Assembly (NCBI GenBank): GCA_965153355.1
Contig: OZ231126.1
Span: 36,828,001 to 36,892,000 of the forward strand
Length of the DNA stretch: 64,000 nt
Source of the DNA: Flaccisagitta enflata
Taxonomy: Eukaryota
Direction of reading: 5' to 3'
The translations under genes were made by a program, and so were the position numbers. The notes beneath the pieces are model-generated. The model did no database searches and was not told the DNA's origin. It worked only from the letters and a program-made list of their open reading frames with translations. The stretch's first letter is position 1. Each line of letters begins with the position of its first letter. This document shows positions 1-64,000 of this stretch, one piece after another.

Positions 1-993
1 CCTTATTTGGCGATAGTCCATTTTAAGCAAAAATGAGAGTTTTTATAGTGAATTTTTCTCAAATTTCAGGTATTTTTGGAGGATTTTAGGGTATTTTCAT
101 TTTGTTTACATGTTTATATGCTAGTCTAACAAAAAAAATTAACAAACAAGCTGAAAATTACAAATCTGATACTAGCAAGATACTCTTATAAGGGGGAGAC
201 AATAACCCGAGTCTAAAATATAAAGGGATTTTTAGGATTTTCAAAGTCATCACGACTGTAAAAATGCAAGCACCTGGCTGATTTTTGGTATATACCCTCC
301 TTGACTATTGTACTTTGATAAGAAAAAAAATTAGGGCTGAAATGCCTCCAAAGGAACCAGTTTACCACCCACACCTACCACCACATCCTCGATTATGACC
401 GTTTTAGGGCTCAACAACCAAAAATCTAACTTCAATATGTTGAAAAAATGAATTTTCCTGGGGTGTCCTGTACTTGGGTAGTGCTCATTGGATGTCTCTG
501 AAGGGATTTAGGCTAAAAAATCAAAATCCATGAATTTGTTTTCTCACAATATTGTCCACAAGCAAACTCCACCTATTTTTGACTAATTTGCTTTTTTAAT
601 TCATCCTACCCAAATTTGAGGTCTTTACACCCTTATCCATCCATCTCAGTCCAAAAATCATTTTGATCTATCCCTAAGCATTTCATCTTAGGGGCCTACT
701 AAAACCTAACCACCCTACTATACCTCTGAGTTCACAATAACATCTTTTGTTTAGTAGTTCCTACCCTGTGACGAGAAGAGGTCGCAAGGGGTGTTGTCTC
801 CCGCCTTATTAGAGGGGGGCACCTCACATTTTTTCAAAAACTATTCTGGAACAATAAAAAACTGAAAAAATGAGACTTTGGAATAGTGAAAAACCAAATC
901 AGGGCCATTTAGTAGGTATATCATAGCCTACACAAGTCAGAAATAGCTTGAAAAACACTCATTTTGACCTTATTTGGCGATAGTCCATTTTAA
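1..993. repeat. Satellite monomer (~965 bp), left part of a tandem array; runs off the window start
   Basis: ccttatttggcgatagtcc occurs at 1 and 968 (967-bp spacing). The sequence matches the monomers at 9219-17398. Confidence 0.95.
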
Positions 994-1772
994 GGAGTGA
1001 ATGTCATTATGTAGCATTACCAATAAATGTTAATAAGGATGTGAGGGTACGTTCAAGTTGTGTCAAAAGTCAATCCAGGATCAAATATGTTTTTTTGGTG
1101 TTTATACGAAAAAATATCCTTTATAAGCCACGGGTTAGGTTGGAAACATTTTTTTTGTGACAGATGTCATGAAAGTGTCGATTACCAATCATGTACAGTA
1201 AAGAATCATTCAGCAGTATGGAATAACCGAGTTTCACTGTAAAAGCATCGAGGTAAAAATGAAGCTGTAAAAAGCAAGATTACGACACCTCTTGTTTACA
1301 GCGTAAGTTTCAGACTGCTAGTGAGAGCCGTCTGGTAACAAATGACAGCTGAAGTTTGCGTGGTTCCTACTGAGGCTGATCATGTAATGATTCTCATATA
1401 GTAAAGAATCTCTTTGGATCAATCACAAGCTGAATCACCTTGTTTGTAAACAAAAAGTCTCCATGACGATCACTGACGCTTTCGTAGATCTTGCTTATAG
1501 AAGCTTTTGCTCCGCAAACGCATAAGAGTTTTTTTTTCAAAGAAGAATTTTTTTTTTTACGAAGGTAGTAGTAACGAAACTCAACCAGTGAATCCCATGC
1601 AGATGCAGTGAATGCACAACTTTGGCGTCTGATTTGATAAAGGAACGGATTAACGCCGATTGCATGTACAGCAGCAAATGCGTTTGTCGGACAACGCAAA
1701 GAATCAATAATTCTCCCAACCTTCAAACCCCCCGGGTGCACCTGGTAATCTCTAGTAGAAAAATGTGAGATT

Positions 1773-2040
1773 AATACCCGAGCAATACCCGAGCATACCC
1801 AAGCATACCCAAGAAATACCCTAACAATACCCGAGTAATACCCGAGCAATACCCAGGCAATACCCAAGCAATACCCGAGCAATCCCAAGCGATACTAAAG
1901 CAATGCCAAAGTAATACCCGGGCATACCCGAGCATACCCGAGCATACCCAAGTAATACCCTAACAATACCTGAGCAATACCCGAACAATACCCAAGCAAT
2001 ACCCGAGCAATACCCGAGCATACCCAAATACCCGAGTATA
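1773..2040. repeat. 10-11-bp minisatellite (aatacccgagc)n
   Basis: Direct reading of about 25 degenerate tandem units. Confidence 0.9.
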
Positions 2041-2639
2041 CCCCGGGTTTTAATCTCACCTCAGATTACGTGGTGGGGTGGAACTCTGAGTGCCCAGACA
2101 AGTACACCTGGGGCCGATACATCGAAGACATCGAGATTGAGACCTTGAGCCCAAGGAGCTAGGAGCCCCGAGACTCGGCCTGTAGCCCAGGCTGTCTAGG
2201 GTGAACGCTGAGCCCGCCAGAGACGGTGGAGATCTGTCAGAAAGGGGTTCGGTGCTCAAGCCACCACCCTCCCCAAAGGGTGAGCCAAACGAGTGAACTA
2301 ACATTACATAACAACATCACTACAACCCTTTGACAACCCTCGAACTCGATTGTACATTTAAATTCTGTTTGTTCCCTTTATTCCCCTTCATTTCCATGTC
2401 CACGACCCCGGGGACGTCCACGAGGCTGAACAACAACGCCAGCAACCGTCAACGACCCCATCCGAGTCAACCACATCAGCTGGAAGCCTCCAAACCGGTC
2501 CAACATAGCTCAATCTTCTCGTCGACGTCCGCCATCGACGAACGGCTTCAACGAGCTGCTACGGCCGTCGTTCCTAACCGAATCGTCTGAGAATCGACCA
2601 CGGCATCCCCAGACGTCCCCACGACCACCCCCAACCGTC

Positions 2640-3215
2640 ATCAGCTGTCCGATGACTCGAGAACATCGAAATTCCCGCGATCGAAGCGACAATCTTCGAG
2701 CGGTCATTTAACAACATCGCGACGACGAACTTGACGAACCGCTGCGATCGAATGCGCAAGGGGATTTGGCTGAAAATCGGTATGGACCTTCTCCAACGTC
2801 ACGACTAACAACCCTGAAAGTTTCAACCCTCGGAGGCAACGGGAAGGTCGCAAGCGGAACGACTAAAGCGACGACCGCCGAGTTGACATAGACGAACATC
2901 GCGACGGCGACTTTGACGAGCTGCTGCGACCAAATGCGCGGGGGGATTTGGCTGTAAATCGATATCAACCTTCCTCAACATCCCAACTAACACTCCTGTA
3001 AGTTTCAACTTTCGGAGGCAACGGGAAGGTCGCAAGCGGAACGAACAAAGCGACAATCGCCGAGTTGACATAGACGAACATCGGGACGGCGACTCTGACG
3101 AGCTGCTGCGACCGAATGCGTGAGGGGATTTCGCTAAAAAACGATATCAACCTCAGCACCACGACTACCATCTCTATTTATTTCAACGTCTGGAGGCGAC
3201 GGGAAGGTCGGTAAG
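2640..3215 (+). repeat. About three tandem ~183-bp GC-rich units, possibly a decayed coding repeat of a retroelement
   Basis: tttcaac..cggaggcaacgggaaggtcgcaagcggaac recurs at 2821 and 3004, with a partial copy at 3181. One frame gives DDRRVDIDEHRDGDFDELLRPNA-like peptides interrupted by stops. Confidence 0.6.
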
Positions 3216-3574
3216 GAGTCAGAACTCCGCTTGCCCCGCTCATGAAAGAGGACCAATGGACCAATAGATCGTCAGACTGACAAACGGTCAAAGCCTGTTA
3301 TAGAGTTGCGCGACTGAAAAACATGAGTAATAGAGAGACAGAGATGGACGTAAAATGACAGCCAGACCGAGTTTGAGAGAGAGACACAGGGACAGAATTA
3401 CACAGATGGAAATAACAAACACGCAAATCGACAAACAGAGAAACAATGACAAAATATGTTTCGTTCTATGTAGGCAGCGCTCATCTTACGAAGTAAAGAT
3501 CTACTTAATTTGATGCAGTTAGCGGGATTAAACATGCACTGCAGCAATGTACATAATGGTAAAGACCTGTTTAT

Positions 3575-4043
<469 letters not shown>

Positions 4044-4962
4044 AGTATGAATGTTCGTCTAACGACCTTAAAAATTTCTAAAGGCAATTTCTAAGGTTTT
4101 CTCTTCATTTCTCTTTATGTCTCTTTGTCTCCTCATGTCTCTTATATCTCTTAAGTCTCTTTTGTCTCTTATGCCTTTTTTGTCTCTTTTGTCTTTTTTG
4201 TCTCTTTTTTCCCCGTTATGTCTCCTATATATATCCTATGTCTGTTATTTCTCTTTTGTCTGTTTTTTCTTTTATGTCTCTTATTGCTCCATTCTAAATA
4301 TTCATCTTTATCGCTACATGAGTACAAAGATAATTAACTGTTGCATGAAGAGAAATTTATAAAAAAACCTCAGTAACCAGGCTTGCGTGTACCTCAATAT
4401 GTCCCATTTTCAGTGAAACATGAATTTTGAGCCACTTCCCCTTACTAGTGCTAAGCCAGCATATGAAAGTAAATGTTTAAGAAAAGCGCTTTCTCTCATA
4501 AACTTGGTGAAAAAAGGGTTGGAGTGTCCATCAATGCCTTTCTTGATTTTTTTACTTGTATCACACATGAATGATGATCCACAGAAAAAATTTCAAAAAT
4601 CATTGCAGCATAAGACCTCAAGTCTTTTAAAAATCGGGGAAACATTGTTTTTCATGTGTTTTTTACTTTATCAAAGTCCTTAATGAATGAGGGCTTGAAA
4701 TGAGACAAATGCATGAACTCATGAGTCAAATCATAGCTGTGGCGCTGTAGACTTATGTCCACTTTGATGGGTCGAACAAATCTAGACAAAAGACGCAGAA
4801 TTTCTCTTTATATGTTAAGTAGTCAAGGCGCACAGAAAGTGCCTATTTACTGCACTCTTTTTTTTTTTATGTCTCTTATTGCTCCATTCTAAATATTCAT
4901 CTTTATCGCTACATGAGTACAAAGATAATTAACTGTTGCATGAAAAGTAACCTAGATGGACA

Positions 4963-5093
4963 TTTTTAGTCGCGGACACGAAACTCTAGAACTTGCCGTG
5001 TTGGTCCGTCCGTACCAAATTTTGTTGAATTGGGTGCGGTTTCCGCATTACGGCCCCTGCCCAACCGTCCGCGACCGTGTATCCGGCCTTGTT
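4963..5093 (+). mobile_element. HINE/DINE-1-like non-autonomous Helentron element, family A (short copy)
   Basis: 5' ttttagtcgcg...actct, a gtcc repeat, and a 3' cgtgtatccggccttgtt end shared with other copies in the window. Confidence 0.65.
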
Positions 5094-5365
5094 AGGATTG
5101 CATTGCATTCTGTCTCCAGATCTCTGCCAGGCATCACGCATTTCCGACAGCGCAATGGAACGCAACCCTACATGGTAGCAAAGTCCGTTTGGCCATAAGT
5201 TCAATGTTTCATAACAGATTCAATCGGATACAAAGAAGCTCTGTAGATGAGGACAAGAATATGAGCCTCCAACGCATTTTAGGTGGTGTCGCTATCGCGC
5301 TGCCTGTGTCCGTGTCTGTCTCTGTCGAACCCTGTCTCTCTCGGTCTCTCTCTCTCTCTCTCGGG

Positions 5366-5432
<67 letters not shown>

Positions 5433-5873
5433 AAAAAATGACGCACAATAACAAGGCCATCGGACCAATGCTGCGTAAGTCAGCACTCTAAGAGGTCATA
5501 ACAGATAGACAGACCAGAATTTCCAAAATGCTCTTATAGCTCTGTGAATAAGCTGTCTACTATTCCAATTTTATTTTAGAATGTTCATATGTAAATAATG
5601 TGGAAGATATCCCCAAAAACAATTTTGTTACAGCTGGACTGATGGACGGACATATGAAAAAAAAAAGTGGCTGATAGTCGCGTAGCATGTAGCTGTAAAT
5701 TCTGGTTTTGTATCAATCTCTACAAGGTTTTGCGCCAACTTGGGGTCAACGATCAGGATAATGAATGACGTTCAGGGAAAAAACTTGCTGGACGTCCTAC
5801 TCGATCGGAAGATTCTAGCAGACAAAATGCTGAAGGAGAAATAAGAGACCTCCCATGTGATTCCGGTCCTGTA

Positions 5874-6468
5874 CTACCTTGGAAATAAGTTTAGCATCAA
5901 AATGAGGCCAGTTCATCTATCGCCTCTAGAATGGTACAAGAAAACATGTTCAAACAGTTCTCACATTTCAAAGGTATCCTCCCAATATCCACTGCTCATT
6001 TTTACCCAGCATCGATTTCAAGGCTTTGAGTTATTAAGATGGCGTAACTTGTCACCTTTACACCATTAATAAAGTGTTATTCTTCAGCCCTTAATTGGCG
6101 TAGCGGTTCCCTAATGCCATTCTTTTATTCAAGTGACCAAACTTTGGTCAGATTAAGATCCATAATTGCCAGGCCAACCGGGAGGAGCTCGGTGCTGGGG
6201 AATTGCGTGAAGTCCCCAGGTTCTGGAAGCTGCTGGCACATCGAGTAACATGTAAACGAATCATTGTATTGCAAATCGTGACGGTAGTGCCGGTTTTTAC
6301 GTTTTCCGCTGTAACTTTTGAATCGCTTGCTTCAGTAATCTCCGGAAGGTCACATTGGAAAGATGTTCACGTGTAGATCATTTTAGTCGATTTTTTATGG
6401 ATTCGCTAGAGATTAGTGCTTTTCACTTATTCTCACTGAACTTGATGCTAAACTTATTTCCTAGGTAG
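5874..6468. mobile_element. TIR MITE (CTACCTWGGAAATAAG termini)
   Basis: ctaccttggaaataagtttagcatcaa at 5874 is inverted as ttgatgctaaacttatttcctaggtag at 6442-6468. The TIR resembles that of the 33432-34041 element. Confidence 0.7.
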
Positions 6469-6490
6469 AACAACATTTGCACAGAACAAT

Positions 6491-7334
6491 CCATAGGTCG
6501 AAAAAAATGGTCAAAACTCCTGACCTGGGAAAAAGTCTTTTTTGATGCATTAGCTATCAATTTATAGCTAAAATGAAAAAATCGGCTTGGAAATTTGGAA
6601 TTCAAAGCTTAAAGATAGCAAAAATGAAGCATTTTTATATATTTTTTATATCAGAAATTAGGATTGTAGCTTCAAGCTGTTTAAAAAATATCTGAAAAGT
6701 GTGGCAATAGTTGCTGTAATAATGCTTTTACCTATTTGGTAAGTTTAGAGGGTTATTTTATAGATAAAAACTAAAAAAACTATTTCAAACTATCAAATTA
6801 ATTTTTTTTTCAGCCTATTTTCATAATTACTTCTTTAAAATTCTTGAAGACTATGAAAAGTGTATAAATATTGTTGAGATACACATGCTGGAATATAATC
6901 CAGCTAAGTGTATAAATATTGTTGAGATACACATGCTGGAATATAATCCAGCTAATTTCAAGAAATATTTGATAGATTAGAGCTTAGAAACAGTAAAGAA
7001 TAACAAAAACTAACTAACTAACTAACTTTACAACAGTTTTTGGCATTTTTTTGTTTTGATTATTGGAAAATCGCTCTAAACAAACTGAAGTAGGCAAAAG
7101 CATTAGTTCAACCACTGTAGCCAAACTTTTCATACATTTCTACATACTTTTAAAAGCCATGAATATAATTTCTAATCTAAAATATGCTTAAAAATGCCCT
7201 TTTTGGCTATTAATAGACCATCAATTGTATATTTCCAAGTAGATTTTTTTATTTTTACCATTAATCAATAGCTAATGAATCAAAAAAGACATTTCCCTAG
7301 GTCAGGAGTCTTGACCATTTTTTTAGACCCAGGG
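6491..7334. mobile_element. Foldback/MITE with long degenerate terminal inverted repeats
   Basis: aaaaaaatggtcaaaactcctgacctggg...tagcta on the left is mirrored by tagctaatgaatcaaaaaagac...ggtcaggagtcttgaccattttttt on the right. There is an internal 48-bp tandem duplication near 6858-6953. Confidence 0.7.
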
Positions 7335-7398
7335 TTTGTTGCTGGACGCCGTGGTAAACATATACTGCATACAGGTATGTGTACTTGAATGCGTACAG

Positions 7399-7402
<4 letters not shown>

Positions 7403-7480
<78 letters not shown>

Positions 7481-7505
7481 AGTGTGTGTGTGTGTGTGCG
7501 TGTGT

Positions 7506-7592
<87 letters not shown>
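7403..7592. repeat. (GT)n-(GA)n microsatellite
   Basis: Direct reading. Confidence 0.98.
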
Positions 7593-7594
<2 letters not shown>

Positions 7595-8139
7595 GCTAAA
7601 GGCTCTCACTGCATCATCCGTAGTATATTATATATCATATTATATGCTATATAGTATGGTAGAAATAAAATTTGATTATGTTTGCTTGATTTTTATTATT
7701 CAACTTCTTTATCTTTCAAACACAGATTCGACTCAACAGCAGAAGAAAGGTGGAAAACCTGCATAAAGGTCTGCTGGTGGCTAACATGGTAGCGTACATC
7801 GCGGCGACGTCGTTGCGGCAACGGCGGTTATAATGGAGCCGCCAACAATATATTCAGACTGGCTTTGAATAACTTGCGATGTATTTGATTATTTTGAAAA
7901 TTTTAACACTATTCTGGTTTTTTTCTAATGAATCATCATTAAGATATTCTCATTTTTTTTTCTTGTCACAAAAGAATAAATAAATACTGACAGATTATTT
8001 CGTCCTGAGTGTGACGAAAGAACTTATCATTCAAGCATGTCAATGTGCTGTGTATGTGGAGAGAAGTGCCTTTGATAAGCGTCTGAATAGTTTGCAGTCA
8101 TAAATGGTAGGAGAGTCTGTTCAGGGAACTGTACACAGT

Positions 8140-8655
8140 CATTGGACAATACACATTAGGTAGAGAACTTACCCTGTTGGTTTTGATCCAGCCAACTGAT
8201 ATTGAAGAGAATGCTGTAAACATCTGATCAGTAAAATTACAGCTGGCTGTAATGCTATAAAATCAGTAAAAATCTAATTTTCATGAAATAGAATGTGACT
8301 AGCAGTTTCATCCTTAAAAAAATTCTGAGAAGTTTGATATGTCACATTTAATGTTTTCTTTAACCTTGCACAATAATGAAATCAAACTTTGATACAATTT
8401 TTCATTTCTATGTAAAAGTATATAATGTGATATATCAAACTTCTCAGAATTTCATCAAGATTATTAATTTATTAATCTGCCAGTCAAATTCTCTGTGGTG
8501 AAAGTGGGATTTTTGCCAATTTGTAGCATAACAGCCTGCTATCCTTTCAACAACCAAGTACTGTATAACGTATTTTGTCTATTTGTAGTAGGTTAGATCA
8601 AAGTCAATGGAGTGATTTCTCTACTTAATCTGTTTTGTCTACTGACTGTACATGC
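8140..8655. repeat. Degenerate palindrome (foldback) centred near 8385
   Basis: aattctgagaagtttgatatgtcacatt (8321) versus aatgtgatatatcaaacttctcagaatt (8425). The outer arms are more diverged. Confidence 0.6.
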
Positions 8656-9214
8656 GTTTTTGCTCCATGAGTTAGCTCTTTTACTTCCAGTTTCAGCCAG
8701 CAAGGCAGTAAAAAGTGAGATGCATTCATAGAAGCATTTTTAGCTCTGTTGACTTCCGGTTCAGCCAGCCAGGCAGGGGAAAGGCCAGTTTTGGTATATA
8801 TGGTTTTATCTGCATCTAACTGCAGATTTAACCGACTTGAGCAATGAATGGATACCTTTGGGGCACGTAGCAGAAGTCTGTCAGGTCTGTCTGCTCTGGC
8901 TGACTCGGATCACGTGATCACATATACATGCTCTTATTTGTAGTTCATGTCTGTGAAATTCCAACTTTTGTTACAAATAGCGGCATTTTCTTGGTATAGA
9001 AAGAGGCAATAAAAAATGACCATAGGGTAGATTGTACCCCATAGACTAAACCGAATGGCCTTGGCAATCATGAACCTTTTGTTGATCTCTCATGTCCAAA
9101 CTATTCATATTAGAGAGGAGGTCCCTTATTGATGGGTAAGTGTAGTACGTCTGGACACATTCAAAGAGGGTCAGACTATTTGTTTCCTAAATTATATATG
9201 AGGAAAGTCACCCC

Positions 9215-12200
9215 TTAAGCAAAAATGAGAGTTTTTATAGTGAATTTTTCTCAAATTTCAGGTATTTTTGGAGGATTTTAGGGTATTTTCATTTTGTTTA
9301 CATGTTTATATGCTAGTCTAACAAAAAAAATTAACAAACAAGCTGAAAATTACAAATCTGATACTAGCAAGATACTCTTATAAGGGGGGAGACAATAACC
9401 CGAGTCTAAAATATAAAGGGATTTTTTAGGATTTTCAAAGTCGCATCACGACTGTAAAAATGCAAGCACCTGGCTGATTTTTGGTATATACCCTCCTTGA
9501 CTATTGTACTTTGATAAAAAAAAAAATTAGGGGCTGAAATGCCTCCAAAGGAACCAGTTTACCACCCACACCTACCACCACATCCTCGATTATGACCTTT
9601 TTAGGGCTCAACAACCAAAAATCTAACTTCAATACGTTGAAAAAATGAATTTTCCTGGGGTGTCCTGTACTTGGGTAGTGCTCATTGGATGTCTCTGAAG
9701 GGATTTAGGCTAAAAAAATCAAAATCCATGAATTTGTTTTCTCACAATATTGTCCACAAGCAAACTCCACCTATTTTTGACTAATTTGCTTTTTTAATTC
9801 ATCCTACCAAATTTGAGGTCTTTACACCCTTATCCATCCATCTCAGTCCAAAAATCATTTTGATCTATCCCTAAGCATTTCATCTTAGGGGCCTACTAAA
9901 ACCTAACCACCCTACTATACCTCTGGGCTCACAATAACATCTTTTGTTTAGTAGTTCCTACCCTGTGACGAGAAGAGGTCGCAAGGGGTGTTGTCTCCCG
10001 CCTATTAGCTAAAAATAGCCTCACATTTTTTCAAAAACTATTCTGGAACAATAAAAAACTGAAAAAATGAGACTTTGGAATAGTGAAAAACCAAATCAGG
10101 GCCATTTAGTAGGTATATCATAGCCTACACAAGTCAGAAATAGTTTGAAAAACACTCATTTTGACCTTATTTGGCGATAGTCCATTTTAAGCAAATGAGT
10201 TTTATAGTGAATTTTCCTATAAATTTCAGGTATTTTATATTTTGGTATTTTCATTTTGTTTACATGTTTGCTAGTCTAACAAAAAAATTAACAAACAAGC
10301 TGAAAATTACAAATCTGATACTAAGCAAGAACTCAATAAGGGGGAGACAATAACCTGAGTCTAAAATATAAAGGGATTTTTAGGATTTTCAAAGTCGCAT
10401 CACGACTGTAAAAATGCAAGCACCTGGCTGATTTTTGGTATATACCCTCCTTGACTATTGTACTTTGATAAGAAAAAAAAATTAGGGGCTGAAATGCCTC
10501 CAAAGGAACTAGTTTACCACCCATGCCACCTACCACCACATCCTCACATGACCGTTTTAGGCTCAGTCAAACCAAAAAATCTAACTTCAATATGTTAAAA
10601 GAATTTTCCTGGGGTAATTTTACTTGGGCAGCTCACTGATGTCTCTGGCTGGATTTAGGTTATGCAAACAAAATCCATGAATTTGTTTTCTCACAATATT
10701 GTCCACAAGCAAACTCCAACTATTTTTGACTAATTTGCTTTTTTAATTCATCCTTCCCAAATTTGAGGTCTTTACACCCTTATCCATCCATCTCAGTCCA
10801 AAATCATTTTGATCTATCCCTAAGCATTTCATCTTAGGGGCCTACTAAAACCTAACCACCCTACTATACCTCTGAGTTCACAATAACATCTTTTGTTTAG
10901 TAGTTCCTACCCTGTGACGAGAAGAGGTCGCAAGAGGGTGTTGTCTCCCATGATTAGAGGGGGGCACCTCACATTTTTTCAAAAACTATTCTGGAACAAT
11001 AAAAAACTGAAAAAATGAGACTTTGGAATAGTGAAAAACCTAATCAGGGCCATTTAGTAGGTATATCATAGCCTACACAAGTCAGACACAGCTTGAAAAA
11101 CACTCATTTTGACCTTATTTGGCTATAGTCCATTTTAAGCAAAAATGAGAGTTTTTATAGTGAATTTTTCTCAAATTTCAGGTATTTTTGGAGGATTTTA
11201 GGGTATTTTCATTTTGTTTACATGTTTATATGCTAGTCTAACAAAAAAATTAACAAACAAGCTGAAATTTACAAATCTGATACTAGCAAGATACTCTTAT
11301 AAGGGGGGAGACAATAACCCGAGTCTAAAATATAAAGGGATTTTTTAGGATTTTCAAAGTCGCATCACGACTGTAAAAATGCAAGCACCTGGCTGATTTT
11401 TTGTATATACCCTCCTTGACTATTGTACACTTTGATAAGAAAATTAAATGAAATGCCTCCAAAGGAACTACGCTCCAGTACTGCATCTAGCACTCCCCAT
11501 GAGTAACTCATTTTAGTGCCCAACAACCAAAAACTAATCTCAATATGTTGAAAATGAATTTCCTTGGGGTGTCCAATGGGTAGTGCTCATTGGATGTCTC
11601 TGAAGGGATTTAGGCTAAAAAATCAAAATCCATGAGTTTGTTTTCTCACAATATTGTCCACAAGCAAACTCCACCTATTTTTGACTAATTTGCTTTTTTA
11701 AATCATCCTGCCCAAATTTGAGGTCTTTACACCCTTATCCATCCATCTCAGTCCAAAAATCATTTTGATCTATCCCTAAGCATTTTATCTTAGGGGCCTA
11801 ATAAAACCTAACCACCCTACTATACCTCTGGGCTCACAATAACATCTTTTGTTTAGTAGTTCCTACCCTGTGACGAGAAGAGGTCGCAAGGGGTGTTGTC
11901 TCCCGCCTATTAGAGGGGGGCACCTCACATTTTTTCAAAAACTATTCTGGAACAATAAAAACTGAAAAAATGAAACTTTGGAATAGTGAAAAACCAAATC
12001 AGGGCCATTTAGTAGGTATATCATAGCCTTCACAAGTCAGAAATAGCTTGAAAAACACTCATTTTGACCTAATTTGGCGATAGTCCATTTTAAGCAAAAA
12101 TGAGAGTTTTTATAGTGGATTTTTCTCAAATTTCAGGTATTTTTGGAGGATTTTAGGGTATTTTCATCTTGTTTACACGTTTATATGCTAATCTAACAAA

Positions 12201-15200
12201 AAAATTGACAAACAAGCTGAAAATTACAAATCTGATACTAGCAAGATACTCTTATAAGGGGGGAGACAATAAACCGAGTCTAAAATATAAAGGGATTTTT
12301 TAGGATTTTCAAAGTCATCACGACTGTAAAAATGCAAGCACCTGGCTGATTTTTGGTATATACCCTCCTTGACTATTGTACTTTGATAAGAAAAAAAAAT
12401 TAGGGGCTGAAATGCCTCCAAAGGAACCAGTTTACCACCCACACCTACCACCACATCCTCGATTATGACCTTTTTAGGGCTCAACAACCAAAAATCTAAC
12501 TTCAATATGTTGAAAAAATGAATTTTCCTGGGGTGTCCTGTACTTGGGTAGTGCTCATTGGATGTCTCTGAAGGGATTTAGGCTAAAAAAATCAAAATCC
12601 ATGAGTTTGTTTTCTCCCAATATTGTCCACAAGCAAACTCCACCTATTTTTGACTAATTTGCTTTTTTAATTCATCCTACCCAAATTTGAGGTCTTTACA
12701 CCCTTATCCATCCATCTCAGTCCAAAAATCATTTTGATCTATCCCTAAGCATTTTATCTTAGGGGCCTACTAAAACCTAACCACCCTACTATACCTCTGG
12801 GCTCACAATAACATCTTTGGTTTAGTAGTTCCTACCCTGTGACGAGAAGAGGTCGCAGGTGTTGTCTCCGCCTTATTAGAGGGGGGCACCTCACATTTTT
12901 TCAAAACTATTCTGGAACAATAAAAAACTGAAAAAATGAGACTTTGGAATAGTGAAAACCAAATCAGGGCCATTTAGTAGGTATATCATAGCCTACACAA
13001 GTCAGAAATAGCTTGAAAAACACTCATTTTGACCTTATTTGGCGATAGTCCATTTTAAGCAAAAATGAGAGTTTTTTAGTGAATTTTTCTCAAATTTCAG
13101 GTATTTTTGGAGGATTTTAGGGTATTTTCATCTTGTTTACATGTTTATATGCTAATCTAACAAAAAAAATTGACAAACAAGCTGAAAATTACAAATCTGA
13201 TACTAGCAAGATACTCTTATAAGGGGGGAGACAATAACCCGAGTCTAAAATATAAAGGGATTTTTTAGGATTTTCAAAGTCGCATCACGACTGTAAAAAT
13301 GCAAGCACCTGGCTGATTTTTGGTATATACCCTCCTTGACTATTGTACTTTGATAAGAAAAAAAAATTAGGGGCTGAAATGCCTCCAAAGGAACCAGTTT
13401 ACCACCCACACCTACCACCACATCCTCGATTATGACCTTTTTAGGGCTCAACAACCAAAAATCTAACTTCAATATGTTGAAAAAATGAATTTTCCTGGGG
13501 TGTCCTGTACTTGGGTAGTGCTCATTGGATGTCTCTGAAGGGATTTAGGCTAAAAAAATCAAAATCCATGAGTTTGTTTTCTCACAATATTGTCCACAAG
13601 CAAACTCCACCTATTTTTGACTAATTTGCTTTTTTAAATCATCCTGCCCAAATTTGAGGTCTTTACACCCTTATCCATCCATCTCAGTCCAAAAATCATT
13701 TTGATCTATCCCTAAGCATTTTATCTTAGGGGCCTAATAAAACCTAACCACCCTACTATACCTCTGGGCTCACAATAACATCTTTTGTTTAGTAGTTCCT
13801 ACCCTGTGACGAGAAGAGGTCGCAAGGGGTGTTGTCTCCCGCCTTATTAGAGGGGCACCTCACATTTTTTCAAAAACTATTCTGGAACAATAAAAAACTG
13901 AAAAAATGAGACTTTGGAATAGTAAAAAACCAAATCAGGGCCATTTAGTAGGTATGTCATAGCCTACACAAGTCAGAAATAGCTTGAAAAACACTCATTT
14001 TGACCTTATTTGGCGATAGTCCATTTTAAGCAAAAATGAGAGTTTTTTTAGTGGATTTTTCTCAAATTTCAGGTATTTTTTGAGGATTTTAGGGTATTTT
14101 CATCTTGTTTACATGTTTATATGCTAATCTAACAAAAAAATTGACAAACAAGCTGAAAATTACAAATCTGATACTAGCAAGATACTCTTATAGGGGGGAG
14201 ACAATAACCCGAGTCTAAAATATAAAGGGATTTTTAGGATTTTCAAAGTCGCATCACGACTGTAAAAATGCAAGCACCTGGCTGATTTTGGTATATACCC
14301 TCCTTGACTATTGTACTTTGATAAGAAAAAAAAATTAGGGGCTGAAATGCCTCCAAAGGAACCAGTTTACCACCCACACCTACCACCACATCCTCGATTA
14401 TGACCTTTTTAGGGCTCAACAACCAAAAATCTAACTTCAATACGTTGAAAAAATGAATTTTCCTGGGGTGTCCTGTACTTGGGTAGTGCTCATTGGATGT
14501 CTCTGAAGGGATTTAGGCTAAAAAAATCAAAATCCATGAGTTTGTTTTCTCACAATATTGTCCACAAGCAAACTCCACCTATTTTTGACTAATTTGCTTT
14601 TTTAAATCATCCTGCCCAAATTTGAGGTCTTTACACCCTTATCCATCCATCTCAGTCCAAAAATCTTGATCTATCCCTAAGCATTTTATCTTAGGGGCCT
14701 ACTAAAACCTAACCACCCTACTATACCTCTGGGCTCACAATAACATCTTTTGTTTAGTAGTTCCTACCCTGTGACGAGAAGAGGTCGCAAGGGGTGTTGT
14801 CTCCCGCCTTATTAGAGGGGGGCACCTCACATTTTTTCAAAAACTATTCTGGAACAATAAAAAACTGAAAAAATGAGACTTTGGAATAGTGAAAAACCAA
14901 ATCAGGGCCATTTAGTAGGTATATCATAGCCTACACAAGTCAGAAATAGCTTGAAAAACACTCATTTTGACCACATTTGGCGATAGTCCATTTTAAGCAA
15001 AAATGAGAGTTTTTATAGTGGATTTTTCTCAAATTTCAGGTATTTTTGGAGGATTTTAGGGTATTTTCATCTTGTTTACATGTTTATATGCTAATCTAAC
15101 AAAAAAATTGACAAACAAGCTGAAAATTACAAATCTGATACTAGCAAGATACTCTTATAAGGGGGGAGACAATAACCCGAGTCTAAAATATAAAGGGATT

Positions 15201-17398
15201 TTCTAGGATTTTCAAAGTCGCATCACGACTGTAAAAATGCAAGCACCTGGCTGATTTTTGGTATATACCCTCCTTGACTATTGTACTTTGATAAGAAAAA
15301 AAGATTAGGGGCTGAAATGCCTCCAAAGGAACCAGTTTACCACCCACACCTACCACCACATCCTCGATTATGACCTTTTTAGGGCTCAACAACCAAAAAT
15401 CTAACTTCAATACGTTGAAAAAATGAATTTTCCTGGGGTGTCCTGTACTTGGGTAGTGCTCATTGGATGTCTCTGAAGGGATTTAGGCTAAAAAAATCAA
15501 AATCCATGAGTTTGTTTTCTCACAATATTGTCCACAAGCAAACTCCACCTATTTTTGACTAATTTGCTTTTTTAAATCATCCTGCCCAAATTTGAGGTCT
15601 TTACACCTTATCCATCCATCTCAGTCCAAAAATCATTTTGATCTATCCCTAAGCATTTTATCTTAGGGGCCTACTAAAACCCAACCACCCTACTATACCT
15701 CTGGGCTCACAATAACATCTTTTGTTTAGTAGTTCCTACCCTGTGACGAGAAGAGGTCAAAGGTGTTGTCTCCGCTATTATTAGAGGGGGCACCTCACAT
15801 TTTTTCAAAAACTATTCTGGAACAATAAAAAACTGAAAAAATGAGACTTTGGAATAGTAAAAAACCAAATCAGGGCCATTTAGTAGGTATGTCATAGCCT
15901 ACACAAGTCAGAAATAGCTTGAAAAACACTCATTTTGACCTTATTTGGCGATAGTCCATTTTAAGCAAAAATGAGGGTTTTTATAGTGGATTTTTCTCAA
16001 ATTTCAGGTATTTTTGGAGGATTTTAGGGTATTTTCATCTTGTTTACATGTTTATATGCTAATCTAACAAAAAAATTGACAAACAAGCTGAAAATTACAA
16101 ATCTGATACTAGCAAGATACTCTTATAAGGGGGGAGACAATAACCCGAGTCTAAAATATAAAGGGATTTTTTAGATTTTCAAAGTCGCATCACGACTGTA
16201 AAAATGCAAGCACCTGGCTGATTTTTGGTATATACCCTCCTTGACTATTGTACTTTGATAAGAAAAAAAGATTAGGGGCTGAAATGCCTCCAAAGGAACC
16301 AGTTTACCACCCACACCTACCACCACATCCTCGTTATGACCTTTTAGGGCTCAACAACCAAAAATCTAACTTCAATATGTTGAAAAAATGAATTTTCCCG
16401 GGGTGTCCTGTACTTGGGTAGTGCTCATTGGATGTCTCTGAAGGGATTTAGGCTAAAAAATCAAAATCCATGAGTTTGTTTTCTCCCAATATTGTCCACA
16501 AGCAAACTCCACCTATTTTTGACTAATTTGCTTTTTTAAATCATCCTGCCCAAATTTGAGGTCTTTACACCCTTATCCATCCATCTCAGTCCAAAATCAT
16601 TTTGATCTATCCCTAAGCATTTTATCTTAGGGGCCTACTAAAACCTAACCACCCTACTATACCTCTGGGCTCACAATAACATCTTTGTTTAGTAGTTCCT
16701 ACCCTGTGACGAGAAGAGGTCGCAAGGGGTGTTGTCTCCCGCCTTATTAGAGGGGGGCAACTCACATTTTTTCAAAAACTATTCTGGAACAATAAAAAAC
16801 TGAAAAATGAGACTTTGGAATAGTGAAAAACCAAATCAGCCATTTAGTAGGTATATCATAGCCTACATAAGTCTGAAATAGTTTGAGTGCCACTCATTTT
16901 GACCTTATTTGACGATAGTCCATTTTAAGCAAAAATGAGAGTTTTTATAGTGAATTTTTCTCAAATTTCAGGTATTTTTTGAGGATTTTAGGGTATTTTC
17001 ATTTTGTTTACATGTTTATATGCTAGTCTAACAAAAAAAATTAACAAACAAGCTGAAAATTACAAATCTGATACTAGCAAGATACTCTTATAAGGGGGGA
17101 GACAACAACCCGAGTCTAAAATATAAAGGGATTTTTTAGATTTTCAAAGTCGAGATCACGCACTGTAAAATGCAAGCACTCATTGATTTTTGCATATACC
17201 CCCTTGACTATTGTACTTTGATAAGAAAAAATTAGGCTGAAAATGCCCTCCAGAAGGGAACCAGTTTACCACCCACACCTACCACCACATCCTCGCTTAT
17301 GACCGTTTAGGCCTAACAACCAAAAATCTATCTCAATATGTTGAAAAAATGAATTTTCCTGGGGGTGTCCTGTAATGGTAGTGCTCATTGGATGTCTC
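9215..17398. repeat. Satellite array, about 8.5 tandem monomers of ~950-970 bp
   Basis: The monomer landmark (ccttatttggcgatag and variants) recurs at about 10165, 11113, 12068, 13033, 14004, 14971, 15939 and 16903. Confidence 0.97.
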
Positions 17399-18249
17399 AG
17401 CTCACGTACCTTTCTCTTTTATTTATATGTAAAATCGCTGAACTTACCTTTTTTTATATCTTTAAGATGAATTTTGACTATGATCCCGAAGGAATATCAA
17501 AAAAAGGAAAGCACTTTCAATTAACAGTTTTTTTCTGCAGATTTCAAATCTGCAGTCAAAACAGAGATTTAAGCACTTTGAAATTTTTGGTTTCCCATAG
17601 GCTGAGGGAAAATTCAAGGTAAGGCGCGGACAGCAAGATGCAAATTTTTCAGACCAAAATTGATGCCATTAGAAGCCCAAGACAGCCCCGCAACAAGAAC
17701 TACTTGTAGAATTCTGATTTTATTGCTTTTAGTCATTTAGGTACAAGCTAATATGCAGTTTGTGTATTAGCCATATGTGACCATATATTGGACGTGGATA
17801 GCCACAATTGTGCCATTTTAGTCAATTATACCAAATTTGAGGGTCAAAAGTGGGAAATGTTGTTAAAATTAGCGACTTTAGCACCTTGGATAGTTGTTAA
17901 AATCAGCAACATTAACAACATGGTAAGAAGAGGTTTCAAATGGTTGTGAAATTAGCAACTTTAGCACAAAAAATTTTTTTCCTCTTTTTGCATGTTTTGA
18001 GAAGAGGAGTATCCCAAACTTTTTTGTCCATAAGGTCCTCACCCTTAGGGCAACATTTGACGAAAAAATGAAGAAATTTGAAGATGACGTATTTTGAGAA
18101 AAATGAGCAAAAACAATTTTTTTCTATGTTTTCTATGTTAAATGCCATTGGTGGAATTGGCAATGTTGCTGATTTCACAACACCATGTGTTAATATCACT
18201 AACTCTGCATTTACCCAGCTGTAATGACAAGCTACTGTGTAATCAATAA

Positions 18250-18461
18250 AAAGAAGGCCGGATACACGGCTATCCCGGTCGCGTGCCGGTGGGCAGAGAC
18301 TGTATCTGAAGTCACTGGAGGTTTTGGGCAAGAGCAGTGAGGACAAAGACCAACCGACCATCTGACCAGCCAACCAACCAACCGACCAACCAACCAACTA
18401 ACTAACCAACCGACCAACGGAAGGACGGACAAAGCGGGTTGTAGAGTCGCGTAGCACGCGA
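18250..18461 (-). mobile_element. HINE/DINE-1-like element, family A
   Basis: Reverse complement of the agtcgcg...cgcgactct hairpin, a (ggtt/ggtc)n core, and the gtgtatccggcctt end. Confidence 0.65.
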
Positions 18462-18798
18462 TTATAAATTGTGTTTGTAGTAATAACCCTATCAATAAGT
18501 CATCACCGTTCATAATCTTTATTTTCTGGCCTCGTAGCCAGCTTTTATGTCGCGTACTCCGTCGGTCTGTTGGCCCGTTCGTCCTTCCGTAATGCTCTAC
18601 GCAAAAAGTGTGAATCCCTCTGCTAAAGCAGGGTCGAGTCAATTCATTCAAGTCTAACGCAAACGAACATAAAACTCCGCATAAAACTGGCAAAAACCAA
18701 AGAGTGAGGAAGACTAGCTGGAGGAAAGGTAGAGCGAGGTTTAGAAGGAGGGGAGCGAAGAGGGGAGATAGAAAGTCTGAGGGAGGTTTGGAATTGGA

Positions 18799-19807
<1,009 letters not shown>

Positions 19808-20126
19808 AAGATGATCAAAAGTAATCGATAGTCTCATTTCAGTTTGGTATCCATGTTGACAGCTTAAACATACTTTGCCCATCTACAAAAAGCTCATCCT
19901 GCTCATCTGCTCATTCTTAGACTGACTTATCCTCACCTTTTGCATTTCCGTTCACCCGCATGATTCGCTCCAAGGCCCTATTAAGCATCTCGGCGCTCAA
20001 AAGATGATGACAAAGACCATCGGATTGTCATGTTACTCAGCTGTTTTATGGCCCCAAATCCTTTTATTAAATACAGCTCGGCTCGGCACATGCAAATTGA
20101 ATTCGTGAAGGTTGATTAACTCACGT

Positions 20127-21035
20127 TATAAGTTACGCCCACGAGTTTCAACTGGCACTGTCTATGAGCGTCTATCTGACTGACGACTTGTGGTGAAAGA
20201 AAGTTGGCCGATTGGAAAATAGGAAGGCGATCGTCTCGTTTATTCCATAAAAAATTTCAACAACTGAAGAGAGGGGGAAAAATGAAAGGGAAAGTGGGCG
20301 TTAATTGTGATCAGCAAACGCAAAAGATAACATGAAATCGAGATAGGACACAATAAAGGACAGAAACAGCACATGACAACATGTTCATCTTCTTCAGAGC
20401 CCATGCCACCTGATAATACCTGCCCCTGCCCCGGCCCATCCCATTAAATTCATCCATATCATCCCTATAGCAAGCTGATCGGGCAAGCGATAAAAACCAT
20501 ACTAAAATCCGGCGATAAAAATGCAAAAGGGCAAAAGACAAAAATAACAGACTGAGGACAAAATAAAAAACGATAATAAAAGCAAACACGCGTCTATAAA
20601 ACTTACTTTTAGGCTCACTGTTGGTTTCAACCTACAGTCTGTCGGGTCAAATTAACGTTAATTGTCCTTCGTTCATTAGTTTATTCTGCAAAAAGAGAGA
20701 TTATTGAAATTAGTGAATTCCAAGGGCGCATTCAAACGATCACAAAAATCAATCAATCACTTTAATAAGCAATGCCGCAAATAAATAAAATCAATCAATC
20801 CAAAATTGATGATACGAAGACGAGATACGTATGTTCGCTACGTAATAAAAAAAAAAAAAAACAAATGGCAAAAAAATACAAGGCGCAAACCATATGGTTA
20901 CCCATCTAGCGTTCAATATAAAAATGGCGAGAAACAAAAGACGCGGCATTGAATGATCGAAGAAGAGAAAAAGCCAAAAGCACGCAAAAGAGACAAAAGC
21001 ACACATACCTAAAAAACGGACGGACATTTCTAACA
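20127..21035 (-). repeat. 3' LTR of the BEL/Pao element
   Basis: Begins TGTTAGAAATG on the minus strand at 21035 and ends ...AACTTATA abutting the TSD. Aligns with 32364-33273. Confidence 0.95.
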
Positions 21036-21050
21036 TTCTGCCCCATTTTT
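21036..21050 (-). promoter_or_regulatory. Polypurine tract (PPT)
   Basis: Minus-strand aaaaatggggcagaa lies immediately before the TG of the 3' LTR. Confidence 0.75.
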
Positions 21051-21192
21051 GGAATTTCACGAATTTCAAAAATCCGACATCTAGTTTCCAGTCGGGGAAA
21101 CCCTACTAAAAAACCGATACTACCTTCCTTAAAAAAAAAAATTTACATAGACACAAACCCCCGCCCCTCCCCCCCCGTCCACCGCCTCTTAC

Positions 21193-24182
21193 ATCCCCAC
21201 CCTAACTATCAACAGATCGACGACTGCACGAATGATGATTCCCGTCCGGAAAGGATCCACCACCAGCAATTTGCAACGATCAATGACGATGCGGATGGAG
21301 ACGAGGTGGCGACGAGGAGGTTGAGGCGCCCGTTCCTGTGTTAAAGGGAAGGGGGAAAGGGAACGGGCCTAGGAGCACCCAAGCCTGGGATTTGACTTGG
21401 AGGTGGAAAATATAAGTGGGGGCATACTACTAAAAACATGTCATACGAAAGTATTCGTAATAATGACTAAAAAGACCATGTCTAAAACAAACACAACAAA
21501 TTTACATGTTCCAAGGAACCAAACAAAACAAGACAAAATAAATAAGTTACTAACTATATATAAAAACGAATCTGTAAGGTAAAAACAAATTAGTAAGCAT
21601 CATGGAACGACCACATCACCTGCGCCTTCTCCATTACAGAGACGAGCGGATCATTCCGGAAGCTCCAACACCTCGTCAATCCGTGGGCGAAAGGCGATAA
21701 ATGATGTCGTCAACGGCGACCGCATCGAAAGGCGCAGGTGGTGCAGCCGTCTGAGAATGTATCCTCCCCGAAGGGAAGAAAAGGAAAGAGAAAAATGGGG
21801 GCAGATTGATTAGTAATGTTCTTAATGTACACAGATTCAAATTTACAACAAAAACTCAACCTCAACCCTTCCCAAACCATGAAACTTACGCGGGCTGCCA
21901 CAGGCCCCGCGGACGTCATTCCCATCCCAGGCGCCCGACTTGGCCTGCCTGTCCATCGATGGGATGAGGATGCGAAGGTGGAATACTACCCTCAGCGAAT
22001 GGCGGCGCTCTCCACGCCATGTTGCAAATTGGTAGTTAAGTTGAACAGCAACTGGGCGTGGCACCAATCAGCGTTTAGCTGGCGGTCTGATTTTTCCAAG
22101 GCCTGGTTCGATTTTTCTTATTCCCAGGCTTGGGAGCGCTTATGACGTGGGATCTGCTGACCGACTTTTTCTTGCCAAGAAGTTACCCAGGAGGTGGAGA
22201 TGCTGCACGCACTGCGCCAGTCGAAATTTCTTGACGACAGCGGACGCAGAAGTTTTAAAGTCGCACGGCCATAGTCGGCTTTGCGCTGCTCCACCGCTTT
22301 CCTTCTTCTTTCTTAGCCTTCATCAGACAGGCCTGCTTCCTTTTCAAGCTTAAGTCCCCAGTTCCACGACTCGCTTATTGCCTTTGACCACCTCATTGTC
22401 CGCAGCCATTGCTGCTCGACGAGCATCGTCTCTCTCCTTTTTGATGTTAATTATGATCACAACTCTCTCTTGCCTAAGACTTGACGAGCCGCTTCAACCC
22501 GTTGACGCGGCGGAAGCGACGCTAAGAAGTCTTTTGGAAGCCTTGATGCTAAATTCTTCACCACCCCCAATGGAGCATTTGAGGTCAGTGAAGAGGTTCT
22601 CGTAGCAATGACTCGGCGATGTGGTGTCCATGCGCAGGATCAAAGGCTGGATCCGACGGGGGAGGCGGGTTCTGCACTTGCTGCAGACCTTGGGCAGACT
22701 CGGTTTGCTGACGAGGCGCTACACCAGCTTTAACAGATGCTGAAGCACCGCCAACTAGTTCGCTTCCTACCGCGGCTTTTGATGGCTGCGAGTGAAAGGA
22801 AGACGCTCCCGTCTGCTGACCATAGACTTGAGGTTTAACAGCGGACGCCGAAGCACCGCAAGTAGAACCTCCCTTGGTTGCTGCTTTGTGCTTCTTCCCA
22901 GCTCTCTTGGTCTTCTTCCCCTTTGCTGCCGCTGCCCCAGGCGCCTGATCCAGCTTCTGGGTTGCTGCCAACGTTGCCGTCGACGAACCGCTTGAAGCTT
23001 CTCCTTGGCCTTTGGGCATTACTGCTGCAGGGGGCGCGCCTGGAGGCGCTTGAAGGGGGCCTTTGCTTTTGGAATTTGGCCCTTTTTGTTGACTCGGCAC
23101 ATTGCGCGTTTGTGGAGTCTTTCCCCGACGTGATCTCTTCGACTTTTGTGAGGGAGTGATGTCACGAGGACCCTGTTGCTGCTGATTTGGGGGATGAACC
23201 AATCCAGGGCGCGATTGACGACTTCCTGATGCTGTAGAGTGAATTGCCGCTGATGTAGCTGCGGCTGCGTCGAGCACGAATACCGCTGGTGGAGTTGCGG
23301 AAGCGTCGACAGCAGTTGCACCAGGAGGCTTCGGAGCCGCATTCTTCCTCTTCGTCGCCTGGACCATGCGACGAACCTCCTTATCATGCTCCCTCCTTCT
23401 CTTATTGCTTTGGATTTTGCGCTCCAGAGTCTCCGAGCCAAGCTCTGTTTGATTAGCCGATGAGCGCATGAGAGTTTGTTTGTTGCAGCATACCGAAAGT
23501 TTTTCAAACTCTTTGAAGAGGAGAGATACTCCGACGTCGGGCTGATGATACGATACCACCAACGCGCCTGCATCCGTTGGTGCTTCTCTTCCGGCCGCAG
23601 TGTCCACTTCCGTCAATGTCTTCTCCACTGCCTCCCTCCCCATTCACTAACACCTCCTCTCTGTTTCCATCCTCCTCCTCCACTCTTGCTCCATCATTGA
23701 CCGACCTCTCTCTTCGCCCCCGTATGCTGGACGTGCAGCTGCAGACGCTGATCACGAGACGCTGCGACCAAATCAAGGCAAAATTGGCGAGGCGATGGGG
23801 GCAAATCCGATGATGATGACGCCGCCGCGGAAGTGGTGAATAAGTCCGTCGGCGGCCGATTGATCGAGATCCGCCTCGAACCTCCATCTCTGATGACCAC
23901 CAATGGAGGAAGCGACGCGGGATCAACGGCGTTGGATGGCTGTTGACGATTTACCAACGCATCATCTTGTTGACGCTTTTTATTCGCCATTTTTGCGTCT
24001 ACGACAGAACGAAGGTCGCCATTGAAGGCTGCCAACGCGACAGCCTCCTCCTCCGCCCCGAACGACGTCGTGGATGCAGATCCCTCTCGAGTCGAGCCGT
24101 CGTTGAAGAGTCGATGAAGATCCAAGGATCCGTACGACGTCGACACGTCGGCTTCTGCCTCGAGACGCTGCTGACGGGACAT
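21193..24182 (-). CDS. Accessory gene (ORF2) of the retrotransposon, sense orientation, probably spliced; low-complexity, basic and coiled-coil-like product of unknown function
   Basis: GC-rich coding-like sequence from an ATG at 24182 through ORF pieces 23694-24206 and 22585-23643, continuing with frameshifts and stops to 21890. Candidate introns are 21889-21751 (GTAAGT...TTCTCAG) and 21619-21336 (GTGATG...pyrimidine tract..ACACAG), with a further donor GTAAGA at 21192. Confidence 0.55.
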
Positions 24183-24531
24183 CTTGACTTCGACGAGCGA
24201 CTTCAAGATGCGAACTGACTGTCAGATGGAATGACGTCGTCAGCGGAAGCTTTGAAATGTTCGTATTGAGAGAACTGATAAAGGTAAGAACGGATTTGGC
24301 ACAATAATATGTACATATAGACAGAGCGAATGAATCAGTGTTTTGATGTGTAAGTGGAAATGGACAACATAATTGACAAGAGGAAAGATGAAAGCATGGA
24401 TAATCAGAACCAAATATGAATAATAACAACTCTTTGTAAATATAACAAGTCAGAGTATCAATCACTCATATCTATAGTTACTAATGGACAGGCCCATGCG
24501 CCTTTTTCTCTCTCTCAAAACTTAGCGTTTT

Positions 24532-27500
24532 TTATGAGTCCAATTCCAGCCGCACAAGCTTCATGCGGCCCTCGTCACGATCTTTCCATCTTGGCGCCGG
24601 ATGTGAGCCCTCCGGACATGGGCTGACGAACCCTCGACGCCATGACACGTCCTAAGCTCCACCAGTGACGAGGTAGCGTTTCGTCCATGACGATGACCAT
24701 GTCATCAACCGCAAAGTCTCTCTCGGATCTCGACCATTTGCTTCGCGCATGAAGAAGCGACAAATATTCGACCCTCCACGACTTCCAAAATGCATCCACA
24801 CGCGATTGCGCACGCCTCCATTGAATCTTCGCGGAGTCGGCGTCAGAATTGACGCCTTGTTGCACCAGATCCAGAGGGGCATGGCCGGATGTTGATGGAT
24901 TGAGGATATGATTCGGTGTAAGGGCCTCAGAGTCATTTGGATCATCGCTGAGCGCTGTTAGAGGACGGCGATTGAGAATTCCTTCAACTTCGACGACGGC
25001 AGTGTTGAAGGCGTCGACGTGGAGGATGGCGCCAGTCGAGATGGAAGCAAGATGGCGCTTAAAGAGAGCGACGACTCTCCCACACCCTCCATAGTGCTCC
25101 GATAAAATCCCACCGGCGTCGCCGCTGAATTCGGGAGGAGACGAGCGGTTCCAAGCTTCCATTTCCTTCTTGAGGATGTTGTTGGCGCGACTAGATTCGT
25201 TCCACAATCTGATGTGAAACGGCGGATTCCTGTCGCCTTGCTGCAAAGCGGATGATTGCATTTACCATCGCATCGGCTGACATGTTGAAGAGCAATTCCA
25301 CATGGACGGCGCGTGACACGAAACAGGTGAACACTGCGATCCACACCTTGTGATCAGCACGCCCGTTCATTTTTACCATGAAATGCCCCATGACGTCCAA
25401 TCCAGTCTCTGCAAAGACAGGCGCCGGATTGACGCTATGTGATGGAAGATTGGCCATTTGCTGATTTGCTTCTTTTTAAAGTTCTTCTGGCATCTAGCAC
25501 GTGTTGACGACGCTCTTGACGGCCTGAAGACCTTTGTAATCTACACAAATTGGCGTAATTGGCACAATGTATGCTTTGCACCCGCGTGAAAATCATTATG
25601 ATGATAATGGCGAATTAATGATTTCACATTCTCGTCTTTTGGCGGCAGGATGAAGGGAAATTTAGCGTCGTGAGAGATGTCGGCATTCTCCAATCGACTG
25701 CCGACGCGAAGGATGCCGTCGTCGTCGACGAAAGGGTTCAGCTTCCGCATCTCCTTGTTCTTTATGATAAAGTCACGACTGCTTTCTGGCTTGAAGACTT
25801 TTCCCAATTCCAATTGTTCAAGACGTCAACACTGTTGCCGCTGCATTGACTTGACGAGCTGTTTGCGCGCTCTCCTCCACGACGCCTTGCGTCACTTCCG
25901 GTTTGGGAAGGAGATCTTTTGTTGCTCGTGTTTCGCCCTTGGATACGTCTCCACCTTTGACTGCGATGAGAACCATGCCGATAATCCGCACTTTGCATCC
26001 ATTTTCCCGAGAAGCTGTTGTGAAGAAGCATCGCGCCAGCCACTTGTTTCTTTTCACTCTCAGCCGCATACAGAGCGGCGACTTGTGCAGAAATAGGGCA
26101 CGTCGCGATGTTCGTCTTTGGACATTGATCTTCGGGAAGACGCAAAAATGCAGGACCGTGATGGAATTGACACCATTTTTCGGCTTCATGGGCCTGGATG
26201 CCTCTGCTACAGTGGTCCGCCGGGTTGTTTGACGAGTCAACCCAGCGCCACTGTTGAGGATCAGACCCACTGTGGATCTTGGAGAGACGATTGGCGAAGA
26301 ATACAGGCCTCGGTTTTGCCGGATTGTAAATCATCTTCAGTGCAGATTCAGAATCAGACCAAAATCTGACGACTAGATTGTCCAAGTTGATGGTCCTTCC
26401 GACTTGCGTTTGAGCTGCACTGCTTTTTCTGCGGATACAACTCGACACGTGGAACGCTGTTGTGATGAGAAGACGTTTTGATTGAGATGACGTGAGATTT
26501 GGAGGCAAGGAATGAAATGTGAACATCTCCATCTCGATTGACTTGACGTCGATATGCAACTGCTCCATATCCGCCTTTTGGAGCTGCATCGCAAAATAAC
26601 TCGATTGTGACTTCCGCAATGTCGCTATTGTCGACGCCGCCATTCCACCAGCGTTCAATTCGATATTGTTGTAGAAGAGGCCAAGATGAAGTATAGCGGA
26701 AGAAAGATTCCTCGACGCTCTCTTCCAAGGGCGAATCCCATCCCACTTCCTGTGGACGACAGAGTTGAAGATGTCGTCTACCGATGTATGCGCTTGGGCT
26801 CCAAAAACCCAATGGATCGTAAAGTTTCGCTTGCATAGAGACCAATTGACGAGGTGTTTTTGCTCTAAGAGTTTTGAATTCTTCGTCGCAGATGAAAATA
26901 AAGACGTCTTCCGCCGGAAGCCATGAGACGCCCAACACCTTCGTCGGCGCATCATCTTGCTTATCTGAAATGGGAATTGGCACATTTGGATCTCCATCCA
27001 TCAATTGCCGCGCATTGCTTTTCCACTTCACAAGATCCATCCCGCCTTCAGCCATCGCCGCCACTGAATCCACCTTTAGTTGCAGTGCTTCGTCGACCGA
27101 ATCCCCACCCCCACTTCCGTCGTCGACGTAAAAACCATAGCGAATAAGATCGTAGACGTTGTAGGGATATTTGGGCCGGATTACTTCAGCATGCTTTCTG
27201 ACGGTGAAAGACGTGACGAATGAGCTGGATTGGCTACCGAAGACATGTGATAAGAACAGATTCAAAATGGCTTCTCGTAGAGTACGGTCTTTGAACCAAA
27301 AGAATCTGAACAGATCAGCGTCGTCAGGATGGACGCGGATCTGGTGGAAGAACGCCTTTATGTCACACATAAAGGCGATCTTCCACTGACGAAAACGCAT
27401 GAGGATGTCCATTAAGCTATTCATCAAATTTGGACCTCCGACGAGCAAATCATTGAGTGAGATCCCGTCGGTCGCCGCACGCGCATCGTGACATACGCGC

Positions 27501-30500
27501 GTTTTTCCGCGCAGTTCAACAATATGAAGCGGTAAGTACCAGCGCGGTTTCTCAATGCCGTCGTCGTCGTCGACGTTATCAATCTCAATCGCCACTCCCG
27601 TCTCGTAAAACTTCTCGATTTCACGGAAGACTCTTTCTTTGAAGGCTGGATCACGCTTGAAGCGAAAACGTTGATTACCGAGTCGCTTCATCGCAGTTGG
27701 TCGTGATTTCACTCTTCTCAGAATCTCCATGATTTTCTCGTGATGAAATTTCCACGTGACGGGAGCAAAGTACTTTTTCACAATTGGGCAAAAATATGTC
27801 TTTTCCTCTAACGTTTTGCACGCTCTGACATTTTCAAGGGAATCACCCATCTCCTCTTGCGAGACGATTGACGATGCAAAGTCATGGTAGAAGATGCGGT
27901 CAATGTTGCTGTTGAGGACGCGATTGTCGAGGATGCGATCGATATTATCGTTGAGGACGCGGTCATCCGTCGCGATAGCGTTGATCGACGCAATATCTCG
28001 TCCTCTCTTGCCCGTTTTTCCACATACAGTCCAACCGAACAGACATCTGAAGCAAGTCAAAGATCCTGAAGGCCCTCGACGGATTTCTTGAGCGACGGCG
28101 GCATCCGCATGCGCCGCTCCGATGATCATCATCACACCGCCTTCAGCTTCTGGAAATTTTATGCCTTCGATGTGAGGTTGGTCAGATAGGTCGCGGAGAA
28201 AAGGAGGAATGTCGCGTTCACTCGTTAACAAATCACCCACCAATGCGTCGTTGATGTCGACGACATATTCTTCGTCGACCGATTGCATAGTGAATGATGC
28301 GATGAAACGATCCTCAACAACATGACTTCCCACAGTAATCACCGTCATTTGCACTGTTTTTGTTGGAATCAGAAGACTGCGAATGACATTGGTACTGATC
28401 ACGTCGCGATCAGCGCCTGAGTCGATCATAGCGTAAATCGTCCTCTGCGCACCCGAAGAATTGTTTATGATAGTCACTGGAACAATCGGACGGACAACGT
28501 CGAATGAAGAGACGGACCGCGACGTTGCCGTCGCCGCCAGTCATGCCGTGACGTTAGAAGAGATCACCTCCGTAGGATTGGCTGCCTCCGCCGTCGACGG
28601 AGCTGTTGGTGCTGCTGCAGCCGCATCCTCTGACTTTTTGAAGGGAGCCAGCGGTACTTTATTTCCCTGCTTATTTTCCTTTCTTCTCTTCCTTTTCTTC
28701 TTTTCTTATAGGTGCGCCCGTGAGAATCGTTGCGTGCCGCTTCTTGCAGGTTTGGCAAGTCGGTCTGTTCGCGCATCCTTGGCGTTGTGTCCTGCGCGAG
28801 ACAGTGGAAGCAAAGACGACGAGACATGATCTTTTTGACTCTCGCGTCAACTTCCAACTCTAACAGCTGATGACATTCTTCTGTCTGATGCATTCCACTG
28901 CAGACGTTGCAGCGGTCCGTCGACTGCGTCTTTTGCTTGCCATTGGTCAAAGCATCTTCATATGATGATGGCGCTTCTTTCTCTGTAGTTGCGACTGCTG
29001 CCACTGATGCTGTTTTGCAGCTTGCGCCTTTGTTGCGCTGAATCACCGCCCATGTCTCGATCATATTGACCAAGTTGTCGAATGAAAATAATTGTCCATT
29101 TTGGGCTGCTTCATGTTGCTTTTCCCAGAATTTATCTGCAAGATGAGGGACCCTCTTGTTGAGGATCTCCTGCAGCAGCTCGTCACGATAGCATTGTTGC
29201 ACTTCTCCACAGGTCCTCGCAATCTTCTTTGCCTTTTGCAACCTTGCAGACAAATTGAAATGCCTTGCATGGTCGGCCGACTGGATCTTCGCCTCCGCGA
29301 CGATTTCGTTGAACAGCGCCGCAATGTTGCAGCGCCTCGCCATGAAGACGACGTCCATTTTTGCAAAGGCGTCGTCAATTTCTCCTCTTGCTGTCGCTTC
29401 AGTTGCATCAATCGTCGCAGTTTCTATGATCTCTTTTGCCGGACCAGCAAACCACTTAGGCAATTCCAATAAGATGTCCATTTGCGTCAAGCCCTCATGC
29501 TTCTCAGCATCTTTGAACTTCCTCTTCCACATCATAAAGTCGGTGGATGAAAGCTCCTGCAGAGGCTTCTCAGGTCTTGCTCTCTCCAACGCTTTGAGGC
29601 CGACCTCCCTTGCTCGCATGAGATCATTGTACGTCGCTCTTTCCAAAAACCTGTCCAGAGCTGGATTGTTGGGCATCTGAACATGGACTTCCGGTTGACG
29701 GGCTACTTGATGATGCTCCACTTGATGATACGCTGGGGGTTGTTGGATGAAGGCATATTGACCCCCGACTTTTACCGGAGATCTCTTTTTGGTGGTTTTT
29801 ACACTCCACCCAACTTCCTCTTGCTGATTCACTTGTTGTTGACGATCATCTTGATGGAATCTGGGAGCATCAAAATCTTGGCGGACGTACTGTCGCTGTT
29901 GTTGTTCTTCTTTTGTTCCTCTTCTGCTCGCTGCGGCAAGGTCAAAGTCTCTCTGCTGAATCTGCATCTTCAAACTATCCACTTCTTGGCAAAACGTTGA
30001 TTCTGCTGGATGACTTCATTGAGGCGTCGTTAGAGGCGCTTGCGCTACTTTCGGCGCCTTTGGCTGCAATCCACTCGTTGTCTTCTTGGGAGCGACTTTT
30101 CTTCTTTCTTTATCTTGCAGCTGCTGGGCCAACTTCGCGTCAGCGGCCTCTTGCTTCTGCCTCCTGCGCATTGCCTCCGTCGCATCACCTCCGCTTCCGG
30201 CTGTGTTGAAGACCTTTTCCTCTTGATGGGGAAGACCAGTCTCCCTTCTAGCAGAACCAATCTGCTTCTCGAAGATCACTTCCGGTGCGGTAGGGAGAAT
30301 CGTTGCTGCTGGGGTTTGATGATGCTGATCCTGATGCTGTTGCTGTTGTTGAAGCCGTTGCTGCTGCCACTGTTGATGTCGAAGCTGCTGTTGCTGGTCA
30401 GGACGCTGTTGCTGTTCATTCTGCTGCTGCAGTTGACGCTGGCGCTGTCCTTGCTGCTGCTGCTCCAACTGTTGCTGCTGCTGCATCGGCTGCTTGACGG

Positions 30501-32300
30501 ACGTTTCCACTGACTGCACATGACGCTGCTGTATGTTCGGATTGAACAATCCCGGATTGAAATTTCTGAAGATAGATCGACGGTCTTTTGGCGGATGCTG
30601 CGGCTGCTGCTGGTCCAGCTCAGACAGTTGTCTAAGCTTCACATCCCGCTGCTCTAAAGCTCCACCAATGCCGCCGTCGTTCAGGCTATTCCAGTGCTTT
30701 CGTTGCATTTCTGCCGCATTGTTGAATACTCCTGCTCTTCTATCTTCATCTCGTTGCTGCTGCTGGCGAAAGTTACACATTCTGTCATATAACTCTTTGT
30801 CTTCTTGTGATGAGCTTCGCTGTTGGAATCCCAATGGCACCGCGATCGGCGCCTTTGGAGCTGTTGCTGCACCACCACCTTCACCTTCAGCCATCATGCG
30901 CAGACGTTGATCTGCAAGGCGTTGCTGTCTCTCTTCTTCTGTCTCCTCACTGACGTTCATGCTTTCGACAAGATGGTTGTTTGAAGCTGGAGGATCCACT
31001 ACCACCGCTGGGATTGCGGCGGAAGGTTGCTGTTGCTGCTGCTGTTGCTGTTGCGTATTTTCTCCTGCATCGTTTTGCCGCTGTTGTTGTTGTTCGTGCG
31101 GCTGCATTGCCGTTTGTCGCAGCTCTTGTTGTTGTTGCTGTTGTTGCTGCTGTTGATCTTGTTGTTGTTGTTGTTGAGCGCCGGCTGCAGGATCTTGTTG
31201 ACAAAATTGTTGGAGTTGCTGCAACTGCTGCTGCTGCAACAGCTCTTGCCGCTGCCGTTGAGCCGCCGCTTTGCTGCTGCTCCTGTGGTCGGTGGAGTTG
31301 ACGCTGTTGGAGTTGCTGCTGCTGCATCTGCAATTGATGCTGCTGCTGTTGCTCCTGTTGCTGTCGCTGCTCCTCCTCCCGTTGTTGCTGCTGCATATCG
31401 TCAATCAGCCGACGGCCTTGTCGCATTTCCTCCTCCAACTGCCTGCCCCATCTGTCTCTCTCAGCACTCTTGCTGACTAAGCTGCCGCTCGCCCTCTCCT
31501 GCGGCGTCAATCCGTTGATGATCCCGCGGCCTCTTGCATGAGCGCCGGGCGTCGTCGAGATCCGCAAGCATGCCGTCAGCTTGCTCCATCGGAGACGCAC
31601 GCGCAGGTTCAATTTCCGAGACCAAATCTGATACCCATTGATTGACGGCATCTCCTCTTTGGATCGGCGGCAGATTTAAAATTGGCCGCCAGTTGGAGAT
31701 TGCGCACCATGTCGCGGGACCGGAAGTGGTAGATACTCGGATCTGTCGGGGTTTGGCGAAGACGTTCGCATCCTTGGAGTCGGAGCGCCGGTAACATTGT
31801 CACGGGCGGCGTGGGTGTCTGCTGGGAGACTGTTCCATGAGAATTCATTGACGGGTCTTTTGCGATTCCCAATGTCATTATGCACTGCGTTCACAATGTC
31901 GGCGCAGAAGGAAAACCCTCTGATAGTTTTCACGATCAAAGAAACGCATAGAGTCCCATTCGCGCCGGATTCGACGCAAAGAAGACGCCGCGAATCGAAG
32001 AGGGTCGCCGGGCATCGAGTCGAGCGCCATTTGCCTTGCATACGATATAAAGTCGAGACCATATCCCGAAGGCCGTGCCGAGCGCCATCCGATTCACAGG
32101 CGGCGTCGTCGAAGTCGTTCTCCTTCGGTGCAAGTAGAAACGGCGCCGAAAAGGCGCCGGCATCCTTCCATTTCCGCAGTGATGTCGTTCCTCATTGCGC
32201 GCAAACGATTCGACCTCGGACACTGATTCAAACCGAAGTGAGATACACGAGATGACGTTGAAGCAGTCGAGACGGTGTCGTCGCTACGCGCGGCTGCCAT
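24532..32300 (-). CDS. BEL/Pao gag-pol polyprotein (frameshifted in this assembly)
   Basis: ATG at 32300; Q-rich Gag; Cys/His knuckles CNVCSGMHQTEEC and CFHCL; protease AMIDSGAD; RT DIKAFFHQI, HVFG, YVDDG; RNase H FCDAA, LASKSHV, PRVEL, WSDS; integrase GLDVMG and EVEGILNRRPLT; C-terminal W..EYL..L and KLVRLELDS stop at 24532. Confidence 0.93.
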
Positions 32301-32363
32301 TGTCCAATTTCGCTTTCGGAGGTCGAAGATGAAAAGAATCGAGTCGTTTTTAAATTGTTGAAA

Positions 32364-33273
32364 TATAAGTTACGCCCACGAGTTTCAACTGGCACTGTCT
32401 ATGAGCGTCTATCTGACTGACGACTTGTGGTGAAAGAAAGTTGGCCGATTGGAAAATAGGAAGGCGATCGTCTCGTTTATTCCATAAAAATTTCAACAAC
32501 TGAAGAGAGGGGGAAAAATGAAAGGAAAAGTGGGCGTTAATTGTGATCAGCAAACGCAAAAGATAACATGAAATCGAGATAGGACACAATAAAGGACAGA
32601 AACAGCACATGACAACATGTTCATCTTCTCAGAGCCCATGCCACCTGATAATACCTGCCCCTGCCCCGGCCCATCCTATTAATTCATCCATATCATCCCT
32701 ATAGCAAGCTGATCGGGCAAGCGATAAAACCATACTAAAATCCGGCGATAAAAATGCAAAAGGGCAAAAGACAAAATAACAGACCGGAGGACAAAATAAA
32801 AACAACGATAATAAAAGCAAACACGCGTCTATAAAACTTACTTTTAGGCCCACTTTCGTTGGTTTCAACCCACAGTCTGTCGAAGTCAAATTAACGTTAA
32901 TTGTCCGTTCATTAGTTTATCTGCAATAAAAAGATGAGAGATTATTGAAATTAGTGAATTCCAAGGGCGCATTCAAACGATCACAAAAAATCAATCAATC
33001 ACTTTAAGAAGCAATGCCGCAAATAAATAAAATCAATCAATCCAAAAATTGGATGATACGAAAGACGAGATACGTATGTTCGCCTACGTAATAAAAACAA
33101 ATGGCACAAAATACAAGGCGCAACCATATGGTTACCCATCTAGCGTTCAATATAAAAAATGGCGAGAAACAAAAGACGCGGCATTGAATGATCGAAGAAG
33201 AGAAAAAGCCAAAAGCACGCAAAAGAGACAAAAGCACACATACCTAAAGACGGACGGACATACATTTCTAACA
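32364..33273 (-). repeat. 5' LTR of the BEL/Pao element (may extend to 32356 if the true end is ...TTTCAACA)
   Basis: Direct repeat of 20127-21035. Contains an Inr-like TCAGTT (A at 32501) and a minus-strand AATAAA at 32481-32476. Confidence 0.93.
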
Positions 33274-33431
33274 CACGTGGATGGTCTTTTGACCTGGATC
33301 ACCGACGATCGACCTATCAGTGACAGCTCAGCGGCAGATCAGCGGCAGATCACCGGCAGTTTATAGGAAGATCAATGGCAGATCAAGGAAAGATCATGGG
33401 CAGATCAAGGGAAGATCATCGCCAGATTCTA

Positions 33432-34041
33432 CTATCTAGGAAATAATTATGGAATCAACTTCTACCTAAAATATCTTAGCTTTCAAAAAAGCTAGATAAC
33501 TTTTTTAAAAAAACAAATTAATCTACATCAAAAAATCTTCAGGATGAGAGCAATCTGGTCTCTGTAGCTCAAACCGTTTAGAAATGGCAAGCAAAAGAGT
33601 GAAAACTTTCATTTCCAAAATGGGTAAAAATATTGAAAATAAAAGATAGAAAAAATTAGGGACATCTTTTTCTTGAAATATCTCCACTTCTAGAAAACCA
33701 AACAACTTTTTATAAAAAAGCAAATTAATCTACATCGAAAAATCTTCAAGATGAGCGCAATCTGGTTTCAGTGACTTTAATCGTTTAGAAATGACAAGCA
33801 AAACCTTGGAAACACTCCATTAAACAAAAAGCTGGCAATAACCACTCACAGATGACATAACAAGACCTTGCTTAACTGTATGAAAATCTTTACAGAACGC
33901 CCCCCACCTGCAAAACTGTAGATATTAGTTGACATAAATGTCACTTGAGGTGCTCATCCTATTAGCATCATGATTTTAATAAAATTTTAATGGATAAATC
34001 AAATTGCCACCTTTTTGATTCCATAATTATTTCCTAGATAG
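33432..34041. mobile_element. TIR MITE with TA target duplication (Tc1/mariner-like)
   Basis: Perfect ~27-bp TIR ctatctaggaaataattatggaatcaa, flanked by TA at 33430-33431 and 34042-34043. Internal partial duplication with ~205-bp spacing. Confidence 0.85.
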
Positions 34042-34815
34042 TATCAGATCATCCGCCTTCGAAGCGATGGACGATTGTAAAGCCAGATGAGAGAAACGCC
34101 TCCTTTGCAATGCAAAGTTTGCAAATAACAAGTCCAAAGCTGGCAAACCAACTTACGCCTCTTTTTGAATCTTTTCATGCTTGAACTCCTTTTATGCGCT
34201 TGTGTGTATTTACACTCGTCTTTTTTTCATGGTGTGTGTGTGTGCGATTTTCCGTCTTTCAGTCTTTCGGTCTATCTGCCCATTGTCATTCATTGAGATT
34301 CAATGTCGAAAACCCATTTCAACCTCGTGATATGCACTTAGTGATTTACGTTCTGTACTTTTCTCCCTTTGAACCGTTATCGGTAATTCTACGTTGTCTA
34401 TTGAAGAAAACTGAATACGTTTTTTTCAGGCCAAGTATACCATGTTACATACTATCACATAAACGCACGCAATTGTAACGAGATACGTCATATATCATCT
34501 TTGCTCGAATGAAATTGTTCTCTGCATCTGGTTCTAATAACTGCCATTCATAAATTTTCCCATCGTTAAAAGAATGATTGACGGCGATATCCAATTTTGA
34601 ACGCATTGACCACCGCAAAGAGGTCTTAAGGCCGATCAGGTCGACGAGGTGAGACCAATATTTCAAATTTATAAATTGATGGAAAGGGAATTCAAAGTTA
34701 TGAAACGTAAGGATGAAGACGATAAACCCAGGGATCTAGGAGGCAGAACGAGGGAGCGCCTTATATCCTTTCGTTATTCCACATCACTGATCGCAATTGC
34801 GGAACAATTAATTGG

Positions 34816-35462
<647 letters not shown>

Positions 35463-35819
35463 GGAAGCAAACAAAGAAACAAAGAATTAATGCAAAAGAA
35501 AAGAAAACGGCAAAAATATTGTTAGAAAGTCAAAGACGTGAAAGGAGCATTTTTGGGTGTTTAAGTAGTTTTAAGTCATTTCAAGCCATTTTGGGACATT
35601 TCCTGTAATTTTTGGTCATTTGACATCATTTTTGGTATGTTTTGGTCATTTATGTCATTTTGTTCATTTTGATCATTTAACTCATTTTTGTCTTTTCTTA
35701 TTTCTTGTCATAATAGGTCTTCTTTGGATATTATGGGTCACTTTGGGTCATTGTAGGTCATTTTAGGTCATCTTGAGTCGTCATGGGTCCGGGCTGGGGA
35801 CTCCATCTTTTGTCATTTT

Positions 35820-36865
35820 TTGGTCTGCTATAAGTCTGCTTTAAGTCTGGTTTGAGTCTGGTTTAAGTCTTGGTTTGAGTCTGGTTTGATTTGGTTTAAG
35901 TCTGGTTTAAGTCTGGTTTAAGAATGGTCCTGGTTTAAGTCTGGATTTGAGAAAGTCTGGTTTTAAGTCTGGTTGAAGTTTGGTGCACAGGCCTGGTGTA
36001 AGCCTGCTGTAAGTCTGGTGTAAGTCTGGTTTAAGTCTGATTTAAGTCTGATTTAAGAGTTGGGATGAGTCTGGATTAAGTCTGGTTTAAGTCTGAACAA
36101 TTGTGGTGTAAGTGTGGTGTAAGTGTGGTGTAAGTGTGGTATAAGTGTGGTGTAAGTGTGGTGTAAGTGTGGTGTAGTCTGGTTTAAGTCTGGTTTGAGT
36201 GGATTAAGTCTGGTTTAAGTCTGGTTATAGTCTGGTTTGAGTCTGGTTTGAGTCTGGTTTGAGTCTGGTTTGAGTCTTGATTGAGTCCGGATGGAGTCTG
36301 GTTTGAATCTGGTTTGAGTCTTGTTTGAGTCTGGTTTGAGTCCGGCTTGAGTCTGGCTTGAGTCTGGTTTAAGTCTGGTTTGAGTCTGGTTTAAGACTGG
36401 TTTATGTCTGGTTTATGTCTGATTGATGTCTGGTTTGAGTCTGGTTTAGGTCTGGTTTTATGTCTGATTCACGTCTGATTAAGGTCTGGTTTATGTCTGG
36501 TTTAGGTCTGGTTTAGGTCTGGTTTAGGTCTGGTTTAGGTCTGGTTTAGGTCTGGTTTAGGTCTAGTTTAGGTCTGGTTTAATTCTGGTTTAATTCTGGA
36601 TTGAGTCTGGTTTTAGTCTGGTTTGAGTCTGGTTTGAACCTGGATTGAGTCTGGTTTGAGTCTGGTTTGAGTCTGGTTTGAGTCTGGTTTGAGTCTGGTT
36701 TGAACCTGGATTGAGTCTGGATTGAGTCTGGTTTGAGTATGGATTCAGTCTGGTTTGAGTCCGGTTTGAGTCTGGTTTGAGTCTGGTTTGAGTCTGGTTT
36801 GAGTCTGGTTTGAGTCTGGTTTGAGTCTGGTTTGGGTCTGGTTTGGGTCAGGTTTAAGCCTGATT
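35820..36865. repeat. 11-bp minisatellite (gagtctggttt)n with aagtgtggtgt and aggtctggttt sub-blocks
   Basis: About 90 degenerate tandem units read directly. Confidence 0.95.
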
Positions 36866-37104
36866 TTTGATAAAAAGATACAATAAGGAGTCACGTCAGT
36901 TCAGGTATTTTTGTCCTGCACGCGACTTATAGGTGTTGGCCTTGTTTTTTCTTTTCTGATTTATTTAACTATCTTAATCAAAGCAAAAAGTTACACAAGT
37001 GACTTTGTTTGATGGTTTGTTTAATGGACACCACAAATCAACGCATTACGGAAATGTGCGAATCTGCATCAATTTGCGATCGTCATTCGCAGGGGGGCAC
37101 GCTA

Positions 37105-37878
37105 ATTTTAGCCACTTGAAAAAAGCCAGATTAAACCGGTTGGATTAAATTGGCTTTTTTCAAACGATTTTTGAAAAAAGCCGGCTAAAATTGGCTTTTT
37201 TCAAAATTTTTTTGTAAAATCACCAAAAATCCAAAATTTCCCAAGAACCTAGTTTTTTTTCAACGAATTTTATTTTTTGCCTGACATCAGAACAGCTGTG
37301 CTACCATTTGTTTTCCTCTCAAAATCATACACCTCTTTTTTTTTTGTTTTCCTCTCAAAATCAAACACCTCTTTTTTTCTCTTTAACCATCGGTGTTGCC
37401 AGTGGCAGGGGAAAATTCAATCTTTTTTTTCAAAAATGCGCCTTATCGATATATCATTAAATTCATCATATTTGATATTTTATTAATTTAATCATGAATT
37501 GCACCACGAATCACGATCTGATCATTTCCCTGATCATATCCCTGATCATATCCCTGATCATATCCCTGATCATATCCCTGATCATATCCCTGATCATTTC
37601 CCTGATCATTTCTCATAGGATTGATCAGGTGAGAAACATCCAAAGGTGACTGCAGCTCCAACTTTTATTGATTCCATTGCTAACAAGGTCAAGTATAGCT
37701 TTTTTCTCATCTAGCACTATATATCAACATTATTTTATCATATTTATACTGATTGCTACTAGTGCTATCACTTCCACGGCGCATTTTTGAAAAAATCCGG
37801 CGTTTGAAAAAACACAGGATTTTAGCCGGTTTAATCCATTTTAGCCGGCTAAAATAGGCTTTTTTCAAAAAAGTGGCT
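37105..37878. mobile_element. MITE-like element with degenerate terminal inverted repeats and an internal (ccctgatcatat)n repeat
   Basis: agccacttgaaaaaagcc...ggattaaa on the left versus tttaatcc...ggcttttttcaaaaaagtggct on the right. 12-bp tandem repeat at 37520-37615. Confidence 0.55.
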
Positions 37879-38112
37879 TTTTAGTCGCGTGCTACGCGAC
37901 TCTACACCCCGCTTTGTCGGTCGGTCTGTTGGTCCATCGGTCCGTCGATCCGTGCAGTCCGTCGATCCGTCCGTCACACTACTTTTTTTTGGGTTTTTGC
38001 GGACTTTTGTCGGTTCCACCCAAATGATGGAGGTGACATAAAACCTAGTGACCTTTCCTGTCAACACCCCTGACCACATGCAACTAGGGTAGCCGTGTAT
38101 CCGGCCTTGGTT
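37878..38112 (+). mobile_element. HINE/DINE-1-like element, family A
   Basis: ttttagtcgcgtgctacgcgactct hairpin, (gtcc/gtcg)n core, gccgtgtatccggccttg end. Confidence 0.7.
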
Positions 38113-38552
38113 ACCAACCCAGGTCACTTTTCAAAGGATCTTTTTCTTTGATGCGCAATTATGACACCCCTGACACTCTGTACACCTTGAAAAGCTCTTT
38201 AATGCCTTCTCTGCAACTTGCCGCCCAGAATCTTGGCCCCGAACTTACGCCAAACATCCAAATAAAGAGTTGGCGCAGAATAATGTGCACGGCAATTTGT
38301 GAAAAAGGTCGTTAACAAGTCAAGAACTACGTCTATCAATCAAATTCAATCAAATTCAATCAAATAAAGCGATATCTGCATGTATATCTTTTGAAGTTTT
38401 ATCACTTTCTAAAAGATATATCGAAACACGGAATGAGCAAAAAATCGTCTATGACAATTTTTTTTCGCTTGATCACCAACTTAAATAGTCGCAAAAGCGT
38501 CAGAAGGTCAGCGGTAGCCGTGCCCTGCCTGAGTAGGTTGTGCTTGAAGTTG

Positions 38553-39004
38553 AGGGGAGCAGGGCACTTGGCTTAGTCAGTGACCTATCTTTTCACATTT
38601 GAGAATTTCTCCTCCTCCTCCACAAGTTGGACTCTTGACTGGAATTTGAGGCCTGGGGATGAGATTTGAGGCCTCAGGCTGGGATCTGGGCCTACATGCC
38701 AGGATTTTGGTTTTTAGCCTAGGATTTGGGCCTCAAGGCTAGAATTTGGGCCTCAAGGCTAGGATTTGGGCCCAGAGACTGGGATTTGGGCTTGAGACTG
38801 GGATTTGAGCCTCGAGACTGAAATTTGGGCCTAAAGACTGGAATTTGGGCTTCAAGACTGTATTTGGGCCTTGGGACTAGGATTTGAGGGGGGGGGGGAC
38901 GGAGAAGGAGAAGAAGGAGAAGGAGGAGAGGGAGGAGGAGGGGAAAATTCCCCATATGCGTGAAAGCATAGGTCATCGACCCCTTCGTGGCTGCTGCCCA
39001 AAAG
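38553..39004 (-). mobile_element. HINE-like element, family B (aggcctcaaatc minisatellite core)
   Basis: Reverse-complement copy of the ttttgggcagc...gatgacctatg start and the gggcacggctaccgctgacc end. Confidence 0.6.
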
Positions 39005-39534
39005 GGAAGACAATTTTTTGAGATGAGGTATAATCTCTGACAACAGCTACACTGCGCTGGAACGTATTTACAATTGTATTCATGAAATACACTGTTGAGC
39101 CTCACTGACCTGACTAGAGCATATGTCAAGGGACTGAAGATGATAATGCCTGAATAGATGCCAACCCATACCATGATCTTTGTGGATTCGACAAGATAAG
39201 ATATTGCTCTACTATCGACCATCCATCAGGGTGTCAATCTTTACTGTCTGTCTCTCACTTTATCTGTCTCTGTCTCTTTCTCTCTCTGTCTCTAACCATC
39301 CCTAAACGCAGAAAAAGCAATCTGTGACACACATGCAGATTACTTAAGTGCATTTTGCATCCGAGCGCATTTTACTTGTACGCGTACAGATTGCATGATA
39401 CGCTGTACACATCGACATCGTTCCAGACTTAGCTATTGGCTACAGCAAAGTTCGCTTGTAACAAAATAAAGTGGCAGTCCCTTGGACTTTGTTAGAAGAG
39501 TTTTCAACTGTAATTAGATCGCAGATCATTGTCA

Positions 39535-39774
39535 GTTTTAGATGCGTCCACGCATATCTATAAGAGGCTTTGTCTGTCCGTTGGTCGGTCGGTCCGTGGT
39601 GATCGAGTTGAGAATGATTAAAATGCATAGAATATTCGAAATATCTCAGATTATTGCATCATTCCGTTGACTCTTGACTGGTTCACACTCCCAGAATGAC
39701 TGATGCAATATTAAATCATTCTAAACAAGCTAAGCCGCATGTGGACGCATCGTTGTACCCCCGGGGTACTTGTT
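39535..39774 (+). mobile_element. HINE/DINE-1-like element, family A variant
   Basis: ttttagatgcgtccacgcatatct hairpin, ataagaggctttgtc, an inverted gtggacgcatc copy, and the 3' hairpin tacccccggggtacttgtt. Confidence 0.65.
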
Positions 39775-40900
39775 CTTTCCCATCGTCGTTTCTCTCCTCT
39801 GTGACCTCTTCTCTCTCTCTCAATCTCTTACGCCTAATACGCTGGTCAGCTTGTCAAGGATGGCCCAAATTTACTTTTGCCTGGCAATGAAAAGACTAGG
39901 TCCTGTAGAAAGCAAGTAGTCTTTTGCGCAATTGCTCATTTGTTTTTCTGCAAAATGTCGAAGGAATATATCAAAACATAAACTGTGACAAAAACTTCCC
40001 ATCAGTGCAAAGTTGCATGTACTCAGGCAAAGCCAGACACGGGCTATCCAACTGAACGCGACAAAAGATCTATACACAGTAAGACAGCTGATCACTTAGA
40101 TTGTCACAACATTATTATTCATTAAACAGAACTTTGTAAAAATTCAATCATATCAATCAATGATATTATCCATGATCATGCACCAAACCCATCACCCTAG
40201 TTGTCACTTCATAAAAGATGAAATAGGAAATGGAAAGATATCAACAATAAAAAAACATCATTCAGTATACATACAGTCATGCTTGAATAAATCGCAACTG
40301 GCTTCTCAAGCCCATTTCTCAGTTGGAAAACAGAAAAAAATATAAGATCAAAGACGAAATTCAAGCTTTTGAAAAATGAATACGGTGAGACCAAGGAGAG
40401 CAAATTTGGTTGAAGAGTTTAGGCGCAAAGATGTTTTAAAGAGAAGGATAAGATATGGGGAGGGAAATTTATCATGTTTTCTTGGTTTAGTTGTTTTTTT
40501 TTTATAAGTCTTATGCAAAGCCACCCCAATATTGGTAATTGACATCAAAATTGGCCACTCTGTGAATGAAGGTGCATGTACTTGCACAGTGAAACCTGGT
40601 TTGAGCTGTATGGTATGACATACAGTGTAGATGATTAGAGTACAAGTTCATTTTTCTCTCAACCCAAAATACCTCAAGAACTTCTTAATATCAATGCCAG
40701 CAGAATGTGGCTCAGTCTTGAAAATGGCAGCTGATTAACTAGGAATTGATGTTAATGCGTCAAAAAATATCTAGATTATACAGGTTGGCCCATAAGATGT
40801 CACAAAATGATCAAATAAAATTCCAGTTGCAATTCAACCACTTAGGACTGTACAAAGGAAATTTCATGCTAACGAAAATAAAACGATGAAAATAATGGTA

Positions 40901-41522
40901 ATCAGGAAAAAAGTCGAAGTCTGTCTTAGACTTTTTGACATATTCGAGAAAAACAGGGTTTTCATTTTCTTATCAGGAAGTTGCGGGACTCCACCGAGCA
41001 ATTACATTCTTGGACGAAATTCATGGAGTAAGTAGATTGCGCCAAGCAGAATGCTCTACGACAAATATTTTTTGCGCTATGATTTTTTAAAGATTTATTT
41101 ACGAATAATTCAAATGGAATTTTTTTCAATTTTTTTTAATTTTGTGTAGGATCAATAAAGCCCAGCTGCTCATCTGTGAGGGCGTTTTTGAGCATTTTAG
41201 CTCATTCAGCTTACTTAGCTTGCTTTTTTTCTTTGATTTTAAACAGGATAAAAAAATGTTTTGATTTAAGCATACAAATACACGAAAGCATGTCAGTGTG
41301 CAAAGCTGGTTGTCTGGTTGAATTGTTTTGAATATTTCAGCTCATCTAGCTCATTTGGCTCAGTCCTATTTTTCTCTGATTTTCAGTACAACCAATGCAA
41401 ACGATTTCTTTTGATTTAATCTGACAAATAAAAAAAATTCAGTGACTGAAGATAAAAGCATGGTGAAAAGTGACCAGTGCTTACGACTTTTTTCCTCATG
41501 GCGACAGCCGCCATTACTGGTA
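40901..41522 (+). mobile_element. Dispersed element (family C) with ggaaaaaagtcg/cgacttttttcc inverted ends and a 3' hairpin
   Basis: An inverted homologous copy lies at 58427-59626. Terminal hairpin atggcgacagccgccat. Confidence 0.65.
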
Positions 41523-41706
41523 AAGGATAGAATGAATTTGGCAGAAACTACAAAGTAAATTACAAGTGCTACTTGGCACTCTCCGTCTTCCTTTCTGTTT
41601 TCATCACCTTCCCCTCTCTCATCAGCTTTCACTCTATACCTTACTCATCTCTCTCTCCTTTATCCTCCACTCCATCCTCTTCACTTCCAAGTTGGAAGTT
41701 CCAACA

Positions 41707-42120
41707 TGGGCAACTGCCCAAAAGGGGTCGATGACCTTCACTTTCACACAGGGAAAATTTATTCTCCTCTTTCTCCTGCTCTGTATGCCCCACTCTAGGC
41801 TTCAATACCAGCATCAAGACTAAAATCCCAGTTTTAGGCTCAAATCCCAGCTTTGACGCTCAAATCCCAGCCTCGAGGCTCAAATCATAGCCTTGAGGCT
41901 TGAATCCCAGCCTAAAGGCTCAAATAGCCTTAAGACTTTTATTCCAGCTTCATGGCTCAAATATCAACCTCGCTGCTCAAATCACAGCCTTAAGGCCTTA
42001 AATAGTATGAAAAGACGAAGATCTTTTTGTTGTGAACGCATAAGTCATTGGCCCCTTTTAGGCTGCTGCCCCTCTCACCATTTCATCCCTACATATACAA
42101 AGGGGTACCGCTGACCTTCT
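41707..42120 (+). mobile_element. HINE-like element, family B
   Basis: gggcaactgccc...gatgacc start, ctcaaatcccagc repeats, gggtaccgctgacc end. Confidence 0.55.
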
Positions 42121-43118
42121 GAAGCTTCTCTTGTCCTTCCTCCATTCTATCCTCTCCATCTTCCTCTCTCTCCTCTATATTCTCCCCTCTTTCTCATCCT
42201 CTACTCTCTCTTCTGTCTCCTTCTCTCTTCTCCATCCTCCTATCTCTCTAGTCCATCCTCCTCTTGGTCTCCTTCATTCACAGAATCAATGATTGCACTG
42301 TATTGTCTGAAGTGAACCAAGCAAATTGCTCTGAAAAATACTCTTTTAAGGACATATACTGTAGCAACAGTAATACACTGAATTGTATTATCAACGTCAT
42401 TGAAAATATTTGGGAAATTTGTTAAGCCAATGGACGTATGAAGAAAATGTGAATTACATTACGGACTAATGTAACTTATTTGATTGTTACGTTTAATCTA
42501 TTCATTTACGTATTACGAAGATTTTTTGTGTTATATACATTTTACTGTACAGCTCATTTACAATATTCATTGTAAGGATGTGTTTTTGCACTGATGAGCA
42601 TTACATTCAAATAAAAAAAATTTAATCTCTCTCTCCTTTCCCTCCTCTTTTCTGTTTCTAATCTCCTCTCTCTCTTTCCCATCCCCTTTTCTCTCCTCTC
42701 CATCCTCTCCTCTCTCTCCTTCATCCTTTTCTTTCTCTTCACCATCCTCCTCTCTCTCATCCTCATCCTCTTCTCTCTCATCTTTATCCTCTTCTCCCTT
42801 CTCCAGCCTCACCTCTTTCTTTTCCAACTCTCTCTTCTCCTTGCTCCTGTCTCCCTTCTCCATTTGTCGCTCTCTCTTTCCTGTCCTCTTCTCTCTCTCC
42901 CTAATCCTTTTCTCTCTCTTCTCCATCCTCCTCTCTCTCATCCTTTTCTCTCTCTGTTCTTTATCCCCCTCTCCCTTTCCTTGCCTCACCTCTTTCTTTT
43001 CTAACTCTCTTTCTTCTCCTTGCTCCTGTCACCCTTCTCCATTTATTGCTCTCTCTTTCCTGCCCTCCTTTCTCTCCTCTCCTTCCTCTTTTCTCTCTTC
43101 CTCCTTCTGTTTATCTCT

Positions 43119-43876
43119 TTTGAGCAGCAGTTCCGAAGGGGTCTATGCATTCTAGGAATCTGTCCCGTCCGTCGTCCGATGCGATCCGTCCGTCCAGCCA
43201 AATCCGTCCCCCCAGCCCCATCCTCAGTGCTTTGTCTCCTTCAGGGCCCAAATCCAAGCAAAATGGCCCAAATCCAGGTGAATTGGCCCAATCTGGCTGA
43301 AAAACCTGAATTTTGGCCTAAATTCTGTCCTTTTGGCCCCTTAAACATAGATTCTGGCTTCTTAAACCCACATCGTAGTCTTAGGGACCCAGATCCTGAT
43401 CTCCGGGACCCAAATTCTGACCTAGGTTCTGGCCTCAAAGACCTAAATCCTAGCCTCAGAGACCCAGGACCTGGCCTCAAGGCCCTAAATCCTGGCCTCG
43501 GAAACCCCAAATCCTGGCCTCAGAGACTCCAGCCTGACACTCTGAGGCCCAATTCTGGCCTCAGGGACCTAGATCCTGGCCTGCTCTCCCCTCAACTTAA
43601 CCTACAAACTTCTCAAGAAGAGCAGGGGTACCCTTGTCCATATACTGCCTTTTGTCATTTCTCCATATTGTTGAATGAGAGTTTGAATAACAGGGCTTCC
43701 TAGACAGAAGGAAGGCTGAGAGAAGGACGGACGGACGGATGGACGGACGGACAGATTCCCCTGTGTTCTGCAGACACGTCCCTTGGGGCCACTGCACGCC
43801 CTCAACCTAAATCACAGCATACTACTCAAGCAGGGCACGGGTACCGCTGACCACTTACTGCCTTTGGGCTGCTATT
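43119..43876 (+). mobile_element. HINE-like element, family B variant
   Basis: Inverted gtccgtcc/ggacggac blocks, cctggcctca repeats, and the gggcacgggtaccgctgaccac...ctatt end. Interrupts CT-rich sequence. Confidence 0.6.
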
Positions 43877-44278
43877 CCTTATTCTGTTCTCTTTCTTTCC
43901 CATCCTCTTCTGTCTTTTCTCCATCTTCCCAATCCTCCTTTCTCTTCTCATCCTCTTCTCTCTCTTCTCTGTCCTTCTCTTGCTGTTTGTCATCCTCCTG
44001 ACTCTCTACCCCATTCTCTTCTTTCTCCTCTCCGTTCTCCTTTCTCTCTTCCCAACCCTCCTTTCTCTTCTCATCCTCTTCTCTCTCTTTTCTATCCTTC
44101 TGTTGCTCTTTGTCATCCTCCTCCCCATTCTCTTTCTCTTTTCCATCCTCTTTTCTCTCTTCTCCATCCTCCTCCCTCTCTTCTCTTTCCCCCTCTTCCT
44201 TCTCCAACTTCACCTCTTTTTTTTCCATTTCTACTTCTCCATTTGTCACTCTCTCTTCCCCATCCTCCTCTCTCTTTT

Positions 44279-44869
44279 TTGGGCAGCGGCCCCGGAGGGG
44301 CCGATGACCTATGATTCCACATAGGGCAATTTTTCTCCGGTTTCATTTATGACCAAATCCGTCCACGTCCCCCCTCCCCAAACACCTCATAGACCCCAAA
44401 TCAGGCCACTAGGCTCAGAGAATCAGGCCTCTCTGACCCCAAATCAGACTTCTCAGACCTCAATCAGGCCTCCCCGGGCCCCAATCAGGTGTCCTCAGAC
44501 TCTAATCAGGCCTCCCAGACCCCCAGTGTGGAGCTTTTCCAGACCCAAATTGGGCCTCTCAGATCCAAATCAGGCCACCAAACTATGTCAGGCTTTTCAG
44601 GAATTCCAAATTGGACCCCTCAATTTAAATAAGGCCTTTTAGACCAAAAGCAAACCTCAGACCCCAAACCACGCCTCTCACCCTAAATCAAGACCTTTCA
44701 GAGCCAAAATCCAGGCCTCTCAGCCCTCCAAACCGGAGAAAATTGTCCTATGTGGAATCATAGGTCATCGGCCCCTCCGGGGCCGCTGCCCCTTTCATAA
44801 TCTCATTCCCACACACACTAACTTAGGGGCATCGGGTACCGCTGACCATGTAACGCTTTTGCGACTATT
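44279..44869 (+). mobile_element. HINE-like element, family B (best-preserved copy)
   Basis: ~55-bp near-perfect inverted repeat (gggcagcggccccggaggggccgatgacctatgattccacataggg at 44281 versus about 44745-44792), aggcctc minisatellite core, and an unpaired 3' tail gggcatcgggtaccgctgaccatg...ctatt. Confidence 0.75.
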
Positions 44870-45536
44870 CTTTCTTTCTTTCGCTCAGACTGGTTGCTTT
44901 GATACTCGGTGGCAAAACCATCTCCATGGCGACATTTCAATGGATTTGAATCCAACTCCAAACAACAATCCTCTCCCCAACATCAACTCTTCTCTCTCTT
45001 CCCCATCCTCTTCTCTCTCTTTTCCAACCTCTTCTTTCTCTTCCCCATTCTCTTCTCTCTCTCCCCCATCCTCTTCTCTCTCTTCCCCATCCTCTTCTCT
45101 CTCTTTTCTAACCTCTTCTTTCTCTTCCCCATTCTCTTCTCTCTCTTCCCCATCCTCCTCACTCTCTCCTCCATCTTTATGCCTCTTATTCAGCCTCACC
45201 TCTTCAATCTCCATCTCTCTCTCTTTTCCGTGCTCTTGCCTCTCTTTTCCACTCATCTCCTCTTTCTTTACCTCCTCTTTCTTTACCTCCTCTTTCACCT
45301 ATCCAATCTCTTCTCTCACCTCCTTCCTTTCTTGTCTCCCCACGCGACCCACCATTGATCAATCCCGTTTCCACATCATCTTCCTTGGCCTCCATCTCCA
45401 TTTCCTCCAATCTCGTTTCTGTTTCCGCTTCCGCTTCCGCTTTCGCTTCCGCTTCCGCCTCCTCTTTCACCTCTCCATTCTCTTTTCTATCACCTCCTTC
45501 CATTCACGTCTCCCCACACGACCCACCATTGATCAG

Positions 45537-46506
45537 TCACGTTTCCACATCATCTTCCTTGACTCCCATCTCCATTTCCTCCAATCTTGATTCCGCTTCC
45601 GCTTCCGCTTCCGCTTCTGCCTTCACTTCCGCTTCCTCTTTCACCTCTTCATTCTCTTCTCTCTCACCTCCTTCCATTCTTGTCTCCCCACACAACCCAC
45701 CATTGATCAATCCATTTTCCACATCCTCTGCCTTGACTTCCATCTCCATTTCCTCCAATCTCGATTCCGCTTCCGCTTCCGCTCCCACTTTCGCTCCCGC
45801 TTCCGCTTCCGCTTCCATTTTTGCTTTCGCTTCCGCTTCCGCTTCCGCTTCCGCTTCCGCTTTCTCCCTCTCCTCCTCCGTTTGCAAGAGGTCTTCAAGA
45901 TGCCCGTTGATAGCATCTCGCCAACTGACACGACAGCAGCAGCACACGTTGACAACCTTTTTAAGGACAAAGACTACTTCAGAAAGAATGGGAGAAAAAA
46001 TCCTCGCCACGTTAAGCCCTGAGAAAATTATGAGCCCAAATATGAAATGGAGGCACTGACAAGACAAGGCAATCTCACGAAAGTAAAAGGGATGTCTAGA
46101 TACTGCAAAATAATCTGATGATGATGCAATAGAAGCAAAAGAAACAGCATGCAGCAAAAGATGAAGGATGGTGCGGATAGCGCGCCAGATTTTGCCGTGG
46201 CAACATTGACATGAGCATGGTGCGCAGACCACCAAAACTGTGAAAAAAGAGGATAGGATATTGGGTAAACCAATCGAAAATGAAGAGAAATATAGATATG
46301 GTATCATCCACTGCATAGTAGCTCCTGTGATTGCCGAAATTAACAAGCAGGCGATGGGCGACAGTGAAGCCAAAGGTGGATGCTTTGGGTGAATCCAGTG
46401 TTTACGCCGACTTTGACCGACGAATTCCAGAACGGTTCGGACAATTGTGATAGTGGAAGTTGCGATGGAAATGAATTTAATCGGCGACTGAGATACGATT
46501 CCAGAA
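45537..46506 (-). CDS. XK-related protein, exon 3 (TM helices plus acidic repeat tail)
   Basis: Acceptor ttttcag at 46507, phase 2 matching exon 2. Hydrophobic segments (FISIATSTITIVRTV...LHFIFGLIIFSGL) precede EA-rich repeats. First in-frame stop is TGA at 45539-45537. Confidence 0.8.
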
Positions 46507-46639
46507 CTGAAAATTTCAAAAAATGAAAGATGCAGAGATTTATAAATCATATGCAATTGGGCTGGGGCAGTGATGCAGAAATTGTGCACTTACAAGAAAG
46601 CCGCGGGTGGAATAAACAACCAACTGACCAAAACGCTTC

Positions 46640-46940
46640 TTGATTGAAGAAGAAGATTAATAGGAAGAGGAAGAAGAAAAAGAGGAAGAAGAAGAACAGG
46701 AAAAGAAGAAAAAAGGAAAAGAGGAACAAGTGGGAGAGAACAAACAGGTTGAAGAAAAACGGAAAAAGAAGAGACAACAGGAAAGAAGTAATAGAAGAAG
46801 AAGAAAGAAGAAGAAGAGAAAGAAGAGAAGAAGAGGAAGAAGAAGAGGAAGAAGAAGGAAGAAAGAGTAAGAAGAAAGAAGAAGAAGAAGAAGAAGAAGA
46901 AGAAGAAGAAGAAGAAGAAGAAGAAGAAGAAGAAGAAGAA
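46640..46940. repeat. (GAA)n and purine-rich low-complexity tract in Xkr intron 2
   Basis: Direct reading. Confidence 0.95.
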
Positions 46941-47303
46941 ATTTACCAGTTACCACTTGCCTCTTTTAGACAGCTGCCCTGCTCTCATTCCTCTAATCCA
47001 ACTAATCACACTTAGCAGGGCACTGCTACAGCTCTAGGCAACCATGTTCGATCCTTGGATGACTAGTTCAACATGGCTGGATACGCTGCCCCCCAGTCGC
47101 ATATGGTTAAGCAGGGGAAGTAATGCAAACCTCACTCAAAAAGGATAAATGTTGCAGACGGACCGACAGACGGAGACAGACAAACTGGCCGACAGATAAA
47201 CCTACTAACAAACTAATATCTAGAGTCCCGTTCACGCGACTAAGAACCGATTCAATACTCTTTGCCCCAAACAGTTACAAAATATGTCTGAAAAGGTGAG
47301 CAC

Positions 47304-47405
47304 CTCATAAAAATATAGCCGATGCTCATCCACTGGGTCACAAGTTGAGGTAATGATTCCAAAAAAACTTCGCCGATTTTGAGTTTTGCCGCAAGATCCT
47401 TGATC
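47304..47405 (-). CDS. XK-related protein, exon 2
   Basis: ttttacag acceptor; 102 nt encoding (R)IKDLAAKLKIGEVFLESLPQLVTQWMSIGYIFM(S), which contains the XK-family E..LES.PQL..Q motif; donor AG|GTGCTC; phase 2 at both ends. Not shown in this frame in the ORF track. Confidence 0.88.
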
Positions 47406-48436
47406 CTGTAAAAGAGTCATTAATCAACTTGTCTGAAGGTCAACTTGTCTGAAGGTCCTATGATAGGAAACGTGAAAATTTCTAAACGCGATTTCTAAGG
47501 TTTTCTCTTCATCTCTCTTCATGTCTCTTATGTCTCTTATATCTCTCATGTCTTTTATGTCTCTTTTGTCTCTTTTGTCATTTTTTTTTTCCTATATGTC
47601 TTCTATATGTCTCTTATGTCTCTTATTTCTCTTATTTCTCTTATTCTCTTCATGTGTCTCATGTCTCCTCATGTTTCCTCATGTCTCTTCATGGCTCTCC
47701 ATATCTCACCATGTCTCTCCAAGTCCCTTCATGTCGTTTGTGAGTAAGGCCTTGCGGGCCTGCCCGTGTGAGGGCCGGGGCACGGCATTTGGGCCAAACC
47801 CGTAGGCCGGGTTTGCCCTCAAGCCCAGCTCGGTTTTTACATTTTTCTCTCATTGTCATATTTTTTTTTCTTTTAATATTTATGACCGATTTCTTTTGAT
47901 CCTTTGCACCAAACAATATTTTAAGATTTTTTTTTCATTTTCATATCTATTTTTTATATGTTATTCTTTTTTTCATCTTTTCATATTTCACTTTTTAGTT
48001 TTTAGTTTTTACTTTTTACTTTTCTTTCTTTTTTTTTCATTTTTCACTTTTTATTTTTCACATTTTATTTTTCACATTTTATTGCTTACTTTTCACTTTT
48101 TATTTTTCACTTCTTACTTTTCTTTTTTCACTCTTCATTTTTCACTTCTCATCTTTTTTATAATTTATTTTCTATCCTCTCATTTTTTATTTTTCACTTT
48201 CTCTTTGCACTTCAAACATTTAAGTTTTTACTTTGTCCTTTTGTACTTTTAGATAAAAAGGTTCTTTATTTTGATAAGAAATAATTCCAAGTTGACAAAT
48301 GATCATTGAATTTTGCTGATGTATGACTGTTTTGGAATTCTGATGGGTGATCGTTCCTGAGACTTTTTTGGGATCTGAACTCACTTGTGCGCGGTCTTTC
48401 CCAATGAATGAGAATCGAAGCTAATCCAGGATTGAC

Positions 48437-48489
<53 letters not shown>

Positions 48490-51067
48490 AGTTAACTAAC
48501 AATTCTTTCCTAGTTTGTATATATTCATTCTCAAAAACAAGTTGCTTGGAATGATTGCTCGCAATCTAAATAGATTTTTTTTCTTTTCATATTTCCATTC
48601 ATTCATTCATTCATACATTCTCTCATCTCCTGCCCATATAGGGATGTTTTATGATCAGATACATCATCTGAATAATATCTCCATTTTCTGTAACTAAGAG
48701 ACTTTGTTTGAAACCCTTTATCGTCAGGGATTTTTTTCTTGTTATTCTTAAGTTTCTGTGGAAACCGTAATAAACCCGAATTACATCCGGGTTTGGCCCC
48801 ATACGAAACCGAATGTTGTGGCTCGTATTTTGGCCCATACGAGGCCGAATTGAGGCCGTGGATATGAAGCCCATATGCAAGGCCTGATTTGTGAGAGACA
48901 GGCGTGGGGAAGTGAGGAGACGTGGGGGAGAGCAGGCGGTTGGGGGCGTGGGGGAGAGGGTGGGGAGGCGTGGGGGCGGGGGGAGGCGTGGGGGCGGGGG
49001 GAGGCGTGGGGGCGTGTTTTTTTCATGAGATTGCAAAAATGAATTGGGTAACTTTTTACTAATTGCTAACAGGCGTGTATATTGTTCCACACTCTTTTTT
49101 TGCTTTATGACGGCGCACACTTGCCAATCAAAGCTTTTCCCAAAATTCAGTCATAGCAAAAATCGAAAATTCAAATTTTGGTATTTTTGTAACATTTACC
49201 CCTTCAGAAGTTGTTCGAGAGTAAAAATTTGGTTTCAGAGGACCTTGTTATGGGAGATATCCCACATGTAAGGTCACTCTCAAACAAACAACTTCAATTT
49301 TGACCCCTTGAAATTTGCAAAAAAATTAAACGGACTTCATGTTGAGTGTTACAATGCCATACTGCATCCTCAGACCCAGTTTTGTTCCACTGAACCTACA
49401 CAGCTCTGAGATAAGGCAAATGTCAAGAAACGTCAAGTTGGCAGAGGTAGAACTCACCATTTTTTTAATGATTCAAATTCAACAAAACTATACATCACTG
49501 TATAGCTCTTGAAGTAACATTAAGAATCCATAGAAGAATTTTGTTAACTGAGCTCATTTTTCATGCAAATTAAGCTTAATTAGGCAGATTTTGTATACAA
49601 AAAAATACAAAATTAAGCATATTGTAGCAAAAAAATCAATATGAGAATATTTTTTACCTAAATTATGTCCAAACGCAATAGTATGAGGATGTTTCATGGA
49701 AAAAAATCGAAATTTCATGAATTTTCAAAAAATCCCTATAAGCACTATTTTTGGTTGGTTGGGCAGTGCGGTAAAAATTTGTTCCGCCAAGCTCTTCTTC
49801 ATACTAGTAATGTAGATACTCTTCAACAACTTTCATGCAAAATTTCAGCCAAATCAGCTTACTCATTAAAAAGATATGCCACTTTTTCGTTTTTTCATCT
49901 GGTAGGTTGGTTGGGCTGGTAGGGCCGGTTGGACTCATTTTCAGAGGACCAATTTTTTTCTCCTGATCTCTCTCGGTGAAGTCTGTTTTTCCGCAAAAAA
50001 TCATTGGTGTAGCTCAAAGGGTTCATGAGATATGGGCATTTCTGTAAATTGGACAAATTGAATCTTTTTTCCTTCGAAGATCGCGAAATCTTACCTTCGC
50101 GAAGAAGAAAATAACTACGAGAATCGTCCGATGAGCGTATCAATTCTGTTCACACTTAAAAACCAACAAAATATAAAATTTCATTGTGACTGAACGCCTG
50201 GGAGGTAAGACTTCAAATTTTAATTGTAGACTAAAAATTTCACGCTCTTTCACATGGTGTGATCAGATTTTGTGTAAATTGTTTCGTTTTCACGCCATAG
50301 TGGCTTATCTTAAGCGTTAGGTATGCGTTAAGAACAAATTTGGGGGTGTTCGCGTATTGATACGCTTCAAGATATTTTTTATTTCTCTGCTTAGGATCAA
50401 CCTAATAACATGAAAATGGAGGGAAATGTCCCTCAAGTTGTTTTCCATCGAATTGTAAAAGAAAAAGTGCTTAATATTAAAGCAAAATGAGTTAAAAAAA
50501 AAAATATCATAATGTTCAGCTTCGAGAGAAAAAAAGCAAAAAAATCGAGGAAGGGGAAATATGATATTTACACCATTTTTTGATAACTTATTGTTTGAGT
50601 AATGAGTTGAAATTTTTTGTGTATACTGTGGGATTGATAAATGTCAATAAAAACTCATAATATCATATGATAAGACATTTTTCTATTTGATTTGCTTGCC
50701 ATTTTCTACTGGAGACAGAATGGAGACAAGCCAAAAAGAGCCCTTTGATCAAATTTTTAGACCCCTTAGGAGTAGTGAGGGTCACAAAAAATGGTTTGAA
50801 ATTGTGCACTGGGTAGTTATGAACGTCTTTGAACCATTTAATTCAAATATAATGATGTATCTGAAGCTGGGGCTAACGTAGATTGGTAGAAAGTCGGGCC
50901 CACCAGCATGCTGCGGAACCGTGACATTTACCATAACTAATTTCACCTTTATGGTGCATTCTCTCGAAATGCAAAACGACGCAAATCCAATGAAATAGCT
51001 AAGGTTGTCCGGATGAACCCATTCTTCCATTGCGTAAAAGGAATCTCAGTAAAACGTAGTAGTCTAG

Positions 51068-51242
51068 TTTTTAGTCGCGGACTAGCGACTCTATAAGAGG
51101 CTTTGTCCGTCCGTCCGTTGGTTGGTTGGTTGGTTGGTTGGTTGGTCGGTCCGTGGTGATCGAGTTGGAAAGTGTGAAAGAACGCATTTCCGCCCCTGCC
51201 CACCCGTCCGCGACTGGTATTGGCAGTGTATCCGGCCTTGTT
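51068..51242 (+). mobile_element. HINE/DINE-1-like element, family A
   Basis: ttttagtcgcggactagcgactct, (ggtt)n, gtgtatccggccttgtt. Confidence 0.7.
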
Positions 51243-51489
51243 AAAATCGAAACTTTTTTGTGCTCTGGTTTTTGTTTCATAGTTGTAATCTTTTCCTTAA
51301 TTTCAATTTTCGCCAACCTATTTTTCTAAGCTGCCGTTTTTATTCACTTTACTTTATCAATTCCTTTGCATAGTGAGAAATTATTCACAACTTGCCTTAG
51401 AATATTGTGGTGCTATCGCCGTGGTCATTATTTTGTGTAACACAATCCCTTGGACTTCAAAGACTAATCAGCAATCGCATTTTCCATTT

Positions 51490-54400
51490 ATAGAAGTAGG
51501 ACATCCCAGATAGGATGCAGTATCATAAAAGTCTAAAATCTCTTTCTAAAACTTACCATCGACATCCTCTTTGACCAAAATGACCGTTATTTTATGATTT
51601 TTTTGGAAAATTTGCAACGGGAGCCCTCATATAGATTGCTGGCTAAGGAACCGAAAAATGCGAAAATCGCAATAAACGCCAAAAATAGATGGGGGTGAAA
51701 TTTTTTTTTTTGGTCATAGAAAGATTTGCATTTGTGAAAAGTTTACTTTTTATGTCTACTGTGAGATAAAAAGAAGTTTGGGCCATATTTCCCATTTCCC
51801 TCTATCGAGGAGCACTTTTAGTTCCCCCCCCCTTTTTGGGGGTGCAAAGCACTACCAAAAACGATGCAAAATTTGAGATTGTTCATCTTGTTTTCTTTGC
51901 TATTCCTTGACAAATTGGTAAAAATCCTTGGGGCTGGTCTTGTTTGAAAGATATTAAGTAGTAGAACATAAAATAAGGAGAATTAGCTGCTAGGGGTCCC
52001 TGTGGGGTCCTCCGGGGGTCCTCAAAGGGCCCCCAAATGACCAAAATAGCTGAAAATGGCTAAAAAATGAGGGGTTTTGGAGTTGTTTCTTCTCAAATAT
52101 TATTGGGGAGGACAATTTTATGTTAAGATACTATCACCTGGTTTGGAGCAACAAAGAAAAGGTCAGGGGTCCATCAAGGACCCATTCAAGGGGCCCCTAG
52201 ATGCTCCAAAAGGCTTAAGACGGGCAAATATGACCAAAATTTAAGCATTTGCGATCTTTGACAATGAAGGGCCACTAGTTATCTGTTTAGCTTCCCTCAT
52301 CAGTGGAGCAGAACTAGATAAGAAGGCTAAGGACCCCTGATGGGCCTATCCAGAGGACCTAAAGGACTCATAATAGCCAAAAATGACCAAATCTTGACAT
52401 TTTTGCACTATTTTTCTTTGATTCATTGTTGAACTGCACCTATTTACTGTTTATTGGATGGATGATTGATTGATTTATTGAATGATTGATTGTTAGATTG
52501 ATTCATATGTCTGTGGGGCCCTCCTGGGTTCCTCAAAGGGCCCCCAAATAACCTAAACAGCTGAAAATAGCCCAAAATATGAGGGTTTTGGAGTTGTTTC
52601 TTCTCAAACGTTGTTTAGGAGGGAAATTCCATGTAAAGATACTGTCATCTGGTGTGGAACATCAAAAGAAAAGGTCAGGGGCCCCTCAGGGACCCATTCA
52701 AGGGGCCCCTAGATGCTCCAAAAGGCTTAAAACGGGAAAAAAATGGCCAAAATTTAAGCAGTTTTGACAATGAAGGACCTAGTTATCTGTTTAGCTTCCC
52801 TCATCAGTCCAGCAGAACTAGATAAGAATAAAAGTGAAAGCTGAAGACCCCTGTTGAACCCATACAAGCGCCTTGTGGGACCCGTGATAGCCAAAAGTGA
52901 CCAAATCTTGACATTTTTAATGTTATACATCTTTCATAGATTGTTTGCTTTCTGTTTGTTAGATAATTGATTATCACCTATATCTTATAACATACTGTAT
53001 CTAAATTTTTCTCCGTTTGGGTAAAAAGAATATTTTTCCACTTGTCATACACAATATGATTGATACAAAAATTAATTGATTTATAAGCTGCTGCAGCTCT
53101 TGCTGTAAAGATCAAGACTTGCTACTTGACATTGTACAATTTGATGTACAATACAAGAACACATGGATCTAAGACTGTTGCACCTTGATAACTTCGACAC
53201 AATCATGCAATTGCTTGAGTCTTTTCATTTTTCATGCAAAGCCAATGGATCTTTGATCACAAGCCTGTTCCTTCATGTCCAATTTCATGGGCATACAACA
53301 AATTGCAATTTTGTTTCTTGTGTATTTTGCTTCATATTAATTTCCTTCATCATCAATGGGCAAATAGCAATATTCCCCATTATTTGTTCAAATTTTGATG
53401 AATATATTTAATGGACGGATAACTGGCACCAATGGGATAAAATTATGCTCCACTCCTTCAATAGGCGAACAATCATGTTCCCTTCCACAAATGGGCAAAC
53501 ATTCATGTTCCCTGCTTCTGATAGTTACCCATTTAGGTACCCTGCTTCCAATGGGCGAACAACTCTGTTCGCCTCACCTACACTGGCAACATCTTTTTTT
53601 TCAACTGTTAAGCAGGAGAATAACACTGTTCCCAGCTATAGAGCAAGAAAGTAACTGGGAGAACACAAAACCCCACCAGATATATTGTACCTCAAATTTA
53701 AAATTACATGCTTTATATTCTCATCTTTTTCTTTTCAGGCTACAGAAAACTTCCCAGTGGGGCCCTGGTCATTCTGATAGCATGTTCCTGTTTTAGCAAA
53801 AAAACACTGCTGTCAGAATCATTGGGATCATTGGGATCCAATTAAAAAAACTGCATCCTGATATCATTGGTTAAAAAATGCAGCTGGGGGACCTAAAAAA
53901 CAATGCTAGAATGCCAGATCATGTATTACAATGGAAGGGGCAAATATCAAGTTAGTAGATTTTAGAAACTAGATATACCTAACATGTGTCTTAGTGTCAT
54001 ACTTAAGTATGGGAAGTGCTTTTAGCCTTTTTGGGGTATTAGAGTAAGGTTACAATATGGTAAATTAGAAATGAAAGTTGATATGCAATTTTTAGGATTC
54101 AACCATATAGATGGCTACTATTGCACTGGTCTTAATTTCTGGTTGACCCAACAGGTTAAAAGGTAATGTAGCCATTGCAGCTCCCAAAATGGTCATATAA
54201 ATGGGATGAGTGAGGATGGGACAACTGATAACTGAAATAAGCTCATTTTTGCAGTTTTTGCTTTCTTTGCATTTTTTGCACTTTTTTGCTGCGCCAATAA
54301 TGATGTAATCAAGGGTTTCTGACACACAGAACTAGATTTCTTTTTGTCCTTGCAAGTTTATATATTGTAGAAGCTGAATTAGATAGTTTTACTATATTTG

Positions 54401-54965
54401 CTATACTATACTATACTACTATGCTATGCTATACTATACTATACTATACTTTACTACTATACTATCTTTACTATATATTGCTTTTTTGCTATTGCAGCTC
54501 CCAAAATGGTCATATAAATGGCATGAGTGAGGATGGGACAACTGATAACTGAAATAAGCTCATTTTTGCGGTTTTTGCTTTTTTTGCTTTTTTTGCACTT
54601 TTTAGCTGCGCCAATACTGATGTAATCAAGGGTTTCTTATACACAGAACTAGATTTCTTGTTGTCCTTGCAAGTTAATATATTGTAGAAGCTGAATTAGA
54701 TAGTTTTACTACTGTAGGACTGGGGTAATTAGTATCAAGATAAGGTGAAAAAAAACAATTTTGGCGTTTTTTGCGATTTTTGGTGTTTTTTGGCTCTGTA
54801 ACAAGCAATCTACGAAAGGGCACCCGCTGCACATTTCTTAAAAAAATCATAGAACAATAATTGTTTTGGTCCTAGAGGATGTCGATGGTCCCAATGAAAG
54901 AGAGATTTTGATAATTTTTTGAAGTAGCCTTCAGAACCAGCCTTTCTGGGATGCCCTATAATAAT
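51490..54965. mobile_element. ~3.5-kb non-autonomous element with ~200-bp degenerate TIRs inside Xkr intron 1
   Basis: accatcgacatcctct...aaacgccaaaa (51556-51685) is inverted at 54760-54890. Internal direct duplications at about 52000-52420/52515-52920 and 54170-54390/54490-54710. Confidence 0.6.
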
Positions 54966-55501
54966 AGGAAATGAGGTCACATCACCACATATGGATTCCT
55001 GATCTACGTCATTCATTGATGACAAACCTAGCAATCGATCGGAAGAAGCCGTTTCTGAATTTTGGTCATACCTGAACTGAAAAAAAGTAGAGAAGCCAGG
55101 AGGCGGAGAGAATTTCCCAAACGCTTAAAATTTTCAAAAAAATCATAAATCAACAACCGCTCGAGATAAATCCCTAATTCTTTTTTTGAGTTAATCGTAT
55201 GAACCTCAGGCATTTTTGGGACACATAAGTGTGACTTGTGTGACCGCGGCAGGTCCGATCGGCAAGTGTGCGGCGTACTTCCGAAGGCAACATTTGTGTT
55301 TCAACAGGGGCCAAAATCAAAAATAAATAAAACTTAATGATAATACCAAAATAATGATTGCATTATGTCACAATCATGATTTTATTGCAAAATTTGCATT
55401 TAATCATGAAACAGAACCAAAAATTGGTAAATTGATAAAGAAAATATATTGCAAATTACAGAAAATTTCACGAATCGTCATCACAAGCACCGGTAGTATA
55501 A

Positions 55502-55674
55502 TAAGCAGAATGTTTATTTTCATGATGGAGTAGTACAGTGCAAAAAGCAAACCAAAAAGTTAGCCTAAATTTTCGATATCACTTTGTGTCTGTCAGGTTA
55601 AAGTGGATATCGGCATTATTAACACTGTTTACTTTACTAATACTACTCCATCATGAAAATAAACATTCTGCTTA
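55502..55674. repeat. Short hairpin/MITE with ~34-bp inverted arms
   Basis: taagcagaatgtttatttttcatgatggagtagta versus tactactccatcatgaaaataaacattctgctta. Confidence 0.75.
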
Positions 55675-55975
55675 CAGAAAATTTGATTTTTAGTCATTGA
55701 CAGGGGCCCGTTTAAATTCTAAGAAAAAAATCATAGATTTGGTAACACAACGTGATACGTCGCGGGGAAGAAAATCAAAGGCGGGGGGGGAATTATTCCA
55801 AGAGTCATGGAGCGATACACACCCCTGATTTGATTGCTAATTGTGCCACTTCCAAACTAATAAAGCAAGAAATGTCAGATTGAACCCAAATGAAAATATT
55901 TTTAAAAGAACTTTCTTATGGTCAAGAATTTTAACTACCTATTTTGAAATTTGATACGATACAAAAGTGCCGACC

Positions 55976-56223
55976 TTTTAGTTGCGGACACGCAACTCTA
56001 TAAGAGGCTTTGTCCGTCCGTTGGTCTGTTGGTCTGTTGGTCCTTTGGTCCGTTGGTCCGTCGATCCGTCATGGTCACCGAGTTGAAAAGAGGCAAAACA
56101 AGCATTTTAGATACTTTTTGTGTTTGTTTGAGTGTGGGGGGTGGGTTGGAGTGTGGATAGGGGTTGGATCCCTGCCCACCCATCCACATTCCACAACAAC
56201 ATTGTGACCCCGCGTCACTTGTT
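55976..56223 (+). mobile_element. HINE/DINE-1-like element, family A variant
   Basis: ttttagttgcggacacgcaactct, ataagaggctttgtcc, 3' hairpin gtgaccccgcgtcacttgtt. Confidence 0.65.
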
Positions 56224-56440
56224 ATTGTTGGTTCGCGTAGTAGTGAATGCAATCAAAAAAAGATCATAAAAAGTATATATGAAAGGCATCCTCTCAGTTT
56301 TGAAATTGTTCGCTTAGTTTTGAGATTGGAGATGAAGCTACAATCATACCCATCCCATCCAGATTGTCAATTCTTGGTTGATCCTTACAAAATACTTTTC
56401 CAAAAGAAACTCCTTTGATAAAAAGTATAATTTTTCTCAC

Positions 56441-57123
56441 CGTTTGACATCATCTTGATTTGGTTTATCCTTTGCTTTTGCGATGTGATAGAGGCCATAA
56501 AGATAAACAACGACGGGCGCCAGCAAAATTGGCGAGGTGAAGAGGACCAAAATTTGTATCAATTTTGGTAAAACTTGAATTTCCGAACGACGACGACACA
56601 ACAAAAACAAGACGATGCAAAACTGACACAAGCCGCCACCCACGATCCAACTCGTGGTTAAAATCGCGAATCTGTTATTATCCGCTTGATTGTGTTCATT
56701 TTTGCCTGATGACGCGGCCCGGCAGCGCCCCCTTATGACCACGTCACGGAATTTCGAAAACTTCAAATATTCCATTGTGAGTTTTGGAGGCCACGTCTGC
56801 CAGTTACTAACATTTAGTTGTTCTTGCGCCCATTCACTCACTTTCACACTCTCACCCGCGCGCCAACTCCATTTGAGATCCTGCTCATTGAGATAGAAAA
56901 AATCGCGCCAGTGATGTACGTATGTTTCGACCATCTTTTGTGCTGTGTTTTCTTTGTACCCTGAATTATGTCTTTCCATCCCCGTGCACTCCCAGTAGTC
57001 TGATAAAGTGAAACTGTTACTCCAGTACTCGTATGCTAGAGCCGAATCACTTCCAATGTCCACAAGCGTAAACGCAGCTCCCATGAAGAAAGGTAAAAGC
57101 GCAAAAAAGAGTCCGGAATTCAT
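56441..57123 (-). CDS. XK-related protein (Xkr/CED-8 scramblase family), exon 1; the three-exon CDS is 1755 nt, 584 aa to the first stop
   Basis: ATG at 57123; TM1 FTLVDIGSDSALAYEY matches the XK D..SD..LA..Y motif; further TM segments follow; donor CG|GTGAGA at 56440 (phase 2). Confidence 0.85.
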
Positions 57124-57249
57124 TTTCACTTTCGTGGTTTGTTTTTTTAGTTTGTCACTTTTTGTCTTTTGTCTCGTTTTGTCTTATTGTTTTATTTAAT
57201 GTTTGTTTCTTTCAATCCACTTTTTTTCTATTTCTTGGGTTTCTGTCAC

Positions 57250-57994
57250 TCAAATCCGTCATCGTCATCACGTCCCCTCCCAGCTTCTTAAGCTTCTCAG
57301 GCCTCAAATCCAGCTCTGAGCCTCAATCCGACCTCTCAAGCCTCAAACCTGACCTCTCAGGCCTCAATCTAACCTTTCAGGCCTCAAATCAACCTCTCAG
57401 GCCTGCGTCTGGCCTCTCAGGCCTCAAATCTAACCTCAGGCCTCAAATCTAGCCTTTCAGTACTCGACCCAAGCCTCTCAGGCCTCAAATCTGGCCTCAG
57501 GCCTCAAATCTCAACCTCCCAGGCCTCAAATCAGACCTTTCAGGCCTCAAGTCAGCTCTCAGCCTCGTCCAGCCTCTCGGGCCTCCGTCTGACCTCTCAG
57601 GCCTCAAATCTGCAGCCTCTCGACCTCAATCAGCCTTTCAGGCCTCACGTCCAACCTCACAGGCCCTCCGATCCCACCTCTCAAGCCTCAAATCCAGCCT
57701 CTTGGGCCTCAAATCCAGCCTCTTGGGCCTCAAATCCAACCTCCCTCTTAGGCCTCAAATTCCCATTGAATAACATGGCAAATTGAAAAACAATAAAAAA
57801 ATGCAAAATTCCCCAATGAATATCTGGAAAATTACCCCAAATATGCCCTCTCAGGACGTGTGGAAATTCACCTGTGTCCTACAGGATATCGACCCTTTGG
57901 GGCCGCTGCCCTATCTCACTCCACTTCTTCAGTTAATCACTTCAAACTGAGCATCGGGTGCCACTGACCATGTACAATCCTTGGATGATTTGTT
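57250..57994 (+). mobile_element. 5'-truncated family B HINE-like element with an (aggcctcaaatc)n core
   Basis: Minisatellite plus the ggggccgctgccc...gcatcgggtgccactgaccatg 3' end, flanked by an ~80-bp direct duplication. Confidence 0.65.
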
Positions 57995-58426
57995 TCTCTT
58001 TTGTCTCGTTTTGTCTTATTGTTTTATTTAATGTTTGTTTCTTTCAATCCACTTTTTTTCTATTTCTTGGGTTTCTGTCGTGTCACTGTGCGCGTATGGC
58101 ATAGGCACTCAAAATTCATTTGTTTGCATGATAGAGAGGTCGGAGTTTTGACTTTTTTCTTTTAAACATTAAATAATTTTTTTTTTTAAACATTAAATAC
58201 AAGTAATTTTCATCAATAAAAATATTTTTCCGGCTATTTCTTGCAATCGGGGGCCTGAGCTCCAAAGGAAAACTAGGTAGGCAAATAACAATGAAATGAA
58301 AGACGACAAAATATCACATCTTATACTTCTTAGCATTTTGCCAACATTGTTTCCCTGAAGAGTAGAGACCCCTCCGATTGCAAGAAATAACCTAAAATAT
58401 GTTTTTGTCGATGAAAATTGCTTGTG

Positions 58427-59626
58427 TACCAGCAATGGCGGCTGTTGCCGTGAGGAAAAAAGTCCTAAGCATTGATCACTTTTCACCAAGCTTTTGTCTT
58501 TAGTCACTGCAAATTTTTTTTTTCTATTAGATCAAATCAAGAGCAATTGTATGTATTGATTGCACTGCAAATCAGAGAAAAATAGGACTGAGCCAAATGA
58601 GCTAGATCAGCTAAAATGCTCAAAATCACTCAACCAAACAATCAGCTATGCTCAGTGACATGTTTTCTTGTAATTACATGCTCTCATCAAAACATTTATT
58701 TATCCCATTAAAGATCAGAGAAAAAAAAGGCCAGCCTAAATAGAGCTAGTGAGATAGAATGTAACACCCGACAGATAACAGTTATGCTCACTGATATGCT
58801 TTTTGTATCTTCTTTCTTAAACACGTATCCAAATATTGGGTGTTCGAATAAAAATTGTAGAGGTTTTCTGTTGCTTACGCACACTATGGAGTATGTAGAG
58901 ATGCAAACAAGGTACCATTTGATAGAGGTCAATCTGTTTGACATTTTGGTGTATGGTTTTTTTGTTTTTTTAATAAAAATTTCCAAGTAAATCAAGGTTA
59001 AAAACTTTCCCAAATCAAACTTTCAGCAAAAACCAGTAGAAAAACGCTGTTTCCCTATTAAAATCTCCTCTTTAAGCTTTGCAAAAGTCCACTTAAGCAC
59101 AAGCTACTGCAAAAATCTTTTGAATTTAATCTCTGGGAACAAAGATCTAGACAAAAAAAAACACACTTTTCTAGCTTCTCTTGTTACGGACACAATTTTT
59201 TTTCAAACACCTGTTATTTCTTTATTTATCGATTAAATAAGAAAAAAAAAGACTGAGCTAAATGAGCTAGATTTGCTAGAATACTAAAAAACACCTTCAC
59301 AGATGAGCAGCTTTGCTCATAAACATGTTTTCTTTATTTGCATGCTCAAACAAGTAAAGATACACTCATTTATTGATCCTACATGAAATCAATTTGAATT
59401 TTTTGTAAATAAATCTTTAAAAAATCATAGAGCGAAAAATATTTGTCGTAGAGAATTCTGCTTGGTCCAAAATGAAAGAGAATTATCAAATTTACTCACT
59501 CTATAAATTTCATTGGAGGCCTCAATCAGCCGGATGAGATGCTCAACTTCCTAATAAGAAAATGAAAACCATGTTTCTCTGGAAGATGTCAAAGAGTCAA
59601 AGACTGACTTCGACTTTTTTCCCGAT
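58427..59626 (-). mobile_element. Family C dispersed element (longer copy, opposite orientation to 40901-41522)
   Basis: Reverse-complement homology to 40901-41522 at both ends. Confidence 0.65.
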
Positions 59627-60043
59627 GATGTTTGGAAACAAAGACAAAATTCCGACCACTCTAAAGCATTGTCACTAAAAAAATTTTGATCTATAATGTA
59701 AAAAAAATGATTGTCAATAGATCTCTATAGCCTCTGTTGGCCAAATAAGCAAACTAGGATAACAGTAGACTTGACACTGTGAATGGGATGCCTGGTTATT
59801 TGTAATGTAAACCAGGGCCGTATGGCAAGGGGCCGCAGGGGCCGCCATGGCGGCCCCTTGTTGGGACACACACCGCTGAGAGAGATTGATTGATTGATTT
59901 ATTGTCCATTAAAGTGATAACACTCTGTACAATTATCAGTGACAATGTACTCGTACATGATCAAGGTTCATCACAATAATTCATGTTCTATTCTACTTAT
60001 AAATAACACATAGCACAGTATTCAAAATCAATAGACAATTTTT

Positions 60044-60105
<62 letters not shown>

Positions 60106-60172
60106 CCAATAGTAGTGACTTTTATGAGTAGGTACAATTTATAGCAGAGAATTAATGTAAACCCGTTAATGA

Positions 60173-60590
60173 AAATTTCCCTTGAAAATTTTTGCAAAAC
60201 TTGCTGAAAAGTATCAATTTTTGTATATATTTACATATAGATCTCAAGGATATACCAGTTTCAAAATTCTGACTGAAGATTCAAATTCCTGGTGAAATTT
60301 CCAATCATTGGTGAAATTTCCATTCATTTGATAGGTCACACTGTATACTTTTATGAAAAAATATAATTTTCATTTTTCATGCCACCGTTACAAAAAAAAC
60401 AACGGTGGCCTAAAATATGAAAATCTTATTTTTTCATGAAAGTATATAGTGTGACCTATCAAATGATTGAAGATTTCACCAGGAATGTGAATCTTGAGTC
60501 AGAATTTTGAAACTGATATATACTTGAGATCTATTTGTAAATATACAAAAAAAATTGACACTTTTTCACAATTTTTGCAAAAATTTTCAT
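60173..60590. mobile_element. Near-perfect ~410-bp foldback element
   Basis: Arms mirror around gccaccgtt-acaaaaaaaac-aacggtggc (about 60381-60409). A second copy starts at 63694. Confidence 0.8.
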
Positions 60591-60724
60591 AATGAAGATA
60601 TGATAGACATCATTATTGATGAATTTGCAAAAGAAAAAAAATGATGATCGAGACAAAATGAAAAAACTAATTGTGGATCGCAGCGAAGCAAGATCCACTT
60701 AGTCCTGGGTAAATTTTGATTTTT

Positions 60725-62790
60725 TGCCGTCCTCACTCACCATCAAAACAAACAAACAATATTCTATAATTTTTTTCCTACAAATGTCCTCACTCACCAT
60801 CTTCCAAAGATTTTTTTTCATCCCAAAAGTTTGTCCTCACTCACCAAACCTTTTTTCTTTGATAATCTTTTGTTTTCTTTTCAAAGAATGTCCTCACTCA
60901 CCATTTCTAAGTTTTTTTTTGTCTCAAAGTGTCCTCCTCACCTGATCTTTTTGTGTTACTCTTTATTTCTCTCAATGTACTTCCTCCTCACCAGACCCTT
61001 TTTCTTTGATAGTCTTTTGTTTTTCCTTTCAGAGGATTTCTTTTTATCCCAACAAAAGTGTGTCCTCACTCAACACAATCTTTTGTTTGTAGTAGTCTTT
61101 TTTTCTCTCCATAGATGTCCTCACTCACCAAACCCTTTTGGGCAGCGGCCCCTGAAGGACCGATGACCTATGGTTCCACACAGGGCAATTTTCTCCGGTT
61201 TCCGTTTTCCGTCAGTCCCCCTGGCCTCAAATAAAGCCTCTCAGACTCCGTCCAGACCTTTCTGACCCAAATCAGGCTTCTCAGACCTCAAATCAGGCCT
61301 CCCAGACTCCAAATCAGGCCTCTCAGACTCCAAATCTTCAGCCTCATAGACCCCAAATTAGGCCTCTCAGATCCAAATCAGGCCTCAGACCCAATGTCAG
61401 GCTTTTCAGACCCCAAATTAGACCCCTCAGACCCAAATAAGGCCTTTCACCCCAAATCAAGCCTCTCAGACCCCAAACCACGCCTCTCACACCTAAATCA
61501 GGCCTTTCAGAGCCAAAATCAGACCTCTCAGCCCTCCAAGCCAGCTTCTCTAACCGGAGAAAATTGTCCTATGTGAGATCTGGGTCATACAGCCCCTCAA
61601 GGCCAGCTGCCCCTATCTCTCAAATCTCATTCACACACACTAACCCAGGAGCGCCGGGTACACATGACCATGCTGCCTTTAAACTATTTTCTTTATAGTC
61701 TTTTGTTTTCTCTTCAAAGAATGTCCTCACTCATTTTTTCTTAGGAGATTTTTTCATCCCAAAAATGTGTCCTCACTCACTACAATCTTTTGTTTGTAGT
61801 AGTCTTTTTACTGCTACTCAATAGATGTCTCACTCACTGCAGACCTTTTTTTCTTTGATAGTCTTTTGTTTTCTTTTTCAAAGGATTTTTTTCCCAAAGT
61901 CTCACCTGATATTTTATTTGTGGTAGTAGTCTTTTTCTCTTTGCATAATTTCTTCACCTACAACCCTTTTTCTTTGATAGCCTTTTTTTTATTTTTCCAA
62001 AAAAATGTCCTCACTCACTATTTCCTAATAATTTTTTTCCATCCCAAGAGTTTGTCCTCACTCATCACAATCTCATGTTTGAAATAGTTTTTTTTCTCTC
62101 AGTCCTCACTCACCAGACCCTTTTTCTTTAATAGCCTTTGTTTTTATGTTCAAAGAATGTCCTCACTCACTATTCCTAAGGATTTTTTTCATCTCAAAAG
62201 TGTGTCCTCACTCACCACAATCTTTTGTTTGTTGTAGTCTTTTTTCTCTCCACTTGGATGTCCTCACTCACCCAGACCTTTTTTTTTTGATAGCCTTTTT
62301 TTTTTATTTTCAAAGAATGTCCTCTTACCATTTCTAGGATTTTTTTTCATCCCAAAAATGTGTCCTCACTCACCACAATCTTGAATGTGTCCTCACCTTA
62401 GTCTTTTGTTTGTGTTATTTTTTTTTCTCTCAAGATGTCTTCACATGTCTCTATATAAATCTTTTGTTTCATTCATATCATTCAGTTATTTTTTTATCCC
62501 CTAAATGTGTCCTCACCATAGTCTTTTGTTTGTATTATTTTTTTTTCTTACAAGATGTTTCTACTTGTCTCTATGTAAATCTTTTGTTTCATCCATATCA
62601 TTCAGTTATTTTTTTGATCCCCAAAATGTGTCCTCACCTTTGTCTTTTGTTTGTGTTATTTTTTTTTCTCTCAAGATGTCTCCACTTATCTCTAAGTATC
62701 AATCTTTAGTTTTTTCCACCTCATCATCAATCATCAATCATCGATCATATTTTTATCCCAAACTTTTTCTATCTCAAAATATCCTCACCT
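60725..62790. repeat. Degenerate tandem repeat built on a tgtcctcactcacc motif, interrupted by a family B element
   Basis: The motif recurs every ~45-55 bp with a higher-order period of roughly 140-150 bp. Confidence 0.8.
61137..61690 (+). mobile_element. HINE-like element, family B
   Basis: ttttgggcagcggcccctgaaggaccgatgacctatg start, and the same core and 3' tail as 44279-44869. Confidence 0.7.
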
Positions 62791-62867
62791 GTCTTTTGTT
62801 TAAGTTTGTCTTAATTCATCTACCAGATGTTTTAAACTTAATCTCATTTGCCTTTTGTCCCTGCTTG

Positions 62868-63079
62868 ATTTTTGGTCGCGTGCTACGTGACTCTGCAACC
62901 AACTTTGTTCGTCCGTCCGTCTGTCGGTCTGTCGGTCCGTCCGTCCGTCCGTTCGTCACACTTTACTTTTTTGGGTTTTTTGCGGTCTTTGACGCCTGTC
63001 CTACCCCAAAATGATGGAGTAGTGTAATGCTGCCCACCCGCCGCTGGCGACCCATTTAGCCGTGTATCCGACCTTGTTT
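62868..63079 (+). mobile_element. HINE/DINE-1-like element, family A
   Basis: ttttggtcgcgtgctacgtgactct, (gtcc)n, gccgtgtatccgaccttgtt. Confidence 0.7.
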
Positions 63080-63127
63080 TCATACCATAAGGGAAGAGAG
63101 AGAGAGAGAGAGAGGGAGGGAGAGAGT

Positions 63128-63182
<55 letters not shown>

Positions 63183-63693
63183 AGAGAGAGAGAGAGTGAG
63201 GCAGAGAGAGAAAGAGAGAGAGAGAGAGAAGAAGAAGAAAAAGAGAGAGAGACATTTCAGCTATCAGAATACTGCATGGAACTTAAAATGTCATAATTTT
63301 AACTTAATTCACTTATAGTTCAGGGTTTTTTTTATCTAAATTTTATATGAATTTGTATGTATTATGCATAATATAAAATATCTAAAAAAGTAAAAAATAA
63401 AAAGTTACAAGAAAAAAAATTAAAAAAAAAAAAAGTGAAAAAGTGAAAAAATATAAAAATTAAGAAAAATGAAAATTTGAAAATGTGAAAAAAATAAAAG
63501 AAATAGAAGTAAAAAAAGAAAATGCAAAGCAAAAAAAAAAAAAAAAATAAATAAATGAAAATAATAAATGAAAAATGAAAAAAATTCATTATAAAAAAAA
63601 CAAAAAAAAAACAACAAATAAACATCGCGATCCACAGTATTGGCAACAGCCCCTGGTTAGATTTATGGCTCCTTTTTTTTAAGGGTTTACATC

Positions 63694-64000
63694 AATTTCC
63701 CTTGAAAATTTTTGCAAAAATTGTTAAAAAGTGTCAATTTTTATATATATTTACAAATAGATCTCAAGGATATATCAGTTTCAAAATTCTGACTCAAGAT
63801 TCACATTCCTGGTGAAATTTCCAATCATTTGATAGGTCACACTATATACTTTCATGAAAAAATAAGATTTTCATATTTTAGGCCACCGTTGCTTTCTTTG
63901 TAACGGTGGCATAGAAAATGAAAATCTTATTTTTTCATGAAAGTATATAGTGTGACCTATCAAATGATTGGAAATTTCACCAGGAATGTGAATCTTCAGT
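63694..64000. mobile_element. Second copy of the foldback element (truncated by the window end)
   Basis: Same arms as 60173-60590, with the centre gccaccgtt...aacggtggc at about 63882-63910. Confidence 0.8.

Follow-up and report, generated by a model that had tools for sequence, protein, structure and literature searches.

Between pol and the 3' LTR of a BEL/Pao retrotransposon in Flaccisagitta enflata lies a stretch of about 3.5 kb, and the question is what this stretch encodes. A preliminary description of the DNA gave its length correctly and proposed a sense-strand, non-env accessory gene with several introns. The element was analysed in its window, i.e. the whole 64-kb stretch of DNA. 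With high confidence, the stretch holds the element's third gene (ORF3), one sense-strand open reading frame of about 705 codons, from the ATG at 24182 to the TAA at 22077-22075. An AT-rich spacer of about 0.35-0.4 kb lies before the gene; after it come an untranslated part of about 1 kb and the 3' LTR. The full explanation, which combines this anatomy with maintenance of the gene, its architecture, a function and chance intron motifs, is also likely as a whole.

The element is 13,147 nt long and lies on the minus strand, as do all features given below except the target-site duplication, which has no strand. The LTRs were delimited by local and global alignment at 20127-21035 (3' LTR, 909 nt) and 32364-33273 (5' LTR, 910 nt). 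The local alignment has 878 identical columns among 887 ungapped ones; the global alignment has 9 substitutions and 24 gap events, and the length differences are mostly of 1 nt and located in A/T runs. The flanking sequence contains the 5-nt duplication CACGT (20122-20126, partner 33274-33278). A purine-rich tract, AAAAATGGGGCAGAA (minus strand, 21036-21050), is a candidate polypurine tract from its position alone.

The ORF table places the gag region at 28564-31404. It comprises a 483-codon gag and, before it in the same frame, a Gln-rich stretch of 462 codons; a single stop (30016-30018) divides the two. No Pfam family matches the gag region at E<=0.01. Pol (24575-28540; ORF table and Pfam) occupies several frames in the window copy. 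It contains Peptidase_A17 (E 2.3e-23, 83.4 bits, cut-off 22.3) and RVT_1 (19.6 bits, under its cut-off of 29.6) within 26354-28540, weak integrase signals in broken frames at 25191-25825 (Integrase_H2C2, E 0.056; rve, E 0.043; both under cut-off) and DUF5641 (E 8e-16, 58.5 bits, cut-off 23.1) at 24575-25261. The LTR pair, the duplication, Peptidase_A17 and DUF5641 bear out the assignment to BEL/Pao made in the preliminary description. In the window's frame pol ends at 24575; most related contigs have a 1-nt length difference at 24639, with which the pol end would shift by a few codons. Rfam and tRNA scans of the whole window gave no match.

The spacer between pol and ORF3 (24183-24574) has a GC content of 0.39-0.40 and is non-coding. 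Five relatives (P0014, P0025, P0026, P0030 and P0040) have N-terminal extensions which differ in start point and correspond to different reading frames of the window; consequently, the spacer is not conserved as coding sequence. A sigma-70 promoter scan of the spacer was set aside as irrelevant for a eukaryote. The coding sequence that follows is rich in Ala, Ser, Arg, Lys, Pro and Gln. The order of spacer and coding sequence thus agrees with the earlier claim, but the coding part is 2.1 kb (24182 to 22078) and not about 2.3 kb plus exons.

The limits of ORF3 (22075-24182, start ATG 24182-24180) were set by frame-aware alignment to an intact relative, P0007, and by other intact relatives. The alignment covers the whole of P0007, 624 of whose 710 residues are identical in the window, and is followed by the TAA of the window copy. 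The alignment needs 13 frame changes, in keeping with the stops and frameshifts reported earlier for this copy. In a homopolymer-error test, three of the 13 lie near a run of at least 4, against a background of 0.29.

Relatives carry the frame uninterrupted. Public assemblies contain no fewer than 29 different intact versions (703-710 aa). Among 40 family proteins, 29 are distinct full-length versions with pairwise identities of 85.5-99.9%; this set was chosen by length, and an intact fraction calculated from it is therefore biased. P0006 to P0009 (703-710 aa, E 3e-213 to 7e-194) belong to clusters of 81, 87, 11 and 4 members, and 28 of the 34 members listed for three of these clusters have at least 703 aa. 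In 15 full-length relatives and in the C-terminal fragments P0001 and P0004, the C-terminus coincides with the window's TAA or is a few residues away from it.

The same organisation extends to more distant sequences. Diverged fragments (P0041, P0042, P0045, P0049-P0054 and P0056) have 36-56% identity and contain the ORF3 modules in colinear order. Three diverged N-termini have the same start Met, and all nine sequences which reach the C-terminus stop 0-7 residues past a conserved R-x-R-x-W motif (L in P0050). The protein predicted from P0046, a copy with a deletion, fuses integrase sequence straight to the ORF3 C-terminal module, in support of the linkage of ORF3 to a BEL/Pao element. Selection on ORF3 can be inferred from the frames staying open across diverged copies, and the protein appears to be a lineage-restricted orphan held open by selection on the element.

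Twenty public sequencing runs (12 studies), most of them labelled marine or aquatic, contain parts of the element, and the family occurs in contigs of many marine plankton runs, from DNA as well as RNA libraries. Contigs from RNA sequencing (three libraries, two studies) leave none of the element's 30 bins uncovered; these contigs are no proof of transcription, as such libraries may contain DNA. RNA depth over ORF3 is not above that over pol, contig depth being unable to rank the parts of the element. Cover by RNA contigs is lower at 20943-21350 than beside it, and the contigs from X15 and X16 both end at 21351; this stretch has low-complexity G and T runs, and its lack of cover is no evidence. 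Among the 15 joints listed (there are 488 more), no ORF3-specific subgenomic joint is present and none of the 15 is in an RNA run; a minor spliced form could escape assembled contigs.

The introns of the preliminary description lie, together with all of its proposed exons, in the 3' internal region (21051-22074). One possible reading is a multi-exon accessory gene in which coding sequence crosses two introns, 21889>21751 and 21619>21336, and reaches a further donor (21192). The motifs do exist at these positions (GTAAGT 21889, TTCTCAG 21751, GTGATG 21619, ACACAG 21336 and GTAAGA 21192), and GC-rich and AT-rich blocks alternate here. GTRAG is otherwise rare on the sense strand of the element: there are three sites in 11.3 kb, two of which are among the proposed donors, and open coding sequence has one where 9.7 are expected. 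A perfect GTAAGT is also found in the LTR at 32841; this motif and a GTGAG at 30950 are candidate donors for a subgenomic ORF3 mRNA. However, the 1,042-nt 3' stretch has two GTRAG sites while the same strand has 1.94 per kb over the whole window; as the two values are equal, the density in the 3' stretch is that expected by chance. The conserved stop at 22077-22075 is 186 nt upstream of the first proposed donor, so every proposed splice site is located 3' of the stop, and intact relatives have one continuous frame of 703-710 aa in place of a multi-intron gene. Each sense frame of the 3' internal region contains 11-18 stops, and the longest open stretch is 91 aa. This 91-aa frame, which holds the proposed exon 1, has no match among the 50-160-aa proteins of a set of 5.8 billion and none in Pfam; the exon peptides are absent from all 56 family proteins compared. 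Two RNA-library contigs (X15 record 10, 21351-22088; X16 record 16, 21351-22071) are colinear across 21889>21751 and most of 21619>21336. The multi-exon model is largely refuted and very improbable: the region is untranslated, the proposed introns are chance motifs within it, and there is no evidence here for a retrotransposon that keeps sense-strand introns inside a gene. RNA structure was considered as a cause of the GC/AT blocks and rejected. Folding z values are -4.0 and -3.1 for the halves of the 3' region and between +1.0 and -4.8 for 500-nt windows along the whole element; since several coding windows reach z -3 or lower, folding of the 3' region is not distinctive.

The ORF3 protein is basic and of low complexity, with a pI of 9.84 and 6 Cys in P0007. 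A conserved N-terminal region is followed by an acidic patch, a conserved Trp/Phe/Cys-Cys core and KRRR. Beyond KRRR there is a linker of about 230 residues, rich in Ala, Ser, Pro, Gln and Lys and containing strongly basic clusters; the protein is completed by a helical heptad region, conserved and C-terminal, and a tail which is basic. Basic clusters of the protein have a net charge of +7 and +10 per 30 residues. In P0007 the three conserved modules occupy residues 1-150, 205-285 and 520-660. Both of the basic clusters named in the preliminary description, KSKRSRRGK and KGKKTKRAGKKHK, are present. A crude home-made heuristic finds a heptad-compatible stretch at residues 587-657 of P0007 and in the same place in four diverged relatives; the C-terminal module would fit a coiled coil.

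A search for a known family by profile methods, which had been suggested earlier, found none. ORF3 has no Pfam family match; DUF4472 (E 0.017-0.028) and Lin-8 (E 0.02) were rejected, as their scores are far under the Pfam cut-offs. No RRM, Transposase_22 or other RNA-binding domain was found in Pfam. PDB profile searches with three family alignments, one of them of the C-terminal part and one of the N-terminal part with core, gave a best E of 0.087. Comparison of ORF3 with the two halves of the element's own gag showed no likeness (hhalign probability <=0.1). Scans of JGI metagenomes with P0007 and of IMG/VR with P0006 gave no relative.

The position and sense orientation of ORF3 are those of an env gene, its coiled-coil-like stretch would suit a fusogen, and the extra BEL/Pao genes reported so far are env-like (PMC8742986; PMC13524379 in excerpt). 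It is nevertheless extremely improbable that ORF3 is a divergent gene for an envelope or fusogen like those of roo, Tas, Cer7 and mosquito BEL elements. The N-terminus is hydrophilic, there is no signal peptide and no membrane-length hydrophobic segment is present: over 19 residues, the Kyte-Doolittle mean reaches 1.32 at most in P0007, and the maxima of seven family members are 0.64-1.32. The few Cys, the high pI and the long low-complexity basic regions also argue against this origin, and neither a glycoprotein family in Pfam nor a PDB match was found. Judged by its sequence, ORF3 is not an envelope protein. On this point the preliminary description was right, and intact relatives and hydropathy together uphold an additional gene that is conserved, has sense orientation, is not env and lies between pol and the 3' LTR. 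ORF3 might also have been transduced from the host, or be a foreign element nested in the retrotransposon, and hitch-hike without being of use to the latter. LTR elements are known to capture genes (PMC7264820, in excerpt), but this origin is improbable for ORF3. All 17 matches among 1,835,955,588 representative proteins belong to its own family, and down to 36-56% identity the frame stays open and keeps its start and end. Codon usage is like that of gag and pol: GC3 is 0.52 in ORF3, 0.53 in gag and 0.55 in pol, and the RSCU correlation with pol is 0.47 for ORF3 versus 0.51 for gag. The segment borders have no repeats or duplications, and contig depth in DNA runs, a poor measure, is of the same order over ORF3 as over pol.

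For a lineage-specific protein of this kind, a role in the element's own replication has to be weighed against a role in countering host defence. ORF3 is read as a non-env accessory protein which may serve as an oligomeric nuclear or nucleic-acid-binding cofactor; nuclear location, nucleic-acid binding and oligomerisation are read from its composition and the home-made heptad count. More specifically, and tentatively, it could oligomerise and act as a cofactor within the ribonucleoprotein or pre-integration complex of the element. Many viral counter-defence factors are fast-evolving, disordered, lineage-restricted and basic. ORF3 resembles them in these properties, and might antagonise host silencing or restriction (e.g. 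small-RNA or chromatin defence) rather than act in the particle or ribonucleoprotein. Among the 29 variants, the linker and the tail are the most variable parts (27% and 38% of columns), in favour of such an antagonist; variable columns are fairly even by region (18-38%), with no sharp contrast between domain and linker. An antagonist is unlikely, however, as the modules are kept over deep divergence, unlike those of a pure arms-race protein.

The nuclear or nucleic-acid-binding cofactor, which is the preferred reading, has possible models in other systems. Rev, Rex, Tat, foamy-virus Tas/Bet and LINE-1 ORF1p are basic proteins of small to medium size which act on the RNA of their own element and have Arg/Lys clusters and helices for oligomerisation. 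They serve here only as a model for the action of ORF3; Pfam and PDB searches gave no sequence or profile similarity to them. In LINE ORF1p a coiled coil is combined with RRM and CTD RNA-binding domains. For ORF3, the heuristic gives a heptad-compatible region at 587-657, and Pfam shows neither an RRM nor Transposase_22. ORF3 may be translated from its own subgenomic mRNA, either spliced or internally initiated, by analogy with the ORF3s of other LTR elements; these typically have separate spliced messages (PMC5408684, in excerpt). It is conceivable, though doubtful, that the element is a 'complex' belpaovirus, in which the ORF3 protein would bind RNA as a regulator similar to Rev, Rex or ORF1p, and its subgenomic mRNA would arise through one of the few 5' splice-site motifs remaining on a purged sense strand.

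No description of a non-env third gene in BEL/Pao was found in the open-access papers searched. The accessory-gene idea has so far covered complex retroviruses, the bdelloid Vesta/Juno elements and plant aORFs; a conserved non-envelope orphan gene of 705 residues would carry it to a third LTR superfamily in animals. ORF3 is a tractable case, with many natural intact variants and a modular architecture.

Known systems share some features with the window element and differ in others. roo (F-like), Tas, Cer7 and mosquito BEL (Chuviridae-like glycoprotein) have in common with it the superfamily (Peptidase_A17, DUF5641) and a third sense ORF before the 3' LTR. Their third genes are env-like glycoproteins (PMC8742986; PMC13524379 in excerpt), whereas ORF3 has no signal peptide, anchor or glycoprotein homology. 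Belpaoviridae genomes are 4.2-10 kb and contain gag, pol and an optional env (ICTV profile, PMC8742986). At 13.1 kb the window element is larger and its third gene is not env-like; size is a description here and not a strict criterion. The bdelloid rotifer elements Vesta and Juno are likewise metazoan LTR elements with a non-env ORF3, a GDSL esterase or DEDDy exonuclease thought to be auxiliary to replication (PMC5408684, in excerpt). They are not BEL/Pao elements and their ORF3s are recognisable enzymes, while ORF3 here matches no known family. According to an excerpt of PMC7264820, GENE23 of maize Grande encodes a nuclear protein, is located in the long 3' internal region, is present in most copies and has no homologue outside the elements. 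On this evidence, GENE23 and ORF3 are both orphan accessory genes, and each occupies an interval from pol to the 3' LTR that is unusually long; GENE23 is antisense, with its own promoter, in a plant Ty3/gypsy element, whereas ORF3 has sense orientation and belongs to a BEL/Pao element of an animal.

A BEL/Pao retrotransposon family encodes a conserved, intact, sense-strand protein, non-membrane, basic and modular, between pol and the 3' LTR. The window holds one copy of the element, a single LTR retrotransposon of 13,147 nt on the minus strand that encloses this gene (ORF3; 24182 to 22075, minus strand). Alignment with one another delimits the 3' LTR (20127-21035, minus) and 5' LTR (32364-33273, minus), which are identical at 878 of 887 ungapped aligned columns; a 5-nt duplication, CACGT, flanks the copy. 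Pfam places Peptidase_A17 (E 2.3e-23) and a sub-threshold RVT_1 match at 26354-28540 and DUF5641 (E 8e-16) at 24575-25261, all on the minus strand; integrase signals are weak. The paired LTRs, Peptidase_A17 and DUF5641 bear out the earlier assignment to BEL/Pao.

Gag and pol are each broken across several frames in the window copy. Gag spans 483 codons; ahead of it, in frame, lies a Gln-rich stretch of 462 codons (together 28564-31404, minus), and one stop (30016-30018) parts the two. Judging from the sequence, gag in intact copies may reach ~945 aa, its N-terminus extended by poly-Q-like sequence. The inside edge of the 5' LTR (32345-32363, minus) reads TTTCAACAATTT... and lacks TGG at its start. 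Primer-binding sites for tRNA usually begin with TGG; a tRNA scan found no tRNA genes in the window for primer comparison. Just outside the 3' LTR (18600-19900) are long arrays of (GA)n/(CT)n microsatellites. Elsewhere in the window, a 350-aa open frame (45537-46589, minus) resembles Piezo_TM1-24 weakly and below threshold (E 3.2e-4; 19.7 bits, cut-off 28.8); the frame may be an exon from a Piezo-like gene of the host.

A protein search with a 352-aa open stretch of ORF3 (22585-23643) retrieved close relatives; a longer-form search found four proteins, P0006-P0009, of 703-710 aa (E 3e-213 to 7e-194), whose clusters have 81, 87, 11 and 4 members. Length is at least 703 aa in 28 of the 34 listed members of three of these clusters. 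The 40 family proteins collected at that stage include 29 distinct full-length versions, chosen by length, with pairwise identities of 85.5-99.9% (median 93%). When P0007, the intact 710-aa reference, is aligned with the window in a frame-aware manner, it is covered completely, from the ATG at 24182 through the last codon at 22078, and the window's TAA (22077-22075) follows directly; the two agree at 624 of 710 residues once 13 frame changes are allowed. With 29 distinct full-length relatives and an end-to-end alignment, the extra sense-strand gene is real; its proposed multi-intron structure is not upheld, as intact relatives consist of one ORF of 703-710 aa.

Predicted forms of 747-803 aa add only N-terminal extensions translated from the AT-rich spacer. 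Since the start points and window reading frames of these extensions differ among copies, the spacer is taken to be non-coding, and ORF3 probably starts at the conserved Met. P0046, which derives from a copy with an internal deletion, has integrase sequence fused directly to the ORF3 C-terminal module; a second copy thereby ties ORF3 to BEL/Pao pol. In one contig of DNA run X1, position 24189 is joined to 24579, so that the AT-rich spacer of 389 nt separating the pol end from the ORF3 start is absent; the shorter side of this joint is only 24 letters at 85% likeness, and the contig may represent a subfamily without the spacer or a mis-join.

HMMER searching of 1,835,955,588 representative proteins (E<=0.001) gave 17 matches, every one in the ORF3 family, and no homologue outside it. 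Ten of the 17 are diverged fragments (36-56% identity to P0007) which keep its order of N-terminal region, acidic patch, core, linker, C-terminal module and tail. P0053, P0054 and P0055, which have diverged N-termini, start at the same Met. All nine sequences reaching the C-terminus end 0-7 residues past a conserved R-x-R-x-W motif (with L instead in P0050); in short fragments the apparent end may be a contig end. The 2.1-kb frame stays open across this divergence, with indels in multiples of three, a pattern that would be expected from selection on the element.

The preliminary description placed introns at 21889-21751 and 21619-21336, with a further donor at 21192. The splice-like motifs are present at these places, all of them 3' of the conserved stop. 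From that stop to the LTR (1,042 nt) there are two GTRAG sites, matching the same-strand window density of 1.94 per kb, and the three sense frames of this region contain 11-18 stops each. A 91-aa frame containing the first proposed exon has no Pfam family and no match among the 50-160-aa proteins of a 5.8-billion-protein collection. Contigs from two metatranscriptomic libraries (21351-22088 and 21351-22071) are colinear with the window; they span all of the first proposed intron and the greater part of the second. None of the 15 contig joints listed falls at a proposed intron position or in an RNA run (488 further joints lie outside this list, and contigs drop rare forms). Motif position 3' of the stop, background density and colinear RNA-library contigs leave the retention of sense introns within a retrotransposon gene unsupported; a minor spliced RNA may exist. 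RNA structure was rejected as the cause of the GC/AT alternation (z -4.0 and -3.1, within the element-wide range). A 22-nt inverted repeat (82% complementary; 21607-21628 and 21729-21750) flanks the second proposed exon block and may be a chance match.

GTRAG is scarce on the sense strand of the element (21036-32363, minus), with 3 occurrences (30950, 21889 and 21192) where Markov-1 simulations predict 18.3 +/- 4.1 (none of 500 gave so few); on the antisense strand 14 were counted and 14.9 expected. Open coding segments (7,836 nt) contain one, while codon shuffling gives 9.65 +/- 2.9 (none of 1000 shuffles reached so low a count). Among nine control motifs, eight show no depletion, six of these being similar in composition; the sole low control, GT[AG]A, a shorter prefix of GTRAG, is modestly low (33 against 40.2). 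The motif scan also found perfect GTAAGT in each LTR (32841 and 20606, minus) and GTGAG in the 3' LTR only (20618, minus).

The frameshifts reported earlier in the window ORF3 are present, as its frame changes relative to P0007 attest, and either decay or assembly error could be considered. In a global alignment, the LTRs show 24 length differences against nine substitutions; the length differences are mostly of 1 nt within A/T runs, with one of 10 nt in an A run. This density, applied to ORF3, gives about as many frame changes as observed. With indels outnumbering substitutions, long-read assembly error may be the cause rather than decay; however, frame changes in ORF3 show no enrichment at homopolymers (3 of 13, background 0.29).

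P0007 has a pI of 9.84, abundant Ala, Ser, Arg, Lys, Pro and Gln, six Cys and a hydrophilic N-terminus. Its highest 19-residue hydropathy mean, 1.32, is under membrane-span level. Net charge in 30-residue windows is -7 and -5 in an acidic patch (151-210); in basic clusters it is +7 at 361-390, +10 at 421-450 and +6 in the tail. A crude home-made heptad count finds coiled-coil compatibility at residues 587-657 and at the corresponding position of four diverged relatives. ORF3 codon usage is similar to that of gag and pol. No Pfam family exceeds threshold, the protein has no likeness to the element's own gag, and the profile search proposed earlier, run against PDB profiles, gave nothing better than E 0.087. 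Lacking a membrane span and Pfam or PDB matches, and unlike gag, ORF3 is by its sequence features an orphan protein and, as the preliminary description held, a non-envelope one.

Parts of the 3.6-kb stretch occur in public runs (20 listed, from 12 studies), mostly labelled marine or aquatic metagenomes and including six RNA libraries. In one DNA run, 37,430 contigs align to the element. RNA-library contigs (three libraries, two studies) cover 30 of 30 element bins and suggest that the element is transcribed. Since the accessible part of one study states that ORF3s of other LTR elements use a separate subgenomic message (PMC5408684), such a message is, by analogy, the most likely means of ORF3 expression here.

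The ORF3 protein would presumably serve the element's own cycle. The preferred model, which is tentative, is a cofactor of the RNP or pre-integration complex that oligomerises and is nuclear or binds nucleic acids; counter-defence, its main functional rival, seems rather unlikely.

Belpaoviridae range from 4.2 to 10 kb (PMC8742986), and the present element is longer; a leader of ~0.96 kb, the Gln-rich extension of gag, ORF3 and the 3' region of 1 kb account for the excess. The BEL/Pao extra genes mentioned in the accessible parts of two studies are env-like only (roo F-like, gB-like and Chuviridae-like; PMC3118150, PMC13524379), whereas ORF3 is non-env. A search of a limited set of open-access papers, main texts only, turned up no description of a BEL/Pao third gene of non-env type. 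According to the accessible parts of their sources, bdelloid LTR elements have non-env ORF3s (PMC5408684) and plant elements have orphan additional ORFs, including the nuclear GENE23 of Grande (PMC7264820). While non-env ORF3s and additional ORFs are already known from other LTR elements, what appears to be new here is a non-env third gene in BEL/Pao.

Follow-up and report, generated by a model that had tools for sequence, protein, structure and literature searches.

A BEL/Pao retrotransposon of Flaccisagitta enflata with a candidate Tf1-like self-priming site and no tRNA-type primer binding site

In the retrotransposon Tf1 the RNA's first 11 bases pair with the primer binding site (PBS), the transcript being cut between bases 11 and 12 (PMC7175516), a mechanism that needs perfect complementarity (PMC5445492). 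Self-priming has been predicted from sequence for the Tf1/sushi group, the Tcn1 chromoviruses and the TAR lineage of Ty1/copia (PMC6317226), and this kind of sequence-based inference is accepted for these lineages (PMC6317226, PMC7175516). In the ICTV account, the Belpaoviridae are primed by tRNA: their genomes measure 4.2-10 kb and bear a PBS of 18 nt complementary to the 3' end of tRNA-Arg or tRNA-Gly (PMC8742986). Achilles, a BEL/Pao element of the olive fruit fly, is reported with a tRNA-Tyr PBS (PMC4580426). The main text of a BEL/Pao survey does not mention primer binding, tRNA or priming (PMC3118150), and the available parts of PMC5443660, PMC5445492, PMC6317226 and PMC3601003 never ascribe self-priming to this superfamily; nor was a description of it found in a full-text search of open-access main texts. 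Self-priming as the mode of early LTR elements is an idea discussed in PMC3601003.

The locus described here lies in a window of 64,000 nucleotides (the whole stretch of DNA analyzed, from contig OZ231126.1 of Flaccisagitta enflata), and all positions are those of the window. On the minus strand, the window contains a BEL/Pao LTR retrotransposon of 13,147 bp (33273-20127), with a 5' LTR of 910 bp (32364-33273, TGTTAG...CTTATA) and a 3' LTR of 909 bp (20127-21035), each delimited by alignment with the other, and with the target-site duplication ACGTG present as an upstream copy (33274-33278) and a downstream copy (20122-20126) on the same strand. A polypurine tract (PPT), AAAAATGGGGCAGAA (21036-21050, minus strand), adjoins the 3' LTR, and the same junction is found in a contig of run X15. 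The two LTRs share 94% identity over 931 alignment columns (BLAST), differing by 26 substitutions and 39 gap columns, and every substitution falls in U3, predicted here as 33273-32502 (772 nt). The predicted R-U5 (32501-32364, 138 nt), compared between the 5' and 3' LTRs (32364-32501 vs. 20127-20265), has 0 substitutions and a single indel, a T in a T-run; an even spread of the substitutions would put about four in R-U5.

Three lines of evidence, namely the 3' LTR, the ACGTG duplication and a copy inserted elsewhere, place the end of the 5' LTR at 32364. The two LTRs stop matching at 32364 in the alignment, the duplication begins right after the 3' LTR base equivalent to it, and contig 9 of run X15, which stems from a separate insertion, follows the window from 32883 to 32364, after which come 36 letters with no relation to it. 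The other LTR end is confirmed by a second X15 contig, in which 33273 is joined to the complement of the PPT; the X15 contigs thus match both ends of the 5' LTR independently. Their cover is confined to the LTR, beyond which they pass either into another flank or into the PPT once more, and the internal part has none. The preliminary description of this DNA had placed the LTR end at the same base and advised that it be defined from other copies, and the X15 contig departs exactly there. Its reservation that the LTR might instead end in ...TTTCAACA is contradicted by the 3' LTR, the duplication and the X15 copy, and the R/U5-end hairpin that it attached to such an end is ruled out by the LTR end being fixed at 32364. 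Both LTRs terminate in ...CTTATA (32364-32369 and 20127-20132), giving TG...TA, where TG...CA is usual. A contig of run X18 from an expressed relative departs at 32370 into unrelated sequence, continuing with TTACA, and this relative may represent a CA-ended subfamily; another X18 contig ends at 32343.

Pol (28441-24570, minus strand) encodes protease with a DSG motif, reverse transcriptase (RT) with a YVDD motif, RNase H, integrase and DUF5641, its frame being broken in the integrase part. Pfam matches on pol include Peptidase_A17 (2.3e-23) and DUF5641 (8e-16), as well as a weak RVT_1, and the DSG and YVDD motifs are both present in the translation. The pol proteins of nine relatives are colinear with 28441-24570 by tblastn, with the frame breaks in the integrase part, and pol relatives carry PF05380, PF17921 and PF18701. 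These matches, together with the motifs, uphold the assignment to BEL/Pao made in the preliminary description. The order of the pol domains (protease, RT, RNase H, integrase) is that of Pao-type elements, and LTRs, a short target-site duplication and a PPT before the 3' LTR are all present. With a length of 13,147 bp, the element exceeds the 4.2-10 kb given for Belpaoviridae and it has no 18-nt tRNA PBS; the missing PBS weakens its standing as a typical member and not its membership of the superfamily, because membership rests on pol. For the same region, the chromovirus type of Ty3/gypsy pol found in the Tf1/sushi clade was not recovered, pol being that of BEL/Pao.

The gag region (28541-32300, minus strand) starts from an ATG at 32300 and appears in the ORF lists as several broken frames. 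The approximately 3.7 kb of gag-side coding sequence had no Pfam matches; the gag of one relative, L002, has 25% identity to 29670-28798 of the window. Extra letters at 32055 and 31921 are common in other copies. Because of the frame breaks in gag and pol, this copy is defective. Between pol and the PPT lies a region of 3.5 kb (21051-24569, minus strand) with ORF fragments of no known family. In L006, a relative whose pol is 45% identical over the part that matches, an intact third ORF of 765 aa (L006:2510-4807) overlaps the end of pol and may be an env-like gene of the clade; similarity between this ORF and 21051-24569 of the window was not detected.

The sixteen pol relatives form a graded series of 36-96% identity, some of them on contigs of 10-14.7 kb; those at 36-76% identity represent sister families, with contigs of up to 14.7 kb in ENA assemblies. 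Parts of the family were also found in runs labelled marine metagenome and metatranscriptome. A metagenome scan with the 17-sequence pol alignment gave eight loci of 1.2-5.1 kb, none of which reaches a 5' LTR; in L002, gag is open at the contig start. In the viral contig collection, the same alignment gave no relatives among 44 pattern matches, and a 20-nt U5 pattern gave no matches. The sole genome-contig match to the U5 pattern (L009) shares 21 nt and was rejected as a chance match in a bacterial contig. Inside the window, tblastn with nine pol proteins matches this element only, with no second BEL/Pao element, and Pfam on ten other ORFs returned nothing informative. A repeat pair at 60174/63694 was considered as a second pair of LTRs and rejected, as it is not a clean LTR pair. 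Elsewhere in the window, a satellite with a repeat unit of some 965 bp is present in at least nine tandem copies (1-1100 and 9230-17250), and long arrays of simple repeats with periods of 11 bp and 8-10 bp (35800-36900, 3600-4080, 7380-7630 and 18700-19240) account for much of the sequence around the element.

The PBS position, directly after the LTR, is occupied by TTTCAACAATT (32353-32363, minus strand), which contains no TGG. By the established mechanism of LTR formation, the first base of the minus-strand DNA adjoins the primer, so that the 3' end of the primer must pair 0-3 nt from the integrated LTR end, and the CCA-3' end of a tRNA requires TGG in the site. The bases after the LTR are TTTCAA; therefore, no RNA ending in CCA fits, and an intact CCA-ended tRNA cannot prime at a site beginning with TTT, TTC or TCA. 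Downstream of the LTR, about 57 nt pass before a TGG first appears, beside the gag ATG at 32300. As had been noted from the letters in the preliminary description, a tRNA-type PBS is thus absent, with TTTCAACAATT following the LTR. The 64-kb window contains no tRNA genes.

The same site is complementary to a segment inside the LTR. The candidate self-primer, AGTTGTTGAAA (32501-32491) plus a T (32490-32501 in all, minus strand), has its nt 1-11 paired with 32363-32353 by ten Watson-Crick pairs and one G-U, and nt 12 (32490) adds a twelfth pair with the last base of the LTR. The G-U lies at transcript position 2, Watson-Crick pairing being exact at nt 3-11 and at nt 1. Like elements of the Tf1 type, this one has, directly after U5, a site complementary to some 11 nt of its LTR; the perfect 11-nt complementarity of that type is lacking, owing to the G-U at position 2. 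When the LTR was shuffled 5000 times with its dinucleotides preserved, 16 shuffles contained pairing as good as this (11/11 and no more than one G-U, flush with the LTR end) and 75 contained an exact complement of 9 nt; the next best site in the real LTR has two mismatches. Among 18,024 window positions on both strands used as pseudo-junctions, 223 (1.2%) had pairing of the same quality, 71 of these being low-complexity repeats. The motif itself has four matches with at most one mismatch in the whole window, vs. 5.6 expected, two of the four being the site in the two LTRs, which are also the only such matches on the strand of the element. The frequency of the motif in the window is, then, no higher than by chance, and its location is the unusual part; the complementarity with 32501-32491 is unlikely to have arisen by chance. 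A second, shorter complement of the site, GTTGAAA, lies in U5 at 32389-32383.

The pairing ends exactly at the A of an initiator-like TCAGTT (32498-32503, minus strand), 20 nt upstream of the only AATAAA. By motif, the predicted transcript start (+1) is the A at 32501; TCAGTT is one of four TCAKTY sites in the 910-nt LTR, and no TATA box was found in the LTR. The four runs compared with the locus are made up of contigs, in which transcript starts do not show. AATAAA (32476-32481, minus strand) has a single sense-strand copy in the 5' LTR, at +21 to +26, and the predicted +1 would give a normal layout of U3, R and U5. Alignment of both borders, the LTR end on one side and the initiator A on the other, is what self-priming predicts and would be unexpected for an incidental inverted repeat. 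The letters and coordinates given earlier for the 11-nt match with its one G-U, flush with the LTR boundary, for TCAGTT with its A at 32501, and for AATAAA about 20 nt after the predicted +1 were all found to be correct. A DPE-like AGACG is present at +29 to +33, one base off the canonical DPE position, and was given no weight.

Here it is proposed that this BEL/Pao family primes its own reverse transcription in the manner of Tf1, which is the best-supported reading, drawn from one locus and held at about even confidence. Transcription would start at or near the A at 32501, in the TCAGTT initiator, and the first 11 nt of the RNA would fold back over the 138-nt R-U5 to pair with 32363-32353. 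The RNase H of the element would then cleave this RNA on the duplex's 3' side, following about nt 11 (± 2). Extension from the resulting 3'-OH would make minus-strand strong-stop DNA, copying U5 and what is left of R, and this DNA would be transferred to the copy of R that precedes the poly(A) site in the 3' LTR. We infer the start, the cut and the priming step; the anatomy and the statistics are observations on the locus. A start exactly at 32501 would not be strictly needed, because cleavage on the duplex's 3' side is what makes the end of the primer.

The G-U pair is a weak point of the proposal. If the plus strand copies the primer here, as it does in Tf1 and in tRNA-primed elements, progeny should have a perfect complement, and the G-U fits poorly. 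Both LTRs carry the G of this pair and it was thus already there at insertion. One of three ways out must hold: a shorter copied part (nt 3-11 being perfect), a start at 32499, or a mutation after insertion. Also counting against the proposal are a start predicted by motif in an LTR with no TATA box, a leader fold no more stable than shuffles and with a competing pairing of the 5' end, the tRNA priming that ICTV ascribes to the Belpaoviridae, and the broken frames of this copy. Self-priming as put forward in the preliminary description is partly supported, by the anatomy, the lack of a site usable by a CCA end, the complementarity, the initiator-like position and a plausible fold, and it is the perfect complement that fails, because of the G-U.

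The same G-U, which makes the 5' end of the element something other than a perfect complement of the site, favors a primer supplied by the host. This could be a tRNA half or internal tRNA fragment, like those used by copia and the half-tRNA lineages of plants, or a small RNA ending in ...UUGAAA-3', with the match in the LTR being incidental or only structural, and half-tRNA priming does exist in Ty1/copia lineages, according to PMC6317226. However, a host RNA would leave the place of the complement (in the LTR, at the initiator A and upstream of the sole AATAAA) unexplained, and an Rfam search of both strands of 32100-33400 gave no tRNA-like result, its two matches (E values of 0.27 and 6.5) being far below the gathering scores. 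A host-derived primer is considered unlikely.

Folding of the predicted leader has a bearing on both the self-primer and a purely structural role of the helix. The 11-nt duplex alone has a free energy of -9.5 kcal/mol, and it is the minimum-free-energy structure from +1 to the PBS, with pair probabilities of 0.93-1.0, and again in the 212-nt leader, with a probability of about 0.72. In a 162-nt context the duplex is 1.7 kcal/mol above the minimum (pair probability 0.17) and in a 182-nt context 1.0 kcal/mol above it (0.38). A competing 7-bp pairing, of the transcript 5' end with AACGACT (32347-32341), is part of the minimum-energy fold of +1 to 32340 and of those of the 162- and 182-nt contexts, and the two pairings may be alternative conformations of the leader. 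An extra 5-bp helix, between nt 15-19 and the end of U5, stacks onto the duplex. The fold of +1 to 32340 has a z of -0.25, with 81 of 200 shuffles at least as stable. Under these models, the self-primer fold is plausible, and folding on its own is not evidence for the duplex.

A long-range helix between R and the sequence after U5 could also shape the leader for packaging, dimerization or control of initiation, the true primer being another one. The duplex lies at the free-energy minimum or close to it and continues into U5 by way of its twelfth pair and the stacked 5-bp helix, U5 holds the shorter complement GTTGAAA, and such a helix would resemble the U5-leader stems of retroviruses. Against this, a primer must anneal 0-3 nt from 32364, which is exactly the site that the helix occupies, and there is no other candidate primer site before the gag ATG, the first TGG being about 57 nt off; a role limited to structure is judged quite improbable.

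Run X1 speaks to the family as a whole and not to this one copy. In its host, organism A, the abundance of the family is extreme, with 9532 contigs of this run on a stretch of 1.45 kb (window 31900-33273), and the summed depth across 32341-32389 is similar to that of neighboring bins. Among the 40 of 76 variant rows listed, none falls within 32314-32512, and, across the site, the list holds a single common variant, an extra T at 32346 (6%). By this coverage, the family is not a lone decayed copy, and there is a hint that the sequence at the PBS position is not a private mutation of the copy in the window. A chance match in a dead copy with a decayed PBS, for which one may cite the broken frames, the 26 substitutions and 39 gap columns between the LTRs, and the coincidences to be expected when many features are inspected, is very unlikely, given the 16 of 5000 shuffles even before the position at the initiator motif is counted, an R-U5 with no substitutions between the LTRs, the impossibility of turning TGG into TTT by one change, and the family-level depth in run X1 with its one common listed variant at the site.

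More tentatively, self-priming may extend to a whole clade of marine-animal BEL/Pao elements (with a pol of about 1300 aa and, in at least one relative, L006, a third ORF), its members using their own first 11 nt; this is possible, though somewhat doubtful. Of the steps in the retroelement life cycle, priming belongs to the few that are regarded as the same throughout BEL/Pao, a family described by ICTV as tRNA-primed. If the proposal is true, the Tf1 mechanism reaches a third LTR superfamily and animals outside the sushi group, which bears on the idea of self-primed early LTR elements, and it would explain a very high copy number without reliance on a host tRNA. If it is clade-wide, self-priming would occur in all three LTR superfamilies, pointing either to repeated origin or to an ancestral mode replaced by the use of tRNA. 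A demand for a tRNA-type PBS in annotation pipelines would cause self-primed BEL/Pao elements to be overlooked or wrongly scored.

Compared with known systems, the element shares with canonical BEL/Pao (Semotivirus, including Tas, Pao, BEL and Achilles) the domains of pol and their order, the short target duplication and the PPT, and differs from them in the lack of a tRNA PBS, the length of 13,147 bp and the LTRs ending in TA and not CA. In copia, the priming site matches an internal part of the initiator tRNA-Met. The locus resembles this half-tRNA priming in having a site after the LTR that does not start with TGG; unlike in copia, the complement sits in the LTR of the element itself. With the TAR lineage (Houba, Osr-1) and the Tcn1 clade, it has in common the kind of evidence, namely a missing tRNA PBS together with complementarity between LTR and PBS; however, the elements in question come from plants and fungi and belong to other superfamilies, and the predictions for them draw on many elements per lineage, whereas here there is one locus. 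The nearest likeness is to Tf1 and Tf2 of Schizosaccharomyces pombe and the Tf1/sushi group, in which there is likewise no tRNA-type PBS and an 11-nt site lies directly after U5. As in Tf1, this site has its complement in the transcript's first 11 nt (predicted ones here), and the fold-back would span R-U5 (138 nt here). The transcript start and the RNase H cut were demonstrated experimentally for Tf1, whereas here they are predictions from sequence; the Tf1/sushi elements are Ty3/gypsy chromoviruses, whereas pol here is that of BEL/Pao, and one of the 11 pairs is a G-U. In its testable features, the element works like Tf1, and by its pol it stands outside the Tf1/sushi clade.
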